Source of the DNA: a virus
UHGV virus genome: UHGV-1381044
Strand: one strand, 5' to 3'
Length of the DNA: 44,017 nt
Shown: one piece after another, positions 1-44,017 of the stretch
How positions within the stretch are numbered: the stretch's first letter is position 1
Layout: each line of letters starts with the position of its first letter
Program-made: the position numbers and the translations under genes
Notes under the pieces: model-generated
Told to the model about the DNA's origin: nothing
The model's input: only the letters and a program-made list of their open reading frames with translations
The model's database searches: none

Positions 1-57
1 CCACATCTTGCCGACCTGTGAGCTGTCACACATCTTGCCGACCTGTGAGCTGTCCAA
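1..57. repeat. Two further units of the same 27-bp repeat at the window start.
   Basis: Positions 4-57 repeat cacatcttgccgacctgtgagctgtc. Confidence 0.95.
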
Positions 58-456
58 CATCACGCGTACATCATTAAGCAACTTTTTCACTTCGCAGCGT
101 TTAAGCCGGTAAAAACCAGTTTTCAGCTCTTCCAGCTTTTTGTCAACAAGTACATGCTTTCTCCACCAGTCGCATACTGATTCGCGGAACTCTTTCTCAT
201 GCGTTTCTTTGTCAAACCAATCAGGAATTATATCTTGATCAACGACAAACACCCATTTCTCCGGTTTTTCTTCCGGATCAATCCACCACTCATCATCTTT
301 TTTCGGTACCAGTTCAGCCCGAACAAAGGTTTTTGATGCGCCTATGTAATCGTCCTTAATTCCGAGGATTTTCAGCAAATCGGAATGGCTTTCATTATCT
401 TCTGGCGCAATTACGATTTTGTTTTTCAAGATAATTCCGCTCTTAAATCTACACAT
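1..456 (-). CDS. 5' part (152 codons) of a repeat-protein gene. It starts at ATG 454-456 and runs off the window start in-frame into the 27-bp repeat array. If the contig is circular it is continuous with 43451-44017.
   Basis: ATG at 456 is preceded by GGAGG (RC of 461-465) with a 6-nt spacer. No stop occurs in frame down to position 1. The last codons decode ...NDVRVMLDSSQVGKMCDSSQVGKMW. It is absent from the ORF track only because it is open-ended. Confidence 0.6.
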   Translation of the reverse strand, partial: MCRFKSGIILKNKIVIAPEDNESHSDLLKILGIKDDYIGASKTFVRAELVPKKDDEWWIDPEEKPEKWVFVVDQDIIPDWFDKETHEKEFRESVCDWWRKHVLVDKKLEELKTGFYRLKRCEVKKLLNDVRVMLDSSQVGKMCDSSQVGKMW

Positions 457-468
457 TGTTTTCCTCCG

Positions 469-705
469 TTAAATCACATTGTTTTTTTCGCCGTCCTCTA
501 TCCCTGCGGCCTTTAATATGGCCCACAGTTCCCGCAGTCTCATAGATCCTGGATCTTGTTTCCGCAGACGGTAAGTCGACAGTTTCATCCCCGCCATTTT
601 AGCCATGCGCTGATCGTCGTAGCGCTTGCGGGATTTGATTACGTCAAGGAGTATCTGGAGGTTTTCCCCTTTCTCCTCGGCGTATGTCTTTTTTTTAAGC
701 GCCAT
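469..705 (-). CDS. Small DNA-binding (HTH-like) protein of 79 aa. The ORF track extends it to 765.
   Basis: ATG at 703-705 is preceded by a G-rich RBS (gggggtagtATG). Basic/HTH-like sequence MAGMKLSTYRLRK...LRELWAILKAAG. It lies immediately upstream of the repeat-protein gene on the same strand. Confidence 0.5.
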   Translation of the reverse strand: MALKKKTYAEEKGENLQILLDVIKSRKRYDDQRMAKMAGMKLSTYRLRKQDPGSMRLRELWAILKAAGIEDGEKNNVI

Positions 706-847
706 ACTACCCCCGATCTTGTAAATGCTCTTGTGTTCAAAGCCAGTGTAAAAACCCATAAGCATCCAATCTAACGCGTAGCACTGCTACCGTGTTGCGC
801 CTACTTACGGGCCGGAGAGGCTCCTGCCAGCTCCGGGCATACAGCTA

Positions 848-895
848 TTTACATTAACATTTTCATTTACATTAACATTTACCTTTACATTAGGT
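848..895. repeat. Iteron-like direct repeats: ATTTACATTAACATT twice (848-862 and 866-880) plus a partial TTTACATTAGG.
   Basis: Read directly from the sequence. They sit in the divergent intergenic region between the 469-705 gene and the 997 gene. Confidence 0.6.
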
Positions 896-908
896 TTTCC
901 GATTACAT

Positions 909-942
909 AACCTATGGTTTTGCAATTTAAAAACCTATGGTT
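909..942. promoter_or_regulatory. Two copies of the imperfect palindrome AACCTATGGTT (909-919 and 932-942). A third copy is at 4600-4610. Candidate operator.
   Basis: Read directly from the sequence. The second copy overlaps the -35 region of the 997 gene promoter. Confidence 0.4.
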
Positions 943-955
943 ATTTACTCCTTAT

Positions 956-966
956 GTGATATAATT
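956..966 (+). promoter_or_regulatory. Extended -10 promoter element TGaTATAAT upstream of the membrane moron. It overlaps a GTGATA half-site.
   Basis: tgtgatataat lies 30 nt upstream of ATG 997, and the RBS aagaaagga precedes the ATG. Confidence 0.4.
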
Positions 967-996
967 AATACAACATCACATTAAGAAAGGACTTTT

Positions 997-1512
997 ATGT
1001 ACTTAGTAATATTTATTGCTGGAATTGCAATCATTAAATTTGTATTGAATTTTTCTAGGCTCATTGAAACACTTATAATTTTCCGTATTTTTCAAAAACA
1101 GCCTAAAAACGTAGCGCAATATTGCCCATTTGCGACTGCTTTATTTAACGCAGCAGGAACCCAGCAAGTCATCATTTCTACCATACGCACTAATGGACTT
1201 TCCCAAGCCAGGCAAGATTACATTTCAAATTCCCTAGATAAAAAAGATTCTTATTTTGCGCTTGAAACTATTTTTCAAAAAACCATTGGTGTTTATAAAT
1301 TTCGTATATCGCAAAGCGTAAATCCTTTTTACTGGTTATTTCTACCAAAATACCTGCTCATGAGCTATTCAATAGAATTTCCATCTTTTATTGAAGCATT
1401 GCTCAATCTTGTCTATTGGTTTCTTGGCGTTGTCCTTTCATATTTTCTAGGAAAATATTTAGATCTTCATTATCAGGATCTTGTTTCGTACATACGCAGT
1501 ATGCTGATATGA
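997..1512 (+). CDS. AT-rich multi-pass membrane protein of 171 aa. It is a moron, possibly a superinfection-exclusion or abortive-infection type protein.
   Basis: ORF with an RBS and several hydrophobic segments. GC is much lower than the flanks. It lies in the lysogeny block on the strand opposite the neighbouring genes. Confidence 0.6.
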   Translation: MYLVIFIAGIAIIKFVLNFSRLIETLIIFRIFQKQPKNVAQYCPFATALFNAAGTQQVIISTIRTNGLSQARQDYISNSLDKKDSYFALETIFQKTIGVYKFRISQSVNPFYWLFLPKYLLMSYSIEFPSFIEALLNLVYWFLGVVLSYFLGKYLDLHYQDLVSYIRSMLI

Positions 1513-1675
1513 GAAATGCCCTTATCTCTTTTCTCTCTCGGCTACTGCGGCAATTTCGCAGTCTTATCACTTCATCAAACATTGCTTGATAAAGTACTGC
1601 TTTAATCTTTTCTGGATCTGTATCTAAAAATACAGGCTCATTAATCTGTCTTATTTCTGCTCACCTCCCCTTTTC

Positions 1676-1867
1676 TCACTTCTCCTCCTCATCCCGCCTG
1701 GTAGTCCTCCGCTCATCCTCGAACGCTTTTAAATCGTCCTCAGAAATCCGGTATTCTTTGCCGATGCGGATAGCCGGGAGCTTTTTTGTTCTGATCCAAT
1801 CCCATACGGTGATGATTTTCACGCCGTATCTCTCTGCGATTTCTCCGCAGTTATACATTTTTGACAA
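1676..1867 (-). CDS. Excisionase/MerR-like HTH DNA-binding protein of about 63 aa (Xis-type). The ORF track extends it to 2032.
   Basis: TTG at 1865-1867 lies 7 nt after GGAGG (RC of 1875-1879), and ATG 1856-1858 is in frame. The motif YNCGEIAERYGVKIITVWDWIRTKKLPAIRIGKEYRI is typical of HTH_17/Xis proteins. Confidence 0.55.
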   Translation of the reverse strand: MSKMYNCGEIAERYGVKIITVWDWIRTKKLPAIRIGKEYRISEDDLKAFEDERRTTRRDEEEK

Positions 1868-2292
1868 TTTATCACCTCCATCATTGTTGTGTTTCGTTCG
1901 GTTTTGTGTTACCATTGTTATGCCTAAACGGCAAAGGAAGGAGTGGTTATCATTGACCAAACTTTTGAATTTGCCTGTTCCCTTTGCTTCTAACCCGCCC
2001 ACACTGAAACCTCGACAGTCAAAACAGGTCAAAGGCGGCTCTGGTTGTTTTGTCAGCGATTAGGCATGTTGCAGAACCAAGACTGCTAAAGTGACAAGGT
2101 GCTTCAAGAAGCATTTGGTCTCGTCAGATGCGGCGTTAGCCTGCAAGGTACATAGGGTAAACAAATTTGGTAAAGAACTGTTAGGGACGAGACCCCTAGC
2201 AGTTTCTTTTTGCATCAAATCCGATAAGAGACTGATGAAACCGACACTTTCATCAGTTTTCTTTTTGCCCGGAATGGTGCTCTGGACAACTT

Positions 2293-2520
2293 TTATTTCC
2301 CATCACGAACAGAATCAGAAACAGGATTTTCCTCGTCCTCTAAAAGAGCTTCGATGCCGACTCCGAAGTAAGTTGCGATCTTCTTGATTTTGTCAGCTTT
2401 CGGCGTATATCTGCCAGCTTTCCAATTGCTCAGCGTTGCGGTAGATACTCCGGTTCTTTTTGCTACTTCATAGTCAGTAACACCAGCTTTATCCCTCAAT
2501 TCCGCATATTTGTTATACAT
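2293..2520 (-). CDS. XRE-family HTH regulator, Cro-like, 75 aa. The ORF track extends it to 2553.
   Basis: ATG at 2518-2520 follows RBS gaaaggatgg. It carries the HTH TGVSTATLSNWKAGRYTP and is divergent from the cI-like gene. Confidence 0.7.
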   Translation of the reverse strand: MYNKYAELRDKAGVTDYEVAKRTGVSTATLSNWKAGRYTPKADKIKKIATYFGVGIEALLEDEENPVSDSVRDGK

Positions 2521-2546
2521 TTTCACCATCCTTTCATAAATATATA

Positions 2547-2575
2547 TTGACAATAGTTAAGATTTCTAATATAAT
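2547..2575 (+). promoter_or_regulatory. Consensus sigma70-type promoter TTGACA-17-TATAAT directed at the cI-like gene.
   Basis: TTGACA at 2547-2552 and TATAAT at 2570-2575. Confidence 0.6.
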
Positions 2576-2627
2576 GAAGTCGTCGAACAAAGTTATAAAA
2601 GAAATCGAAGCTATTATCTTTGTCTGT

Positions 2628-2645
2628 AGCTTTGCTTTCAAAGCT
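2628..2645. promoter_or_regulatory. Perfect palindrome AGCTTTG-CTTT-CAAAGCT between the two predicted start sites. The TTTCAAAG half-site recurs at 2667-2674 and 2699-2706. Candidate operator.
   Basis: Read directly from the sequence. Confidence 0.5.
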
Positions 2646-2653
2646 ATGCTCAG

Positions 2654-2682
2654 AGTATAGCATTGATTTCAAAGTTTGTCAA
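2654..2682 (-). promoter_or_regulatory. Minus-strand promoter TTGACA-17-TATACT directed at the cro-like gene. It sits face-to-face with the 2547 promoter.
   Basis: RC of 2677-2682 is TTGACA and RC of 2654-2659 is TATACT, with a 17-nt spacer. Confidence 0.5.
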
Positions 2683-2726
2683 CAGATTTTAGCTAATTTT
2701 TCAAATTTATTTTAGAGGTGTAAACT

Positions 2727-3110
2727 ATGTATAGTAACTTTGAAAAGTTATGCTCCGAAAGAAACGTAACCCCTTACCGTGTATGCAAAGAAACGGGCAT
2801 TCCAACTGCTACGATAAGCAATTGGAAAGCCGGACGATACACACCTAAACAGGATAAGTTAAAAAGGATTGCTGATTTTTTCGGCGTGTCTGTTGACTTC
2901 TTAATAACAGGAAAGGAGGAAACTGCCGTTGCACAGGAAGAACACATTGATTTAAAAGCGGAATTTAACCGCATCAAGAAACTGTTGGAAAGCGGGGAAA
3001 ACGCACCGTTGTATTTTGACGGTCAGCCCGCAGATCAGGAGAGCATCAACTTGCTGCTCGATCAGATCAAGATATCCTTTGCGCTTATGGAACGTATGCG
3101 CAAAAAATAG
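2727..3110 (+). CDS. XRE-family HTH repressor (CI/ImmR-like), 127 aa.
   Basis: The N-terminal HTH (TGIPTATISNWKAGRYTP) is paralogous to the cro-like protein. It is followed directly by an ImmA-type protease. Confidence 0.8.
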   Translation: MYSNFEKLCSERNVTPYRVCKETGIPTATISNWKAGRYTPKQDKLKRIADFFGVSVDFLITGKEETAVAQEEHIDLKAEFNRIKKLLESGENAPLYFDGQPADQESINLLLDQIKISFALMERMRKK

Positions 3111-3122
3111 GAGAGGTAGAAC

Positions 3123-3548
3123 ATGACAGATGCAAAAAGGACAGCCGTTGAGCTATCGAAGAAATACCACACAAATGAACCGTTCGAATTAGCCGAACAG
3201 TTGGGGGTATATACACAGGTTGGACCTTTGGGGAAGATATTCGGATGCTGCTTAACCATAGCGGGGCAACGCTTCATTTACATAAACAGTGATCTGGATA
3301 CACCTACACAAAAGATGGTTGCGGCCCACGAACTGGGCCACGCCGTAATGCATCAGGAAGATTACTTCTTTTTTAACTGGATGCCGGACAGCTTGCACCG
3401 GAACCGTGCAGAGATCGAAGCTAACACTTTTGCTGTTGAGCTGCTTGTACCGGACAGTGTTGTGCTGGATCATCCAGGTTTTACTTTAGCGCAGCTATCC
3501 GCATTAACCGGATACGCTGAGGAGTTCTTGAAATTCAAAAGGTTTTAA
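3123..3548 (+). CDS. immA: ImmA/IrrE-family zinc metallopeptidase, the anti-repressor protease partner of an ImmR-type repressor.
   Basis: HEXXH motif AHELGHAVMH. The size and its position just downstream of the repressor match ImmR/ImmA modules. Confidence 0.8.
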   Translation: MTDAKRTAVELSKKYHTNEPFELAEQLGVYTQVGPLGKIFGCCLTIAGQRFIYINSDLDTPTQKMVAAHELGHAVMHQEDYFFFNWMPDSLHRNRAEIEANTFAVELLVPDSVVLDHPGFTLAQLSALTGYAEEFLKFKRF

Positions 3549-3725
3549 GGGGGATGTTTGGGATTGCACTACTTTTACGTGGGCCGTTATGGTAAAGGTA
3601 TCCTTTTTATATTTACTGCTGGGTTTTTCGGCATTGGATGGGTTTCAGACATATCAAAAATTTTGAAAGGGCGATTTGTCGATCAGTACGGTGCCCCGTT
3701 GATTGAGTGGTGATCTTATTTAGAA

Positions 3726-4391
3726 ATGATTGAGAAAGATGAAAAGCGAATTTTAGAACGCAAAGAGATTGAAAAGAATAGAGAAATTCAAGAAGAGAAC
3801 AAAAGAAAATTAAATTATTCTTTTACCATAAAAGATATGGAACAATTTAGCGAAATACCCTTTGAATGGTGCTGGGTAGATACCTTATCATACTCCAACG
3901 GCATTGCTTGGTTTATGTTAAACAAGAATAATCAATATATTGCCTTATCTGTTTTGGATTTTATTAACCAGATTTTAGTCAAATCTAAAGCTTATACAGG
4001 ATTCACAAAAAAATTGTATATTTGCACAGAAAACATAAATTTTGATTTTCCGGTTCCAATGCACAAGGATAGTCTTCCTTGGACATATGTGCAGTGTGTA
4101 CCTTATACTCCAAAAATGAAACTATCAAAGCATCCGGCAGTTTTACATTTTTGCGAATACGCTACCAAAAAAGAATACTGTGGTTTTGAATCATATGTCT
4201 ATTGTTCTCTTGGAGAGATATTTTTTATGCAGGATGGGAATATAGGGAAAGCCAATTTAGACATACCGCCTTATAAAATCCAAATCAGGCTTCATGGATT
4301 AAATTTAATTGTTAAGAGAATTGACAAATTTACCTCAATGGGGAATATTAATATCTACAAATTTAATCCTAAGGAATATAATGCTTTTTGA
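3726..4391 (+). CDS. AT-rich hypothetical protein of 221 aa. A moron, with no recognisable domain.
   Basis: Long ORF with much lower GC than the flanks, located between the immunity genes and int. Confidence 0.55.
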   Translation: MIEKDEKRILERKEIEKNREIQEENKRKLNYSFTIKDMEQFSEIPFEWCWVDTLSYSNGIAWFMLNKNNQYIALSVLDFINQILVKSKAYTGFTKKLYICTENINFDFPVPMHKDSLPWTYVQCVPYTPKMKLSKHPAVLHFCEYATKKEYCGFESYVYCSLGEIFFMQDGNIGKANLDIPPYKIQIRLHGLNLIVKRIDKFTSMGNINIYKFNPKEYNAF

Positions 4392-4563
4392 TTTTATTTA
4401 ATTCTTCAGATTGTTGAGCTAGATGAGCGCCAAATTCAAAAGCTTCTCTTACAGCAGCTTTCATCTGCCGCAGAGGAGAGGGGGCATTCTCAGGAGTGAC
4501 GATGCTTTCCAGACGCTCAACACGATTTACTAAGTTATTCCATCGTTTTTTTGATATAAACAT
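4369..4563 (-). CDS. Small hypothetical protein of 64 aa. It is convergent with the 3726 gene and overlaps its 3' end by 23 nt.
   Basis: RBS aaaggatgg lies upstream of ATG 4563. The sequence looks coiled-coil-like. Confidence 0.4.
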   Translation of the reverse strand: MFISKKRWNNLVNRVERLESIVTPENAPSPLRQMKAAVREAFEFGAHLAQQSEELNKIKKHYIP

Positions 4564-4665
4564 AAAATACCATCCTTTTTATTTTTATCATATCAGAAAA
4601 ACCTATGGTTATATCACCAATATAAAAAACGCCCGGCGCTACCAACACCAGACGTTTTAAGGAAT

Positions 4666-4678
4666 GTGATATTATCAC
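4666..4678. promoter_or_regulatory. Perfect palindrome GTGATA-T-TATCAC overlapping the predicted int promoter (TATAAT at 4692-4697). TATCAC/GTGATA half-sites also occur at 957-962, 4612-4617 and 4697-4702.
   Basis: Read directly from the sequence. Confidence 0.45.
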
Positions 4679-4782
4679 GAACCTACACCCGTATAATATC
4701 ACATTTCCAAGCAGTCACGCAAGATAAAATAAAAAAAATCTGGTGGCTGTATTTTTTATACCCAAAAAAGGAGTGTGCAACT

Positions 4783-6024
4783 ATGGCAAAAGCAAAAAAA
4801 TTACCTTCCGGATCATGGCGCGTACTGGTGTTTGACCACTACGAGCCTGTCTTAAATCCAGACGGAACACCCGTCATGCAAAACGGAAAACCGAAGCAAA
4901 AAAGAATCTACCAGTCCTTTACAGATGATGACCCATCAATTAAAGGGCGCAAACGGGTCGAATTGGCAGCTGCACAATACATGGCAGAGAAAGATTCACG
5001 TGAAGCGGAAAGGCGCAACCAAGAGGCGAATATGACGCTTAGAGGGGCGGCAAAAAAATATATAGATCTGTGCAGAACACTGAAAAGGTCTCCATCCACT
5101 ATAGAAGACTATGAGTGCATCATGCGGAACGGGTTCCAGGATCTTTTTAACATGCGCCTGTGTGACATATCAGAAGAGCTTCTGCAAAATGCCATAGCCA
5201 AAGAAGCGCAGCGGCCTGTCAACGGGAAGCCAGGCAAGACCCTTACAGCAAAGCGGCTGAAAAATGAGTGGGGGTTTATATCCTCTGTGCTCCACAAGTA
5301 CACAGACATCCGCACAGACAACTTGCAGCTACCTACACCAACACAAAGAATGGTTGACCTTCCAGATGCAAAAACGGTTATGGATATAGTCCGCGGCACC
5401 GAAATGGAGCTGCCGGTACTGCTTGCAATGTGGCTGTCGTTCACAGCCTCAGAAATCCGCGGCCTTACAAAGTCCAAATCCATTAACGGCGATTACATAA
5501 CGATAAAAGAGACGGTCGTAACCGTAAATGGAAAAGCTGTAAGAAAAGAAACAGCGAAAAACAACACGCGAAAACGCAAACACAAAATACCGGCTTATAT
5601 AAAAGGTCTGATTGACAAGGTTCCCGGAGATGTACTGGTGCCGATGACTGACGTTGCACTGCACCACCGCTGGAAACGCTTGCAAAAAATCCACGGTATA
5701 AAGGACCCTATCACTTTTCACGATCTGCGGCACCTCAATGCCTCTGTTATGGCCCTGCTGCAAATACCAGACAAATACGCCCAGGAGCGCGGCGGCTGGA
5801 AGTCGGATGCCGTTATGAAAAAAGTCTACATGCAGACATTTTCAGCTGAGCGGCAAAAGGTTGATGATAAAATTGACAGCTACTTTGAGAGTATCGTAGG
5901 AACCGAAAAAAGCGAAAAAGAATCCATAAAAGAAGTTGTGAACCGGCTAAAAAAGGAAGATCCGGAGGGATGGAAAAAAGCTGTTTTGGAAGCTATGCAA
6001 CACGAAATGCAACACGCGCAATAA
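4783..6024 (+). CDS. int: Tyrosine site-specific integrase (phage integrase family), 413 aa. The ORF track begins it at GTG 4666.
   Basis: RBS aaaggag lies 9 nt before ATG 4783. The C-terminal catalytic region HDLRHL...GGW...KKVYMQ (R-H-R-Y type) is present, and an attP-like region lies immediately downstream. Confidence 0.9.
   Translation: MAKAKKLPSGSWRVLVFDHYEPVLNPDGTPVMQNGKPKQKRIYQSFTDDDPSIKGRKRVELAAAQYMAEKDSREAERRNQEANMTLRGAAKKYIDLCRTLKRSPSTIEDYECIMRNGFQDLFNMRLCDISEELLQNAIAKEAQRPVNGKPGKTLTAKRLKNEWGFISSVLHKYTDIRTDNLQLPTPTQRMVDLPDAKTVMDIVRGTEMELPVLLAMWLSFTASEIRGLTKSKSINGDYITIKETVVTVNGKAVRKETAKNNTRKRKHKIPAYIKGLIDKVPGDVLVPMTDVALHHRWKRLQKIHGIKDPITFHDLRHLNASVMALLQIPDKYAQERGGWKSDAVMKKVYMQTFSAERQKVDDKIDSYFESIVGTEKSEKESIKEVVNRLKKEDPEGWKKAVLEAMQHEMQHAQ
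5993..6020. repeat. 28-bp direct repeat, copy 1: CTATGCAACACGAAATGCAACACGCGCA. It contains ATGCAACACG twice. Candidate Int arm-type sites.
   Basis: Read directly from the sequence. An identical copy lies at 6198-6225. Confidence 0.8.
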
Positions 6025-6026
6025 AA

Positions 6027-6049
6027 AATGGCTTATTTAAGCCATTTTT
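6027..6049. terminator. Rho-independent, probably bidirectional terminator after int.
   Basis: AAAAA, then the stem AATGGCTTA-TT-TAAGCCATT, then TTT. Confidence 0.6.
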
Positions 6050-6051
6050 CA

Positions 6052-6079
6052 AGAGCAGACAACGGGAATCGAACCCGTC
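6052..6079 (-). other. 3'-terminal fragment of a tRNA gene, comprising the T-arm and the acceptor 3' strand with no 5' half. Probable attP core.
   Basis: The RC reads GACGGG-TTCGATT-CCCGT-TGTCTGC-T, a canonical T-stem/loop plus a 7-nt acceptor strand and discriminator. No D-arm or anticodon arm lies upstream. Confidence 0.6.
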
Positions 6080-6197
6080 AAAGTAAAAACTCACAAACCC
6101 GCAAAAACGCTGAAATGTAGCATTTATGCGGGTTTGCGGGTTATAAATATTTATTGCTTGCTCTATAAATATATCACAAATAATACATTTTTGCGTT

Positions 6198-6225
6198 CTA
6201 TGCAACACGAAATGCAACACGCGCA
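6198..6225. repeat. 28-bp direct repeat, copy 2.
   Basis: Identical to 5993-6020. Confidence 0.8.
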
Positions 6226-6250
6226 TTACCTCATGCTGCACCGTTTTTGA

Positions 6251-6285
6251 CTATTTTCCTGACGTCAGGAAAATAGTGATATCAC
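6251..6285. promoter_or_regulatory. 26-bp perfect palindrome CTATTTTCCTGAC|GTCAGGAAAATAG (6251-6276), overlapping a second palindrome GTGATATCAC (6276-6285).
   Basis: Read directly from the sequence. It has no flanking T-run, so it looks more like a protein-binding site than a terminator. Confidence 0.6.
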
Positions 6286-6298
6286 TAATGAATAAAAA

Positions 6299-7021
6299 TC
6301 ACGATTGAACATATGCAGCAACAGTCGTTTTCACAGAAAAATCACCAGTGCAATCCATTGCATTGATAGTGGTTTGTCCATTTGTCTTGATTGTAATTAA
6401 TACTGGCTTACCAAGATTTGTTATTGCATACAATACAATATTATTTGAAATTTTCAATTCTGAATGATATGCAAGAATATACTCAGACCAAGATGTTGCA
6501 TTCTTAATACCAAAATCGATTTGATATAATGCAAGATGCGCACCAATTTTTTTTATTCTGGAATATGAGGTAACATTATTTTCTGCTTCCAAAACAATAT
6601 CAATATCACTATTTAGCTGAGTAATGCTCTGGTTCATAGAGTAGGCCAGTGCCGCAGAAACACCTTTAGTCTTGTCATTAGTCTGCACGCTTACCAGATC
6701 GCTGATCTTAAGCAGTTTAGTAGCAGCCTGATCTACTACCCAATCTACTAAATCCTGCGCAGACACTGTACCACCTACTTCTCCCAGCACTCCGCTGTTA
6801 TCCTCTGCCTGTACGGATCCCAAGGCAGTAGGATCAAATCCCTTTGCCATAAGCTGATAATTTACATGGTCGTCTGTAGGTGTGACCCCCTGAACCGTCT
6901 TTAAGGTTATATAGGTGCTGTTATCGTACATTACCATCGTAAGCTGTTCATACACCGCCTCCGGATTATATACACCACCGTTTGTGATCATCCACTTACC
7001 TAAATCTGTTGTGCTTGCCAC
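6299..7021 (-). CDS. Tail-associated hypothetical protein at the distal end of the tail module.
   Basis: Its position is last in the tail operon. It is Ser/Thr/Asn-rich. Confidence 0.45.
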   Translation of the reverse strand: MASTTDLGKWMITNGGVYNPEAVYEQLTMVMYDNSTYITLKTVQGVTPTDDHVNYQLMAKGFDPTALGSVQAEDNSGVLGEVGGTVSAQDLVDWVVDQAATKLLKISDLVSVQTNDKTKGVSAALAYSMNQSITQLNSDIDIVLEAENNVTSYSRIKKIGAHLALYQIDFGIKNATSWSEYILAYHSELKISNNIVLYAITNLGKPVLITIKTNGQTTINAMDCTGDFSVKTTVAAYVQS

Positions 7022-7791
7022 TATGCCACCTCCACTAATACATGGCTGTTTTCAACTTTTACGGTTACAGTCTTGCCCTGTGCGCATTTCAGGTGCCCTG
7101 TATCGGCATCAAGATAAAACTCCGGAAAGATCAGGTCAGCGTAGGCCCCGGCTTTTTCAGCCTCTTCTTTCGCCTTTTCACTATAGTACTTGCTATTATC
7201 TGTATCCTCTCCCGTTCTGGATCCAGTACCGCCTACTGCATAGCTTATAGATGATTTATTATAAGCCTCTGCCTCTTGCGCCGCTGCCTGAGCATCTAGC
7301 ATGTACTGTCTTAACGTTTTCTGTAGTGTAGGCTCTAACTTCGCCGCTGTTATAGACCCATCCACTACAGAAGCCGATATAGTTGTGCCGTCCAATTGCA
7401 TTGCAATGGTTGCAGTGTTGGACACGTTATAAACGAACCGCTGAAAGCTGATCTTTTTTGTGGTACCATCCTGCTGCACTAAAACAAGGTTATCATCTTC
7501 ATCCAGATCAAGCTTCGTAGGCATCATTTCGATCGGAAAATCTACTGTCTCTACAGTGCCATCCTTGTGTGTTACAGTTACAATCCAAGTGGATGTGTCA
7601 ACTTCCCATCCGGTTATAAATTTAGCCGCATCTGATACTTCCAGCTTGTCCTGAGACAGACCAAGGATATACTGTGCACACTGTAAGATGCCGTTGTCCA
7701 TATGCCGCAAGTTTGTCTTACCAACTGGTGTGGATGTGTCCGGGTAGTTCACCCAGCCTATAATGCTATAAAACAGCTCACTCAGCTTCAT
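7021..7791 (-). CDS. Tail-associated hypothetical protein.
   Basis: ORF with a coupled ATGA overlap to its neighbour, in the tail module. Confidence 0.45.
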   Translation of the reverse strand: MKLSELFYSIIGWVNYPDTSTPVGKTNLRHMDNGILQCAQYILGLSQDKLEVSDAAKFITGWEVDTSTWIVTVTHKDGTVETVDFPIEMMPTKLDLDEDDNLVLVQQDGTTKKISFQRFVYNVSNTATIAMQLDGTTISASVVDGSITAAKLEPTLQKTLRQYMLDAQAAAQEAEAYNKSSISYAVGGTGSRTGEDTDNSKYYSEKAKEEAEKAGAYADLIFPEFYLDADTGHLKCAQGKTVTVKVENSHVLVEVA

Positions 7792-7975
7792 TCTTTGCTT
7801 CCTTTCCGGACTGCTGTGGTTTTTCCGGGATTTCTTTCACAATTCCACTGTCAAGGATAGCCGCAGCCTGTGCCATAAGCTTTATATTGTCAAATCCTTT
7901 TACAGCCACCATATTAAGTAGTGCTGTTAAAAGCTGAATATCCTCTTTTTTGTACTCCACCTTAGCCATGATCAA
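7778..7975 (-). CDS. Small hypothetical protein of 65 aa.
   Basis: ORF lying between the tail-fibre genes. Confidence 0.35.
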   Translation of the reverse strand: MIMAKVEYKKEDIQLLTALLNMVAVKGFDNIKLMAQAAAILDSGIVKEIPEKPQQSGKEAKNEAE

Positions 7976-9989
7976 CCTCCACTTTCCGCAGAATATATTG
8001 CAATGCCTTTACTATCACCGGGATGTAATTTATGTACGGGATGGAATAGTATTTACCATTTTTAGTATACAATGGCATTTTCGTGCCCAGATCTGCACAC
8101 ATTTTCTTTACTTCCTGTGCGATAAATCCCAGGCTTTCCGCATCGTTTACATTCAGTGCATAGGCTACCGGCCGCAGCCCTTTTATCACTTCTACAGCAA
8201 GCTTTTCATGAACATCTCTGATGTCATGCTTTAATCTTATGTCTGACCAGGTTTCCCCAGCCATTGATGAATAAACGCTTACACAGCTTATTCGATTAGC
8301 ATCGATATTTTGGCAGTTAATCGCTCCTGAAAAATCCGCTCCTGAATTAAATACCGCATTACCTCCAACTTCCAGATGGTTTGTGTAAATCGTACTCGCA
8401 CCGATGGAACTTGTATTTGCAGTTCCATCAATTTCTGCACCGGTAATCTTCAGTTTTCCATTTGCCAATGTAATACTTCCATCATTGGTTTTAAAACTGT
8501 TCGCCACCACATCACCTGTAAATGATCCGCTACTTGCTGTCAATTTACCGTCTGCCGTCATAGAGGAGTATGTTGAACTCCAGCTAAAACGATTCCCTTT
8601 TATGCTGATCCCACCGGTTTCCACCGAAAGCTGATTTGATACGTCTCCCTGGCTGACTTTCAGTTCAATCTTATCACTGACTACGTTAATCGCTGATCTC
8701 AGTTCTGCTTCCTGACCGGTAGCTCTCGTAACTTCCAGGGAAATCTGATTAGCCATCTGGGTAAACTTGGAATTAGTTCCCTCTTCCAAATTGGTAAGTT
8801 CATTTGATATTTCTTCTACAGATCGCTTAAGGATAGCAGATAAGCCTTTTATCTGTATCAATTCACTTTCAATGCTAAAAGGTCTTGATAATTCCTGACT
8901 CCCAGTGCTTTCATAGCTGTCCATAGCTCCCTGAATACCTGTAAAGGTTCTTTTCATCACAAGGGTATTAACTATCCCGTCTGTAGTCTCCAGACTGATC
9001 CTATCCCCTATTTCAATCCACGGGGAACCGTTTGTAGATATGGTTGCGGGCTGGTATTCCAGACCGTTTACGACGTTTTTAATGTTATTGGCAATTCCTA
9101 TCATCTCTGATGTGGTCTTGCCATATACCAGCATGTTTCCTTCAATGATATACACATTCTGACCGTCTCCTGTGCTGGTTCCGCCTATGTCCCCTTCTTC
9201 CTGACGGATCTGTACGGTATCTATATCCGGAACTGTATACTCTTCACTCTCGGCATTCTGATAAATTGTGATCCGAGCGGATATATCCTCTTTTCCCGGA
9301 AGTGCGATATACCGCAGTTCCCCGTTCTTATTGATGTTTCCAAATACTCCATTGATCTGGCAGATCTGCTGCAGTACTTCCCGCCCTTTCAAAGCTGTAG
9401 GATTTATTGTCTTTTCTACCTGCATTTCATCATTAACAAGAACTGCATTTTCTTCCCGTACACCTACAAATGAACAGAGTGATTTACGAAATGCTTTTAA
9501 TGTCATTGGAAAACTCAATGCATTATACCAACCGGACACATCTACATCAAAACGCTGCATCCTGTCATAGGCTATTATCTTTCTGGTATTCTTGTCTTCC
9601 TGCTTGGGTGTAGACTCTACTTTAAATAAGCCCAGGACCATGTTATAGCCACCAAATGACTCTATAGCCATAAATTCCCGACCTGAAATACTCTGGGTCA
9701 GTCCCGTTACTGTAATTTCAAACTGGGCTGCCTCACACGATCCAAAGCTTAGATCTTCGTCTGAACACAGGCTTTCTGTTATAGCAAGGGAATCTGTTAC
9801 TATCTGATCATCTCCTATGGAAAAATCCACAGCATCCGCAGACATTTCAGACGGATATAAATCCTCTGAAGGATACAGTGTTTCAGATGGGTACAGAGCA
9901 TGATATTCTTCTTTAAAAAAAGTCAGCTTAAGACTTTTTCCACCATATTCGTTAAACAGGTCTTTATAAACCTGATCGATCTCTATCAT
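7962..9989 (-). CDS. Tail fibre/tail-spike protein with a C-terminal intramolecular-chaperone autoprocessing domain (peptidase S74-like).
   Basis: The C-terminal motif SDIRLKHDI...GLRPVAY...LGFIAQEV is characteristic of the S74 chaperone domain. The N-terminus has three tandem (L/T)YPSE repeats. Confidence 0.7.
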   Translation of the reverse strand: MIEIDQVYKDLFNEYGGKSLKLTFFKEEYHALYPSETLYPSEDLYPSEMSADAVDFSIGDDQIVTDSLAITESLCSDEDLSFGSCEAAQFEITVTGLTQSISGREFMAIESFGGYNMVLGLFKVESTPKQEDKNTRKIIAYDRMQRFDVDVSGWYNALSFPMTLKAFRKSLCSFVGVREENAVLVNDEMQVEKTINPTALKGREVLQQICQINGVFGNINKNGELRYIALPGKEDISARITIYQNAESEEYTVPDIDTVQIRQEEGDIGGTSTGDGQNVYIIEGNMLVYGKTTSEMIGIANNIKNVVNGLEYQPATISTNGSPWIEIGDRISLETTDGIVNTLVMKRTFTGIQGAMDSYESTGSQELSRPFSIESELIQIKGLSAILKRSVEEISNELTNLEEGTNSKFTQMANQISLEVTRATGQEAELRSAINVVSDKIELKVSQGDVSNQLSVETGGISIKGNRFSWSSTYSSMTADGKLTASSGSFTGDVVANSFKTNDGSITLANGKLKITGAEIDGTANTSSIGASTIYTNHLEVGGNAVFNSGADFSGAINCQNIDANRISCVSVYSSMAGETWSDIRLKHDIRDVHEKLAVEVIKGLRPVAYALNVNDAESLGFIAQEVKKMCADLGTKMPLYTKNGKYYSIPYINYIPVIVKALQYILRKVEVDHG

Positions 9990-10001
9990 CTGCTCCGCTC
10001 C

Positions 10002-10415
10002 TTAATACTGGATCATTTCAATGGTCACTTTTTCGTAGTACATTTCGCCGGTGTCATTATCTGCAATGTGATCTATGGCGAATTCCGTATCCGGGATATA
10101 AAAAGAGCCTGTACCATACTCGCATGTGTCAAGATTCCAGAATGTCACTCTGTACTTTCGCTGAGTAGCATCCATCAAGCCATTTGCCTTGATGGAGTTA
10201 AACAAGTCTTTTTCGCCCTGGGACAGCGGCCTTATCTCAAGATTGAGTGTCGTTTTGAAATTAGGGGACGTCACCCTCTGCAGGGACTCGTTGTTATCCC
10301 TCCAAGCCTTTTTCTCGATCCTCTGATCGGGGGTGGATCTGTATCGGGTAAGGAAGCTGTTCGGGAGCTGTGTGTTCCCAAACATTACCAGATAACCTCT
10401 ATAGTCTTTCTGCAT
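10002..10415 (-). CDS. Tail component. The call (distal tail-like) rests on position only.
   Basis: It lies directly downstream of the tape measure gene. Confidence 0.4.
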   Translation of the reverse strand: MQKDYRGYLVMFGNTQLPNSFLTRYRSTPDQRIEKKAWRDNNESLQRVTSPNFKTTLNLEIRPLSQGEKDLFNSIKANGLMDATQRKYRVTFWNLDTCEYGTGSFYIPDTEFAIDHIADNDTGEMYYEKVTIEMIQY

Positions 10416-10425
10416 GCCTTACCTC

Positions 10426-13284
10426 CTACACTAAGACAGGATTTTTTCCCGTCCTTTTCTTTTCCTGACGGACAAACTTCACTGTAGAAGCTCCCATTTC
10501 TTTGCCGTCCAGATAAATGTATCCTACTATATCACCACCACCCAGGCCACCAGCTTCCTGAAGCGCCTCTTTTAATGCCTGTTTCATGGTGGACAGCGGA
10601 GACACAACCTCTGTTTCTTTCTTGTTATCTCCCAGAATTGCGGCAAATTCACCAGCACGAGGCGGAACCACTGTACCAGAAGCAAGGCGTGGGAGTCTGA
10701 CTTCCTGAAGTTGGAACCCAAAAGTCTTTCCACCAATCTCCGGGATCCAGTCAGGCACATCAAAACTGACTCTATTCAATGCTCTGACAATATAATTCAC
10801 TGCATTCTCTGCAATGGATACAATGCCATTAAAAACACCTTTAAAGATATCCTTAATCCCTTCCCAGGCTTTTCCCCAATCTCCGGAGAATGTCCCATTG
10901 ATAAATGTTATGAGGCCGTTTACTGCCTGTTTGAGGCTTTCTATGACCTCATTCAAGCCGGGGAGCATATCTGTGATACCCTTTTTTAATCCTTCAATCA
11001 GATATCCGCCCATTTCTGCCATAACAGTTGACGGGCTATGTATGCCAAACGCATCTTTAAAGCCATTTAGGAACGGCTGGAATACATGTTCTTTGATCCA
11101 GTTTCCTATGTCCTTAACTGCATCTATGATACCATTAAGGATACCTGCGCCCCAGTCTCCACCAGCCTGCTTTGCGTACTCTGTAAAGTAGCTCTTCATA
11201 CTCTCTATAGAGTCATGGAACAGACCATAAAGGAATTCGCCTAATGATGCAAGGGCCGCTCCTAACCCATAAAACAGGCTAGCAGCAATTCCTGCATAGT
11301 CTATAGTGGCAAGTCCCTCGGCTATCTTTTCACCGGCCTCTTGCCAGTCTGTTTCTATCAATGCCGCACTGATACCATCACATATACCTTTTGCAAGCCT
11401 GCTTATAGCTTGTGCGTAGCTTTTAAGGTCAATATTTGCAATAGCTCCATTAATGCCTTTTCCCAAGGCAGTTCCCGCTTTAGACCAGTCAAAGGTTGTT
11501 ACAAAGCCTAATAACATTTGAAATACAATATTAAACTTTGCCACAAACAGCTTTCCCAGGTTTTCCCAGTTTACTTCATCAATAAAGCCGTTAAAGCCCT
11601 CTGCAATCTTGCTTCCAAGTTGTACCCAGTCAATACCATCAACCAGAAGATTTAATGTATTCACAAGGGTATTTAAACCAGCGCCTACCGTCCTTCCCAT
11701 TAAGTCCCAGTCAATATTTTTGACCAGGCTGTTAAAGGTCTGTGTAAAGGCATTTACAAAGGCTGTGATCTTTGGTCCTACATGATCCCAGTTAATAGCA
11801 TCATAGACCTTCTGAAGACCTGCATTGATTCCCTGAGCCATGTACGCACCTAATCCGGACCAATCCTGTGCTTTGATCAGGCTGCGGATCTTATCGGCCA
11901 TGCCCTTGATCGAACTTTCACTAGGTGTAGTCTCAAACATCTGGGACGGGGATACACCGCCGCCTCCACCGCTTCCGGAAGAAGAATCTGTTTTCTTAAC
12001 ATTTAATTTGTCGAATGCGGCCAGTTCTCCCTCTGCTTCCTTGGCAGCACTTCCAGTCTTTTTCAGGGACTTAGCATAATCCTGCTGTACCTTTGTAGCT
12101 TTAACTACTGTGCTTTTTCCGGTCAGTGCTGACATAAACTGAGCAATGGCCGTTACTGCGGTATTAAGCAGTCCGATCAGGTAATTAAGCGCTGGAGCTA
12201 CTGCAGATAATATGGGCGCAAATGCTGTTGCAAAACTATTCTTAAGCTGTGTCATGGAAGACATCAGACTGGAAATATCTTTATTGGTTGATCCAGAATA
12301 TTGCGCCAGGTTCTTAAAACCTTCAGCAACGGCACTTCTCATCTTGCCGAACAGTGCATACAATGTCCGGATACCTAAGCCATACTTAACCAGATTTTTC
12401 AGGCTTAATGTAGTCTTATTCGCAGATTTATGGATTCCAAACATACCGGCAGTCATCTTTACAAGCCCGTTTAAGATCGGCTTACCTACCAGTTTTCCCA
12501 GGCTTACAGATGCCTTTGCCGCCAAGGAGGCTATGTTTTTAATTCCTTTTGCTGCTGTTTTCAGTATCCCGCCAGACAGCATTTTGACACCTGAGCCCAG
12601 AGACTGGAATCCCTGTTTAACTCTGTCAAGTGTTCCTCCATAATCTGAAGTTTCTCCTTTTGCCGCTGCCAGACTTCCGCCATATTCCTGTATCTTCTGT
12701 TTAAGAGCCATAAAGGACGTATTCACCCGGTTATTAACATCAGCAAGCTTCTGTTGCTCTGTTTCAAGCTGTGCTGCTGTCTTTTGTGCCTCTGCCGTAT
12801 TGGATCCGGTTTTAAAAGCACCTCCGCTGTTTTCAAGGGCCTGCTTCTCAGCAGTAGCATATTCCAGAGTTTTAACTAGCTGATCAGCGTCATACTGCAT
12901 TCTGGCATAGGCTTTACTGTTGGTCTTTCCACCTGTATTTATGAATTTTTCCTGGCGTTCATTTAATGCTGAGAGTTTCTTTTCCGTCTCTGCTATCTGC
13001 TTCTGGATCTCTGCATATTCTTCAGTAGGGATCTTCTGGGAGTTAAATTCTTCTATTTTCTTTTTCAGGGCTTCAACCCGTTTTTCCTGTGCTGCATACT
13101 GGGCATTTACCTTTGAAAAGGAATCCAACTGTTTCTGAAGCGCTATCTTAGATTTATCTCCAATATCACCGACTGTCTTTGCCATGCGTTTGGCAGCAAG
13201 TTCTATATCTTTAGATCCGGCTTTAAAGCCATCTTCTGAAATTGTGGTATCAATCAGTATTGTTCCGTCTGCCTGCACGCTCAT
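10426..13284 (-). CDS. Tail tape measure protein, 952 aa.
   Basis: It matches on length, N-terminal coiled coil, Gly/Ala-rich hydrophobic middle and position after the chaperones. Confidence 0.9.
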   Translation of the reverse strand: MSVQADGTILIDTTISEDGFKAGSKDIELAAKRMAKTVGDIGDKSKIALQKQLDSFSKVNAQYAAQEKRVEALKKKIEEFNSQKIPTEEYAEIQKQIAETEKKLSALNERQEKFINTGGKTNSKAYARMQYDADQLVKTLEYATAEKQALENSGGAFKTGSNTAEAQKTAAQLETEQQKLADVNNRVNTSFMALKQKIQEYGGSLAAAKGETSDYGGTLDRVKQGFQSLGSGVKMLSGGILKTAAKGIKNIASLAAKASVSLGKLVGKPILNGLVKMTAGMFGIHKSANKTTLSLKNLVKYGLGIRTLYALFGKMRSAVAEGFKNLAQYSGSTNKDISSLMSSMTQLKNSFATAFAPILSAVAPALNYLIGLLNTAVTAIAQFMSALTGKSTVVKATKVQQDYAKSLKKTGSAAKEAEGELAAFDKLNVKKTDSSSGSGGGGGVSPSQMFETTPSESSIKGMADKIRSLIKAQDWSGLGAYMAQGINAGLQKVYDAINWDHVGPKITAFVNAFTQTFNSLVKNIDWDLMGRTVGAGLNTLVNTLNLLVDGIDWVQLGSKIAEGFNGFIDEVNWENLGKLFVAKFNIVFQMLLGFVTTFDWSKAGTALGKGINGAIANIDLKSYAQAISRLAKGICDGISAALIETDWQEAGEKIAEGLATIDYAGIAASLFYGLGAALASLGEFLYGLFHDSIESMKSYFTEYAKQAGGDWGAGILNGIIDAVKDIGNWIKEHVFQPFLNGFKDAFGIHSPSTVMAEMGGYLIEGLKKGITDMLPGLNEVIESLKQAVNGLITFINGTFSGDWGKAWEGIKDIFKGVFNGIVSIAENAVNYIVRALNRVSFDVPDWIPEIGGKTFGFQLQEVRLPRLASGTVVPPRAGEFAAILGDNKKETEVVSPLSTMKQALKEALQEAGGLGGGDIVGYIYLDGKEMGASTVKFVRQEKKRTGKNPVLV

Positions 13285-13290
13285 GCCTCC

Positions 13291-13848
13291 TTACAGCCAC
13301 TTTTCAAGGCTTGCAATCTCCCGTTTCTGCTCTTCACTCTGGACTGCCGGCAGCTTAACCAGGTCCAGATTTTCCTTTTCAAATTCCTTCTCCCATTTTT
13401 CCAGTTTTTTATGTCTTGCTTTCTTCTGCCTGATCGATAACACCTGGGAAAAGAGACCGTCTTCCACTTCCATGAAATATCCCAGGAATGTCCACCAGTG
13501 CATGTATTTCTCTGCACGAAGTTCTTTGCCAGCCACTTTATTAACAGCTGGCATAATGATAACTGCATCATGCTGCCAGTCAATGACCTTTTTCTGTGGT
13601 TTTCTCTTATCATTCAGACCACCATCTATAAAATCAGCGGCCTTTTTGCATGCCTCTTCATAGCAGTGTACAGGGATTGTATCCGAATCCACATACAGGA
13701 TCTGATACATGGCATCCTGCTTTTCATAATCATTCAGATCCGGATCTGCACAGGCTATGAGAATATCCAGTATGACCCGAAAGTCCGACTGGATATTGTA
13801 ATCAATGCCTTCGATATTTATTACTGTTGGAAGATCATAACCTATCAT
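13291..13848 (-). CDS. Tail assembly chaperone-like protein.
   Basis: It lies between the major tail and tape measure genes and is acidic. An ATGA overlap couples it to the upstream ORF. Confidence 0.5.
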   Translation of the reverse strand: MIGYDLPTVINIEGIDYNIQSDFRVILDILIACADPDLNDYEKQDAMYQILYVDSDTIPVHCYEEACKKAADFIDGGLNDKRKPQKKVIDWQHDAVIIMPAVNKVAGKELRAEKYMHWWTFLGYFMEVEDGLFSQVLSIRQKKARHKKLEKWEKEFEKENLDLVKLPAVQSEEQKREIASLEKWL

Positions 13849-14252
13849 TTCTTATACTTGTCCGTGTACTTCTTTACCTTTGCACTAGTCTTCCGTACTC
13901 TGACATCCAGCTCTTTTTCAATGAATGCTGCAACAACGCTTAACACATATTCACATAAAAGAGTTCCGTCTGGACGTGGGGTAAATGGATTAGCTCCGGC
14001 AAACAGAGCTTCTGAGGCATCGGTATTTAACAGATAATCAAACTGCTCTTTTACTTTATCTGAGATGGCATACATCTTATCAATGTCTTCCCCTTCCGGA
14101 AGCTGTATCTTCTCAAATTCCGCTGCCACTTTCTCATAGCGTTTTACTATATCCAGATCCGCAGGGTTCCAGTAAAATCCGCCTGTCACATTTCCTTTAC
14201 TGTCAGCGATCTCGATCCATTCCCTATTATCCAGTACAAGCTGCTTTCCCAT
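13845..14252 (-). CDS. Tail assembly chaperone-like protein.
   Basis: Called on position alone. Confidence 0.45.
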   Translation of the reverse strand: MGKQLVLDNREWIEIADSKGNVTGGFYWNPADLDIVKRYEKVAAEFEKIQLPEGEDIDKMYAISDKVKEQFDYLLNTDASEALFAGANPFTPRPDGTLLCEYVLSVVAAFIEKELDVRVRKTSAKVKKYTDKYKK

Positions 14253-14263
14253 TTAAATCTCCT

Positions 14264-14761
14264 TTAGCCTAAATCTGATGGTGTGAATGTTTTCTTACTT
14301 ACATCCCATGTACCTTTTACTCTGTTACCTGCCTTATACACAGAAAATGGAGTCTGTATGCCGGATGTATCGCCACCTACACTGTTCGGGATTAAGTAAA
14401 CATCTTCTCTATAAGCCCATACTACAGTAGGCGCAGCGTCCTCAGTTAATCCTGGTTTTAACAGCACGTCAACCATAGTGGTCTTGCACTTATCGCCTGT
14501 GGCTCTTGTATTGGCCAGATCCATGATCTTGTTGCTAAGGGTATCGTCATAATCTTCGTAGTAAAAAGGATCTACATCTGACTGTACTTCATAGCCTGAG
14601 TGCTGCACTGACTGTTCGCCTAAGATGTTTTTAGTAACCTCAACATCAGGGTTCAGCTCTTCATTGTACTCTTCCAGGTTTTTTCCGATTCTTACATAAG
14701 TCGGAGTTGATGTGCTAAAGGCTGCGTCAATGTAATGCGCCAAGTACTTACGTTCAATCAT
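14264..14761 (-). CDS. Major tail protein candidate.
   Basis: Called from its position upstream of the chaperones and its size of 165 aa. Confidence 0.5.
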   Translation of the reverse strand: MIERKYLAHYIDAAFSTSTPTYVRIGKNLEEYNEELNPDVEVTKNILGEQSVQHSGYEVQSDVDPFYYEDYDDTLSNKIMDLANTRATGDKCKTTMVDVLLKPGLTEDAAPTVVWAYREDVYLIPNSVGGDTSGIQTPFSVYKAGNRVKGTWDVSKKTFTPSDLG

Positions 14762-14782
14762 GCTATCATTTCCTTTCTATGG

Positions 14783-15280
14783 TTAAAATTCTATGTCATT
14801 TGTATACTGAACTGTTACCGGCAGTACCCAATCCTGTACTGCGTTTTCATTTGGCTCCAGTCCGTATGAGTTATCGCGAGTGATTCGTTTTATAACCCGG
14901 CCTTCTGACAATGCCGGGAAAGTCGTAAGACGCGTTTGAGCACCATTTATTACTACCGGTTCATGGCACAGCCACTTCCCAAGAGTGTCGAGGAACTCTT
15001 GGGCGCTAAGCTTTAGCCTCTCTTTATTTGAGGCCGTCCGGTATACAACATAAAACGGGTACTGGCACTTTTGATGCCTGCCGCCGCATACGTCTTCAGT
15101 TTCGGCGTACACCAATGCGCCGTTATCAGCCGAAAAGGCTAATCCAGAGTCTTTAGTAAGCTCTTCAAATTTAATGATTTCACCATCCTTAAGACCTGGA
15201 TATTGATTTAAAAGCGATTTAACGGCACGTGTCAAAATCTCATACCCGCTGGCATCCATGCCGATTGGCTTACTATCCAT
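14783..15280 (-). CDS. Structural protein, possibly a tail terminator or neck protein.
   Basis: Called on position alone. Confidence 0.4.
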   Translation of the reverse strand: MDSKPIGMDASGYEILTRAVKSLLNQYPGLKDGEIIKFEELTKDSGLAFSADNGALVYAETEDVCGGRHQKCQYPFYVVYRTASNKERLKLSAQEFLDTLGKWLCHEPVVINGAQTRLTTFPALSEGRVIKRITRDNSYGLEPNENAVQDWVLPVTVQYTNDIEF

Positions 15281-15764
15281 GTTTTCCTCCTCCGGCTATG
15301 CGTTTAACGTCTTTAATCCATGTCTTTCCGTCCGCTTCTTTTGCAGCATCAAACCAGTGATCTTGCGCTTTAGGATGTGCCTGATGCGTGTAAGATATGT
15401 TTTCTCGATCATTTGTCTTGCCAGTGTATTCACTCACAAGCACCTTCCGCGCTCCACGCCTCGCCCAAGGTGATCCGGTCTTTTCGTCAACCATGACTTT
15501 ACCCTCGTACAGGTATCTGCCTTGTGGTCCATAAGCAGCAAATACTTTTCCTGTTCCCTGTTCCGCAGCACTAGCGGCTCTGGTTGTGTTTATAAAGCTG
15601 CCTGTAACCATTGGCATAAAGGGTACCATGCTATTCATTACAGCACCGTCAAGCTGGTATTGTGCCCGCTTGTATTGCGTTTCAAAACGGTCATATCCTA
15701 TCTTTACGTGTACATCCCCATCAACAACGGAAAAACCCTTAAAATGTCGTGTCTTTGAGCTCAT
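15273..15764 (-). CDS. Minor capsid / head-tail joining protein.
   Basis: Called from its position and its resemblance to the small minor-capsid families of Firmicutes siphoviruses. Confidence 0.45.
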   Translation of the reverse strand: MSSKTRHFKGFSVVDGDVHVKIGYDRFETQYKRAQYQLDGAVMNSMVPFMPMVTGSFINTTRAASAAEQGTGKVFAAYGPQGRYLYEGKVMVDEKTGSPWARRGARKVLVSEYTGKTNDRENISYTHQAHPKAQDHWFDAAKEADGKTWIKDVKRIAGGGKHG

Positions 15765-16277
15765 TTACTTACCTAAAATTTCAAAATGAGGGATAACGGT
15801 ATACGGACCACCTACACTGGTTATCTTGTAAACATTGTCGCGGTTGCTGTTCATGTACTGGTAAAAACCATTGCGGTAGTCACCCTCAGTAACCATGCCG
15901 CCAGTCCATTCACCCTGCCAGAAAAAATCCTCTGGCCCGAAGGTGATGCTGTCCGGAAGTTCATCATTGACCTGCGCCGCCCATGCTTTCGGAGTCATCC
16001 ACGGCATCGCTGCACCGTCTGACCGCTGCACCATCACCTTGTCTCCGTCTGGGGCGTAAGCAATATGCAGCGCGGCATTGTCGGTACTGTCTGGGCCATA
16101 CTTTTTCAGTATTGCGCCGTGGTCGGTTATCAGGTCAACTCCGGATAAAACATGAGGATACCAGTACGCATCTCCTGTTGTGGCTGATTCGTAATAATTG
16201 AAAAGTGTTATAATTTTGCTATAGATATATCTCACCTCGCATTTACGGGAGTTGAAACTGCGTCCACATCGCTCCAA
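15765..16277 (-). CDS. Minor capsid / head-tail adaptor protein. The start is uncertain because the ORF overlaps the HNH gene by 46 nt.
   Basis: ORF containing the motif ITFGPEDFFWQGEW. Confidence 0.45.
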   Translation of the reverse strand: MERCGRSFNSRKCEVRYIYSKIITLFNYYESATTGDAYWYPHVLSGVDLITDHGAILKKYGPDSTDNAALHIAYAPDGDKVMVQRSDGAAMPWMTPKAWAAQVNDELPDSITFGPEDFFWQGEWTGGMVTEGDYRNGFYQYMNSNRDNVYKITSVGGPYTVIPHFEILGK

Positions 16278-16858
16278 CCACGATATCTTCTCTTGGTTAT
16301 AGTGTTATAGGAAATCCCGGTTATTTCACTCCATTCTGTTAATGTATGTGTTTCCCCATTTACAGTAACGTAAACATTGCCTCTTTTATTGTTGGCTTGC
16401 TGTTTCAAAGTTGCCCATCTACAATTTTCAGGACAATAATTTCCATCCACGTTTACTCTATCTATAGTAAGATTTTCAGCATATCCATTTCTTAATGCCC
16501 ATTCCTTAAAATCAAGGAATGACTTTTCCCATTCTTCGCAAACAGAAATGCCCCTGCCACCATAGTTTTTATAAGATGGCTCTCCAATATAGGAACAGCG
16601 TCTACGCATATCTACCCATATAGTGTATAAGCGTGTGTTTCTATCTCCATGAATTTTCTTAGCTTCCGACACTCTATCTTTTTGATAACAGCCGCAACTA
16701 AGTGTATTTTTGCGAATCAAATTATTTGAAGCTACAATTACTTCGTTTCCACAATCACATTTACAAAGCCACTGAGATTGCCCCGTTTTATTAACTTTAT
16801 CAATGGCTATAAGTCTTCCGAATCTTTGATTTGTTAAATTTCTTGTTGGTCTTGGCAT
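16232..16858 (-). CDS. Free-standing HNH homing endonuclease (AT-rich) inserted between head genes.
   Basis: It has the Cys cluster LCKCDCGNE...SCGC, the HNH/AP2-like region NLTIDRVNVDGNYCPENCRWATLKQQANN, and low GC. It is paralogous to the N-terminus of the 31412 gene. Confidence 0.75.
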   Translation of the reverse strand: MPRPTRNLTNQRFGRLIAIDKVNKTGQSQWLCKCDCGNEVIVASNNLIRKNTLSCGCYQKDRVSEAKKIHGDRNTRLYTIWVDMRRRCSYIGEPSYKNYGGRGISVCEEWEKSFLDFKEWALRNGYAENLTIDRVNVDGNYCPENCRWATLKQQANNKRGNVYVTVNGETHTLTEWSEITGISYNTITKRRYRGWSDVDAVSTPVNAR

Positions 16859-16919
16859 AATAAATCCATCTCATTTTAGGAAAAGGACTTACTGCTGTCT
16901 CACGACATGTGCCTTTTAA

Positions 16920-17189
16920 TTATTCTTTCTGCGTTGTCTGCTTAATAACCTGATTCACGCCAGTAGCCGACAATCCGTTAAACATGCCGACCGCAACCGC
17001 TGTGATATAATCCGTTGCCGGAAAATCCGGGATAACTCCCATTCCGACCGCTCCGAGAATTCCACCAATAACCGCCATGATTACCGGAATCCATTCATCA
17101 GGGATTTTTTTTGATGCTTTGCAACCCATTCCTACAATGTAGCAGATCATAACGATTGCTATACATGAGCCTAATGTTGAAATGTCCAT
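16920..17189 (-). CDS. Small membrane protein of 89 aa, holin-like. The ORF track extends it to 17246.
   Basis: RBS GGTGGA precedes ATG 17189. It has two or three hydrophobic helices with a charged KASKKIPDEW linker. Confidence 0.45.
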   Translation of the reverse strand: MDISTLGSCIAIVMICYIVGMGCKASKKIPDEWIPVIMAVIGGILGAVGMGVIPDFPATDYITAVAVGMFNGLSATGVNQVIKQTTQKE

Positions 17190-17199
17190 TCTTTCCACC

Positions 17200-17403
17200 T
17201 CAATTTCTTGCAATAGAAGCATTTGCCCACATGACGGATTCTTCAAGCTTTGTCATGGCAAGAGATTTCTCTCTACTATTCGGGCAAATACCATCAATCA
17301 GATACGCCAGTTCTTTTCCTTTTGCTCTGACTTCTTCATATTTTTCTGCCTGCCCGTCTTTCGGGCTATGGTACATAAAGTTGTTCTCAATCTGATTATT
17401 CAT
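17200..17403 (-). CDS. Small hypothetical protein of 67 aa.
   Basis: RBS GGAGTG precedes ATG 17403. Confidence 0.4.
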   Translation of the reverse strand: MNNQIENNFMYHSPKDGQAEKYEEVRAKGKELAYLIDGICPNSREKSLAMTKLEESVMWANASIARN

Positions 17404-17405
17404 GT

Positions 17406-17900
17406 TCACACTCCTGCATACAATACTGGTATTCCATCATCCGTCCTTACTCCCATCAGAAGCGGTAACGCTGTCTTTAAGAGTAAGTCGTTCGTTTTCT
17501 GTACATCTCCGGCGGCGGCATATACCGCACTCCATTCCTTTGCGCTTGACCCAATCTGCTGTGGTGTTGCGTAAGAAATGGATTCGCTGCCGGAGCTTAC
17601 AGATGTTACAATGCCCGTTGATTTGCCACCGGCATTTGTGTCGGTCGCACTTGCTGATGCCTGATTGATTGCATTCTTTTCAGCAAGTTCAATCTGATAC
17701 ATTAATTCAGCCAATGAACAGACCGCCTTTTTTATACGTTTCTGCTGCCGATCATCGGACGGTAATCCGTCTGCCAACCGGTCAAATGTCAAGCTGTCAA
17801 TAAAGTCACTTGCTCTCTCAGACATCCTCATAAAATCAGATTCCGGCACGACATTGCCGAAAAATGATTTTTGGTAAAACTCATAATCTACATATGCCAT
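17406..17900 (-). CDS. Head-tail connector / head completion protein.
   Basis: It lies immediately downstream of the major capsid gene. The N-terminus YVDYEFYQKSF looks connector-like. Confidence 0.5.
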   Translation of the reverse strand: MAYVDYEFYQKSFFGNVVPESDFMRMSERASDFIDSLTFDRLADGLPSDDRQQKRIKKAVCSLAELMYQIELAEKNAINQASASATDTNAGGKSTGIVTSVSSGSESISYATPQQIGSSAKEWSAVYAAAGDVQKTNDLLLKTALPLLMGVRTDDGIPVLYAGV

Positions 17901-17915
17901 GCCGGAACCTCCTCA

Positions 17916-19082
17916 TTACTGTGCGGTTACAGTCGTATGTCCTGCGTTCAGCGCCTTATATGTGCTGTCGCACTCAACTACAGTGATAACCTGTCCGCTG
18001 GCCGCTGTGATATCGCTCTTGCCGTCCCACGCGCTCCAGTTTTTCACATTCTGACCATACTCTACAGTGGTCTCAGAAGATGCCACTTTGTACTTATAGA
18101 CGTTACCAGCGTTGCCCTTTTCCGGATTAACAGTAATCTTTGTGGTACCGCTGGATGATCCAGCTGTAGACTGTACAGTCAGATCGCCAAGAGTCTGAGA
18201 TGATCCAAATGTAATCACAGAAATAGCATCCAGATACTCAGCAAACAGCACCATACCCATGATTGCGAATGCCTCAGATACAGCAGTGCTATAGTTGCCC
18301 TGAGTATGGAAGCCAATCAAATTGGTTTCGCCGGACACTGTATAGGAGAGCCCAGCACGTGCAAAGTCTGAATCGCTCGGATCAACATAGTAAAGAACAA
18401 TGTTGTCTACCGGTGTAGCGATTACCTTGCCACGCGGGATCTCGCTGTCGGACAGCAGGAACACAGTATTAAATCCCATAAAATCTTTCATATACTGGAA
18501 TCCGAACTGGTTCTGAATAGTGATATTTGCAGCGCCAAGATACTCATATATATCAAGGATGTTTACAAAGCCTGCAATACCATTCGGAATGGAACGATGC
18601 ATGTTTTTGAATTTATCCTCAACGCGGCCTTTTGCCATAGCAAGAGCCATCTGGAAAGTGTTCTCGGTAGAGGTAAGGGTACCGGTCTTAAGATAAGTGT
18701 AAAATCTTCCGGTTACATCCGTCTGGAGCTGGAAGAGGAACTCTTCGTCTGTCATCTCTACAGCCACATCGTAGCCATAAGTCTTAATCGACTCGATAGA
18801 TACAGCCTTTGCGTACTTCTCCACATCCATTTCAGCATACTCTTTTTCTTTTACCTCGAATTTGGAGTACGGAATTTCCTCTCCCTCTGCGACCTTACCG
18901 CTCTGTAAAGTTCCGGTTGCATATTTGGATTTCAGAGTTGATCCCGGCTCTTTTTTTATCATTCTCAGCACACCAAGAATTTCGGATAAGTGCTCCCAGT
19001 TGCGTTCAAATCTGGTTACAAAATCTACCTCTCTCGCGCGTACCTGAATGTTTTCTGTTTTTATAAGATTTGCTTTTGCCAT
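17916..19082 (-). CDS. Major capsid protein. The ORF track begins it at TTG 19124; ATG 19082 (MAKANLIK...) is preferred.
   Basis: About 390 aa, following the scaffold gene. The C-terminal half is Ser/Thr-rich and Ig-like. Confidence 0.65.
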   Translation of the reverse strand: MAKANLIKTENIQVRAREVDFVTRFERNWEHLSEILGVLRMIKKEPGSTLKSKYATGTLQSGKVAEGEEIPYSKFEVKEKEYAEMDVEKYAKAVSIESIKTYGYDVAVEMTDEEFLFQLQTDVTGRFYTYLKTGTLTSTENTFQMALAMAKGRVEDKFKNMHRSIPNGIAGFVNILDIYEYLGAANITIQNQFGFQYMKDFMGFNTVFLLSDSEIPRGKVIATPVDNIVLYYVDPSDSDFARAGLSYTVSGETNLIGFHTQGNYSTAVSEAFAIMGMVLFAEYLDAISVITFGSSQTLGDLTVQSTAGSSSGTTKITVNPEKGNAGNVYKYKVASSETTVEYGQNVKNWSAWDGKSDITAASGQVITVVECDSTYKALNAGHTTVTAQ

Positions 19083-19143
19083 AAAAGTTAAGCCCTTTCT
19101 GCCCGTAATTTGGGCGCCAGTCAAATCACTGGATTAACAACGA

Positions 19144-19779
19144 TCACTCAAACAGTGACATGTTGCTTGCAATTGCAGCCTGTCGTTCGCTTGCATCTTT
19201 GATGTCCATGATTTCTTTTTTGGTCATCTTTCCACCCGGATGATTATTGCGGGTTATCCCCGTTGTAAATCTCGCCTGGTTCTGCATAGCGGTCTGCTGA
19301 TCTTCATCAACAAATGCAGACGCATCGTCTTTTTTCATCTGATCCAGCAGATCATTAAGCCCCAGTATCTTTCCATCCTTAAGCTTAAGACCGGCGTCTT
19401 TGATGTCTGTCATAACAGCCTTTTTAGCAGCCTCGGAAGAGAATTTAACATCTTCCAGTGCAGATTTAAGAGCATCAGCAAAATCTCTTTCATAAATTTT
19501 ATTGTTAAAATTTTTCTCTGCATCTGCTGCTTTTTGCTTCCATGTGTCGACCTCTGCCTTGACGTTCTCTGGATCAATGCCATCAAAGCTTTTGAGTGTA
19601 GCTTCTGCTGTCTCTGCCCGTTCCTTCCAACTGTCACGCTCACTTTCGACCTTTGACAGTGTTTTAGAAACTTCTCCGGCATTCTTGTAATGCTCAGACA
19701 ATGCTTTTTTTACATCTGCCTTCTTATCTTCCGGGATGTCAATACCAAATGATTTGAGTGTTTCAATAAGTTTCTGCAT
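19144..19779 (-). CDS. Scaffolding protein (Phage_GP20-like).
   Basis: Acidic, coiled-coil, 211 aa. RBS AGGAGGATGATATG. It lies upstream of the capsid gene. Confidence 0.6.
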   Translation of the reverse strand: MQKLIETLKSFGIDIPEDKKADVKKALSEHYKNAGEVSKTLSKVESERDSWKERAETAEATLKSFDGIDPENVKAEVDTWKQKAADAEKNFNNKIYERDFADALKSALEDVKFSSEAAKKAVMTDIKDAGLKLKDGKILGLNDLLDQMKKDDASAFVDEDQQTAMQNQARFTTGITRNNHPGGKMTKKEIMDIKDASERQAAIASNMSLFE

Positions 19780-19855
19780 ATCATCCTCCTGGCCGTATTT
19801 ATTGACCTGCCGCCGCAGGTAATGGATTAAGCCCGATAGACCACGGGCGGGGTAA

Positions 19856-19929
19856 TGGACCGCCAGGGACTTGAACCCCGGACCATCCGGTTATGAGCCG
19901 GACGCTCTGGCCAACTGAGCTAGCGGTCC
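19856..19929 (-). tRNA. tRNA-Met(CAU): tRNA with anticodon CAU (Met elongator, or Ile2 if lysidinylated). 74 nt, CCA not encoded.
   Basis: The RC folds as GGACCGC-TA-GCTC-AGTTGGCCA-GAGC-G-TCCGG-CTCATAA-CCGGA-TGGTC-CGGGG-TTCAAGT-CCCTG-GCGGTCC-A. G1-C72 is paired, so it is not an initiator. Confidence 0.85.
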
Positions 19930-20256
19930 TAAAATGCCTGGCATGATTACATACCAGGCATTTACAAGGGGAAAAGAAAAACTCTGCTTATAGCAGCAGA
20001 ATCCTCGCTGCGGTCGTAAGCCGCATTAACAGCCTATCAGCTACGAGGTGAAAGGAGGAAATTCAAGGCCAGTCAAAGCTCTTGAATTTTGATCTGGCAA
20101 GCGCACGCCGGAAATTTCATCCGCTTTTCAACCTCCAGGAATGACCTGTTTATATTAAGGACGTGCGCGGGAGGTGTGTGAGAAAACCATGAAAAGTAAC
20201 CAATCCTCTTCACATCTACATTCTACCATTTATCTATAAGTACCTTGTCCACACAT

Positions 20257-20799
20257 CTACAGCATATCTCTAAGTTTATCCACATAGCGCTTCACAAGAT
20301 CGCGTTCTTCGCGGCATTCTGCGTCCTTTGACATATCACCGATTTCTGCCGTAAGCCCATCCAAGTGTTCCTCTAATGCGGCCAGCATTTTACGCTTACA
20401 GTCCTCTGATTTGCCGGATCGATAGCTCTGCTTTTGCGTCATGTAATCATCATAAGCATCTCGACCATCGCTCCGGCTGTAATGTCCACGCACATAATGC
20501 TCACCGCGGCGCATATAAGACGAACCGCGGTCATAATCTGGCATTCGGCCATCAGAAGCGCTATAACGCCCCATGTTATCGCGTCCGCGGCGCTCGCTGT
20601 AGTCACCTACACGCATCTGTTCCAAGACGGTCATATAATACTCGCCCTTTTTATCCCAATACTCTGTGTTTTTAATGTCTTTATACATATCGATCAGCTT
20701 AAAAGCCGTGTCCAAATTGCCGGATGTGAGGCCTTTTTCAGCAATGTTAGATATCTCATCTTCAATACGTGCACATAAATCTTTAATATCTCTCATCAT
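20257..20799 (-). CDS. Hypothetical protein of 180 aa with an Arg/Gly/Tyr/Asp-rich low-complexity centre.
   Basis: ORF. It is the last gene of the late cargo island. Confidence 0.5.
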   Translation of the reverse strand: MMRDIKDLCARIEDEISNIAEKGLTSGNLDTAFKLIDMYKDIKNTEYWDKKGEYYMTVLEQMRVGDYSERRGRDNMGRYSASDGRMPDYDRGSSYMRRGEHYVRGHYSRSDGRDAYDDYMTQKQSYRSGKSEDCKRKMLAALEEHLDGLTAEIGDMSKDAECREERDLVKRYVDKLRDML

Positions 20800-20808
20800 C
20801 CCACCTCC

Positions 20809-21231
20809 TTATGCTACCCGTGTTACCACAAGATTTGCATTTGCCACGGTGATAGCCTGGGTACTGGTATTCTCTACCGCAACATTAAAGCAGCATCCGC
20901 GCGGCACATCAATAAAGATTCCGGCAGACACATTATTAAACGCTTCCAAAGCTGTAGGAGTGGAGATCATCCGAGAAGATAAGACAGGTTCTCCGCCGAT
21001 TGCAATAGCAAGAGAAATTTCTCCCGCGGTTCCTCCGGTCGGCACTGCAATATTTGCAGAAAAGTCCACAAAATAGCGGGCCTTGCACTGATTAGTAATT
21101 CCTCTGAGGGTAACAATGCCGCTGCCTTCCCGGTGCTGCACGCATGCGGTTCCTTTTACAGCGGTGTTGGTATACACCACGTTTCCGTTCGCTGCCACTT
21201 CCTGAGCGGCAACAGCTACATATTCAGCCAT
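20809..21231 (-). CDS. Hypothetical beta-rich protein of 140 aa, possibly a TNF/BclA-C-terminal-like jelly-roll. The ORF track extends it to 21315.
   Basis: RBS AGGAG lies 7 nt before ATG 21231. It has alternating hydrophobic/polar beta-like segments. Confidence 0.45.
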   Translation of the reverse strand: MAEYVAVAAQEVAANGNVVYTNTAVKGTACVQHREGSGIVTLRGITNQCKARYFVDFSANIAVPTGGTAGEISLAIAIGGEPVLSSRMISTPTALEAFNNVSAGIFIDVPRGCCFNVAVENTSTQAITVANANLVVTRVA

Positions 21232-21368
21232 ATTGTTTTCTCCTTTTTCATATCGCAAAAAGGCAGGTCTAAGCCTGCCGATTTGCGTAATACCGGCATT
21301 GCGCCGAACATCCAATCATATTGCCGATGTCAGGAATATGGTTGGAAGATACAGATATGATGTTGTTG

Positions 21369-22142
21369 TCAGCAGTTACAGCCCGTATTGCAGCCGTAAT
21401 ATGTGTTCGGGTTCGGCACCTGGTATGCCGGAATCGGTGCCGGATTAATCGCATTAATAAGCTGCTGGGTCTGTGCTGCCATAGCGGTAGTAAGTAATGC
21501 ACTCTGACGATCCTGAGATGCAGCACGTCTGAGATCATTGTTTTCAGCCTGGAGACTGGAAATCTTCTCGTTGCACAGGTAATCCAGAATAGCTCTGGTT
21601 CCGGCATTCTGGCTGTCAATAATGTCTCTGGTGTTGCTGTTCATGGTATTCTGGAGCGCACAGGTGTTCTGTGCCATGTTGTAGTTTACGCCCTGGATAG
21701 CTTCCCGGGTCTCACAGCAACACTGAGCAAGCTGCGCCTGGAGTGCGTTGGTGTTCTGCATGTTGGCTACAGTATCGGCATTAATAGCCTGCTGGATTCC
21801 AAAGCCGGTCTGCATGATATTGGTATTGATTCCGTTAAAACCGGTAAGCATACCGTTGTTCACTGCGTAGAATCCATCACAGAGACCGTTATTGATTCCA
21901 TCAAGTTTGCTGATTACGGCAGAATTATCGAATCCTCTCTGAATATCCGCCTGAGTAGCTGCTGTGGCTACATATCCGCCGCCGTTTCCATTATTGCCCC
22001 AGCCGTTGTTTCCCCATCCACAGAATGCGAAAATGAATAAAACAATAATCCACCAGCTACCATCTCCACCAAACATGCCGTCATTATTTCTACTGTTACC
22101 AGTAGCTGCCGCAATATCGGCTAAGCTATAATTTCCATCCAT
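21369..22142 (-). CDS. Gly/Asn/Gln-rich membrane-anchored protein of 257 aa with a Cys-rich C-terminus.
   Basis: It has a TM helix SWWIIVLFIFAFCGW flanked by GG...GNNGWGNNGNGGG, resembling the YjcZ-type N-terminus. It also has CCC and YYGCNTGCNC motifs. Confidence 0.5.
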   Translation of the reverse strand: MDGNYSLADIAAATGNSRNNDGMFGGDGSWWIIVLFIFAFCGWGNNGWGNNGNGGGYVATAATQADIQRGFDNSAVISKLDGINNGLCDGFYAVNNGMLTGFNGINTNIMQTGFGIQQAINADTVANMQNTNALQAQLAQCCCETREAIQGVNYNMAQNTCALQNTMNSNTRDIIDSQNAGTRAILDYLCNEKISSLQAENNDLRRAASQDRQSALLTTAMAAQTQQLINAINPAPIPAYQVPNPNTYYGCNTGCNC

Positions 22143-22191
22143 TTTGATATCTCCTTTAATTTTTATTTACATTCCTGGCCAGGATAATGTA

Positions 22192-22407
22192 CTACTTCAT
22201 TCCACGCAGCATGCTCTGGAACTGCTGCGCCATCTGCTGCACCTGATTAAGTTGTGCCTGTGATATCCGTCCAGATTGCAGCATCTTCTGTACTTCTGCT
22301 TTAGGGTCCCCTTTAAAGTTTTGTTTAAACTGCATAAATTGCTGCATCATTTGCATAGGGCCGTTGCCCTGCGGCCTGCCAAGCATCTGAAAAAGCGGGT
22401 TACTCAT
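22192..22407 (-). CDS. Small Gln/Met-rich protein of 71 aa. The ORF track extends it to 22470.
   Basis: RBS AAGGAGG lies 8 nt before ATG 22407. Confidence 0.45.
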   Translation of the reverse strand: MSNPLFQMLGRPQGNGPMQMMQQFMQFKQNFKGDPKAEVQKMLQSGRISQAQLNQVQQMAQQFQSMLRGMK

Positions 22408-22885
22408 TTGCTGTACCTCCTTTTGCTCTGCGGTTTTCTGTTTTGGAAGAGGCTCCACCAGGCTCCACACTTGTGGAAAATGAGTTGAGCCTATTTAAAA
22501 TTTCGTTATATTTATTAAAAAGATCTTGGTACTCTTCTCTGGTTACATAAATGTCAGCCGTAACAGTTTCTTGCCGTTTCTGCGGCATTTTGCTGTTGAT
22601 CTCATGGTACTCAAAAATGCGAAGCGGCTGAGGCATGCCAGATACGTCCGTAGATTTGATATAAAATCGCTCAGCTTCACTGTCCATCAGCAGCACACTT
22701 GATCCCGGTGCTACAAGATAGGACTTAGCGCCTGTCTCGCCCTGTACCCATAAAATACCCTGATTATTTGCTGGCGCTGGTGTTGCCAAAGGTTGTGGCG
22801 TGGGCTGATATTGGTTCATTTGTGCAATTCTGTCCTGGTATGCCTGATATGGCTGATACATGGGGGCATTTGGATATATTGCCAT
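22400..22885 (-). CDS. Hypothetical protein with a Pro/Gln/Tyr-rich N-terminus. The ORF track extends it to 22891.
   Basis: RBS GGAGGG lies 8 nt before ATG 22885. Confidence 0.5.
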   Translation of the reverse strand: MAIYPNAPMYQPYQAYQDRIAQMNQYQPTPQPLATPAPANNQGILWVQGETGAKSYLVAPGSSVLLMDSEAERFYIKSTDVSGMPQPLRIFEYHEINSKMPQKRQETVTADIYVTREEYQDLFNKYNEILNRLNSFSTSVEPGGASSKTENRRAKGGTANE

Positions 22886-23006
22886 GTTCAATTCCCTCCA
22901 AAAACTTTAAAATGTCACGGTAGTCGGTTACTATAGGTATCTCTATTTCGTCTTCCATACCTGTATTTTTGCAAAAAAAATAAGTCTCTGACAGTTCGTC
23001 AAAGAC

Positions 23007-23213
23007 TTAATAAAGTAGCACACGTGCTATTTTTGTGTTTACCCGGCGGCTGATCCGCTTTGCAGTGGATAAGCTCACATTCATATTTTCTGCGCAGATC
23101 TCCATTGTCACGCCTGCGGCTCGGTATTCAAATAAAGCTCTTTCCTCTGGTGTAAAATTCGCAAGTTGCCGGAAGCGGTTCAACTCCGGTACTGTAAAAT
23201 CATACACTTTCAA
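23007..23213 (-). CDS. Sigma-70 region-4-like HTH protein of 68 aa. Candidate late-gene activator.
   Basis: The motif FTPEERALFEYRAAGVTMEICAENMNVSLSTAKRISRRV resembles ECF sigma region 4. Confidence 0.5.
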   Translation of the reverse strand: MKVYDFTVPELNRFRQLANFTPEERALFEYRAAGVTMEICAENMNVSLSTAKRISRRVNTKIARVLLY

Positions 23214-23224
23214 GATGAGATCTA

Positions 23225-23566
23225 TTACCCCTCACTTTCTATCGGCTCATATGGTAGAGCCAAACACCTGTTATAAAGATCTTCGCCTGTTCCATTGCCT
23301 CCAAGCGTCTTGTATGGCCGAAACATATACTCAAGATTGTCTCTGTCTTCCAATGTACAGTACTTACGCTTTAAGTAAAACGTACACGCCTGATAGAGCC
23401 GATCATGGAGGAGTGCCAGAACTCCCGCATTAATAGCATTTGTTCTCGCGCGTTCCGTATTCAGCTGTTTAGACAGTTTATGATATGCTCCTGAAAATAC
23501 TACTGATATAAGGCCAAGCAGCCATGATACCCAGTGTGCTGTTATGTACTGTATAATCATTTCCAT
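23225..23566 (-). CDS. Small membrane protein of 113 aa with an N-terminal TM helix. The ORF track extends it to 23698.
   Basis: RBS AAGGAG lies 6 nt before ATG 23566. Confidence 0.5.
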   Translation of the reverse strand: MEMIIQYITAHWVSWLLGLISVVFSGAYHKLSKQLNTERARTNAINAGVLALLHDRLYQACTFYLKRKYCTLEDRDNLEYMFRPYKTLGGNGTGEDLYNRCLALPYEPIESEG

Positions 23567-23576
23567 TGTATACTCC

Positions 23577-23972
23577 TTAGTTATGATTTTTCTCCCAGTA
23601 ATATATAGGAATTTCTCCTCCACTATCCCAGGTATCGTATATATGGCCGTCTTGCACACAAACAACATGGCCATCAATGCAAAGTATGTACGTCCCATGC
23701 TGATGCTCCGTGCAAAAGTCAGCTACTGTATAGATGCTTTGGGTATGATCGTCTATCAGATGCCGCCGATATCCCTTTTCTTTTAGATATGCACCCCATA
23801 CATAATTTGCACTGGGCATATCCGATAGCATGCAGGCCTTTACCATGATGCCAGAGAAAACCGTTTCCCAATCTTGTCCAGTCGCTTTGCAGATTGCTCT
23901 GATAACACAGTCACCTACACGCTTACCGGCTGGATTCGGGTTATAATACTCCCATTCAACAGCAGATTTCAT
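23577..23972 (-). CDS. Hypothetical Cys/His-rich protein of 131 aa.
   Basis: ORF. Confidence 0.45.
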   Translation of the reverse strand: MKSAVEWEYYNPNPAGKRVGDCVIRAICKATGQDWETVFSGIMVKACMLSDMPSANYVWGAYLKEKGYRRHLIDDHTQSIYTVADFCTEHQHGTYILCIDGHVVCVQDGHIYDTWDSGGEIPIYYWEKNHN

Positions 23973-23976
23973 AGCA

Positions 23977-25194
23977 TTATCCTTTCTTCAAATAAGCATA
24001 TCTTTTTGCCGCTCCTCGCGCCTTTGCCGCCTGTTCTCTTCCCCATTTGGCGATTCTGAGGCGGTCAGCCAGTGGGCGCAGGCCATTGGATTGACAAAAA
24101 TCATTGTATGCCCGGTTCTGCCTCTGCAAAAGATAAGACTTTTGATCTAGCTCCTCTTGTAGCTCCATCCTCAGTGTATCATCCTTGCAGGTATCCACAG
24201 CCGTTTGCAATCCCATAACTATCTGCTTTGTTTTTCGGATCCTTCGTTCTAATGCTCGCTGTCTCTGCTCTAACTTTTCCAGTCGCACATTGTCTTCTGT
24301 CTCTATATCCTTATACGGGTTGTTTACCCCATCACCAGGGCCAAAACTGTGGCGGCAGTTCCAGCCGCTTAATCCTTCTCCTGTCCCGTATCCAGTCACA
24401 GAAAATGGAGGGTATCGTTTGTCTTGCCCTGTCCGGCTGTAAAACTGTCCTTGCCACCACAGATGATTGCCTGGATTCTGCCCGCCGTCTCCAGTTCTGG
24501 CTCCGATGTGTGCCGATACAAGGATAATGTCCCACTCCTGCTCTTTCATCCGCTGCATGGATATGTCACCGGAAGCCTGAGATATCCCGGTGCGCACCGC
24601 TCGCGCTGTTGCCGTCTCAATGGTGTCTCTATGCCCCGTTGGATACCGGACTATAACACCATTCTGTGCAACCGTATTAACAGCTTCCCTAACGGCCTGT
24701 GTGTACGATACAGCCCCGCTTATGACCTTATGGTACGCATTGTCGCACTCGCTGATAAATAGGCTCTGTGCGGCTTCTGCGGTGGTTCTTGTCATATTTG
24801 ACCATTCGCCCATCGTGGCTTCATAATCCCTCTGGAGTATTCGTACAAGTGCCGGAGACTGTTCTAGGGCTTCCGTGGTGATTCCGGCAGCTTCGTATAC
24901 AGCCTTATCGTAAGCCATAGCCTTTACTCCGGCTTCTTCCATCGCGGCGGCTACCTCTTCGCGCTGTAGCTTTGTATATCGGGCTATCTCCTGCGTGATA
25001 TCCTGCAACAGATACCCGGCGTCCTGTAGTATCTGGATGCGCCAGCGGTCGGATGATGTGAGTATGTACTTCTCCCCGCGCCCCAAGCGGATCATGATAG
25101 CTTCGATGATTAGGTTTAGGATATAGCTATGCAGCGAAGATGCTATATCCTCGCTGCCCTCTGCTATTCTTTTTAGATAGTCTGGACTCAGCAT
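23977..25194 (-). CDS. Minor head (head morphogenesis, SPP1 gp7-like) protein.
   Basis: 405 aa, in the head module downstream of the portal gene. Confidence 0.55.
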   Translation of the reverse strand: MLSPDYLKRIAEGSEDIASSLHSYILNLIIEAIMIRLGRGEKYILTSSDRWRIQILQDAGYLLQDITQEIARYTKLQREEVAAAMEEAGVKAMAYDKAVYEAAGITTEALEQSPALVRILQRDYEATMGEWSNMTRTTAEAAQSLFISECDNAYHKVISGAVSYTQAVREAVNTVAQNGVIVRYPTGHRDTIETATARAVRTGISQASGDISMQRMKEQEWDIILVSAHIGARTGDGGQNPGNHLWWQGQFYSRTGQDKRYPPFSVTGYGTGEGLSGWNCRHSFGPGDGVNNPYKDIETEDNVRLEKLEQRQRALERRIRKTKQIVMGLQTAVDTCKDDTLRMELQEELDQKSYLLQRQNRAYNDFCQSNGLRPLADRLRIAKWGREQAAKARGAAKRYAYLKKG

Positions 25195-25273
25195 AGTCTA
25201 CTCCATGAGTTTTTCGTACTCATCAGCGGTTATCTTCCCAGCTTTCCTTGCTTGCTCTACAAGCTTAATCCAC

Positions 25274-25465
25274 TCATTTTTCGGGCAATACATCCGCAGT
25301 TGTATCAGTATCCTGTACATATGCATCCTCCTCTGGAATATAAATATCTGCCATAGCTGCTACATATTGAGTCAAAAGAGCCTGTTTTCGAATTTCCGCT
25401 TCATTGCTTGCTATGGCATATAAATACTGTTCAATCCGTGTTATCGGTTTCGGTAAGCTTGACAT
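25274..25465 (-). CDS. Small protein of 63 aa that shares the N-terminal motif KPITRIEQYL with the next gene.
   Basis: ORF. The motif is shared with the 25470 gene. Confidence 0.4.
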   Translation of the reverse strand: MSSLPKPITRIEQYLYAIASNEAEIRKQALLTQYVAAMADIYIPEEDAYVQDTDTTADVLPEK

Positions 25466-25469
25466 ATCA

Positions 25470-26702
25470 TCACTTCCTTAACTTAGAATATTTTACTTTT
25501 AAATAGCACTCGCTTTCCAATATAGTTGTCCCTTTGTAGGTAGTGAGAGCACGGTAAGCGGCGATGTCGGCTTCTGAGAGTGGGGTCTCAATTGGATCAG
25601 ATAGAATATAAGCAACATCGGCAGGAACATTATCGTTCGTTAAATTCTCATAGTATAGAACAAGTGCATTATACGCACCACTTGCACGAATACCTTCTTT
25701 TCCATTGGCTGCATCTCTGGAATACGTTGCAATATTGCACAAACATTCTGTATACTCCCTAGACAAATTTTTAATATCAACTGCCATATGTCTATATCCA
25801 CCATGCGTACTAGATGAAGCTGTTTTGTAGAAAACAACATTTGCATGCTTAATCCGTCGACGATACACTCCCCGTTCAAAATCAAGTTCATCGCAGATCC
25901 ATTGTTGACCGTTGGAATCCGTATAATTACCATTTGCAGAAACTGGAATACCAGGAAGACCATTGGGTGTTGAGAAAAGCACAGATTGCATCTGCTCATT
26001 ATCAGGATTTTTTACAATGACACTGAGATTTCCATCATCACCTGCACTCTGAATCTCCTGCGGGTAATCAGGTGATGGGGACGGCTTACCGCCGGTGTAC
26101 GGCTCCCACGGGAGGGCAGTGTCTCCGGCGTTAAGCATGACTTTAATCCCATCAACATTTAATACTTCTCCCTTATTAGCTGAAAAAGCAATCCTTTTTG
26201 CGATGCTATTATTTACAGTGCTTGCTGAACCACTTGCCATAATTCCTGAATATTTTTCTGTTGCCAAAGTTACTCTTTTATCTGCCCCATAAACCGACAA
26301 AATATACACGCCATCTAAACTAACTGGCGTTACTCGCTCTATGAGTATCCATCCGGTTTCCGTGCAGGTGCCGTGAAGTGATATCAAACCTTCTTTTACT
26401 GTGACCGTAACTCCTCGGGATATTCCTGTATAATCCGGAATATCCAACAACTGCGCCCCTGTCGTCGTCACCTGCGTGGATTTACCATACAGCACCAGCC
26501 CATTAAATGGTTCTCCTATGCAGTCTTTAAGTGTCAATGGCGGTTCTCCTTGCATCTCCGTATCTTCAATCCCACTCTTCCTAGCCCACGCAGCAAGGTA
26601 CATTTCTTCTCTTGTTAAAGGGACTTCTGGAACATTGACGCGCATCCCTGATATATGTGCAAGATACTGTTCTACTCGTGTTATAGGTTTTGATATAGCC
26701 AT
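25470..26702 (-). CDS. Hypothetical structural protein of 410 aa, with an N-terminus beginning MAISKPITRVEQYL.
   Basis: ORF. Confidence 0.5.
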   Translation of the reverse strand: MAISKPITRVEQYLAHISGMRVNVPEVPLTREEMYLAAWARKSGIEDTEMQGEPPLTLKDCIGEPFNGLVLYGKSTQVTTTGAQLLDIPDYTGISRGVTVTVKEGLISLHGTCTETGWILIERVTPVSLDGVYILSVYGADKRVTLATEKYSGIMASGSASTVNNSIAKRIAFSANKGEVLNVDGIKVMLNAGDTALPWEPYTGGKPSPSPDYPQEIQSAGDDGNLSVIVKNPDNEQMQSVLFSTPNGLPGIPVSANGNYTDSNGQQWICDELDFERGVYRRRIKHANVVFYKTASSSTHGGYRHMAVDIKNLSREYTECLCNIATYSRDAANGKEGIRASGAYNALVLYYENLTNDNVPADVAYILSDPIETPLSEADIAAYRALTTYKGTTILESECYLKVKYSKLRK

Positions 26703-26712
26703 GCTGCTTCCT

Positions 26713-27534
26713 CTACTCTACATACCATATTTCCATGCTTCCATTGTCCCGGCTGTGCCAACAAGCACCCTCCAGTACTCCCCCGTCAGTCTCATCCAGA
26801 TAGTACCAGTCCCCGGTGTTGCCCTCTGGGTCTACGTTGTGTCCGTCCCATCTGTGCCACCCGGTCAGCATATAGCCGTCTGCGCCAAACAGGTACCAGT
26901 GATGGTTGATAAGTTCCCAGCGGTTTTTTAAGGCTTTGCCGCCGGAGAAATACATATACTTGCCGTCAGATTTGCGCCAACCGTTTAAAATCGTTCCAAT
27001 TCCCGCGTTTTTGCCGTTTGCCAGATTTACCGCCACATGGTGCCCTTCCAGCAGCAGCACATCCCCCGGTAGCAAATATGAGTCCCCGTTGAGATACTCT
27101 TTATCCGTATATGCGTTAAATCCGGCTTTTACCAGTGCCGCCCGAAGGTTGCCAGTATAACAGTAGACGCTCACTCCTTGGAGCTTTTTGTCCTGCATCA
27201 GATATCCCACAGCCTTTACGATAGCGGCAACGCCGGAGCTACAGTCCGCTTCGCAGTCAATCGCAATCTTCGCCGGATCGTAGCCGGATGCTTTCAGCTG
27301 CTGCCAGAATGTATAACGATCTCCCTGGTCATATCCAACATGGTCGTTCTTTGCCGCTCTTTCCGCAAGATCAGCAATCTTTTTCCCTACCGTAGCGTTT
27401 GGGTGCCGGAGCATAACGCCCCAGGGGCGACTATACCACGGGATAACAGCCCACTCATCACCTTTCTGATCTCCTGCCTTGCCGCCGGAATACTTGCCGC
27501 GCTCATCATGCCCACAGTTACTTATCATCTCCAT
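26713..27534 (-). CDS. NlpC/P60-type peptidoglycan endopeptidase with C-terminal choline-binding-type cell-wall repeats.
   Basis: It has the catalytic Cys motif DCSSGV and the His motif PGDVLLLEGHHVAV. The C-terminal repeats include WYLFGADGYMLTGWH and GDWYYLDETDGG. Confidence 0.65.
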   Translation of the reverse strand: MEMISNCGHDERGKYSGGKAGDQKGDEWAVIPWYSRPWGVMLRHPNATVGKKIADLAERAAKNDHVGYDQGDRYTFWQQLKASGYDPAKIAIDCEADCSSGVAAIVKAVGYLMQDKKLQGVSVYCYTGNLRAALVKAGFNAYTDKEYLNGDSYLLPGDVLLLEGHHVAVNLANGKNAGIGTILNGWRKSDGKYMYFSGGKALKNRWELINHHWYLFGADGYMLTGWHRWDGHNVDPEGNTGDWYYLDETDGGVLEGACWHSRDNGSMEIWYVE

Positions 27535-27539
27535 ACCTC

Positions 27540-28967
27540 CTATTCTTCGTCAAACAGCTTTCTTTCGTCTGGCTGCGCTTCCTCAACCATAGCCTTCGCA
27601 TCATCTTTCGTCATGCCCTCAAACTTAACAAAGTAGTACCACGCCGGGACCTTGCCTTGCGTAACATACTGCCACCAGCGGCTCCGGTCTGCTTCCCGGT
27701 CATACAGGATGTCACCAAAGTCATATGTAACCTCATAAGACCCTACAGGTGACAGGTTGTAAAGGTCTGCGTATACGTTAAGTGCGTATATGGTGGCATC
27801 AAGGCACGCTTCCAACTGATCGCGTACATCCTTGATAAACTGTACGGTGCGCTGTTGGTCAGCTTCCACGCCTGTAGCCGTCTGGATGCCGGAAGACTCA
27901 TTAAATACAAAGTACCCATTTGCAAATCCGGCCTTGTATCCTATCTGGCTTAACAGGTTATTGATACCCTTGATTCTGGCATCGGTGTTAAGCTGTGGGT
28001 TAATCTCCTGGTAGAATTCCTTTGCATCGTTGCCAAACACATTCTTAACGTAATGTGGAAGCCCAACCGCATCCGCCGGGCCACGGTGTTTTATCTTCTG
28101 CCCGCTCTCATACATCAGTCTATCATCAGCCAGTATGATCTTCTGGCTGTCAAATATCTCTCCCGCATTCCGGCTGTATGCTATATCAAGATCTTTCAGT
28201 TCCTCTACGGCTTCGCGGAATATCGGAAGCCCCAATGGGGATGATATATCTACGTTGTTTGCCTGCGGCGTGCGGAAGATACCGAACATTGGCTTGTCCA
28301 GTGGCTCCCCGGATGCCTTAAGAATCGGCGGCGTGTCCTCCAACATATCAGCCCATTTCGTCTTCGTCAGCGGCACCGGATCACCAAGGCTCTCAGCAGA
28401 TTTAGAAACGTATGCCCGGTTACTCACATAGTAGGGGTAGAGCGTCACGCCATCCTGTACCGTCTCCATAAACCGGTGATACTCCAGACGGGTGTACCAT
28501 TTCTTCCCGGACTGGTAGCTGTCCTTGAAGATGATGCCGCGCACATCCAAGTTGTCATAGTCAACAAGCAGCACGTCCGCCGGGGTGAATACATCCAGGC
28601 TTGTGCCGTTTGGCTTCAAAAACACGGTTCCGTATGCGCATCCGTACTCCACCCAGTCGCGGAGCTTCGCGTAGACAAGGTCTATCTGCTGCTGCAACCA
28701 CGTTGCACGGGTGCTGCCCTCCAGATGTATTCCGATACCCAGTGTTGTCAGACGGGCAGTTTCAGAGCAAAGCGCTTTTGCAAAGTTGATGGTCTTAATG
28801 CCCTCATCATCGTCCAACCACTCCGGCTGACCGTGGTATATCTTCGCACACTGGTCTATAGCTTTTTCCATCTCTGGAGATACGATGGATTCCACATCAA
28901 AGTCGTTCTCTGCCTGCCGTTTAAAAATCATGCTAAACCACCTTTTTATCGTTGATAAGATTCCCAT
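27540..28967 (-). CDS. Portal protein.
   Basis: 475 aa, directly downstream of the terminase gene with an ATGA overlap. Confidence 0.7.
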   Translation of the reverse strand: MGILSTIKRWFSMIFKRQAENDFDVESIVSPEMEKAIDQCAKIYHGQPEWLDDDEGIKTINFAKALCSETARLTTLGIGIHLEGSTRATWLQQQIDLVYAKLRDWVEYGCAYGTVFLKPNGTSLDVFTPADVLLVDYDNLDVRGIIFKDSYQSGKKWYTRLEYHRFMETVQDGVTLYPYYVSNRAYVSKSAESLGDPVPLTKTKWADMLEDTPPILKASGEPLDKPMFGIFRTPQANNVDISSPLGLPIFREAVEELKDLDIAYSRNAGEIFDSQKIILADDRLMYESGQKIKHRGPADAVGLPHYVKNVFGNDAKEFYQEINPQLNTDARIKGINNLLSQIGYKAGFANGYFVFNESSGIQTATGVEADQQRTVQFIKDVRDQLEACLDATIYALNVYADLYNLSPVGSYEVTYDFGDILYDREADRSRWWQYVTQGKVPAWYYFVKFEGMTKDDAKAMVEEAQPDERKLFDEE

Positions 28968-30601
28968 TATGCACTATTCCCCCGTCTCTCCCACAGCGAT
29001 TCCGTAGCGTAACGGGCCGCATCAATGAGATGGTTATTTTTGTCTGGATATCCGCTTATGACATTGCCGTCCTTATCCCGCTCGTACTCATACTCTTTAA
29101 ATTCTTTACAAGCGTTAGGCGTTCTGTTCGGATCCATGACAAATTTTTTCCCTTGTAACCACTTCATTGAGTACTCAATGCTGCCAGGTCCTTTATGTGC
29201 TGCTCTGGCTGGTAGCCCTGAATCTCTGTAATCCTCAACAGATTTTGGCTCTGCACTATCGCATGTTATAACATAGTCGTCATATTTGCGCCGTTTGATT
29301 TCGGCGGCTGTCCAGCTGTTCTTTTTCTTGTTTTCACAAATCTCGTCTATAAAGTATATGGTTTCACGCGCCGAATCGTAATATATCCTTACAAAAGCAT
29401 ATTTGTCTGGGTACCATCCCCAGTCAACGCCTTGATATATGCGATCCATAATTTTAATTTCTTCATCTGTGATAGTGCGCTCTTCGATAAATTCAAAGAC
29501 ATTGCCACCGTTTCCGTTTGCTTCTCCCATATACTCATTTTCGTATGCACTCGGATTAACCTCTTTTAGATGTTCTGCATCGTTAAGGAACTCCTCCCCC
29601 AGCCAGTCAGCAGGGACATCTTTATATGTACTTCGCATAACAACGGCACTTGCGTTTTTAAACTCTGCCTCTACAGTATATTTATTGGCCCAGTTGATCT
29701 TGCTTCTCGGTGGGTTAAATGACTTAAACTTATATGCTTTGTCGCCGCCACGTATAGCGGACTGCTGAATACTTCTTACTTCTTCCGGTCCGGCAAACTG
29801 GTCCAACTCTTCAAACCATACGATACCGATATATCCAAACTTCGGTTTAATCGATTTGATCTTAATCGGGTCATCTGCACCTCGAAAATAGATTTTTTGC
29901 CCAGTTGGCTTGTATGTGATCTCAAAAGGAGATTGCTTGAATTTAAACTCTGCATCAAGACCAAGCTTTGAGATAGCCCATTGCAACTGAGCATACACAG
30001 AGTCTTTTATAGTGTTACCGACTTTTCGCAGCACAAGCGCATGCATATCAGGATGCTTTTTTATCAGCTCCGGGATAATGCATGATATACAAGACGATTT
30101 CGAAGATCCTCGCCCGCCTGGGAGTACATACTCCGTATGCATACCGCGCCGGATGTCGCGAATCATCGGGTGGAATACATCCGCCACCACATCAAGATCA
30201 ATATGGTATTCTTTTGCCGTTCTGGCTTCCTCTTCTGCCTTCTGCTGTGCTTCTTTTTCCTCTTTTACGGCTATAGCTTTCTCCAAATCGGACATGGCCT
30301 TTAGCTGTTCGGAAAAAGCCGGAGCGAAGCCAAAAGAATCCTTTACTTCCCCCCGTGCGATCATGGCGCGGCGCTTCTGGATATCAGCAAGGGACATGGT
30401 GTCAGTACCGTTGAGTTTATCCACTTCGGCTTGCTTTTCGGCTATATAGGATGCAATTTTACTATTTTTTAGTAGCTTTCCTGCGTTTGTTCCTGCGTTT
30501 CTCTCCGAATAACCCGCTTTTCTCGCCGCCTCAGAAGCGTTCCCGCCATTCGCTATGTAGTTGTCTGCAAACGCTTTCTGCTTCGGCGTAAGCTCACCCA
30601 T
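28967..30601 (-). CDS. Terminase large subunit (PBSX-type) with an N-terminal TerS-like (Terminase_2) DNA-binding domain fused in-frame.
   Basis: The N-terminus LTPKQKAFADNYIANGGNASEAARKAGYSE is a TerS-type HTH. The Walker A motif LPGGRGSSKSS lies about 150 aa in. It is a single 544-aa ORF. Confidence 0.8.
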   Translation of the reverse strand: MGELTPKQKAFADNYIANGGNASEAARKAGYSERNAGTNAGKLLKNSKIASYIAEKQAEVDKLNGTDTMSLADIQKRRAMIARGEVKDSFGFAPAFSEQLKAMSDLEKAIAVKEEKEAQQKAEEEARTAKEYHIDLDVVADVFHPMIRDIRRGMHTEYVLPGGRGSSKSSCISCIIPELIKKHPDMHALVLRKVGNTIKDSVYAQLQWAISKLGLDAEFKFKQSPFEITYKPTGQKIYFRGADDPIKIKSIKPKFGYIGIVWFEELDQFAGPEEVRSIQQSAIRGGDKAYKFKSFNPPRSKINWANKYTVEAEFKNASAVVMRSTYKDVPADWLGEEFLNDAEHLKEVNPSAYENEYMGEANGNGGNVFEFIEERTITDEEIKIMDRIYQGVDWGWYPDKYAFVRIYYDSARETIYFIDEICENKKKNSWTAAEIKRRKYDDYVITCDSAEPKSVEDYRDSGLPARAAHKGPGSIEYSMKWLQGKKFVMDPNRTPNACKEFKEYEYERDKDGNVISGYPDKNNHLIDAARYATESLWERRGNSA

Positions 30602-30619
30602 TTACTCACCGTCCCGTCA

Positions 30620-30877
30620 TTACTTCCAGTCCTCCAGCGCTTCCCACATCTCTTTCAGTACCATAACAACATCCACCTGTGATGCCGTCCGAATGATCTC
30701 ATAGTCCTTTGTCTTCCACTTATCCCGCACGTATTGCAGTGTAGGTGTACTCACGCTGTACATGGTTATCATCCGGTTCTGGTCTGCGCTGTAAAACTGG
30801 CTCGTGCCTATCTTTGTTACAAACCGCTTTGTGAGCAACGCTCTTTGCAGCTTTCTTTGTATCTGGTTAAGGTTCAT
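30620..30877 (-). CDS. Hypothetical protein of 85 aa upstream of the terminase gene.
   Basis: ORF. Confidence 0.4.
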   Translation of the reverse strand: MNLNQIQRKLQRALLTKRFVTKIGTSQFYSADQNRMITMYSVSTPTLQYVRDKWKTKDYEIIRTASQVDVVMVLKEMWEALEDWK

Positions 30878-31411
30878 ACTATCACCCTATTTTCATTTTA
30901 TTTCGATTCAAAAAAGACGTATCACCATTTTTGTGATAATACGCCTTTCTGATTGCGCTAAATGTTAATATTAAAGTAATTTCATTCAAGTTACCATCAA
31001 CAACTGATGTTAATCAAAAAGTTTATAACGCTACAGATCTGACTAATTATTTTATTTTAGGGTGGTGTGTGCATAAAACGGATCAGGTGTCCTCAATCTG
31101 GATTTGGAATCCTGAACATGTATCTCAATTATACATTGATTCAGATGGAGTGTTTGTAACCGTTATTAGCTCGTATGTTTTTGGTCAAGAATGTAAAGTT
31201 GTATTGCACCGTATATGATCATTTAAATAAATTTATAGCAGTTACTATATAACAGAAATAAGCACCCAATTTTACTTGGATGCTTATTTCCCATCTTTCG
31301 ATGCACTCCTTTGATAGCGATCAGTTTGCATAAATGCTTCTGAACGCTGACTAAAGTATATCACAATGATTGCGGTATTCAAGATGTAATTAAATAATCA
31401 TATAAATCTTT

Positions 31412-32155
31412 TCAATCTTTCGGAGGAAATTTTTTGTATTTTTTTCCAATATTTTTCAATTCGTCTTCCCAGCCTTCATGACTGTTTATGTACTCTCCAT
31501 AGATTTTTGACTCAGCTTCTTTTCTGGCAGCGGCGGCGTCATCTAAGTTACTATACGTGCCTAGCTGATATTGTTTCCGCCTGAAATTTATATAAGCTCT
31601 GTATTTGCCGTTTTTCTGGAGTGATACTCCATTTACTTTCGTACTAGAGTTTTTATTAACTGTCCCTTTCATCCTTGATTTAACGCTTATCAAAGAGGAT
31701 CCATCCGTAATAAAAACTGATTGCATATCCGCTAAGAACTCACCGGTATTACGATGGCAATTTATACATGTATGAATATACGGCAATCTAGACAAACAAG
31801 TTTCGCTTTCCTTGCCGCACGCAGGGCATATTACTTTGCAAAAAGTCCGATTTTTGCCACGACATACCTTTTTTTCAACGCTCAATACTTTGAAGCCATT
31901 AATAGTTGTTCCAACTTTCTCCTGTGCTTTTTTCCATTTTAGATCGTACGCCTTCTGCCTATAGTTTTTTCCAAAATTCTCTCTGCTTTTGCATCCGCAA
32001 GATGTCGATATCCCTCTTGCTAAAACATTTTTTGGGACATCTCTTATAGTGCCACAGACGCATTTGCATTTAACGTATCCTGGTTTGGAATCCAGTGAAA
32101 TTACTTCCCATCTTCCAAATTTATCTCCTAATTGAATATTGTATTTACTGCTCAT
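31412..32155 (-). CDS. HNH/AP2-domain homing-endonuclease-like protein of 247 aa.
   Basis: It has two Cys-rich zinc-ribbon repeats (CKCVCG...SCGCKS and CKVICPACG...CINCH). The C-terminal AP2 domain is YRAYINFRRKQYQLGTYSNLDDAAAARKEAESKIYG. GC is low. Confidence 0.7.
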   Translation of the reverse strand: MSSKYNIQLGDKFGRWEVISLDSKPGYVKCKCVCGTIRDVPKNVLARGISTSCGCKSRENFGKNYRQKAYDLKWKKAQEKVGTTINGFKVLSVEKKVCRGKNRTFCKVICPACGKESETCLSRLPYIHTCINCHRNTGEFLADMQSVFITDGSSLISVKSRMKGTVNKNSSTKVNGVSLQKNGKYRAYINFRRKQYQLGTYSNLDDAAAARKEAESKIYGEYINSHEGWEDELKNIGKKYKKFPPKD

Positions 32156-32294
32156 AAGCCTTTAAAGCCTCGCACAGCTCATCTGCTTCATCTTCAGAAA
32201 GACCATATTCACTCATGAGTTCTTCTTTATCTTCGCTTCTCCATCCTCCATCATAAAGAGCTGCTGCATCATACTGATTGTTCATATCCATCAT
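32145..32294 (-). CDS. 49-aa highly acidic protein MMDMNNQYDAAALYDGGWRSEDKEELMSEYGLSEDEADELCEALKAYEQ (cassette copy 1).
   Basis: RBS GGAGGATAAGAAA precedes the ATG. It has 15 acidic and 3 basic residues. Its last 14 nt overlap the start of the HNH-AP2 gene. Confidence 0.5.
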   Translation of the reverse strand: MMDMNNQYDAAALYDGGWRSEDKEELMSEYGLSEDEADELCEALKAYEQ

Positions 32295-32338
32295 TTTCTT
32301 ATCCTCCTTGTTTTTTCTGTACTTCCTTAACTGTCTTT

Positions 32339-32367
32339 ATTATATACTTACGGAAGTATATTGTCAA
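32339..32367 (-). promoter_or_regulatory. Consensus promoter TTGACA-17-TATAAT on the minus strand. The 20-bp perfect palindrome ATATACTT-ACGG-AAGTATAT fills the spacer.
   Basis: RC of 32362-32367 is TTGACA and RC of 32339-32344 is TATAAT. Confidence 0.6.
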
Positions 32368-32390
32368 TAGGTTTTGTGAAAAAAATTAAT

Positions 32391-32612
32391 TCACAAAGTA
32401 TTTCCCGTATCCCGTAGATATTTTTCCCTTACCGCTTCCATTATGTAGCTATTCTGAGAAAGATATCCTTGATCTGTTGCGATTTCCTTTATACGCGCTT
32501 TCAGTCCTTTCGGAACCGTAATTTCCATGCGATCATAATTGCTATCACGGTACTTGTTTTTGGCCGCTGTAGCCGCCGCTCCTCTTGGAATGCTTTTTTT
32601 ATCTGTAACCAT
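32391..32612 (-). CDS. Ribbon-helix-helix (CopG/Arc/ParG-like) DNA-binding protein of 73 aa.
   Basis: RHH-like segment MEITVPKGLKARIKEIATDQGYLSQNSYIMEAVREK following a basic disordered N-terminus. Confidence 0.55.
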   Translation of the reverse strand: MVTDKKSIPRGAAATAAKNKYRDSNYDRMEITVPKGLKARIKEIATDQGYLSQNSYIMEAVREKYLRDTGNTL

Positions 32613-33096
32613 TTTGTGTTCCTGCTACTAAAAACATATACAAATATGCATATGCTAGATGATTTGCTATAATCTCACGATTTATAGTTACTGTTTCAAC
32701 GTGTATGCTTTGGTGGTTAAAAGTAACACACTACTCACAAGTTCTTGTACACTCCACAGTCGTAAATTCCCGACTTAGCCATCGGTACACATCTGTAAAT
32801 TCATATATTTGATTAGATACAGATTTCACCTAAGTAGTTTTTCCTTTCTTAATATTTTATGTTTTGCTACTTGGTTTTCGTAGACTTCTACCATTGTCCA
32901 AACGTCACCATCAAGGTTCTATCCTATAATTAGCAAGGCTGTTCCAACTTGCACTGGTTACTTCTCGACGTTTCCGACTGCTTTGACGTTAGCACAAACG
33001 AATACTCTGGATTTTGAGTATATTTGAACCTATTTGTTCACATTTAATTGTATTTTTAGTTACTTATCTTTCCTCCTAAATCTTCGAATATTGTAT

Positions 33097-33246
33097 TTAC
33101 TGCTCATAAGCCTTTAAAGCCTCGCACAGCTCATCTGCTTCATCTTCAGAAAGACCATATTCACTCATGAGTTCTTCTTTATCTTCGCTTCTCCATCCTC
33201 CATCATAAAGAGCTGCTGCATCATACTGATTGTTCATATCCATCAT
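33097..33246 (-). CDS. Identical 49-aa acidic protein (cassette copy 2).
   Basis: Same sequence as in copy 1. Confidence 0.5.
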   Translation of the reverse strand: MMDMNNQYDAAALYDGGWRSEDKEELMSEYGLSEDEADELCEALKAYEQ

Positions 33247-33290
33247 TTTCTTATCCTCCTTGTTTTTTCTGTACTTCCTTAACTGTCTTT

Positions 33291-33319
33291 ATTATATACT
33301 TACGGAAGTATATTGTCAA
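33291..33319 (-). promoter_or_regulatory. Identical consensus promoter with operator palindrome (copy 2).
   Basis: Identical sequence to copy 1. Confidence 0.6.
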
Positions 33320-33414
33320 TAGGTTTTGTGAAAAAAATTAAAAAAGGCACAATCCCCTCCATTCAAGTTTCTAAAAAGGAACTATCTAGAAAGTTCATGT
33401 GCCTTGTGTTTTTA

Positions 33415-34027
33415 TTATAGTACTAATCCTGGATGAGTTAATGCTCCGTTTTGGTCCGGAGTAAGAACTATAGGATCTGTAGCCATGCGGCCGGTCTGAT
33501 CCAGATAATACCACTTTCCGTTGATTGTCTGAAGGCCTTTGAGCATGGCACCGTCGGAGCCGAGGTAGTACCAGGAACCTTTGTATTGATACCAGACGTC
33601 ATGGACCATGAAACCGGCGCCATCGAACCAGTACCAGAGATCCCCGTCTTTGTACCAGTCATTGGAAACGTATTTTCCAGAACCGTCTTTTAAGTAAAAG
33701 CGCCAACCTCCGTTTTCCTGCTGCCAGCCGGTCTTTACCTGCTCTGGTACCCAGACTTTCATAAACTCTTCCGGAGTTTTATAGAGTTTTTTTACCCCAC
33801 TGGTGATAACTGCTGTAGCTGCTGCCCGGGGCATTGGTCACGATATTTCCCGGTGTTGTCCGCCCCTGAGCGTATAAAGCATCTTGCTCTGCTTTTGTCC
33901 TGAGAGTTTCCCCGATTTTGATCTGCAAGCCTTTGGCGGCACACTTGGAAATCAATTCTGCTGCCAGTTTCTGTAAACGTGGGTGGCACAAAGATATATC
34001 TCTCATAATTTCGCCTTTCTGTTGCAC
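33415..34027 (-). pseudogene. Decayed endolysin. An N-terminal fragment of an M15 (VanY / L-Ala-D-Glu peptidase-like) domain runs up to the first zinc-ligand His. It is frameshifted at an A7 run into a choline-binding-type cell-wall-binding repeat domain.
   Basis: ORF 33779..34027 ends ...ETLRTKAEQDALYAQGRTTPGNIVTNAPGSSYHQWGKKTL*, which matches M15 peptidases up to SYH but lacks the downstream Asp and His ligands. ORF 33415..33834 in the -1 frame carries WYWFDGAGFM and GSWYYLGSDGAML repeats. The two frames meet at ggtaaaaaaactc. Confidence 0.55.
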
Positions 34028-34036
34028 CGATGCAAC

Positions 34037-34168
34037 TTAGTATTTTTCTCCCGTCAACTCCTGATACTCTTCTTCTGTCAGTTTACCAGCCTGTACCAAA
34101 GTTCTAAGTCTGTCTTTGTCCCAGTATTCTGGATAATATTTTTCGGCCATTTTCTTTACGCTTAACAT
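34037..34168 (-). CDS. XkdX-family small protein of 43 aa. It is not in the ORF track.
   Basis: RBS TAAGGAGG precedes the ATG. MLSVKKMAEKYYPEYWDKDRLRTLVQAGKLTEEEYQELTGEKY matches the XkdX signature W..D......V..G.IT.EEY.E.TG. Confidence 0.6.
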   Translation of the reverse strand: MLSVKKMAEKYYPEYWDKDRLRTLVQAGKLTEEEYQELTGEKY

Positions 34169-34180
34169 ATGCGCTCCTCC

Positions 34181-34591
34181 TTATAAATCGGTTCCTGTCA
34201 TTACGGCTAAAAAGTCTATGTCAGCCCTGTTGTGCTTCACCTGCTCTGCCACGCCTGGCTGGGAGAGGATCAGTGTCACAGCTCTACCTGTTACAGCTTC
34301 AGTTTTTACGCTGCCGTCATCGTTATACGTTGTAGGCTGTATCTGTGCATTGTCATTTACACTCTTCGGATTGTCCAAAACAGTATAGCCATCATACACG
34401 GCTAATGTCTCCCCAGTGCTATTGATGATTTTTATCTGATCTGTGTTGGCAGTGTTAGAAAAGATGGCGATCAGATCTTCAAGGTTGTCAGCCGACAAAA
34501 ATGTCAGCTTAAGGCTGTCACTAAACGCATCAAGCCCGTTTACTACTAAATCAAATTCTTTTTCATTTTTTAACTTGATTTTTTCGTTCAT
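34181..34591 (-). CDS. Hypothetical protein of 136 aa upstream of xkdX (XkdW-position).
   Basis: ORF. Confidence 0.45.
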   Translation of the reverse strand: MNEKIKLKNEKEFDLVVNGLDAFSDSLKLTFLSADNLEDLIAIFSNTANTDQIKIINSTGETLAVYDGYTVLDNPKSVNDNAQIQPTTYNDDGSVKTEAVTGRAVTLILSQPGVAEQVKHNRADIDFLAVMTGTDL

Positions 34592-34811
34592 TCTTTTTTC
34601 CTTTCTTTTTCTTTTGTTTTTTTACTTAATATATGCGATTTTTCTGTTTCTATTACTCAACTAAATAGTGATTTCATTACCTTTCGATACCCCAACCCCA
34701 ATCCAACTTTTGCCCGCATTGCCAGCAGAATGTATACTTTTCTATCACTTTCTTTCCCACTAAGCTGAAAAACTTCACCTCGTTCTGCTCAGCTCTGCAT
34801 TCTGGGCACAT

Positions 34812-35189
34812 CTAAGGTGTGCCATACTGGCTCTTTTGATATATGATTTTCTTTGGAGTTTGTTTTTCGATAAGCTTTTCTAACGCACTGCTGTTCGAAG
34901 GGGTTTCCGGCTTATCTTCAGTAGGAACGTCATAGGTTTCTGTGAAAATATCCGGCTTGCATGGATACAGCTCACCTTTAACCCCTTGAATAATGTAGTC
35001 GCCTACACTTACATGGTGCGTCCCCTCTAATGTGTTGATAAACAATTCTGACTGATCATAATACATGATGCTTTTTTCATATGCTTCAATCGCCCAGTCT
35101 GGAACATAATATTTACCGTCTGCTCCCTTTAAATCTCCGTCATACTGGAATGCTTCTACAACTACAGGTTTTTTCTTATATTTCACCAA
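34812..35189 (-). CDS. Hypothetical protein of 125 aa.
   Basis: ORF. Confidence 0.45.
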   Translation of the reverse strand: MVKYKKKPVVVEAFQYDGDLKGADGKYYVPDWAIEAYEKSIMYYDQSELFINTLEGTHHVSVGDYIIQGVKGELYPCKPDIFTETYDVPTEDKPETPSNSSALEKLIEKQTPKKIIYQKSQYGTP

Positions 35190-35199
35190 TAACTCTCCT

Positions 35200-35940
35200 T
35201 CATTTTTCTAAACTCAAATAACACATAATCCCGCAATCCGGGAATATCTCTGTGTTCATGTTTCCACGGCTCGGATCTAGTTCATCGAGATACAACGGCT
35301 TCCCATTGCTGTCTTTCAATATTGCATATCCGACCTGCCGTTCAAGCTTCGCACGCTTCTCAAACACCTCTGGAAAATCCTTACGTATTCGGTTCCAATA
35401 ACCCATGCCGCCTTTTGTGCAGCCTATACAATTGTTGTTAGGATATCCCATGTCATACATTTCCGGTCGCCGAAAGGAAAAGATTCTTTCAAACAATCCA
35501 TGAACCTCTTCCTTGGACAGTCCGCGATCAATCAGCGGGAATTCATGTTCAGCCTGCGGATTAGCTTCAATGGTTCGCTCTGCTCTGGCTGTTTCTTCCG
35601 AATCAAATCCCCAAACATAGGTAAGATCATATTCTTTATGTTCTAATTCCCATTCTTTTCGGACCCGTTTCTTCATCCAGTTTGTGCATGGAGCGAAACC
35701 ATTGGAAGCCCGAAACCCGCCAAATGCCCTTACGCATTCTTCTACACTTCGATATTCTTTTGACTGTAAAATCTGTATCTTCTGTCCGATTGCCGCCTCA
35801 CAATCCTTGATAAATCTCATGCTATCAGGGTGCTGGTCATTGATATCTATGTAAATCCATTCATCAACATCTCCTGCAATATAACCTGCCATAAAACTGC
35901 TTATTCCTGCACTGATCCAGCACACTTTCTTTTTTGTCAT
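35200..35940 (-). CDS. PAPS-reductase-family / PP-loop ATP-pyrophosphatase-like protein of 246 aa.
   Basis: N-terminal PP-loop-like motif VCWISAGISS plus a C-terminal Cys cluster NNNCIGCTKGGMGYW. Confidence 0.5.
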   Translation of the reverse strand: MTKKKVCWISAGISSFMAGYIAGDVDEWIYIDINDQHPDSMRFIKDCEAAIGQKIQILQSKEYRSVEECVRAFGGFRASNGFAPCTNWMKKRVRKEWELEHKEYDLTYVWGFDSEETARAERTIEANPQAEHEFPLIDRGLSKEEVHGLFERIFSFRRPEMYDMGYPNNNCIGCTKGGMGYWNRIRKDFPEVFEKRAKLERQVGYAILKDSNGKPLYLDELDPSRGNMNTEIFPDCGIMCYLSLEK

Positions 35941-35981
35941 AACACCACTCTTTTAATCTTTAAATTCATTAAATCGGCTCC

Positions 35982-37019
35982 TTAAATCTGTACCATTTCT
36001 CGGACATTTCTTAACGTCTTCGGTGTAGACTGCGCATAATACATGCTTGTTACTGCCGGGCTTGCATGTCCAAGGATTTCCTGAATGATACCAATATCAA
36101 CCTTTCTGTTCTTCAAATTCATGCCAAGTGTTTTTCTCATTTTATGAGGATATACAGCGCTTTTCACCGCTGCCCGCGCTCCGATGTCCTTAATGATTTT
36201 TCGGAATCCGCTCACACTCATTTTCCCGTGAGGCGCTTTCGACTGCGGGAACATATACGGGCTGTTGTCTGTTCTGCTCTCCAAATATTCGTTGTAGTAA
36301 TGCCGCGCATCATCGTCCAGATATAACGTGCGGTATCTGCCGCCCTTTTCTCCTTTAATGAGGATATCTCCCGTTTCTGTGTTGATCTGGTCAATCCTGA
36401 TCTCTGCGATTTCTCCGACCCGCGCCCCGGTGCTGCGGAATACTTCAATGATTGCACGCTCTCTTTTAGTGCGGCATGCATCCCGCATCTGGATAATCTC
36501 CGACCGGCTAAAGTAATCAATAGGCTTTAGCGCAATCTTTTTCGCTTCTGTTGCTTCCACCGGATTTTCATCAATAAGTTTTGATTTTCGCATCCATGTG
36601 TAAAAAGCCGAAAGGAATCTGCGTTCGTTATTATATGTGCTGTCCTGCACCTTTTCGCTTTTTGTACCTGGGCGTTTCTCGTACTGTGCTATATACCATT
36701 CCACGTCAAATGTATCTACACTGTCCAACGACTTTCCTACCATATTAGATAACCTTTTTACAGATCGTATATACCCGTTGATTGTCGCAGGACTGAGCCC
36801 GCGCTTCTTGATCTTGAAAAGCTCCAGTAAATAGCGGTTTCTCTTTTCTATGTCGTTCTTCCACTCTGCTGGAAGGGATGTGATTTCCTGCACATTTACC
36901 TTTGTAAGCTCACTCGATACTACACTATCCAGGATAGCAAGTGTGTCCGAATCAGAAATGTAAATCGACATTGCAACAATAATGTTATCAACAATTCCTC
37001 TTTTGATATTCTGGCCCAT
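35982..37019 (-). CDS. Second tyrosine recombinase (XerC/D / phage-integrase family), 345 aa. The ORF track extends it to 37115.
   Basis: RBS GGGAGGA precedes ATG 37019. Catalytic residues are present in ...RVGEIAEIRIDQI...HKMRKT...GHASPAVTSMYYAQ. Confidence 0.8.
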   Translation of the reverse strand: MGQNIKRGIVDNIIVAMSIYISDSDTLAILDSVVSSELTKVNVQEITSLPAEWKNDIEKRNRYLLELFKIKKRGLSPATINGYIRSVKRLSNMVGKSLDSVDTFDVEWYIAQYEKRPGTKSEKVQDSTYNNERRFLSAFYTWMRKSKLIDENPVEATEAKKIALKPIDYFSRSEIIQMRDACRTKRERAIIEVFRSTGARVGEIAEIRIDQINTETGDILIKGEKGGRYRTLYLDDDARHYYNEYLESRTDNSPYMFPQSKAPHGKMSVSGFRKIIKDIGARAAVKSAVYPHKMRKTLGMNLKNRKVDIGIIQEILGHASPAVTSMYYAQSTPKTLRNVREMVQI

Positions 37020-37145
37020 AGTAATCCTCCCTCTTGCAGAATCTGCAAAGGTCTGATACAATGGACCTAAGCAGATCAGGTAAGTGGCGGTAACATCTTG
37101 GCGGGTGTCCACCACTTATTTTTTTGTGTCATTGTCTAACTCCCT

Positions 37146-37460
37146 TTATCCGTGTTTATACTTCCAAAAACCAAACAGCTTAAGCCGGTGGTAAAATTCT
37201 GCTTTCACTTTCCGCCGATATCCGTAAAAATCATCTGCTTTTGCTGGGATATCTCTTCCCCTGCGGATCAGCGTATAGTATCCATCGCCTGTCACCAAGC
37301 TGTCATAAGTCTGGATCTCAAGGCCTGGTGCTTTTGATATTGCACAACCAAACAGTATGATTTTTATCTCAGGATCCGGGCTCCTACAGTACAGATCAAG
37401 TTGTGATTCATCCTCTTTTGGCACGTTATAGTCAGATAACTTAGCCTCTCTCGTTCTCAT
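37146..37460 (-). CDS. Hypothetical early protein of 104 aa.
   Basis: ORF. Confidence 0.4.
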   Translation of the reverse strand: MRTREAKLSDYNVPKEDESQLDLYCRSPDPEIKIILFGCAISKAPGLEIQTYDSLVTGDGYYTLIRRGRDIPAKADDFYGYRRKVKAEFYHRLKLFGFWKYKHG

Positions 37461-37778
37461 TTAAGCTTCCTCTTCTTTTTTTGCCGTCAGATATATTGCA
37501 GACAGATCATAACCGCTCCGTTTGATCCGGTTTACAATCGCACCCCAATCTTTCAGCAGCTTACCTTTTACCTTGTTTTCAACTGATGTTACTTCTTTTT
37601 TAGTTGCAAGTTTTGGGCACCCTACGCAGATTTTATAATATCCTCCTCTTGCCTTCCTCTGCCCGTCACACCAGCCTTTCCCGTTGTCGTAGTAGCATGA
37701 CGTTCTTTTTCCCTTTCCGTAGCTATCCGGCGCATAGCTGCTATAACGTACTCCATGCCTGGGTTTATCTTTTTCCAC
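37461..37778 (-). CDS. Hypothetical Cys/Tyr/Gly-rich early protein of 105 aa.
   Basis: ORF. Confidence 0.4.
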   Translation of the reverse strand: MEKDKPRHGVRYSSYAPDSYGKGKRTSCYYDNGKGWCDGQRKARGGYYKICVGCPKLATKKEVTSVENKVKGKLLKDWGAIVNRIKRSGYDLSAIYLTAKKEEEA

Positions 37779-37800
37779 ATGGCTGTTTCTCCGCTAAATT

Positions 37801-38205
37801 TCAGTTTAGAAGTTCTTTTATTTTCTTTTCGACCGCTCCCTGCACCTTAGCATTTAAGGCTTCTTCGCACCGCTCTCTCACCTTATAATAAGACATATAA
37901 TCGTCCATCTTCTCAGCAACAGACGTTTCAACGATTTCTTTAATATCCAAATCCTTCACGGCCTGTTCGATAGCGGAATACACAGCACTTTTCACAATAT
38001 TTTTAAGCTTCCTTTTGTAATCCCATGATCCATTATCAAACAATCTCTCTACTTCTTGCTGCACCTCATTGTCAATATCTTCGTTGCGGGCATTTCTAAC
38101 AGCTTCCCTGACCTTTGCTCTGATAGCTTTGGTTACTTCCTCGTCAAAAATCTCGTTTTCCGATAAATCAATTTCCAATGTTAATCTTTTCATGATTTCC
38201 TCCAA
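37801..38205 (-). CDS. Hypothetical acidic coiled-coil protein of 134 aa.
   Basis: ORF. Confidence 0.4.
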   Translation of the reverse strand: MEEIMKRLTLEIDLSENEIFDEEVTKAIRAKVREAVRNARNEDIDNEVQQEVERLFDNGSWDYKRKLKNIVKSAVYSAIEQAVKDLDIKEIVETSVAEKMDDYMSYYKVRERCEEALNAKVQGAVEKKIKELLN

Positions 38206-38218
38206 ATCTTAATTTTCT

Positions 38219-38422
38219 TTATTCTCCATAAACAATCTTCCTCGCAATCTCATACAAATACGGGTAATCATGAGGGTTGAAATTAAACCCATACAGCTGA
38301 AAAAATGCGTCATTGCTCATTCTGAACCATAAAACAGCCCATTCAATTAAGCTTTTCCCTTTATATCTGCACACTGCGTACCTTTCTTCCGCTTTACTAC
38401 GTGCTAAACTTCGTACTTCCAT
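38219..38422 (-). CDS. Hypothetical protein of 67 aa.
   Basis: ORF. Confidence 0.35.
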   Translation of the reverse strand: MEVRSLARSKAEERYAVCRYKGKSLIEWAVLWFRMSNDAFFQLYGFNFNPHDYPYLYEIARKIVYGE

Positions 38423-38524
38423 AATGTCCTCCGATTTTATACATATTCAAACTCCCACCTGACCCCCTTCAGGCACCAGTTACCCAGGTCAGCCTTTTCT
38501 GTTAATCTTTGCATTTTGTCTCCT

Positions 38525-39046
38525 TTATCTTTTCCCATATTCGCGGATCAACTGTGCTGCCTTCTTATGACCTTTTTCTTCCAGAAAGTCGATGACATAA
38601 TCAATATCACACAGCTGCCCCCGCTTTTTCTGGTTCAGACCGATAACATCATCGATACTGTCCCAGTCAAACTCAATACCATATTTATCTTTCAGGACTT
38701 CTGCGTAGTCTCTGGCCGTTTCATAGTTGCATCCAAACGGATCTACAGCGTCCATCATGTCACACAGGCCGGTGAATGCATCTTTCCACCTTAAAAGCCG
38801 GTCTTTCCCAAACCCAAACGCCTGATTAAGTGAAAACATCACCGTTGGTGTAAATGTTGCCAGAATCCTGTGTGCCAGCATTTCGCTGATCTCTGTAGCT
38901 TTTCTCCTGGATATCTCCATAGGAATAAAGTAAGCATTTCTGACTTTCAGTTCTGTTTTCAATGCCTCTACCCCACCTTTTTCTACGATTTCCAGGGCGT
39001 ATGCTAAACCATCCATCCTAGCTCTGTAAAATTTGTCTGTTTTCAT
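38525..39046 (-). CDS. Hypothetical protein of 173 aa.
   Basis: ORF. Confidence 0.45.
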   Translation of the reverse strand: MKTDKFYRARMDGLAYALEIVEKGGVEALKTELKVRNAYFIPMEISRRKATEISEMLAHRILATFTPTVMFSLNQAFGFGKDRLLRWKDAFTGLCDMMDAVDPFGCNYETARDYAEVLKDKYGIEFDWDSIDDVIGLNQKKRGQLCDIDYVIDFLEEKGHKKAAQLIREYGKR

Positions 39047-39181
39047 TTTTCTTCTCCTCTTGGTATTTCCTTGTGATCCCTCCTTTTGGGCCGGGATTTT
39101 GGAGGACTGTGATAGGTTCCCGGCCCAGGTTACTGGTCAGAGTGTATATCGTGACATATAAACCGACCACAAGTTTTTTAT

Positions 39182-39403
39182 CTATGTATCATCCCCGTTT
39201 GGGATCGGGGTGGATACCTTTTTTATAGCTTTACGCGTCCGCCTGTTTGGATCCGGGCATAAAGCCGTGCCGTCATATGCTGGCCTCCTAAAGCTCTCGC
39301 TCATAGGAGATGGGTATTTTTCTAAATCGGCCAGCTCAGCCATTTTCTTTTTTACACTTTTTTCATGGTATGTAACTTTATCCTTGTGACTTATCATTAT
39401 CAA
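39182..39403 (-). CDS. Hypothetical protein of 73 aa.
   Basis: ORF. Confidence 0.35.
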   Translation of the reverse strand: MIMISHKDKVTYHEKSVKKKMAELADLEKYPSPMSESFRRPAYDGTALCPDPNRRTRKAIKKVSTPIPNGDDT

Positions 39404-39977
39404 TCCACTCTTTTACTTTATCCTGCATTATGCTGTTATAGTCTGTATCGCGCTGATCATAGTTAAAAAAGGCATTTTGTTTTTTAGGCTGACTTTTCCC
39501 AGCCTTTGCCGATTTGTCTTGCTCCCTTGCAAACCAGCTGTTCAAAAAACGCATTGCACCTTTTCGTGTTTTTCGGCGTGTAGGGTTCGAATCACACCAC
39601 CCGATGACTTCGTTAAGTTCCTGCTTACAATCAACGCCCGGGTACAACTTTTGCATCTTATCAAGTACAGTTTCTGTTACTTCGTATAACGTTCCATCAT
39701 TAAGCTTAAATGCTCCAGCCACAGGCCCCTTTTCTTCTTCCGGAATGTCTTCCGCTGGGCGTCCGCCTTTTGCTCCATTTACCTTGCGCTTAACGTTTGC
39801 GTCGATCTGTGGCTTTGCCATGTCAAAAATAGACATATACAACTCGCCGTCGTCTTCCGGCTCTACTCCATCCAGACCATAATTGATAATCGCCCACAGT
39901 GCCTTAAGCTGCTGATCGTCCGGCAAACGCTGGATAGCTTTGGCGAAACTGTAGTAAAAAATCAAGCTATCTCTCAT
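39378..39977 (-). CDS. Putative replication-associated protein (replisome-organiser-like?).
   Basis: 199 aa with a basic C-terminal region NEVIGWCDSNPTRRKTRKGAMRFLNSWFAREQ. It lies in the replication/recombination block. Confidence 0.35.
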   Translation of the reverse strand: MRDSLIFYYSFAKAIQRLPDDQQLKALWAIINYGLDGVEPEDDGELYMSIFDMAKPQIDANVKRKVNGAKGGRPAEDIPEEEKGPVAGAFKLNDGTLYEVTETVLDKMQKLYPGVDCKQELNEVIGWCDSNPTRRKTRKGAMRFLNSWFAREQDKSAKAGKSQPKKQNAFFNYDQRDTDYNSIMQDKVKEWIDNDKSQG

Positions 39978-40335
39978 TTCGCCCAGCCTCCCACTCCCGG
40001 TAAATTTCTATCCAGTCGGAAAGCCGCATGGTCACAAGCCATTCGCAGCGATCTCGCCTGTGGAATACCGCCGGAAGGAGACCGGGAAGTGCATCATGCA
40101 CTGCCTGTGCTACTGCATCCAGAAGATTAAGTTTCTCAACCCTCTTGCACTCAACGTGGATACCCGGAAGCCCGATCACATCAGCATTACCAGCTGCGCC
40201 ACAATACTGCTGCCCTCTTCTGGCATCGTATCCGTACTCCCGGAACACTCCGGCGAGCTCCCTCTCTCCGCGTTTCCCTTTTTCTCTCTGTGTCTTACCC
40301 ATCACAACAACCTCCAAACAATGATAGCTGTTCAT
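39967..40335 (-). CDS. Hjc/RecU-like PD-(D/E)XK Holliday-junction resolvase candidate.
   Basis: Motif GKRGERELAGVFREYGYDARRG...GNADVIGLPGIHVECKRVEK. Confidence 0.5.
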   Translation of the reverse strand: MNSYHCLEVVVMGKTQREKGKRGERELAGVFREYGYDARRGQQYCGAAGNADVIGLPGIHVECKRVEKLNLLDAVAQAVHDALPGLLPAVFHRRDRCEWLVTMRLSDWIEIYREWEAGRNER

Positions 40336-40669
40336 ATTTCTCTTTATCAGGTGGCTTCATGTTCCTCGCGAAACGCTTAGCACCTCTTTCTGCCGTCTTT
40401 ATGCTTCTGCATCTTCTATCCTGCGTTTCAATCCATCGAATCGCTTCCCGCCGTCCCTGTGTATCTGTACGGGGGATATAATATCCCATCCCGTTGTCTG
40501 CTGTGAGAATTGGGCGATCATACCGCAGTATCTCAATCGCTTTCCGTACCGCCCTGTCTGGTAATCCAGTTACCCGGCATAATTCCCTGCGGCTTGTGGC
40601 GTTTTCCTTACCTACACCAATCGCATTATATACAGTTGCTGTTGCAGCAGATGTTAATCTAAAATCCAT
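40295..40669 (-). CDS. Winged-helix DNA-binding protein of 124 aa. The ORF track extends it to 40699.
   Basis: RBS AAAGGA precedes ATG 40669. wHTH-like sequence SRRELCRVTGLPDRAVRKAIEILR. Confidence 0.45.
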   Translation of the reverse strand: MDFRLTSAATATVYNAIGVGKENATSRRELCRVTGLPDRAVRKAIEILRYDRPILTADNGMGYYIPRTDTQGRREAIRWIETQDRRCRSIKTAERGAKRFARNMKPPDKEKYEQLSLFGGCCDG

Positions 40670-40695
40670 AGTTTTCCTTTCTGCTTGCCTGCATG

Positions 40696-41004
40696 TCATA
40701 AATATGATTTGCCAAACTCTCTCCGGAAGTCTTCACGGCTCCCGTAGTGAGTCTCATAATACTTCTGTGCCTTACATTTTAGGCTCTCATCAAACCGCTG
40801 GTCCATGTGGACGCTGTACGGTGTCATATTGTGCCAGTCCGGCCGGAGTGGCACCAGAAACCCATATTTCTCTGACAGCTTCCGGTTTGCCCCGTTAAAC
40901 ACATGATGGATCGCCACGTTACAGGATCCGGTGACAATGCAATGCTCCAGATCATCCGTCAAAACACTATACAGTCTTTTCATGCTTCCCGCGGTTCTGT
41001 TCAT
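40696..41004 (-). CDS. Small HNH-like nuclease motif protein of 102 aa.
   Basis: Motif CIVTGSCNVAIHHVFNGANRKLSEKYGFLVPLRPDWHN. Confidence 0.35.
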   Translation of the reverse strand: MNRTAGSMKRLYSVLTDDLEHCIVTGSCNVAIHHVFNGANRKLSEKYGFLVPLRPDWHNMTPYSVHMDQRFDESLKCKAQKYYETHYGSREDFRREFGKSYL

Positions 41005-41548
41005 AGAGCTGCTTCATTCGCTCCAGCTCCTCTGGTGTGGCGGTCTCGATTCCAAGCGTCTTGCACTCGCTGATCAGACCGTCCAGCAGGTGCGACATTT
41101 CCGCGCTGTCATAGCAGCTGGAACCTTTGAGAAGGATGTATGTACGGTAATTAATTCCGTTTTTCCCTTCCCTCACTTCCGATGTTGGCTTGATATGGAA
41201 CATTTCCCTTTCCAGCTCTCTATTTTCAGCTTCTTCCGTATCCGGTATGACTGCATATGTTGGTGATCCGTCCGATAAATCAATCTGTCCATACTCCCGG
41301 AGCATAATGTTATGCGCTCTCGGTTTTGATATCTTGATGGACTCGGCCAGCTTTGAAAGAAGCACCCAGTAATAAGCATTGCTGTCAAGACTGCGTTTGT
41401 CTCTCCACTGCTTTGCAGTCAGCCGGAGTGTTTTATCTCGCATACCGTCAATCTGGCCGGATATATCATCCTCCGCCTCAAAGGTCACCCGGAATTTTCC
41501 AGTTGTCCAGTCCCTGGTAACATCAGTTAATGTGCATTTACACTCCAT
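40967..41548 (-). CDS. Hypothetical protein of 193 aa. The ORF track extends it to 41665.
   Basis: RBS GAGGT precedes ATG 41548. It lies downstream of ERF. Confidence 0.45.
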   Translation of the reverse strand: MECKCTLTDVTRDWTTGKFRVTFEAEDDISGQIDGMRDKTLRLTAKQWRDKRSLDSNAYYWVLLSKLAESIKISKPRAHNIMLREYGQIDLSDGSPTYAVIPDTEEAENRELEREMFHIKPTSEVREGKNGINYRTYILLKGSSCYDSAEMSHLLDGLISECKTLGIETATPEELERMKQLYEQNRGKHEKTV

Positions 41549-41555
41549 AGCTACC

Positions 41556-42206
41556 TCAATTCTGTTGGATATCATCCGGCTTATCCGGTGCTTTCGGCGC
41601 AGGCTTGTCCGGCTTCTTATTGAGGATTTCCATTGCTTTCTTCCAATCCTCAAGGTTGAGATCATGCACGTCAGTCACATTGTATGTCTGTAAAATCCCT
41701 TTGATACCGACCCCAGTCCGCTGAAGTTCGGCAAACAGTGCATTGACGTATCCCGCTTCAAGCACTGGCTTACTCGGAGGCGGTGTCTCTGCGTCTGGGT
41801 CTTTCATTTCTTCTGTCGGGATGCAAAAAACCTGGAAGCAAGCATATTTAAATGCGATTGACATAGCCTTGTTTGTTGCTTTATCCCCGCTGTCCATTCC
41901 TTCACCGATCACCGTTGCAGATACGGAAGATCCATCTTCTGCATAAAAAGTATATTTCACAGTACAAATGGAGTAGATCAGGTTTCCACCCTTTGCTGTA
42001 TGACGCTCTTCACGTTTCTGTTCCATAATCTCCGGTACAACAAATAATTTGTGTTTAATCAGTGCCGGATTGATCGCGTTCATGACTGCATCGATGCCGC
42101 GGTACATGAATCGCTGCTGCTCATTTCGACTATCCTTGCCAACCGCTCCGATCTCAGCCATTACGGCTGTAATCGTCTCATAAATGTTTTTCTTCTTCTC
42201 ATCCAT
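41556..42206 (-). CDS. ERF-family single-strand annealing recombinase.
   Basis: The N-terminal region ETITAVMAEIGAVGKDSRNEQQRFMYRGIDAVMNAINPALIKHKLFVVPE and ...FKYACFQVFCIPTEE match the ERF superfamily. Confidence 0.65.
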   Translation of the reverse strand: MDEKKKNIYETITAVMAEIGAVGKDSRNEQQRFMYRGIDAVMNAINPALIKHKLFVVPEIMEQKREERHTAKGGNLIYSICTVKYTFYAEDGSSVSATVIGEGMDSGDKATNKAMSIAFKYACFQVFCIPTEEMKDPDAETPPPSKPVLEAGYVNALFAELQRTGVGIKGILQTYNVTDVHDLNLEDWKKAMEILNKKPDKPAPKAPDKPDDIQQN

Positions 42207-42234
42207 GCTCTCACCTACTTAATCCTACTTAATC

Positions 42235-42726
42235 CTACTTAATCTGGAGATTCTGCCTTGCGATCAGCCGTGCCCCTTCGATTTCTGTACCACTTTTTAA
42301 AAGTTTCTTAAGTGCTGTCTTATCCACTACCGGATCAGCAATCTTGATACAGGATTGCGGCAAGGCGTTGACATCACCAACAAATTCAACAGCTTCTGAC
42401 TTTCTCCATGATGCTGATACGCGCTCTGTCTGGAACTTCTGCCCATTCAGCACCCCACTGACATACTTTTTAAGGCTTTCGGCTTTCGCTTCCGCTCTTG
42501 CTTGTCGATCTGCAAAGGTCATTTTTTCTTTTTTCAGTGCCTCTGCATCCGACTGCAAATTTTTAATCCATAAAAGGATATTTTCTATTTTCTCATTAAG
42601 ATCGCACTGTAAGCTATCAATGGCCGCATACGCTTCTGTATCAACAATCTCTCCTGTCTCTGGATCTAAGGCATTTTCAAACGCATTCATAATTTCCGCG
42701 TTGATCTGGTATAAATTCACGTTCAC
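42235..42726 (-). CDS. Siphovirus Gp157-family protein.
   Basis: 163 aa, coiled-coil. It has the typical partner position next to an ERF/Sak recombinase. Confidence 0.55.
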   Translation of the reverse strand: MNVNLYQINAEIMNAFENALDPETGEIVDTEAYAAIDSLQCDLNEKIENILLWIKNLQSDAEALKKEKMTFADRQARAEAKAESLKKYVSGVLNGQKFQTERVSASWRKSEAVEFVGDVNALPQSCIKIADPVVDKTALKKLLKSGTEIEGARLIARQNLQIK

Positions 42727-42806
42727 ATTCCTCCATTACGTTCTGCCTGTTTTTTCTTTGTTTTGCCCTATCTCTGCATTTACAGCACTCGTCTGCTTCG
42801 CAGCTA

Positions 42807-42980
42807 TCACACCGGCTGTTCATTTTCTTCACCATCAAGCAAAGCAATCATCACATCATCATCTACTATAGTCCCCGATTTGGCTTTTAAATATGCCAGC
42901 GTTGCACTTACTCGTCCTTTTAATAAGACCAGCTCTGCAAACTCCTCATACGGGATTTCAATCATTTTTTTCTCTTCCAT
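42807..42980 (-). CDS. Small acidic hypothetical protein of 57 aa. It is not in the ORF track.
   Basis: A weak RBS (GGAGAAATG) precedes ATG 42980. The protein is MEEKKMIEIPYEEFAELVLLKGRVSATLAYLKAKSGTIVDDDVMIALLDGEENEQPV. Confidence 0.3.
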   Translation of the reverse strand: MEEKKMIEIPYEEFAELVLLKGRVSATLAYLKAKSGTIVDDDVMIALLDGEENEQPV

Positions 42981-43149
42981 CTTGCATTTCTCCTACACAC
43001 CTGCTAAACTGTAATTGTAATTTTTTTGTTAAATGGTCGTTCAGTTCCGTCAAGCTTGCGGCCTTTTTCTTTGGTTTGGCATATCCAGTGTATTTACTGC
43101 CTCCGCATAATTCAGCGGCCCTGTTTGTACCGTTTGCCCTTCTACTCAT
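42958..43149 (-). CDS. Small basic protein of 63 aa.
   Basis: Strong RBS AGGAGG precedes ATG 43149. Confidence 0.45.
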   Translation of the reverse strand: MSRRANGTNRAAELCGGSKYTGYAKPKKKAASLTELNDHLTKKLQLQFSRCVGEMQDGREKND

Positions 43150-43161
43150 GCTTTCCTCCTT

Positions 43162-43389
43162 TTAGATTGCATGTACTCTCATAAATGCAACAAACAGTAA
43201 GATCATCAATCCAAAACTTGCACATCCGACAACAAACACGGTTGTCAAAATGTCAAATGCCATACCAAGCAGATCAAGCACCTTAGAAAACTTTTTTTCC
43301 TGTCTTGGAGCCTCTTCTTTTTCGCTTCTTACTGCCACATAACTAGGCATCTTGCCCTCATTCTCACTGACAAACGTAAGTCTTGCCAT
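43162..43389 (-). CDS. Small membrane protein of 75 aa, the first gene after the repeat-protein gene.
   Basis: RBS AAGGGGG precedes ATG 43389. It has a C-terminal TM helix. Confidence 0.5.
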   Translation of the reverse strand: MARLTFVSENEGKMPSYVAVRSEKEEAPRQEKKFSKVLDLLGMAFDILTTVFVVGCASFGLMILLFVAFMRVHAI

Positions 43390-43450
43390 TTTTCTTTACC
43401 CCCTTATAGGCCACAGCAAGTTAGATACAAACCTCTTTTGGTTCTTCATT

Positions 43451-44017
43451 TTATTCCTCGTCTTTGCTTTTATGCACAACCATTTCAAATTTTCCACCAT
43501 CTGGAATCATGATTTTTATAACCGGATAATTTTTAAAGTCTCGTGCAGTTGAGCTGTCACACATCTTGCCGACCTGTGAGCTGTCCCACATCTTGCCGAC
43601 CTGTGAGCTGTCACACATCTTGCCGACCTGTGAGCTGTCACACATCACGCCGACCTGTGAGCTGTCACACATCTTGCCGACCTGTGAGCTGTCCCACATC
43701 ACGCCGACCTGTGAGCTGTCCCACATCTCGCCGACCTGTGATCTGCCCCACATCTCGCCGACCTGTGAGCTGCCCCACATCTCGCCGACCTGTGAGCTGC
43801 CCCACATCTTGCCGACCTGTGAGCTGTCACACATCTTGCCGACCTGTGAGCTGTCCCACATCTTGCCGACCTGTGAGCTGTCACACATCTTGCCGACCTG
43901 TGAGCTGTCCCACATCACGCCGACCTGTGAGCTGTCCCACATCTCGCCGACCTGTGATCTGCCCCACATCTCGCCGACCTGTGAGCTGCCCCACATCTCG
44001 CCGACCTGTGAGCTGCC
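43451..44017 (-). CDS. 3' part of the repeat-protein gene. It carries at least 17 nine-residue units (MWDSSQVGK / MCDSSQVGK / MWGSSQVGE / MWGRSQVGE / MWDSSQVGV) followed by a 36-aa non-repeat tail. It is open at the window end.
   Basis: ORF track 43451..43996 with 7 further in-frame codons up to 44017. The frame matches position 1-6 exactly: ...G SSQVGE | MW gives a perfect MWGSSQVGE unit. Confidence 0.6.
   Translation of the reverse strand, partial: GSSQVGEMWGSSQVGEMWGRSQVGEMWDSSQVGVMWDSSQVGKMCDSSQVGKMWDSSQVGKMCDSSQVGKMWGSSQVGEMWGSSQVGEMWGRSQVGEMWDSSQVGVMWDSSQVGKMCDSSQVGVMCDSSQVGKMCDSSQVGKMWDSSQVGKMCDSSTARDFKNYPVIKIMIPDGGKFEMVVHKSKDEE
43556..44017. repeat. 27-bp coding tandem repeat array of about 17 units. 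The plus-strand unit is CTG(T/C)C(A/C)CACATC(TT/TC/AC)GCCGACCTGTGA(G/T). A higher-order periodicity of about 8-9 units is visible.
   Basis: Read directly from the sequence. Confidence 0.95.

Follow-up and report, generated by a model that had tools for sequence, protein, structure and literature searches.

The two ends of the viral sequence UHGV-1381044, here called the window (the whole stretch of 44,017 nt that was analysed), lie within the same coding 27-bp tandem repeat, which raises the question of whether the window is a complete circular phage genome with one gene running across its ends or whether the repeat itself has produced a false join. Tandem Repeats Finder, applied window-wide, located the repeat at 2-61 (2.2 copies) and at 43550-44015 (17.3 copies, 94% matches, without indels), which bears out the initial annotation's observation that both ends share one unit. 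Translation likewise upheld its reading of the frames, namely a stop-free frame from ATG 456 ending in ...KMW and a frame at 44017 starting with GSSQVGE: the minus-strand frame from ATG 456 is open down to base 1 with ...QVGKMW as its last residues, and the frame open at 44017 begins with GSSQVGEMW and stops at TAA 43451-43453. When the window ends are joined, a single minus-strand gene results (456→1 continued by 44017→43451) that comprises 340 amino acids plus stop, the 341 codons that had been proposed. The joined protein consists of a conserved non-repeat N-domain, 19 full nonapeptide units of the form M-[W/C/L]-[D/G]-S-S-Q-V-G-[K/E/V], a degenerate 20th unit (MCDSSTARD) and a tail of about 30 residues; the earlier count of at least 19 repeats thus stands, and the N-domain, put at roughly 130 residues, does exist, its exact size being 132 aa. 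The N-domain (codons 1-132) occupies 61-456 on the minus strand, with its ATG at 454-456 and a ribosome-binding site, GGAGGA (462-467, minus strand), read in the sequence 5 nt upstream. The 5' end of the array lies on the low-coordinate side of the artificial junction (1-60, minus strand) and contains repeat units 0 and 1 as well as the first two codons (ATG TGG) of unit 2; the remainder of unit 2, units 3-18 and the degenerate unit 19 of this 27-bp/9-aa array, a predicted β-solenoid, follow at 43538-44017 (minus strand), and the C-terminal tail FKNYPVIKIMIPDGGKFEMVVHKSKDEE, which is kept in homologues, ends with the stop codon (43451-43537, minus strand). We consider it probable, at roughly 85%, that the window is the genome, complete and assembled as a circle, of a temperate phage of the siphovirus type whose hosts are gut Lachnospiraceae/Clostridia, and that linearisation has split a gene in it that carries an evolving repeat array.

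Why the ends meet can be read from the geometry of the assembly. An exact-repeat search around the junction found one long exact repeat only, a 208-bp duplication in which 43649-43856 is identical to 43865-44017 followed by 1-55, the two copies being shifted by 216 bp or eight units. Together with the 8-nt spacer directly after it (43857-43864), the first copy (43649-43856) forms a higher-order repeat of 216 bp and eight units; the second copy fills 43865-44017 with its first 153 nt, and its last 55 nt are window positions 1-55, the trimmed terminal overlap of the source contig. Exactly 55 nt of the second copy remain from base 1 of the window onwards, and such a placement is the output of a k=55 de Bruijn assembler for a cycle that holds a short tandem loop. 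The assembly path would run along a long edge, which opens with the last k bases of the repeat, through the repeat, the 8-nt spacer and the repeat again, and back to the first k-mer. The geometry of the 208-bp repeat led to the forecast that the source contig would measure 44,017 + 55 = 44,072 bp, and the public contig, reached via the portal protein and a 75-aa protein of the window, matched this length exactly (JGI 3300045988 Ga0495776_020765 and ENA ERZ1303525 NODE_259_length_44072_cov_9.146466; 44,072 bp). Over the stretches compared (26540-29967 and 41162-44017), it equals the window, and its 3' end is extended by 55 bases that exactly repeat window 1-55. The window is a DTR-trimmed circular contig from which the k=55 terminal overlap has been removed. 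The ends join in phase, which independent breaks would achieve in 1 of 27 cases, because this 55-nt overlap was trimmed from the source contig; and since the contig starts where the assembly graph exits the 208-bp duplication, a single real gene is divided between the two ends of the window. The linearisation had been described as arbitrary within the repeat, but the distance from the cut to the end of the duplication is exactly k=55 nt, and the cut is a de Bruijn graph artefact. As the assembler set the cut point at this duplication, the 19 units are a lower bound: the assembly takes the minimum of two loop passes, and the true gene has 340 + 72n codons and 19 + 8n units.

The same geometry invites the objection that the overlap arises only because both ends lie in a tandem repeat, and that the join, the copy number or the topology is wrong. 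The 55-nt overlap lies wholly within the array and the 55-mer recurs there at 43802-43856, so the overlap alone is weak evidence of a circle; the graph cannot set the number of passes through the 216-bp loop; and many other assemblies end in the repeat gene or have N-gaps there (L008, L010, L016, L017, L025-27 and L029-31), arrays of this gene family often breaking assemblies. However, the 43.6-kb unique path exits on the N-domain side and re-enters on the tail side, which makes the topology independent of the loop, and it crosses attP, which is impossible for a purely integrated prophage. Furthermore, four independent contigs have uninterrupted genes with identical flanks, and the two-block arrangement is also present in L030, a contig from a second sample built with a different assembler (MEGAHIT), which reads across the same inter-block junction. 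We therefore regard a repeat-induced artefact as very improbable as a whole; a false circle is excluded for topology, and copy number alone, at 19 + 8n units, is uncertain. The earlier caveat that an assembler-collapsed repeat could produce the same picture holds accordingly for copy number, as the 216-bp loop may be passed more than twice, and fails for topology.

That the window represents a complete circular phage genome, as initially proposed, agrees with the source-contig overlap, with uninterrupted genes in relatives, with the presence of all phage modules and with the crossing of attP. The repeat gene is uninterrupted and has the same neighbours on both sides in L001, L002, L009 and L028; in L001 (a 44.8-kb contig) and L002 (41.9 kb) it is internal, and the joined-ends construct aligns unbroken and colinearly through the junction. 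The integrated prophage of L028/L009 (116-kb contig, integrase 100% identical) shares 99.87% identity from the array to about window position 6077, and it is there, at a tRNA-Gly(CCC) gene and not at the window ends, that the L028 prophage passes into host DNA. In this prophage, the repeat gene lies roughly 4 kb away from that of the integrase and forms one uninterrupted ORF of 268 aa, whose N-domain and tail are identical to those of the window. The window itself continues across attP, from the tyrosine integrase (413 aa, 4783-6024, plus strand) through the 25-nt tRNA-derived core (6053-6077), which equals the 3' end of the host tRNA-Gly(CCC) gene (L028 7271-7342), to the tail-end genes, and the same holds for L029-L031. 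As both contig ends fall within one gene and attP is crossed, the underlying DNA was circular, concatemeric or circularly permuted. The gene content comprises lysogeny and switch genes (the integrase, an ImmA-like protease, and cI- and cro-like HTH proteins with divergent consensus promoters), recombination genes (Gp157/Gam-like, Erf, NinB-like and RusA), and packaging and virion genes (terminase, portal, scaffold, major head, tape measure and tail proteins). When the two halves of the window were compared by megablast with 50,697 phage records, nothing was returned beyond short matches of 74-83% identity, which were to unannotated human-faecal phage contigs and Butyrivibrio virus Ceridwen. 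Like other circular metagenomic phage genomes recognised by their DTRs, this one has a 55-nt direct terminal repeat in its source contig along with an integrase and attP. In contrast to them, the overlap lies inside a tandem array, and both start and copy number are set by the assembly graph and not by biology. The window thus illustrates the case of a direct terminal repeat located inside a tandem array, in which the circle is trustworthy and the start point and repeat count are assembler-made. Genes split across contig ends drop out of protein catalogues, and while the circularity is that of an ordinary DTR-trimmed metagenomic phage genome, the gene family hidden by the junction is the more interesting result.

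A search with the repeat protein yielded at least 1118 close homologues, the lengths of which vary in 9-aa steps (from 214 to 328 among the 120 matches listed); many are encoded on 40-45-kb contigs, and Clostridia genomes including Lacrimispora, Hungatella, Clostridium porci and Lachnospiraceae A4 are among the sources. The repeat gene is thus a member of a very large unannotated family in mobile elements of human-gut Clostridia. Across 47 homologues the consensus unit is M-x-[D/G]-S-S-Q-V-G-x, with 8-19 units per array, so that the 19 of the window stand at the top of the range. In the profile of these homologues, M at position 1 (0.94), S at positions 4 (0.86) and 5 (1.00), Q at position 6 (0.85), V at position 7 (0.99) and G at position 8 (0.90) form the conserved part, M1, S5 and V7 being nearly invariant, and the variable positions are 2 (W/R/L/C/Y), 3 (D 0.46, G 0.44) and 9 (E/K/V). 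Phages with an identical N-domain, tail and integrase contain 3, 11 or 19 units (196, 268 or 340 aa), the steps corresponding to the 8-unit block of 216 bp. The 3-unit allele includes a hybrid unit, MWGSSQVGK, that the longer alleles lack, so that simple graph collapse cannot account for this allele, and a private S→R change common to both window blocks (units 4 and 12) indicates that the duplication is recent. Conserved codons are identical across all units of any one array, and between lineages they differ synonymously (S5 TCA/TCC, V7 GTC/GTA, G8 GGC/GGA and S4 AGC/AGT), a pattern that we interpret as concerted evolution on a protein-level constraint. Within arrays, by contrast, the minor codons of four lineages comprise 46 non-synonymous changes versus 1 synonymous change, clustered at unit positions 2, 3, 4 and 9; with 25% synonymous as the expectation, a crude binomial test puts P for this excess at ~2×10⁻⁵. 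The array evolves through unequal recombination or slippage, its units are homogenised within it, and the variation that persists there is almost purely amino-acid changing and falls on three or four positions per unit. Lag autocorrelation of the variable positions revealed no solenoid super-period of 2 or 3 units.

AlphaFold2 (AF2) reached pLDDT values of up to 97 over residues 1-100, in the N-domain, and returned a confident regular solenoid for the repeat array, which is accordingly predicted to form a β-solenoid of at least 19 nonapeptide units. With its regular short-strand solenoid and significant structural matches, the model has the features of the parallel β-helix class, and TibA, Ag43 and phage tailspikes or depolymerases rank highest among its structural matches. 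However, the consensus unit differs from TibA, Ag43, the Ca2+-dependent antifreeze protein MpAFP and the RTX solenoids in lacking a Gly/Asp Ca2+-binding motif, and the unit profile neither conforms to the GGXGXDXUX consensus of the RTX nonapeptide β-roll nor matches Pfam. Unlike autotransporter and RTX β-helices, the window protein has no secretion signal, no translocator and no match to a Pfam repeat family, and it is probably cytoplasmic. Scans of the joined protein against Pfam, PHROGs, NCBIfam and PADLOC gave no genuine match; CART, suprabasin, SclB and DndA were rejected as spurious, low-complexity matches. A close homologue, P0052, carries the label PF27509 in a precomputed table. Conserved polar residues of the N-domain (C2, K5, S6, H24, D35, R46, E48, a D-Q-D motif at 73-75, and W80, which we list with them) suggest a functional site in this domain. 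Like ArdA and the pentapeptide proteins, the window protein is an elongated, repetitive and mildly acidic rod encoded by an early or leading-region gene. However, it does not match the ArdA profile (PF07275), and pentapeptide proteins have a period of 5 (A(D/N)LXX, PF00805), whereas its own repeat period is 9 and a PF00805 match is lacking. DNA mimicry was also considered and rejected, as a pI of about 5.1 and a net charge of about -10 are far less acidic than those of true, classical DNA mimics.

An exhaustive profile search with the N-domain retrieved 1315 cluster representatives, 359 of them at E ≤ 1e-10, with the domain almost always in an N-terminal position; at 50% identity, the family amounts to about 1300 clusters, mostly from Clostridia phages, prophages and ICE-like elements. 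The C-termini of these relatives are diverse and include degenerate versions of the nonapeptide, an "A-type" nonapeptide (…[D/G]-[S/N]-[A/S]-T-V-x-A-…) and 8-residue repeats. Among 149 distant relatives, a YdcK-type solenoid (PF18836) follows the N-domain in four, with no such match in the window protein and its close relatives, and pentapeptide repeats (PF00805) occur in one. P0142 combines the N-domain with an ArdA domain (residues 408-593, E 2e-14) on a single low-coverage contig. In further relatives (three by Pfam, five by the G[VI]RP-x motif), the N-domain is followed by DUF6273, a C-type-lectin-like target domain of diversity-generating retroelements (DGRs) (PMC10743442; PMC11792537). 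On contig L035, a complete DGR cassette (2012-4441) is present, the target of which, P0170, shares the N-domain of the window protein: the variable repeat (VR, 2682-2766) lies at the 3' end of P0170, the template repeat (TR) at 3215-3299 and the reverse transcriptase gene (RT) at 3407-4441. Eight of the nine VR/TR mismatches fall on TR adenines, and a 126-aa accessory gene and the reverse transcriptase flank the pair; P0170 is a bona fide DGR target. The window protein shares with DUF6273-bearing DGR targets the design of a constant part followed by a hypervariable C-terminal part. In contrast to such targets, which vary by mutagenesis, its array would vary by tandem-repeat recombination and at 3-4 variable positions per unit; the long direct repeats of the window (tandem repeats searched window-wide, exact repeats around the junction only) belong to the array, and a reverse transcriptase was not matched among the approximately 40 window ORFs scanned. 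These comparisons are consistent with a family in which a constant N-module would be coupled to a C-terminal module whose variability is maintained by any mechanism at hand. The homologue P0059 is encoded on an ICE-like element, where it is accompanied by a serine recombinase, SSB, ParA, ParB-N and a thioester-domain adhesin; the contig of P0257, a relative with an A-type solenoid, is too short for informative context.

The early lytic operon contains, in this order, the switch region, a 98-aa gene, the repeat gene, a 75-aa gene, and the Gp157/Gam-like, Erf, NinB-like and RusA genes. The 98-aa gene (469-765, minus strand) belongs to the same operon, has no family match and ends with its stop codon 12 nt upstream of the repeat-gene ATG; its counterpart in relatives, a 96-aa gene, is kept directly upstream of the repeat gene. 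The 75-aa gene (43162-43389, minus strand) is kept directly downstream in relatives, with the Gp157/Gam-like and Erf genes next. This location is consistent with the positions at which mobile elements place their first-expressed genes. The sequence directly upstream of the pair formed by the 98-aa gene and the repeat gene, including the interval 766-996, yielded no σ70-consensus promoter.

Considering the constant-plus-variable layout together with the early or leading-region location, our best guess is that the repeat protein is an early-expressed, hypervariable intracellular binder of host or defence targets. The N-domain would be a constant effector or anchoring module, and the solenoid would present a variable surface with which, early in infection, a host or defence target is bound. 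An anti-defence role, possibly anti-restriction, is the leading guess for its function, although a tentative one against which the odds are roughly two to one. More doubtful still, but worth considering, is the broader proposal that the N-domain family represents an undescribed class of intracellular, early and hypervariable anti-defence 'adaptive binders', diversified by DGRs or by solenoid recombination and selection. Two unrelated routes of diversification would then serve the same N-domain, DGR mutagenesis of a lectin-like domain on the one hand and rapid recombination with positive selection in a nonapeptide β-solenoid on the other, and their purpose would be to keep pace with variable host defence or host-takeover targets. 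Signs that fit an arms race are the 3-, 11- and 19-unit alleles in 99.9%-identical phages, the amino-acid-changing variation of the array, and the relatives that are DGR targets or fused to ArdA. Literature searches for anti-defence, leading-region and solenoid descriptions found nothing specific to the N-domain or repeat family. Should the solenoid indeed bind defence or host proteins, the family would provide a natural scaffold with programmable specificity and open a new way into the conflict between phages and their Lachnospiraceae hosts.

The structural matches also allow a different reading, in which the protein is a secreted, surface-exposed or virion-borne adhesin-like β-helix, comparable to autotransporter passengers and tailspikes, and not an intracellular early protein. 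TibA, Ag43 and phage tailspikes or depolymerases are its best structural matches, and DGR targets with DUF6273 are usually receptor-binding proteins (PMC10743442; PMC11792537). However, the N-terminus is not signal-like and the gene lies in an early operon, and we consider this reading improbable. Less credible again is the proposal that the array works mainly as DNA, as origin iterons like those in lambda O, a packaging site or protein-binding sites, with the ORF being incidental: the units are nearly identical in DNA and located in the early/replication region, a period of 27 leaves any copy number in frame, and a replication initiator was not clearly identified in the window, but distant relatives retain the 9-residue protein pattern despite diverged units, conserved codons differ only synonymously between lineages (conservation thus being at the protein level, and initiator homology of the lambda O type being absent), AF2 yields a confident regular solenoid, an otherwise identical phage has three units only, and the same N-domain is also joined to non-repetitive C-terminal domains.

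Several other features of the genome were recorded. The intergenic region 766-996 separates the 98-aa gene from a 171-aa ORF on the opposite strand and contains, at 847-942, the tandem repeats (ATTTAC) × 7.5 and a 23-bp unit × 2.2, which could be operator- or promoter-like elements. The 171-aa ORF (997-1512, plus strand) lies on the opposite strand within the early leftward operon, has no library match, is kept in L028 (2215-2730) and is a candidate moron. At the boundary between the Gp157/Gam-like and Erf genes, a perfect 10-bp tandem repeat, CCTACTTAAT × 3.1, occupies 42214-42244. A second tyrosine-recombinase-like gene (35982-37115, minus strand; 377 aa; PHROG integrase match, E 1e-44) is located in the middle of the early/replication region, distant from the attP-linked integrase. 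In the packaging and virion region, a 544-aa ORF (28967-30601, minus strand) combines a small-terminase domain, Terminase_2 (residues 4-121), with Terminase_3 and Terminase_3C, the ATPase and nuclease of the large terminase, and the fused ORF is called in relatives too (541 aa in L001). A tRNA-Met (CAT) gene (19856-19929, minus strand) lies just upstream of the head scaffold gene (19144-19779), and the genome has two HNH endonuclease genes (16232-16858 and 31412-32155, both minus strand), one of them upstream of the terminase and the other in the interval that separates the head genes from the tail genes. Immediately following the portal gene, 26713-27534 (minus strand) encodes a 273-aa protein with a choline-binding or endolysin-like, cell-wall-binding C-terminus (the counterpart in L007 has a precomputed Pfam label for an ELLD domain), a position that is unusual for a wall-binding module.

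Follow-up and report, generated by a model that had tools for sequence, protein, structure and literature searches.

What is the role of five small genes of unusual composition that lie between a short helix-turn-helix (HTH) gene and the head genes of a phage? The question is raised by the virus genome UHGV-1381044, a stretch of 44,017 nucleotides (the window). Five minus-strand ORFs, here called A to E, are present where a preliminary description had placed them (Table 1), between the small HTH ORF on one side and tRNA-Met, the scaffold gene (PF06810 match, E 1e-21) and the capsid gene on the other. All five are genuine genes. Every one has a PHROG match, in each case to a family of unknown function (E 7e-26 to 6e-63), and the exact window proteins recur in public contigs, A to D in 113-330 contigs each and E in 18. 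Purifying selection acts on A to D, the four proteins that could be scored (dN/dS 0.02-0.10 against 80 relatives); E yielded no estimate. The unusual compositions first reported for the five proteins are borne out by residue counts against the rest of the phage and, for the N-terminus of A, by reading the sequence. Low complexity, also claimed at the outset, is present but modest, with lowest 40-residue entropies at z = -0.4 to -2.0 relative to other phage proteins. A PDB sequence search with A, C, D, and E gave no significant match, and in a PADLOC search A to E gave nothing beyond a single, weak match of A to AriAB (E 0.022, 11 bits).

Table 1. Genes and non-coding features of the cassette and its borders, with positions in the 44,017-nucleotide window
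Feature	Position	Strand	Description
p3754	23577-23972	-	Papain-like (Cys-His-Asp) protein, 131 aa; phrog_3754, E 8e-37
p4105	23225-23566	-	Small membrane protein, 113 aa from MEMIIQ; phrog_4105, E 2e-32
HTH	23007-23213	-	Stand-alone GerE/LuxR/sigma-region-4-type HTH, 68 aa, TTG start; phrog_1190 sigma factor, E 4e-6
Upstream hairpin	22981-23009	-	Terminator-like 13-bp hairpin + T8, directly after the HTH stop codon (scan, sequence)
A	22400-22885	-	161 aa, ATG start, GGAGGG ribosome-binding site; phrog_21718, E 3e-37
B	22192-22407	-	71-aa Gln/Met-rich peptide; phrog_22984, E 7e-26
C	21369-22142	-	257-aa single-pass membrane protein; phrog_16490, E 3e-59
Conserved box	21287-21311	-	Non-coding, ATGT-[small hairpin]-TATTAC, in the C-D spacer
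Spacer hairpin	21262-21279	-	Terminator-like GC-rich hairpin + T-run, just upstream of the ribosome-binding site of D
D	20809-21231	-	140-aa all-beta protein; phrog_20016, E 6e-57
E	20257-20799	-	180 aa; phrog_28802, E 6e-63
RAGATH-21 RNA motif	20100-20169	-	Rfam 79.8 bits (gathering score 70.3), between E and tRNA-Met
tRNA-Met (CAT)	19856-19929	-	Downstream boundary marker; ARAGORN, Rfam

The locus had been regarded as a five-gene island, but the block begins further upstream, since the papain-like gene and the HTH accompany A to E in other phages. It is well supported that positions 20257-23972 represent a single copy of an accessory cassette, conserved and mobile by horizontal transfer, with the order papain-like protein, small membrane protein, HTH, A, B, C, D, and E, and that its carriers are siphophages of gut and rumen Clostridia/Lachnospiraceae. 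More than 25 loci have the A-E set in this order together with the HTH, the papain-like gene, or both; p3754 adjoins the set in about 14 of them, upstream of A or downstream of E, and HTH homologues lie directly upstream of A to E in at least nine (L001, L002, L003, L005, L010, L011, L013, L014, and Butyrivibrio phage Ceridwen). Carriers include a phage plaquing on Butyrivibrio fibrisolvens and prophages of Lachnospira, Eubacterium ramulus, and probably Blautia (wexlerae). At least three classes of genomic position are seen: the head slot (the window, Dulem virus 35, and L013), directly after endolysin/holin-type genes (Ceridwen, bajarodcaudo virus 5, L012, L014, L017, L021, and Dulem virus 33), and by an integrase/attP or prophage edge (L003, L004, L116-118, and Dulem virus 39). 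Presence also varies among phages with homologous flanks, as is typical of morons. Cultured Dorea phage DO134P1, whose capsid protein is 52% identical, and cultured Flavonifractor phage Chenonceau carry other small genes in the slot and no cassette. The early notion of late cargo thus stands as far as cargo is concerned; late expression is plausible, as predicted from gene orientation.

The same distribution bears on whether the products are accessory proteins of the virion, in which D would serve as a trimeric knob or a decoration and A, B, and E would be cement or parts of fibres on head or tail. In Ceridwen, bajarodcaudo virus 5, and Dulem viruses 33 and 39 the cassette is remote from the head genes, one phage carries it beside unrelated portal, scaffold, and capsid genes, and heads homologous to that of the window assemble without it in the two cultured phages. 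The head-slot position before the scaffold and capsid genes in the window lineage would fit virion proteins, as would the lack of signal peptides. TNF/C1q-like knobs are a usual form of distal domain in viral fibres, and tail-needle knobs, minor tail proteins, and collagen-like fibre proteins are among the structural matches of D; however, D is highly conserved, unlike receptor-binding knobs, and the cassette contains a membrane protein and a transcription factor. It had been remarked that none of the five looks like a standard head gene, and indeed 0/5 match a head, decoration, or fibre family in Pfam, PHROG, or NCBIfam. Since the cassette also occurs after lysis genes, by integrases, at prophage edges, and with unrelated head genes, the capsid decoration once suggested for these proteins is disfavoured. 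That the cassette is not part of the capsid gene set is well supported, and a virion role appears highly improbable.

Among the upstream genes, the p3754 family has invariant D21-C22, R25, H102, D113, and D116 in 10 diverse members, and one member of its 90% cluster is called 'endopeptidase' by its source; p3754 itself has no Pfam match and no PDB sequence match. p4105 has a hydrophobic window score of 1.85; its longest ORF extends to 23698, but public gene calls take the 113-aa form. Its position is occupied elsewhere by XhlA-like or TM-plus-coiled-coil proteins, just upstream of the HTH in several loci. The 68-aa HTH can be placed by its sequence at superfamily level only: in Pfam it matches Sigma70_r4 with E 0.0047 at 16.9 bits (cut-off 24.1) and GerE with E 0.11, and its family profile matches the NarL C-terminal domain (1.5e-4) and GerE (1fse, 4.7e-3), as well as DosR and SdiA. 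Like GerE and the stand-alone LuxR/FixJ-type HTH proteins it is of domain-only size; unlike GerE, it falls under the curated cut-offs of every family and has no sporulation link. It is likely to be the regulator of the cassette.

Terminator-like hairpins split the cassette into three units, one with the HTH, one with A-B-C, and one with D-E; the bracketing and internal hairpins keep their structure between loci, and their stems covary. At the place of the upstream hairpin, relatives have a different hairpin and T-run followed by a -10-like (TGCAAAAATATAAT-like) box; a sigma-70 scan found 13 promoter-like sites where 11.8 were expected, i.e. no excess. A hairpin equivalent to that in the C-D spacer, with different stem sequences, is present in 15/15 loci with a 90-210-nt spacer. 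The box next to it has a single pattern match in the window, but its uniqueness alone is not significant because about 0.8 matches are expected by chance. Loci whose flanking proteins share only ~45% identity still have this box in common, and its stem covaries; its explanation as a conserved peptide was ruled out by the reading frame, which is not the same in the window and in L001. RNAalifold on a nine-sequence alignment over both spacer hairpins gave compensatory changes in 10/14 pairs. The RAGATH-21 motif flanks the cassette and is part of the head slot; it also follows E in Dulem virus 35 and is absent from the other eight loci scanned. A 9-bp hairpin (about 19933-19962) precedes tRNA-Met.

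No other protein of the region is as conserved as C, which is 96% identical between phages whose capsid protein is 78% identical (dN/dS 0.02). Clustering of its family gives at least 2,087 groups at 50% identity and, at 90%, about 8,000, of which some exceed 1,000 member sequences. From the N-terminus, C consists of an acidic tail, a TM helix, a Gly/Asn linker, a helix of ~160 residues, a Pro-rich hinge, and a Cys/Gly tail. The best 17-residue hydrophobic window is 28-44 (GSWWIIVLFIFAFCGWG), which puts the TM helix at ~29-45, and the charge bias gives a weak hint at an N-out/C-in orientation. The AlphaFold model (mean pLDDT 74) has a helix at 74-232, with pLDDT 88-97 in 10-residue blocks from 121 to 240. 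This long helix is built of 11-residue repeats (hydrophobic period 3.65, autocorrelation peaks at 11 and 22). C contains 14% Asn and 10 Cys; CCC 141-143 and C255 are nearly invariant in the family, so that the CCC motif, taken previously as C-terminal, is in fact in the middle of the protein. A resemblance to YjcZ-type sporulation peptides had also been proposed, but C matches no NCBIfam family at E <= 0.1 and is a 257-aa protein with a large helical domain.

The closest architectural parallel is drawn here with LysZ of corynephages and mycobacteriophages, which supplements holin and endolysin, is needed for lysis, overcomes membrane-anchored glycopolymers, and is encoded by the last gene of the lysis cassette; it has a disordered N-terminus, a TM helix, a long helix, a linker rich in Pro, and a helix at the C-terminus (bioRxiv 10.1101/2025.06.24.661397). 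The first four features are also seen in C, which ends in a disordered Cys/Gly tail instead of a C-terminal helix. In at least seven lineages C is encoded a short way downstream of endolysin and holin genes, whereas its gene is outside the lysis cassette in the window (head slot) and in L116-118 (by the integrase). The C-family profile has no sequence similarity to Corndog gp69-75, the best score being -0.4 bits to gp75, which is taken as the probable LysZ from its architecture. C is about 110 residues longer than gp75, with a Gly/Asn linker and 11-residue repeats, and is always in the company of A, B, D, and E; the cassette hosts are Firmicutes, without LM/LAM. Other membrane-anchored helical lysis accessories, such as the i-spanin Rz and PBSX XhlA, are encoded beside holin and endolysin genes. 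An XhlA-like gene likewise adjoins the cassette in Dulem virus 35; however, the periodicity of C is of 11 residues and not 7, and the cassette has no lipoprotein (o-spanin) partner. Its hosts, as far as known, are single-membraned.

D appears to be a stand-alone BclA_C / C1q-TNF-like jelly roll. The initial hunch of a BclA/TNF-like domain holds at the level of family and fold, since family members match BclA_C and a low-confidence model matches C1q, TNF, BclA, and ExsF folds. The D of the window itself has no match to Pfam BclA_C (PF18573) at E <= 1. The homologues of L021 (35.8 bits, E 8.3e-9) and L001 (30.3 bits, E 4.4e-7; 45% identical to the window's D) match it over nearly their full length, and two further homologues score 18.7 and 16.2 bits; all are below the Pfam gathering score of 38 bits, though their E-values are significant. 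The AlphaFold model has eight strands (pLDDT 54.5, pTM 0.52), and its Foldseek matches include Cbln1 C1q, EDA-A1, 4-1BBL, BclA, ExsFA/BxpB, the Sf6 knob, and viral collagen-like/C1q proteins. Among full-length targets of similar size most are C1q/TNF/BclA/ExsF-type jelly rolls (TM 0.45-0.62, E 1e-4 to 1e-3), and the remaining matches of that size are other beta-sandwich domains of larger proteins. The D family has 4,066 clusters at 90% identity, and the matches listed are 78-98% identical.

An alternative, suggested at the outset, is that phage-borne coat-like proteins are produced while the host sporulates and become incorporated in or on the spore. The relation of D to the C-terminal domain of BclA speaks for it. 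The eight-strand jelly roll of the D model matches exosporium BclA, ExsFA, and BxpB as it does C1q/TNF domains, the regulator is of GerE size and class, and compositions rich in Tyr, Cys, Gly, and Gln are reminiscent of coat proteins. Unlike BclA, however, D is phage-borne and stands alone: its sequence (140 aa, starting MAEYVAV) has no G-X-Y repeats, so that a collagen-like stalk is missing, as is an exosporium-targeting region at the N-terminus. Viruses unconnected with spores commonly have BclA_C/C1q folds, and neither YjcZ (NCBIfam) nor Spore_GerQ (Pfam) was matched. Butyrivibrio fibrisolvens, Lachnospira, Eubacterium ramulus, and Blautia wexlerae are classically described as non-sporulating. 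The idea of a spore-coat or exosporium-like set thus comes down to the fold of D and to composition, and because several hosts are described as non-spore-formers it is weak; we consider it very improbable, the least likely of the readings.

Of the remaining proteins, A has a Pro/Gln/Tyr-rich N-terminus (about 19% Pro, 19% Gln, and 12% Tyr in residues 1-43, read from the sequence), a beta-rich core of ~50 residues, a predicted coiled-coil helix, and a basic tail. It has no Pfam, NCBIfam, or PDB match, has a dN/dS of 0.10, and can be aligned with a second sequence family (f6) of like architecture, with V47, K77, and G83 invariant. The start codon of B overlaps the stop of A. B contains 24% Gln and 14% Met (6.3 and 5.1 times the rest of the phage, respectively) at a dN/dS of 0.05, and its position in other loci is held by a Met/Asn/Gln-rich protein of 66-90 aa. 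In E, helical N- and C-terminal parts with conserved Cys enclose an Arg/Gly/Tyr/Asp-rich middle (13% Asp, 11% Arg, and 8% Tyr in the protein); the motifs RRDSMGRYS and HYVRGHYSR are kept in divergent family members, and different families of similar composition, one of them DUF7841, take its position in other loci.

Overall, the best explanation, tentative as it is, may be that the cassette is directed at the host cell envelope and acts at release. A possible scheme can be described as follows. The HTH would turn the cassette on regardless of its genomic position. C would enter the cytoplasmic membrane via its N-terminal helix, and its long helix, roughly 24 nm in length, would end in a proline hinge and a Cys-rich tip. 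D may assemble into a BclA_C/TNF-type trimer, a fold that usually serves as a binding knob. Because D has conserved cysteines and C a Cys tip, the two might be coupled through them, with A, B, and E as low-complexity partners. The papain-like enzyme may process a cassette component or an envelope substrate, and by analogy with LysZ the complex would work on the host envelope at the end of infection, aiding release. A more specific and more doubtful proposal is a self-regulated, mobile multi-protein envelope machine of Firmicute phages, an elaborate LysZ counterpart with C as the tether, D as the trimer, prion-like/low-complexity A, B, and E, and a cysteine peptidase, which would target a conserved envelope polymer such as lipoteichoic acid and breach or remodel it, for release or for lysogenic conversion.

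A role in release gains from lysis-gene adjacency in several lineages, the XhlA-like/TM-plus-coiled-coil neighbours, and the intact cassette in Ceridwen. Several points count against it. If the helix of C is outside the membrane, A, B, D, E, and the peptidase, which have no signal peptides, could not meet C before lysis. Lysis proteins are usually fast-evolving, and the high conservation of C is at odds with this. In one lineage (L116-118) the cassette is beside the integrase and distant from the lysis genes, an arrangement just as compatible with lysogenic conversion, and no known function accounts for A, B, or E.

Lysogenic conversion would mean that the cassette is a moron expressed from the prophage under its own HTH, altering the envelope of the lysogen, for example by superinfection exclusion via C or by a new surface structure. 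Morons are Hendrix-type phage accessory units and include lysogenic-conversion cassettes; like them, the cassette is dispensable and lineage-variable, lies between conserved late genes or by attP, and is bracketed by terminator-like hairpins, with a possible promoter of its own. Compared with a typical moron, however, it is much larger (7-8 genes), comes with a regulator, and is much more widely distributed and more conserved. The regulator and bracketing hairpins, the -10-like box after the upstream hairpin, the location by attP, an integrase, or a prophage edge (L003, L004, L116-118, and Dulem viruses 33 and 39), and the lack of the cassette in the related DO134P1 and Chenonceau would all agree with conversion, as would the two tyrosine-recombinase-family proteins encoded by the window phage and the strong purifying selection, which suggests a conserved host target. 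Yet the full cassette is kept in Ceridwen, which has been seen only in lytic growth and is judged virulent by its authors, and wherever late genes adjoin, the cassette shares their orientation. The PADLOC search adds nothing in its favour, and to our knowledge five to eight genes with low-complexity products are unlike known superinfection-exclusion genes. Lysogenic conversion is considered unlikely, though it stands next to release in probability.

The cassette is very common, and every copy is annotated 'hypothetical'. Since C is more conserved than the capsid protein, a conserved host target is indicated in Lachnospiraceae, a dominant family of human gut bacteria. Because Ceridwen and B. 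fibrisolvens DSM 3071 are a cultured pair and this phage has the whole cassette, the question is directly testable. Should the cassette be a release/envelope system, the LysZ finding would then reach to Firmicutes, and a mechanical role of their membrane-anchored polymers could come to light; should it serve lysogenic conversion, gut commensals would have in it a widespread trait borne by phages.

The five minus-strand ORFs A-E are present at the coordinates assigned to them in the preliminary description and are real genes. Each is preceded by a Shine-Dalgarno sequence, the start of B overlaps the stop of A, and each matches one PHROG family of unknown function (E 3e-37 to 6e-63). The exact window proteins occur on public contigs (113-330 each for A-D and 18 for E), where they are annotated as 'hypothetical' throughout. 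The dN/dS of A-D against 80 related phages is 0.02-0.10, a ratio limited for most genes by saturation of dS (above 2), and E yielded no estimate. The set is preceded on its 5' side by a Phage_min_cap2 gene (E 1e-73), the ORF p3754, a small membrane protein, and an ORF with a helix-turn-helix (HTH); 3' of it come tRNA-Met and the genes for scaffold (PF06810) and capsid.

Coordinates of the cassette and other features, in the window unless another locus is named, with the identity of window proteins to 80 syntenic relatives
Feature	Coordinates	Strand	Length	Identity (%)
ORF p3754	23577-23972		131 aa	73
HTH ORF	23007-23213		68 aa	54
A	22400-22885	-	161 aa	56
B	22192-22407	-	71 aa	82
C	21369-22142	-	257 aa	96
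C-D spacer hairpins	21253-21311	-		
D	20809-21231	-	140 aa	77
E	20257-20799	-	180 aa	83
RAGATH-21	20100-20169	-		
RAGATH-21, Dulem virus 35 (L001)	10502-10578			
ORF overlying RAGATH-21	20073-20213			
Minor capsid protein				59
Scaffold				76
Major capsid protein	17916-19124	-		78
FuFi-1	2049-2208	+		
RAGATH-18	32688-32760	-		
Recombinase-family ORF, first	4666-6024	+		
Recombinase-family ORF, second	35982-37115	-		
ORF next to holin gene	16232-16858	-	208 aa	
HNH-like gene, Ceridwen (L107)	7428-8222			
Holin	16920-17246	-		
ORF after head-tail adaptor gene	~17200-17403	-	67 aa	
ELLD endolysin-like protein	26713-27534	-		
Cassette edge, E. ramulus prophage (L003)	6526-7415			
B in variant L114	3717-3818		33 aa	
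AgrB-like gene (L016)	2603-3163			

The compositions claimed for the five proteins are correct; their low complexity is seen by entropy, but it is modest in degree. Base composition is uninformative as a sign of foreign origin, since the GC content of the island (46-49%) falls inside the window's own range (36-52%). No usable match came from family searches of A-E in Pfam, NCBIfam, and PADLOC, and none of significance from PDB sequence and profile searches with A, C, D, E, and p3754. A GerQ-like A and an STI1-like B, both suggested by composition, were dropped since Pfam searches with several members did not back them. In a metagenome variant otherwise identical to the window, B is called at a reduced length, and the copy may be naturally B-defective.

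The window was compared with loci (numbered with L) drawn from annotated phages, species-representative genomes, IMG/VR, and metagenome contigs. The order A-like, B-like, C, D-like, E-like is common to nearly all loci that are long enough, and it survives in loci whose A, B, and E are too diverged for BLAST to detect; the A-like proteins have a P/Q/Y-rich N-terminus, the B-like proteins are M/Q/N-rich and about 70 aa long, and the E-like proteins are R/G/Y/D-rich. Exceptions are L015, in which C is followed directly by E without D, and L002, L008, L019, and L020, in which the D slot holds another Cys-rich family of similar size with no BclA_C match. An HTH homologue lies directly upstream of the set in at least nine loci, and about fourteen have a p3754 homologue at one end of the set, either shortly before A or shortly after E. 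The profile of the HTH family finds LuxR/FixJ/GerE-type domains (NarL C-terminal domain 1.5e-4, GerE 4.7e-3). In the p3754 family, Asp-Cys, His, and Asp are invariant and in papain order, and one cluster member is named 'endopeptidase' by its source. In one cassette-bearing contig, the gene next upstream of the A-like one is AgrB-like (accessory gene regulator B).

In several lineages the cassette is itself interrupted by inserted mobile genes: one with an AntA domain separates C from D (L116-118), an endonuclease gene lies between B and C, and in Butyrivibrio phage Ceridwen D and E are separated by an HNH-like gene. Dulem virus 39 carries a 76-aa ORF inserted in its C-D spacer. The window has an ORF, adjoining its holin gene, which is 42% identical to the Ceridwen HNH-like gene and to genes of L009 and L010, and which probably encodes a homing endonuclease that moves from one of these phages to another.

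The cassette occupies three kinds of position. In the window, 80 IMG/VR relatives, Dulem virus 35, and L013, it fills the slot between the minor capsid protein and the scaffold. In Ceridwen, bajarodcaudo virus 5, L012, L014, L017, L021, and Dulem virus 33, it is found directly 3' of endolysin/holin-type genes at the late operon end, with the integrase next in Dulem virus 33. In E. ramulus, Lachnospira intestinalis, L116-118, and Dulem virus 39, it adjoins the integrase/attP or borders host genes at the edge of the prophage. The cassette edge of the E. ramulus prophage abuts three tandem host tRNA genes and an opposite-strand 128-aa Mn_catalase-family ORF, a junction possibly marking where the attachment site lies. 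The head slot itself holds other small genes in two cultured phages, Dorea phage DO134P1 (capsid protein 52% identical) and Flavonifractor phage Chenonceau, while the portal, scaffold, and capsid genes of the cassette carrier bajarodcaudo virus 5 have no similarity to those of the window. The cassette is not tied to the capsid. Therefore, the locus comparison bears out the earlier view of A-E as cargo, but shows 'five-gene island' to be too narrow, since HTH and p3754 homologues travel with the set, and makes capsid decoration unlikely, since the cassette lies beside unrelated head genes and away from the head slot. That A-E are virion accessory proteins appears improbable.

Protein C is the best conserved of the proteins compared. 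It is 96% identical in protein and 87.5% in DNA to its counterparts in the 80 relatives (L025-L104), whose flanking genes are 54-83% identical, and its dN/dS is 0.02 with a dS of 0.95, versus more than 2 in neighbouring genes. The low dS reflects either recent horizontal exchange of C alone or unusual codon constraint. Clustered at 50% identity, the family makes up 2,087 clusters; of the best 150 matches nearly all are shorter than about 300 aa, many being fragments, and a fused domain is not apparent among them. An AlphaFold model built from a 78-sequence alignment (mean pLDDT 74) consists of a short transmembrane (TM) helix, disordered Gly/Asn linkers, a single continuous helix (74-232), a proline-rich hinge, and a disordered Cys/Gly tail, with helix pLDDT of 88-97 from residues 121 to 240. 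Since the family-averaged hydrophobicity has a period of 3.65, with autocorrelation maxima at 11 and 22, 11-residue (hendecad) repeats make up the helix, and a heptad coiled coil was rejected. CCC (141-143) and C255 are near-invariant; the CCC, previously taken for a C-terminal motif, thus sits mid-protein. The N-tail is acidic (Lys+Arg 0.5 versus 1.35 after the TM helix), a charge bias which hints weakly at an N-out/C-in topology. Weak matches (E 0.03-1.7) linking C with ATP synthase b, influenza HA2, and apolipophorin were put down to composition and coiled-coil character.

The D family comprises 4,066 clusters at 90% identity, the matches listed being 78-98% identical. Window D itself has no Pfam match; its homologues in L021 (8.3e-9) and Dulem virus 35 (4.4e-7; 45% identical to window D) match BclA_C over nearly the full length, both under the Pfam cut-off. 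The AlphaFold model is all-beta with eight strands and weak (pLDDT 54.5). Its full-length Foldseek targets of similar size are mostly Cbln1 C1q, EDA-A1, 4-1BBL, BclA, ExsFA/BxpB, phage tail-needle knobs, and viral collagen-like/C1q proteins, the rest being other beta-sandwich domains from larger proteins. D has no collagen-like repeats. On these homologue and Foldseek matches, the suggested likeness of D to BclA appears to hold at the level of family and fold. It does not extend to the set as a whole. The YjcZ-type resemblance of C fails its NCBIfam test, as GerQ failed for A, and the identified hosts, namely Butyrivibrio, Lachnospira, E. ramulus, and probably Blautia, are classically described as non-sporulating. 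Therefore, the idea that the cassette mimics spore coat, to which the fold of D would be congenial, is weakened to the point of being highly improbable. Literature searches for BclA-like capsid decoration and phage-encoded exosporium proteins returned nothing relevant.

Hairpins punctuate the cassette. A 13-bp hairpin with T8 lies directly 3' of the HTH stop codon, where relatives have a different hairpin and T-run followed by a TGCAAAAATATAAT-like box. Each of the 15 loci whose C-D spacer measures 90-210 nt has a GC-rich hairpin with a T-run, of differing stem sequence, just 5' of the D ribosome-binding site. In the window lineage, Dulem virus 35, and L003-, L009-, L013-, and L014-type loci, the spacer also holds a small hairpin flanked by conserved ATGT and TATTAC, about 8 nt before the terminator-like hairpin, the flanked pattern itself matching the window once against ~0.8 matches expected by chance. 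The box is degenerate in L108, and more distant loci have only the small hairpin and then an AT-rich box. RNAalifold on a 9-sequence alignment spanning both hairpins found compensatory changes in 10 of 14 pairs. The element has no Rfam match, and a conserved peptide was rejected since the reading frame in the window differs from that of Dulem virus 35. The hairpins may be terminators or attenuators, possibly with internal promoters, which would divide the cassette into HTH, A-B-C, and D-E units.

The ~330-nt gap between E and tRNA-Met contains a RAGATH-21 motif (79.8 bits versus a gathering score of 70.3), overlain by a spurious ORF. The motif also occurs 3' of E in Dulem virus 35 and is lacking in the eight further loci that were scanned; as a cassette part it was rejected, since among scanned loci it accompanies only head-slot copies. 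Literature searches on RAGATH-21 returned nothing relevant. With two further candidate structured RNAs, FuFi-1 (136.5 bits) and RAGATH-18 (74.3 bits), both above the Rfam gathering score, the 44-kb phage has three orphan RNA motifs.

The phage is probably temperate, since it has two tyrosine-recombinase-family ORFs (Phage_integrase; E 5e-9 for the first and 9e-31 for the second). Its proteins are also found on contigs of up to 164 kb. Its lysis genes are scattered rather than forming one cassette after the tail genes: the holin (phrog_1129, E 3e-22) is among head-tail connector genes, and an ELLD endolysin-like protein with choline-binding repeats (E 1e-71) is between the portal and minor capsid genes. 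The counterpart, in near-identical contigs L110 and L114, of the ORF just after the head-tail adaptor gene has a precomputed Pfam match to Acb2_Tad1_hairpin (anti-CBASS/Thoeris sponge family), making it a possible anti-defence gene within the structural operon. In near-identical contigs, the major capsid protein has a precomputed Pfam match to S-l_SbsC_C, an S-layer protein C-terminal domain, which suggests that the capsid protein itself bears an extra surface domain.

No computed result names a function for the cassette; function is therefore argued from anatomy and context. On these grounds, the nearest described match to C appears to be LysZ, whose gene comes last in corynephage and mycobacteriophage lysis cassettes and which is needed for lysis and overcomes membrane-anchored lipoglycans; its authors suggest that lipoteichoic acids may be a similar barrier to Firmicutes phages (bioRxiv 10.1101/2025.06.24.661397). 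C has four of the five LysZ architecture features and is 3' of lysis genes in at least seven lineages, but it has no sequence similarity to Corndog gp75, a probable LysZ picked by architecture. A LysZ-type role is favoured by the XhlA-like or TM-plus-coiled-coil proteins that adjoin the cassette in several loci, and by the full cassette being retained by Ceridwen, whose growth has been seen only as lytic. Against it, the conservation of C is unusual for a lysis protein, C is never found without its partners, and one lineage has the cassette by its integrase, far from lysis genes. That the cassette instead serves lysogenic conversion or superinfection exclusion seems rather doubtful. Our tentative reading, held at somewhat less than even confidence, is that the cassette is autonomous, HTH-controlled, and aimed at the host envelope, acting at release. 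C would then be a membrane-tethered helical effector and D a trimeric BclA/TNF-type binding module, perhaps cysteine-coupled to C, with A, B, and E as low-complexity partners and the papain-like protein as an enzyme active in processing or on the wall.

No description of the whole cassette turned up in the libraries and literature searched; mobile accessory cassettes in phage hotspots are, as a general kind, already known, and for two of its parts there are recognisable relatives or analogues. The cassette is very common, under strong constraint, and functionally blank, and a cultured phage-host pair allows it to be tested.

What the first reader, a model, noticed from the sequence alone, without database searches (positions are those of the whole stretch)
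32134..33341. A perfectly duplicated 256-bp cassette (consensus promoter + operator palindrome + 49-aa highly acidic ORF) flanks an RHH regulator gene, an anti-defence (Acr/Ocr-like) locus architecture
Two 100%-identical 256-bp copies lie at 32134-32389 and 33086-33341. Each carries a textbook TTGACA-17-TATAAT promoter whose spacer is a perfect 20-bp palindrome (ATATACTTacggAAGTATAT). Each has a strong RBS and a 49-aa ORF with a net charge of about -12, consistent with a DNA-mimic. Between the copies lies a ribbon-helix-helix DNA-binding gene at 32391-32612. A strong constitutive promoter gated by a palindromic operator, a small acidic protein and an adjacent small DNA-binding autorepressor form the hallmark layout of anti-CRISPR/anti-restriction loci (acr-aca), which the RHH protein would fill as the Aca-like repressor. 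Copy 1 runs straight into the HNH-AP2 endonuclease gene, with the acidic ORF's last 14 nt overlapping the HNH start. Copy 2 retains only the first 22 nt of that HNH ORF. The duplication boundaries therefore look like a homing or recombination footprint.
Basis: partly seen in the sequence, partly recalled or inferred. Interest (0 to 1): 0.8.

Follow-up and report, generated by a model that had tools for sequence, protein, structure and literature searches.

The report
Duplicated phage cassette hosting a mini-transposon
A gut phage carries two identical copies of a strong, repressor-gated promoter driving a tiny acidic protein of unknown function, and a 451-base transposon remnant carrying only a TnpB guide-RNA scaffold has inserted between the copies, exactly at the ribosome-binding site of the repressor gene.

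Summary
The 256-nt perfect duplication, the consensus promoters, the 49-aa acidic ORFs and the RHH gene are all real. They recur in independent assemblies. The cassette is a portable promoter/operator/leader-gene module.

The operator TATACTT-N4-AAGTATA accompanies RHH homologues in five lineages. There it sits in their own promoters and in those of neighbouring accessory genes. RHH repression is therefore well supported.

An anti-defence role for the acidic protein is plausible but untested. The family is large and phage-borne, folds as three helices, and has no annotated relative.

The "HNH-AP2 endonuclease" has no HNH domain. The "homing footprint" reading is not supported.

It holds a 451-nt IS607-family element without tnpA or tnpB (window 33072..32622, minus strand). 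This element carries a RAGATH-18 guide-RNA scaffold and a covariation-supported 5' RNA domain of unknown class. It sits directly after AGGAG, which is both the RHH Shine-Dalgarno and the known TnpB TAM. Near-identical phages lack it.

The family has 51 distinct left flanks (candidate insertion sites) among the copies recovered. Nearly all lie between an AGGAG and a start codon.

Verdict: a regulated accessory locus of known logic plus a new variant of a guide-RNA-bearing mobile element.

The parts
33086..33341 (-). Cassette copy 2 (upstream): promoter, operator, leader, acidic ORF and 11 nt beyond its stop codon
   Evidence: 100% identical to copy 1. The same cassette recurs in type A, B and C relatives.
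32134..32389 (-). Cassette copy 1 (downstream), which runs into the AP2/Zn-ribbon gene
33291..33319 (-). Promoter of copy 2: -35 TTGACA 33319..33314, 17-nt spacer, -10 TATAAT 33296..33291
   Evidence: 12/12 match to the consensus
32339..32367 (-). Promoter of copy 1: -35 at 32367..32362, -10 at 32344..32339
   Evidence: 12/12 match to the consensus
33294..33313 (.). Operator of copy 2: ATATACTT-ACGG-AAGTATAT (8-4-8 inverted repeat) filling the promoter spacer and overlapping the -10
   Evidence: Sequence. The motif co-occurs with RHH homologues in five lineages.
32342..32361 (.). Operator of copy 1 (identical to that of copy 2)
33097..33246 (-). 49-aa acidic ORF, copy 2 (LYDGGWR...EY.LTeeEAd.lCe.L domain)
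   Evidence: ORF. The family has 544 cluster representatives. AF2 gives a three-helix model, pLDDT 81.
32145..32294 (-). 49-aa acidic ORF, copy 1; overlaps the AP2 ORF start by 11 nt
33073..33077 (-). AGGAG: the original Shine-Dalgarno of the RHH gene and the TAM of RAGATH-18-type IS607 TnpB, immediately 5' of the inserted element
   Evidence: Junctions. TAM from Ren et al. 2024, PMC11061315. 42 of 51 distinct left flanks carry AGGAG at this position.
32622..33072 (-). 451-nt non-autonomous IS607-family element (no tnpA, no tnpB): left end, structured 5' RNA domain, reRNA scaffold and right end
   Evidence: Absent from otherwise 98-99% identical type B and C loci. It is 77% identical over its full length to a copy in Butyrivibrio phage Ceridwen. 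Further copies recovered: 77 with both flanks.
33041..33072 (-). Left end of the element (GAAAGATAAGTAACTAAAAA...), sharing the TAAGTAACTAA and TTAAATGTGA motifs with full-length IS607 left ends
   Evidence: Comparison with the A. rectalis IS607 (L036) and with L153
32836..33040 (-). Structured 5' RNA domain of unknown class (8 helices)
   Evidence: 43 pairs, 20 of them with compensatory changes. 98.7% of cells are paired, against 26-47% in the slid controls and 0/500 shuffles. No Rfam family at E<=10.
32622..32831 (-). reRNA (TnpB guide RNA) scaffold: 5' flank hairpins, RAGATH-18 core, 3' flank hairpins, and right-end terminus ...TTTTTAGTAGCAG
   Evidence: 80-87% identical to reRNAs lying directly 3' of tnpB genes (L036, L037, L086, L153). 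Compensatory pairs.
32688..32760 (-). RAGATH-18 core (Rfam RF03064)
   Evidence: 74.3 bits, gathering score 44.9, E 3e-13
32602..32621 (-). Predicted 20-nt guide (GAACACAAAATGGTTACAGA), the right-end flank; it spans the RHH start codon (32612..32610)
   Evidence: Position by analogy with the reRNA architecture in Ren 2024. In type B phages the identical 20-mer follows AGGAG, forming a TAM plus target. It is unique in the window.
32391..32612 (-). 73-aa RHH repressor gene
   Evidence: phrog_13890 at 2.7e-17 and Arc-like phrog_582 at 4e-5. Homologues hit PF10723 and PF03869. The AF2 model is helix-strand-helix-helix. Its top fold matches are VapB, NikR, PrpA, Arc and ParD RHH domains at rmsd 1.6-2.3 A.
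31412..32155 (-). 247-aa protein: N-terminal CxCxCG..SCGC domain, CPxCG..CxxC Zn-ribbon, C-terminal AP2 domain; no HNH domain

Best explanation
Two things are superimposed here.

(1) A repressor-controlled accessory locus. Two tandem operons share an identical 5' module made of a consensus sigma-70 promoter, an 8-4-8 operator in the spacer and -10, a leader and a 49-aa acidic gene. The first operon continues into a ribbon-helix-helix repressor gene. The second continues into an AP2/Zn-ribbon DNA-binding protein gene.
- The RHH dimer is inferred to bind TATACTT-N4-AAGTATA and to shut both promoters.
- The acidic protein would then be made in a burst on entry or induction and kept low afterwards.
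- The acidic protein is the payload. It belongs to a large, phage-restricted, uncharacterised three-helix domain family. Its target is unknown; anti-defence or host takeover is the leading guess.
- The duplication itself is best explained by modular recombination between two operons that use the same portable module. No dedicated function need be assumed for it.

(2) A selfish insertion. In this phage lineage, a 451-nt non-autonomous IS607-family element has landed exactly between the Shine-Dalgarno AGGAG and the ATG of the RHH gene.
- It encodes no protein. It carries a TnpB guide-RNA (reRNA) scaffold with a RAGATH-18 core, preceded by a roughly 200-nt structured RNA domain.
- It has no promoter of its own and is read from the upstream cassette promoter.
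- Its guide is the 20 nt after its right end, which is the start of the RHH gene.
- With an IS607 TnpB supplied by the host or by another element, this RNA would direct cleavage of element-free alleles (AGGAG plus the same 20-mer, as in type B phages). Recombinational repair would then copy the element in. TnpA supplied in trans would move it to new AGGAG sites.
- Displacing the RHH Shine-Dalgarno probably lowers repressor synthesis. That would raise transcription of both cassettes and of the guide RNA.

Shown: the sequence anatomy, the insertion polymorphism, the TAM and target-site rule, the RNA covariation, and the operator-RHH co-occurrence.
Inferred: DNA binding by RHH, TnpB loading and cleavage in trans, the effect on RHH translation, and the payload function.
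For: Cassette and regulator:
- Perfect repeat and consensus promoters.
- The operator occurs in the window only at the two promoters at <=2 mismatches.
- The same motif, as full palindromes and TATACTTNCG half-sites, lies within 150 nt upstream of RHH homologues. It also sits in the spacer of TTGACT/TTGATT-17-TATAAT promoters of unrelated neighbouring small genes. This holds in four other lineages: P0066, P0032, P0027 and P0076, at 57-76% identity.
- RHH fold.
- A related architecture has been demonstrated for the RHH regulator Aca14.
- The module is portable. Acidic homologues are followed by an AP2-Zn protein (L020), a 65-aa RHH-like protein (by inspection; no significant Pfam hit) (L028), a protein with a C-terminal RHH_1 domain (L030) or a 125-aa unknown (L025). 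They are usually (four of five lineages) next to lysis or integrase genes.
- A single-cassette relative, L009, exists.
- Acidic family size and fold.

Element:
- RAGATH-18 match at 74 bits.
- RAGATH-18 RNA is the scaffold of the IS607 TnpB guide RNA, and the TAM is AGGAG (PMC11061315).
- Empty site AGGAG|GAACACAAAATGG against the occupied site.
- Full-length IS607 copies with tnpA and tnpB share the left-end motifs, the reRNA and a right-end 21-mer (shared by L153 and 5 other tnpB-bearing loci; the A. rectalis L036 right end differs).
- 77 full copies and 51 distinct left flanks. 42 carry AGGAG at the left-end boundary, and the first ATG/GTG/TTG follows mostly within 0-12 nt.
- At least 6 near-identical copies (contigs) in one genome, UMGS615.
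- Covariation across the whole element.
- No TnpB is encoded in the window.
Against: - There are no experimental data of any kind.
- RHH-operator binding rests on co-occurrence only.
- No TnpB or TnpA is encoded in the window and the host is unknown. Trans-activity of the element here is therefore an assumption.
- The element could be a currently inert passenger.
- How genes downstream of such insertions are translated is unexplained. The Shine-Dalgarno is moved 451 nt away, yet Butyrivibrio phage Ceridwen, deposited as an isolated phage with a named host strain, carries one in front of a 708-aa gene.
- The 5' RNA domain has no assigned role.
- The payload function is unknown. The acidic family was not found in plasmids and has no annotated relative.
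- In the window lineage the RHH gene lies downstream of the payload, but in the other four lineages it heads its own operon.
- Evidence for concerted evolution of the copies is a single shared substitution.
Confidence: 0.7

Rival explanations
1. One reading: the locus is an anti-CRISPR or anti-restriction (acr-aca or Ocr-like) locus. The 49-aa acidic protein would be a DNA mimic that blocks a host nuclease, and the RHH would be its Aca-type repressor.
For: - Layout of strong promoter, IR operator, small acidic gene and small DNA-binding gene.
- RHH-type Aca14 precedent, with an IR overlapping the -10 and control of adjacent operons.
- Location in the lysis/integrase accessory region.
- The family is widespread in phages, including 5-kb Microviridae genomes.
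- The downstream partners are mostly DNA-binding proteins, as expected for aca-like genes.
Against: - No similarity to any solved Acr, Ocr or ArdA protein, or to any family library.
- 49 aa and three short helices do not give a B-DNA-like surface.
- The invariant Trp, Arg, Gly-Gly, Tyr and Cys suggest a specific fold or ligand rather than generic charge mimicry.
- RHH against Aca14: BLASTP finds nothing, and hhalign gives probability 6% (E 0.006).
- Here the small gene is the conserved member and its partner varies, the reverse of the usual acr-aca pattern.
Confidence: 0.25
2. The acidic protein is a dedicated partner of the DNA-binding protein encoded just downstream (RHH, AP2-Zn and others). 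It would act as an anti-repressor, a DNA-mimicking modulator or a chaperone, rather than on host defences.
For: - In four of five gene contexts, the next gene encodes a DNA-binding protein (two assigned by inspection, not by a family hit). The spacing is short or overlapping, for example an 11-17 nt overlap with AP2 and a 22-nt spacer to RHH in type B.
- The proteins have opposite charges.
Against: - The partners belong to unrelated folds (RHH, AP2/Zn, a 125-aa unknown).
- RHH homologues in four other lineages have no acidic gene next to them.
- The domain also occurs fused or in tandem in larger proteins and in Microviridae, without such partners.
Confidence: 0.15
3. The 451-nt element is an ORF-less IStron-like element. 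Its structured 5' domain would be a self-splicing (or otherwise self-removing) RNA that restores the SD-ATG junction in the mRNA. That would explain why insertions between Shine-Dalgarno and start codon are tolerated.
For: - IS607-family IStrons have a ribozyme at the left end and the guide RNA at the right end. Engineered ORF-less versions splice scarlessly (bioRxiv 10.1101/2023.11.20.567912).
- The mini-element has the same order of parts and a strongly covarying 5' domain.
- It ends in G.
- It is found at 51 distinct left flanks, mostly SD-ATG junctions, including one in phage Ceridwen (deposited as an isolated phage with a named host strain).
Against: - No group I or any other Rfam ribozyme match at E<=10 in 8 copies.
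- The 5' exon ends in G or A, not U.
- No conserved sequence complementary to AGGAG was seen.
- The helix topology (a three-way junction enclosing two hairpins) does not resemble P3-P9.
Confidence: 0.12
4. The duplication is a footprint of homing or recombination by the adjacent 'HNH-AP2' endonuclease, or was created by the inserted element.
For: - AP2 domains are typical of phage HNH homing endonucleases. Distant cousins at 25-33% identity do carry HNH_3.
- The whole tandem module occurs at 98-100% identity in at least four different right-flank contexts.
Against: - The window protein has a Zn-ribbon where the cousins have HNH, and no HNH hit even at E<=1.
- Homing copies a gene and its flanks and does not make tandem duplications.
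- The duplication is present without the element in type B loci.
- IS607 makes no target duplications.
- A 6-nt TAATTT microhomology at the junction in L009 points to illegitimate recombination.
Confidence: 0.05
5. The acidic gene and the RHH gene form a toxin-antitoxin or abortive-infection module.
For: RHH proteins are common antitoxins and autoregulators. The best fold matches include VapB and ParD.
Against: - No PADLOC hit.
- A 49-aa protein with net charge -12 is an unlikely toxin.
- The gene order is the reverse of RHH-antitoxin systems.
- RHH homologues elsewhere stand alone with unrelated neighbours.
Confidence: 0.03

Closest known systems
acr-aca operons regulated by the RHH-type regulator Aca14 (bioRxiv 10.64898/2026.07.27.740549)
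   Same: A small RHH protein with an N-terminal helical extension. An inverted repeat overlaps the -10 of a strong promoter. The same site is repeated in a neighbouring operon, so one repressor controls two operons. The payloads are small accessory genes in mobile elements.
   Different: No demonstrable sequence relationship: BLASTP finds nothing and hhalign gives 6% probability. The hosts are Firmicutes phages rather than Pasteurellaceae and other proteobacteria. The payload is not a known Acr, and no function has been shown.
Phage P22 immI region: Arc and Mnt RHH repressors acting on Pant (from my own knowledge)
   Same: A phage RHH repressor whose palindromic operator lies between the -35 and -10 of a strong promoter, giving a transient burst followed by shut-off.
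   Different: In P22, arc precedes its payload (ant), and the payload is an antirepressor of known function. Here the payload comes first, is duplicated, and has unknown function.
IS607-family TnpB with RAGATH-18-derived guide RNA (reRNA), e.g. ISFba1 (Ren et al. 2024, PMC11061315)
   Same: A RAGATH-18 core with conserved 5' and 3' flanks, the right end immediately followed by the guide, an AGGAG TAM abutting the left end, and no target-site duplication.
   Different: No tnpA and no tnpB, only 451 nt in total. The ORFs are replaced by a structured RNA domain of about 200 nt. The element is carried on phage genomes and must rely on proteins supplied in trans.
IS607-family IStrons such as CboIStron and CseIStron (Zedaveinyte et al., bioRxiv 10.1101/2023.11.20.567912)
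   Same: A structured RNA at the left end and a guide-RNA scaffold at the right end. Insertion into expressed genes in the sense orientation. ORF-less derivatives retain their RNA functions.
   Different: The 5' domain is not a recognisable group I intron. The TAM is AGGAG rather than TGGG. Insertions lie at SD-ATG junctions rather than inside coding sequence. Splicing has not been shown.
Non-autonomous derivatives of IS200/IS605 (PATEs or MITE-like elements) and stand-alone omega-RNA loci (from my own knowledge)
   Same: Short multicopy elements that keep the transposon ends and depend on transposase, and possibly nuclease, supplied in trans.
   Different: A different transposon family (serine recombinase). 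This element keeps a complete guide-RNA scaffold and has gained an extra structured domain. Its target sites are ribosome-binding sites.
HNH-AP2 phage homing endonucleases
   Same: The C-terminal AP2 DNA-binding domain and the N-terminal Cys-rich domain are shared with HNH_3-bearing cousins.
   Different: The central HNH_3 nuclease domain is replaced by a CPxCG...CxxC zinc ribbon, so no nuclease motif is present.
DNA-mimic anti-restriction and anti-CRISPR proteins (Ocr, ArdA, AcrIIA4; from my own knowledge)
   Same: Small size, strong negative charge, and expression from an early strong promoter of a mobile element.
   Different: No sequence or fold similarity. The protein is much smaller than Ocr or ArdA, and its conserved Trp/Arg/Cys core is not typical of charge mimics.

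Membership tests
Non-autonomous IS607-family element carrying a TnpB guide RNA (reRNA) | RAGATH-18 core motif | tested here: met
   Rfam RF03064 at 74.3 bits, above the gathering score of 44.9, with full-length model coverage. The same holds in 7 other copies.
Non-autonomous IS607-family element carrying a TnpB guide RNA (reRNA) | reRNA 5' and 3' flanking motifs, as found 3' of tnpB genes | tested here: met
   80-87% nucleotide identity over about 170 nt to reRNAs directly downstream of annotated tnpB genes (L036, L037, L086, L153). Compensatory pairs occur in the flank hairpins. The pseudoknots PK1 and PK2 of Ren 2024 were not checked.
Non-autonomous IS607-family element carrying a TnpB guide RNA (reRNA) | AGGAG TAM abutting the left end, with the guide being the right-end flank | tested here: met
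   Window: AGGAG|left end...GCAG|GAACAC... The empty site in type B is AGGAG+GAACACAAAATGG. 42 of 51 distinct left flanks have AGGAG at the boundary. TAM from PMC11061315.
Non-autonomous IS607-family element carrying a TnpB guide RNA (reRNA) | Left-end and right-end termini shared with autonomous IS607 copies; no target-site duplication | tested here: met
   The right-end 21-mer is identical in 6 loci that have tnpB upstream. The left-end motif TAAGTAACTAA is shared with L153, and TTAAATGTGA and TTYAAATATACTCAAA with L036. Flanks differ between sites apart from the TAM.
Non-autonomous IS607-family element carrying a TnpB guide RNA (reRNA) | Encodes TnpA and/or TnpB (the test for autonomy) | tested here: not met
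   No ORF longer than 32 aa lies in the element, and that ORF is not conserved. There is no TnpB or serine recombinase anywhere in the window. The element is therefore non-autonomous.
Non-autonomous IS607-family element carrying a TnpB guide RNA (reRNA) | The RNA binds TnpB and guides cleavage; the element is mobilised by TnpA | not testable with these tools
   This needs RIP-seq, interference assays and excision assays. Indirect support comes from the clean presence/absence polymorphism between near-identical phages and at least 6 near-identical copies (contigs) in one genome.
Group I intron / IStron | Group I ribozyme core, with U at the 5' splice site and a terminal G | tested here: not met
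   No Intron_gpI or other ribozyme hit at E<=10. The exon ends in G or A. Only the terminal G is present.
acr-aca anti-defence operon | The payload is homologous to a validated Acr or anti-restriction protein | tested here: not met
   No hit in Pfam, PHROGs, NCBIfam, PADLOC or PDB sequences, or by Foldseek against PDB and BFVD. No dedicated Acr library (dbAPIS, AntiDefenseFinder) was available.
acr-aca anti-defence operon | A co-encoded small DNA-binding regulator whose inverted-repeat site lies in the operon promoter | tested here: met
   The RHH gene lies in the operon. The 8-4-8 IR sits in the spacer and -10 of both promoters. Motif and RHH co-occur in five lineages. Binding itself was not tested.
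acr-aca anti-defence operon | The payload inhibits a defence system | not testable with these tools
   This requires plaque or transformation assays.
Aca14 (RHH-type Aca) | Sequence homology to Aca14 of Pasteurella multocida | tested here: inconclusive
   The sequence was taken from the preprint's supplementary Table S2. BLASTP gives no alignment. hhalign of the RHH family profile gives 41 in-register columns, 20% identity, E 0.006, probability 6%.
Ribbon-helix-helix (Arc/MetJ/CopG) repressors | A beta-alpha-alpha fold with family-level HMM support | tested here: met
   phrog_582 (Arc-like) at 4e-5. Homologues hit PF10723 and PF03869. NikR RHH region at 0.003. The AF2 model has pLDDT 86-96 over residues 30-73. 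The best fold matches are RHH domains, though their E-values are not significant for so small a domain.
HNH-AP2 homing endonuclease | AP2 DNA-binding domain | tested here: met
   PHROG 'HNH endonuclease' families match only residues 166-236. Close homologues hit PF00847.
HNH-AP2 homing endonuclease | HNH (His-Me finger) nuclease domain | tested here: not met
   No HNH hit at E<=1. In alignment A4, the HNH_3 segment of the distant cousins P0333 and P0339 is replaced by a Zn-ribbon in the window protein and its close relatives.
Ocr/ArdA-type DNA mimic | An elongated, DNA-like array of acidic residues or a known mimic fold | tested here: inconclusive
   The net charge of -12 is met. The model is a compact 49-aa three-helix unit with no significant structural neighbour. 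The oligomeric state is unknown.

The most novel reading that the evidence does not exclude
The 451-nt element may represent an undescribed class of protein-less, guide-RNA-bearing mobile elements that specialise in the gap between Shine-Dalgarno and start codon. Two readings remain open.

- Its covarying 5' domain could be a new kind of self-removing or translation-restoring RNA, which would make such insertions phenotypically silent.
- On phage genomes it could act as a gene drive. By borrowing a host TnpB, an element-bearing phage would cut and convert, or out-compete, element-free sibling phages.

In this window it would additionally rewire the RHH circuit that transcribes it.
Probability: 0.2. 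Interest if true: 0.85.

Novelty: new variant of a known kind. Interest (0 to 1): 0.6.

Why it matters
(1) The locus supplies a clean, testable regulon. One RHH family and one 18-bp operator control several unknown small phage genes in gut Lachnospiraceae phages. That extends the recent finding that RHH proteins, and not only HTH proteins, gate accessory or anti-defence operons. It also flags a very large uncharacterised acidic domain family (hundreds of clusters, even in Microviridae) as a priority for anti-defence or host-takeover screens.

(2) About a third of RAGATH-18 RNAs are not next to a TnpB gene (Ren 2024). At least part of that fraction now looks like a family of miniature IS607 derivatives. 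These keep the guide RNA, have gained a structured RNA domain, multiply within genomes and ride on phages.

(3) Because the TAM equals the Shine-Dalgarno sequence, these elements systematically sit in ribosome-binding sites. That raises a concrete open question: how is the downstream gene still expressed?

(4) The natural pair of element-plus and element-minus phages is a ready-made system for testing TnpB-driven homing in trans and phage-against-phage competition.

Tried and rejected
- **Assembly artefact or chance repeat:** rejected. The repeat recurs in many independent contigs.
- **cos/pac or packaging role for the cassette:** rejected. Only in the window lineage is it next to the terminase. 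Elsewhere it abuts an integrase, a host gyrB gene or a ParB-methylase gene.
- **HNH endonuclease label:** rejected.
- **Duplication caused by the inserted element:** rejected. Type B loci have the duplication without the element.
- **Group I intron or any known ribozyme or RNA family for the 5' domain:** no Rfam hit at E<=10 in eight copies.
- **Conserved small ORF inside the element:** the 32-aa ORF at 32731-32829 is not conserved in other copies.
- **TnpB or TnpA in the window:** none found, only two tyrosine recombinases.
- **Defence-system membership:** PADLOC gives no hit for the window proteins; its only hit is LmuB at E 0.0046 to a relative's 125-aa partner.
- **Annotated relatives of the acidic protein:** none in Pfam, PHROG, NCBIfam or PDB sequences, or by Foldseek against PDB and BFVD.
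- **Larger proteins carrying the acidic domain:** Pfam scans gave only one GGACT fusion.
- **tblastn of a consensus acidic sequence against plasmids and phages:** nothing found, probably because of low-complexity masking.
- **Payload genes of the other RHH lineages:** no functional annotation.
- **Homology of the RHH to Aca14:** inconclusive.
- **tRNA at the L009 prophage junction:** none found.
- **Single-sequence MFE of the element:** not informative, z = -1.65.
- **Literature search:** no description of TnpB-less RAGATH-18 elements was found in the searchable library.

Full report
**Observation**

All relevant features lie on the minus strand.
- A 256-nt direct repeat (32134-32389 and 33086-33341) is 100% identical.
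- Each copy reads TTAATTTTTTTCACAAAACCTA-TTGACA-ATATACTTCCGTAAGTA-TATAAT-...-AAGGAGG-8 nt-ATG.
- The two promoters are the only 12/12 consensus matches in 30500-34700.
- The inverted repeat has two perfect 8-nt arms around a non-palindromic 4-nt centre, and it overlaps the -10 by 3 nt.
- The 49-aa ORF has 15 acidic and 3 basic residues.
- The acidic ORF of copy 1 overlaps the next ORF by 11 nt.
- The duplication recurs in contigs from many samples and assemblers, so it is neither chance nor an artefact.

**Natural variants define the parts**

The exact 49-aa protein is on about 190 contigs, and ten loci were fetched. Three architectures occur at 98-100% nucleotide identity.

| Type | Loci | Layout |
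|---|---|---|
| A (as in the window) | L002, L004-L007 | cassette, 451-nt insert, RHH, cassette, AP2 gene |
| B | L003, L008, L010, L011 | cassette, 22-nt spacer with AGGAGG, RHH, cassette, AP2 gene |
| C | L009 | one cassette and RHH, then unrelated DNA |

- In type C the sequence diverges 6 nt into where copy 1 would begin, after a shared TAATTT.
- The tandem module has at least four different right flanks: 85-aa gene and terminase; ParB-methylase and terminase; an integrase; and host gyrB.
- Type B copies share one substitution (G239A) relative to type A in both copies. That is a slight sign of homogenisation.
- I read the duplication as two operons sharing one portable 5' module, joined by illegitimate or modular recombination. 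It is not a homing footprint.

**The regulator**

- The 73-aa protein matches phrog_13890 and the Arc-like phrog_582.
- Its homologues carry PF10723 or PF03869.
- The AF2 model is an N-terminal helix followed by strand-helix-helix.
- Its best fold matches are RHH domains (VapB, NikR, PrpA, Arc, ParD) at rmsd 1.6-2.3 A. The E-values are not significant for so small a domain.

The decisive evidence is comparative. RHH homologues of 57-76% identity in four other prophage lineages were examined (P0066, P0032, P0027, P0076).
- All have TATACTT-NCGN-AAGTATA palindromes or TATACTTNCG half-sites just upstream of their own gene.
- The same sites lie inside the spacer of TTGACT/TTGATT-17-TATAAT promoters of neighbouring, unrelated small genes of 79, 108, 149 and 170 aa.
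- Where the flanks are known these loci lie between the lysis module and the integrase.

The RHH and this operator therefore travel together as a regulon switch for accessory genes.

This matches the logic shown experimentally for the RHH regulator Aca14. Homology to Aca14 is unproven, however: BLASTP finds nothing and hhalign gives probability 6%.

**The payload**

- The acidic domain (AAALYDGGWRseDreeLmsEYxLTeeEAdelCeaL) has invariant A11, L13, G16, G17, R19, E29, Y30, E36, A37, C41 and L44.
- An exhaustive profile search finds 544 representatives at E<=0.001. Most are 46-60 aa. Some are tandem or attached to variable acidic regions, and one is fused to a GGACT domain.
- AF2 gives three helices at pLDDT 81.
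- There is no annotated relative in any library, and no significant fold neighbour except uncharacterised phage proteins.
- The domain even occurs in Microviridae.
- Homologues in four of five sampled lineages lie in accessory regions next to lysis or integrase genes; a fifth (P0016) is in the early region of a DNA-polymerase-B phage. In each case the gene is followed by a variable partner. The partners seen are an AP2-Zn protein (overlapping), a 65-aa RHH-like protein, a protein with a C-terminal RHH_1 domain and a 125-aa unknown.

This fits an anti-defence or host-takeover payload, or a partner of DNA-binding proteins. Neither reading is tested.

**The 'HNH-AP2' gene**

PHROG 'HNH endonuclease' hits cover only the AP2 part, residues 166-236. 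Pfam finds no HNH even at E<=1. Distant cousins with HNH_3 align end to end. Their HNH segment is replaced here by a CPxCG...CxxC zinc ribbon. The protein is therefore a DNA-binding protein without a recognisable nuclease domain.

**The missed element**

- Rfam places RAGATH-18 at 32760..32688, at 74.3 bits.
- RAGATH-18 is the core of the guide RNA (reRNA) of IS607 TnpB nucleases. Their TAM is 5'-AGGAG, and their guide is the sequence just beyond the right end (PMC11061315).
- Aligning type A with type B gives an exact 451-nt insertion at 33072..32622. The empty site is TTTAGGAG|GAACACAAAATGG, where ATG is the RHH start. The occupied site is TTTAGGAG|GAAAGATAAGTAAC...TTTTTAGTAGCAG|GAACACAAAATGG.
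- The insertion thus lies directly 3' of the TAM, which is also the RHH Shine-Dalgarno.
- The predicted guide (32621..32602) equals the target in type B phages and is unique in the window.
- The window encodes no TnpB or TnpA.

Relationship to full-length IS607:
- A full-length copy in an A. rectalis plasmid has tnpA, tnpB and reRNA, and is inserted as AGGAG|...GGCAG| nine bases before the pflA start codon. It shares left-end motifs and the reRNA.
- A metagenome scan with the right-end 21-mer returned 120 loci. Of these, 48 are complete mini-elements. Six have tnpB directly upstream, one of them with tnpA as well. One of these has the left end AGGAG|ATATTACTAAGTAACTAA.

Distribution of the family:
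- Copies occur in Butyrivibrio phage Ceridwen (77% identity over the full length, upstream of a 708-aa collagen-repeat gene), in 20 IMG/VR contigs and in 17 genome contigs.
- The genome contigs come from Lachnospiraceae and relatives. They include at least 6 near-identical copies in one genome, UMGS615.
- Of 77 copies with both flanks there are 51 distinct left flanks. 42 have AGGAG at the left-end boundary and 5 more have a GGAG-like variant.
- The first ATG, GTG or TTG follows the right end mostly within 0-12 nt.

RNA structure:
- RNAalifold on 14 copies predicts 103 pairs, 33 of them with compensatory changes.
- The region upstream of the reRNA (window 33040..32836) forms 8 helices. 20 of its 43 pairs show double changes. 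98.7% of cells are paired, against 26-47% in the slid controls and 0/500 shuffles.
- No Rfam family matches this domain.

**Mechanism proposed for the element (inferred)**

- It is transcribed from the copy-2 promoter, since no terminator was flagged between them.
- The RNA would be loaded by a TnpB supplied in trans, and would target element-free alleles for cleavage and recombinational copying.
- TnpA supplied in trans would move it to new AGGAG sites.
- The insertion replaces AGGAGG-8-ATG by GCAGGAA-...-ATG. This probably weakens RHH translation and so de-represses the promoters that transcribe the element.

**Unexplained**

It is unclear how genes behind such insertions remain expressed. 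Phage Ceridwen, a deposited isolate with a named host strain, carries one. IS607 IStrons offer a precedent for removal at the RNA level. However, no group I features are detectable here.

**Verdict**

- The anti-defence claim remains a hypothesis.
- The HNH and homing claims fail.

Noticed in passing
window 2049-2208 (+): Full-length Rfam match to FuFi-1 RNA (136.5 bits, gathering score 59.6), lying among plus-strand genes near a tyrosine recombinase gene.
   Followed up: no
window 19856-20169 (-): A roughly 480-nt non-coding island inside the structural gene block. It holds a tRNA-Met (19856-19929) and, 170 nt upstream, a RAGATH-21 RNA (20100-20169; 79.8 bits, gathering score 70.3). This is a second RAGATH-class RNA in the same phage.
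   Followed up: no
window 33415-34027 (-): The endolysin upstream of cassette copy 2 is split into an 82-aa VanY N-terminal fragment and a 139-aa choline-binding-repeat ORF in another frame. The relative L009 has an intact 256-aa VanY/M15 plus choline-binding lysin. This is probably a pseudogene brought in with the cassette.
   Followed up: partly
window 28967-30601 (-): A single 544-aa ORF combines a Terminase_2 (small subunit) N-terminus with the Terminase_3 and Terminase_3C large-subunit domains.
   Followed up: no
window 4666-6024 (+) and 35982-37115 (-): There are two tyrosine-recombinase genes in one 44-kb phage. The second sits in the middle of the minus-strand gene block, a few genes upstream of the lysin remnant.
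   Followed up: no
L059, L060, L065, L066, L068, L070 (uncultured Clostridium sp. UMGS615): One genome assembly holds at least six copies (contigs) of the mini-element, 98.6-100% identical to the window copy, at different AGGAG sites. This indicates recent proliferation and points to a possible host lineage.
   Followed up: partly
L082, L110, L138, L147, L154 and about 30 other metagenome loci: Variant mini-elements share the right end and reRNA but have different or rearranged 5' parts. For example, similarity starts only at element position 114 or 136, and L147 has an extra hairpin insertion. The family is modular.
   Followed up: partly
L020-L024, position about 2918: Upstream of an acidic-AP2 operon that lacks an RHH gene lies a related inverted repeat, TATACTT-TACA-AAGTAcc. 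Either an RHH encoded elsewhere acts there, or another protein recognises a similar site.
   Followed up: no
L076 (Microviridae MG945868) 3610-3939: A 110-aa ORF directly after VP1 in a 5.3-kb microvirus contains the acidic LYDGGWR domain.
   Followed up: partly
L036 (A. rectalis plasmid NZ_CP143948) 1645-3668: A full-length IS607 (tnpA, tnpB, reRNA) sits between pflB and pflA. It is inserted after AGGAG, and its right end lies 7 nt before the pflA ATG. So even autonomous copies occupy SD-ATG junctions of metabolic genes.
   Followed up: partly
window 33342-33415 (-): Between the lysin remnant and cassette copy 2, an AAGGCACA...TGTGCCTT stem with a long loop is followed by a T-run. It may be a terminator, but the consensus scan did not flag it.
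   Followed up: no
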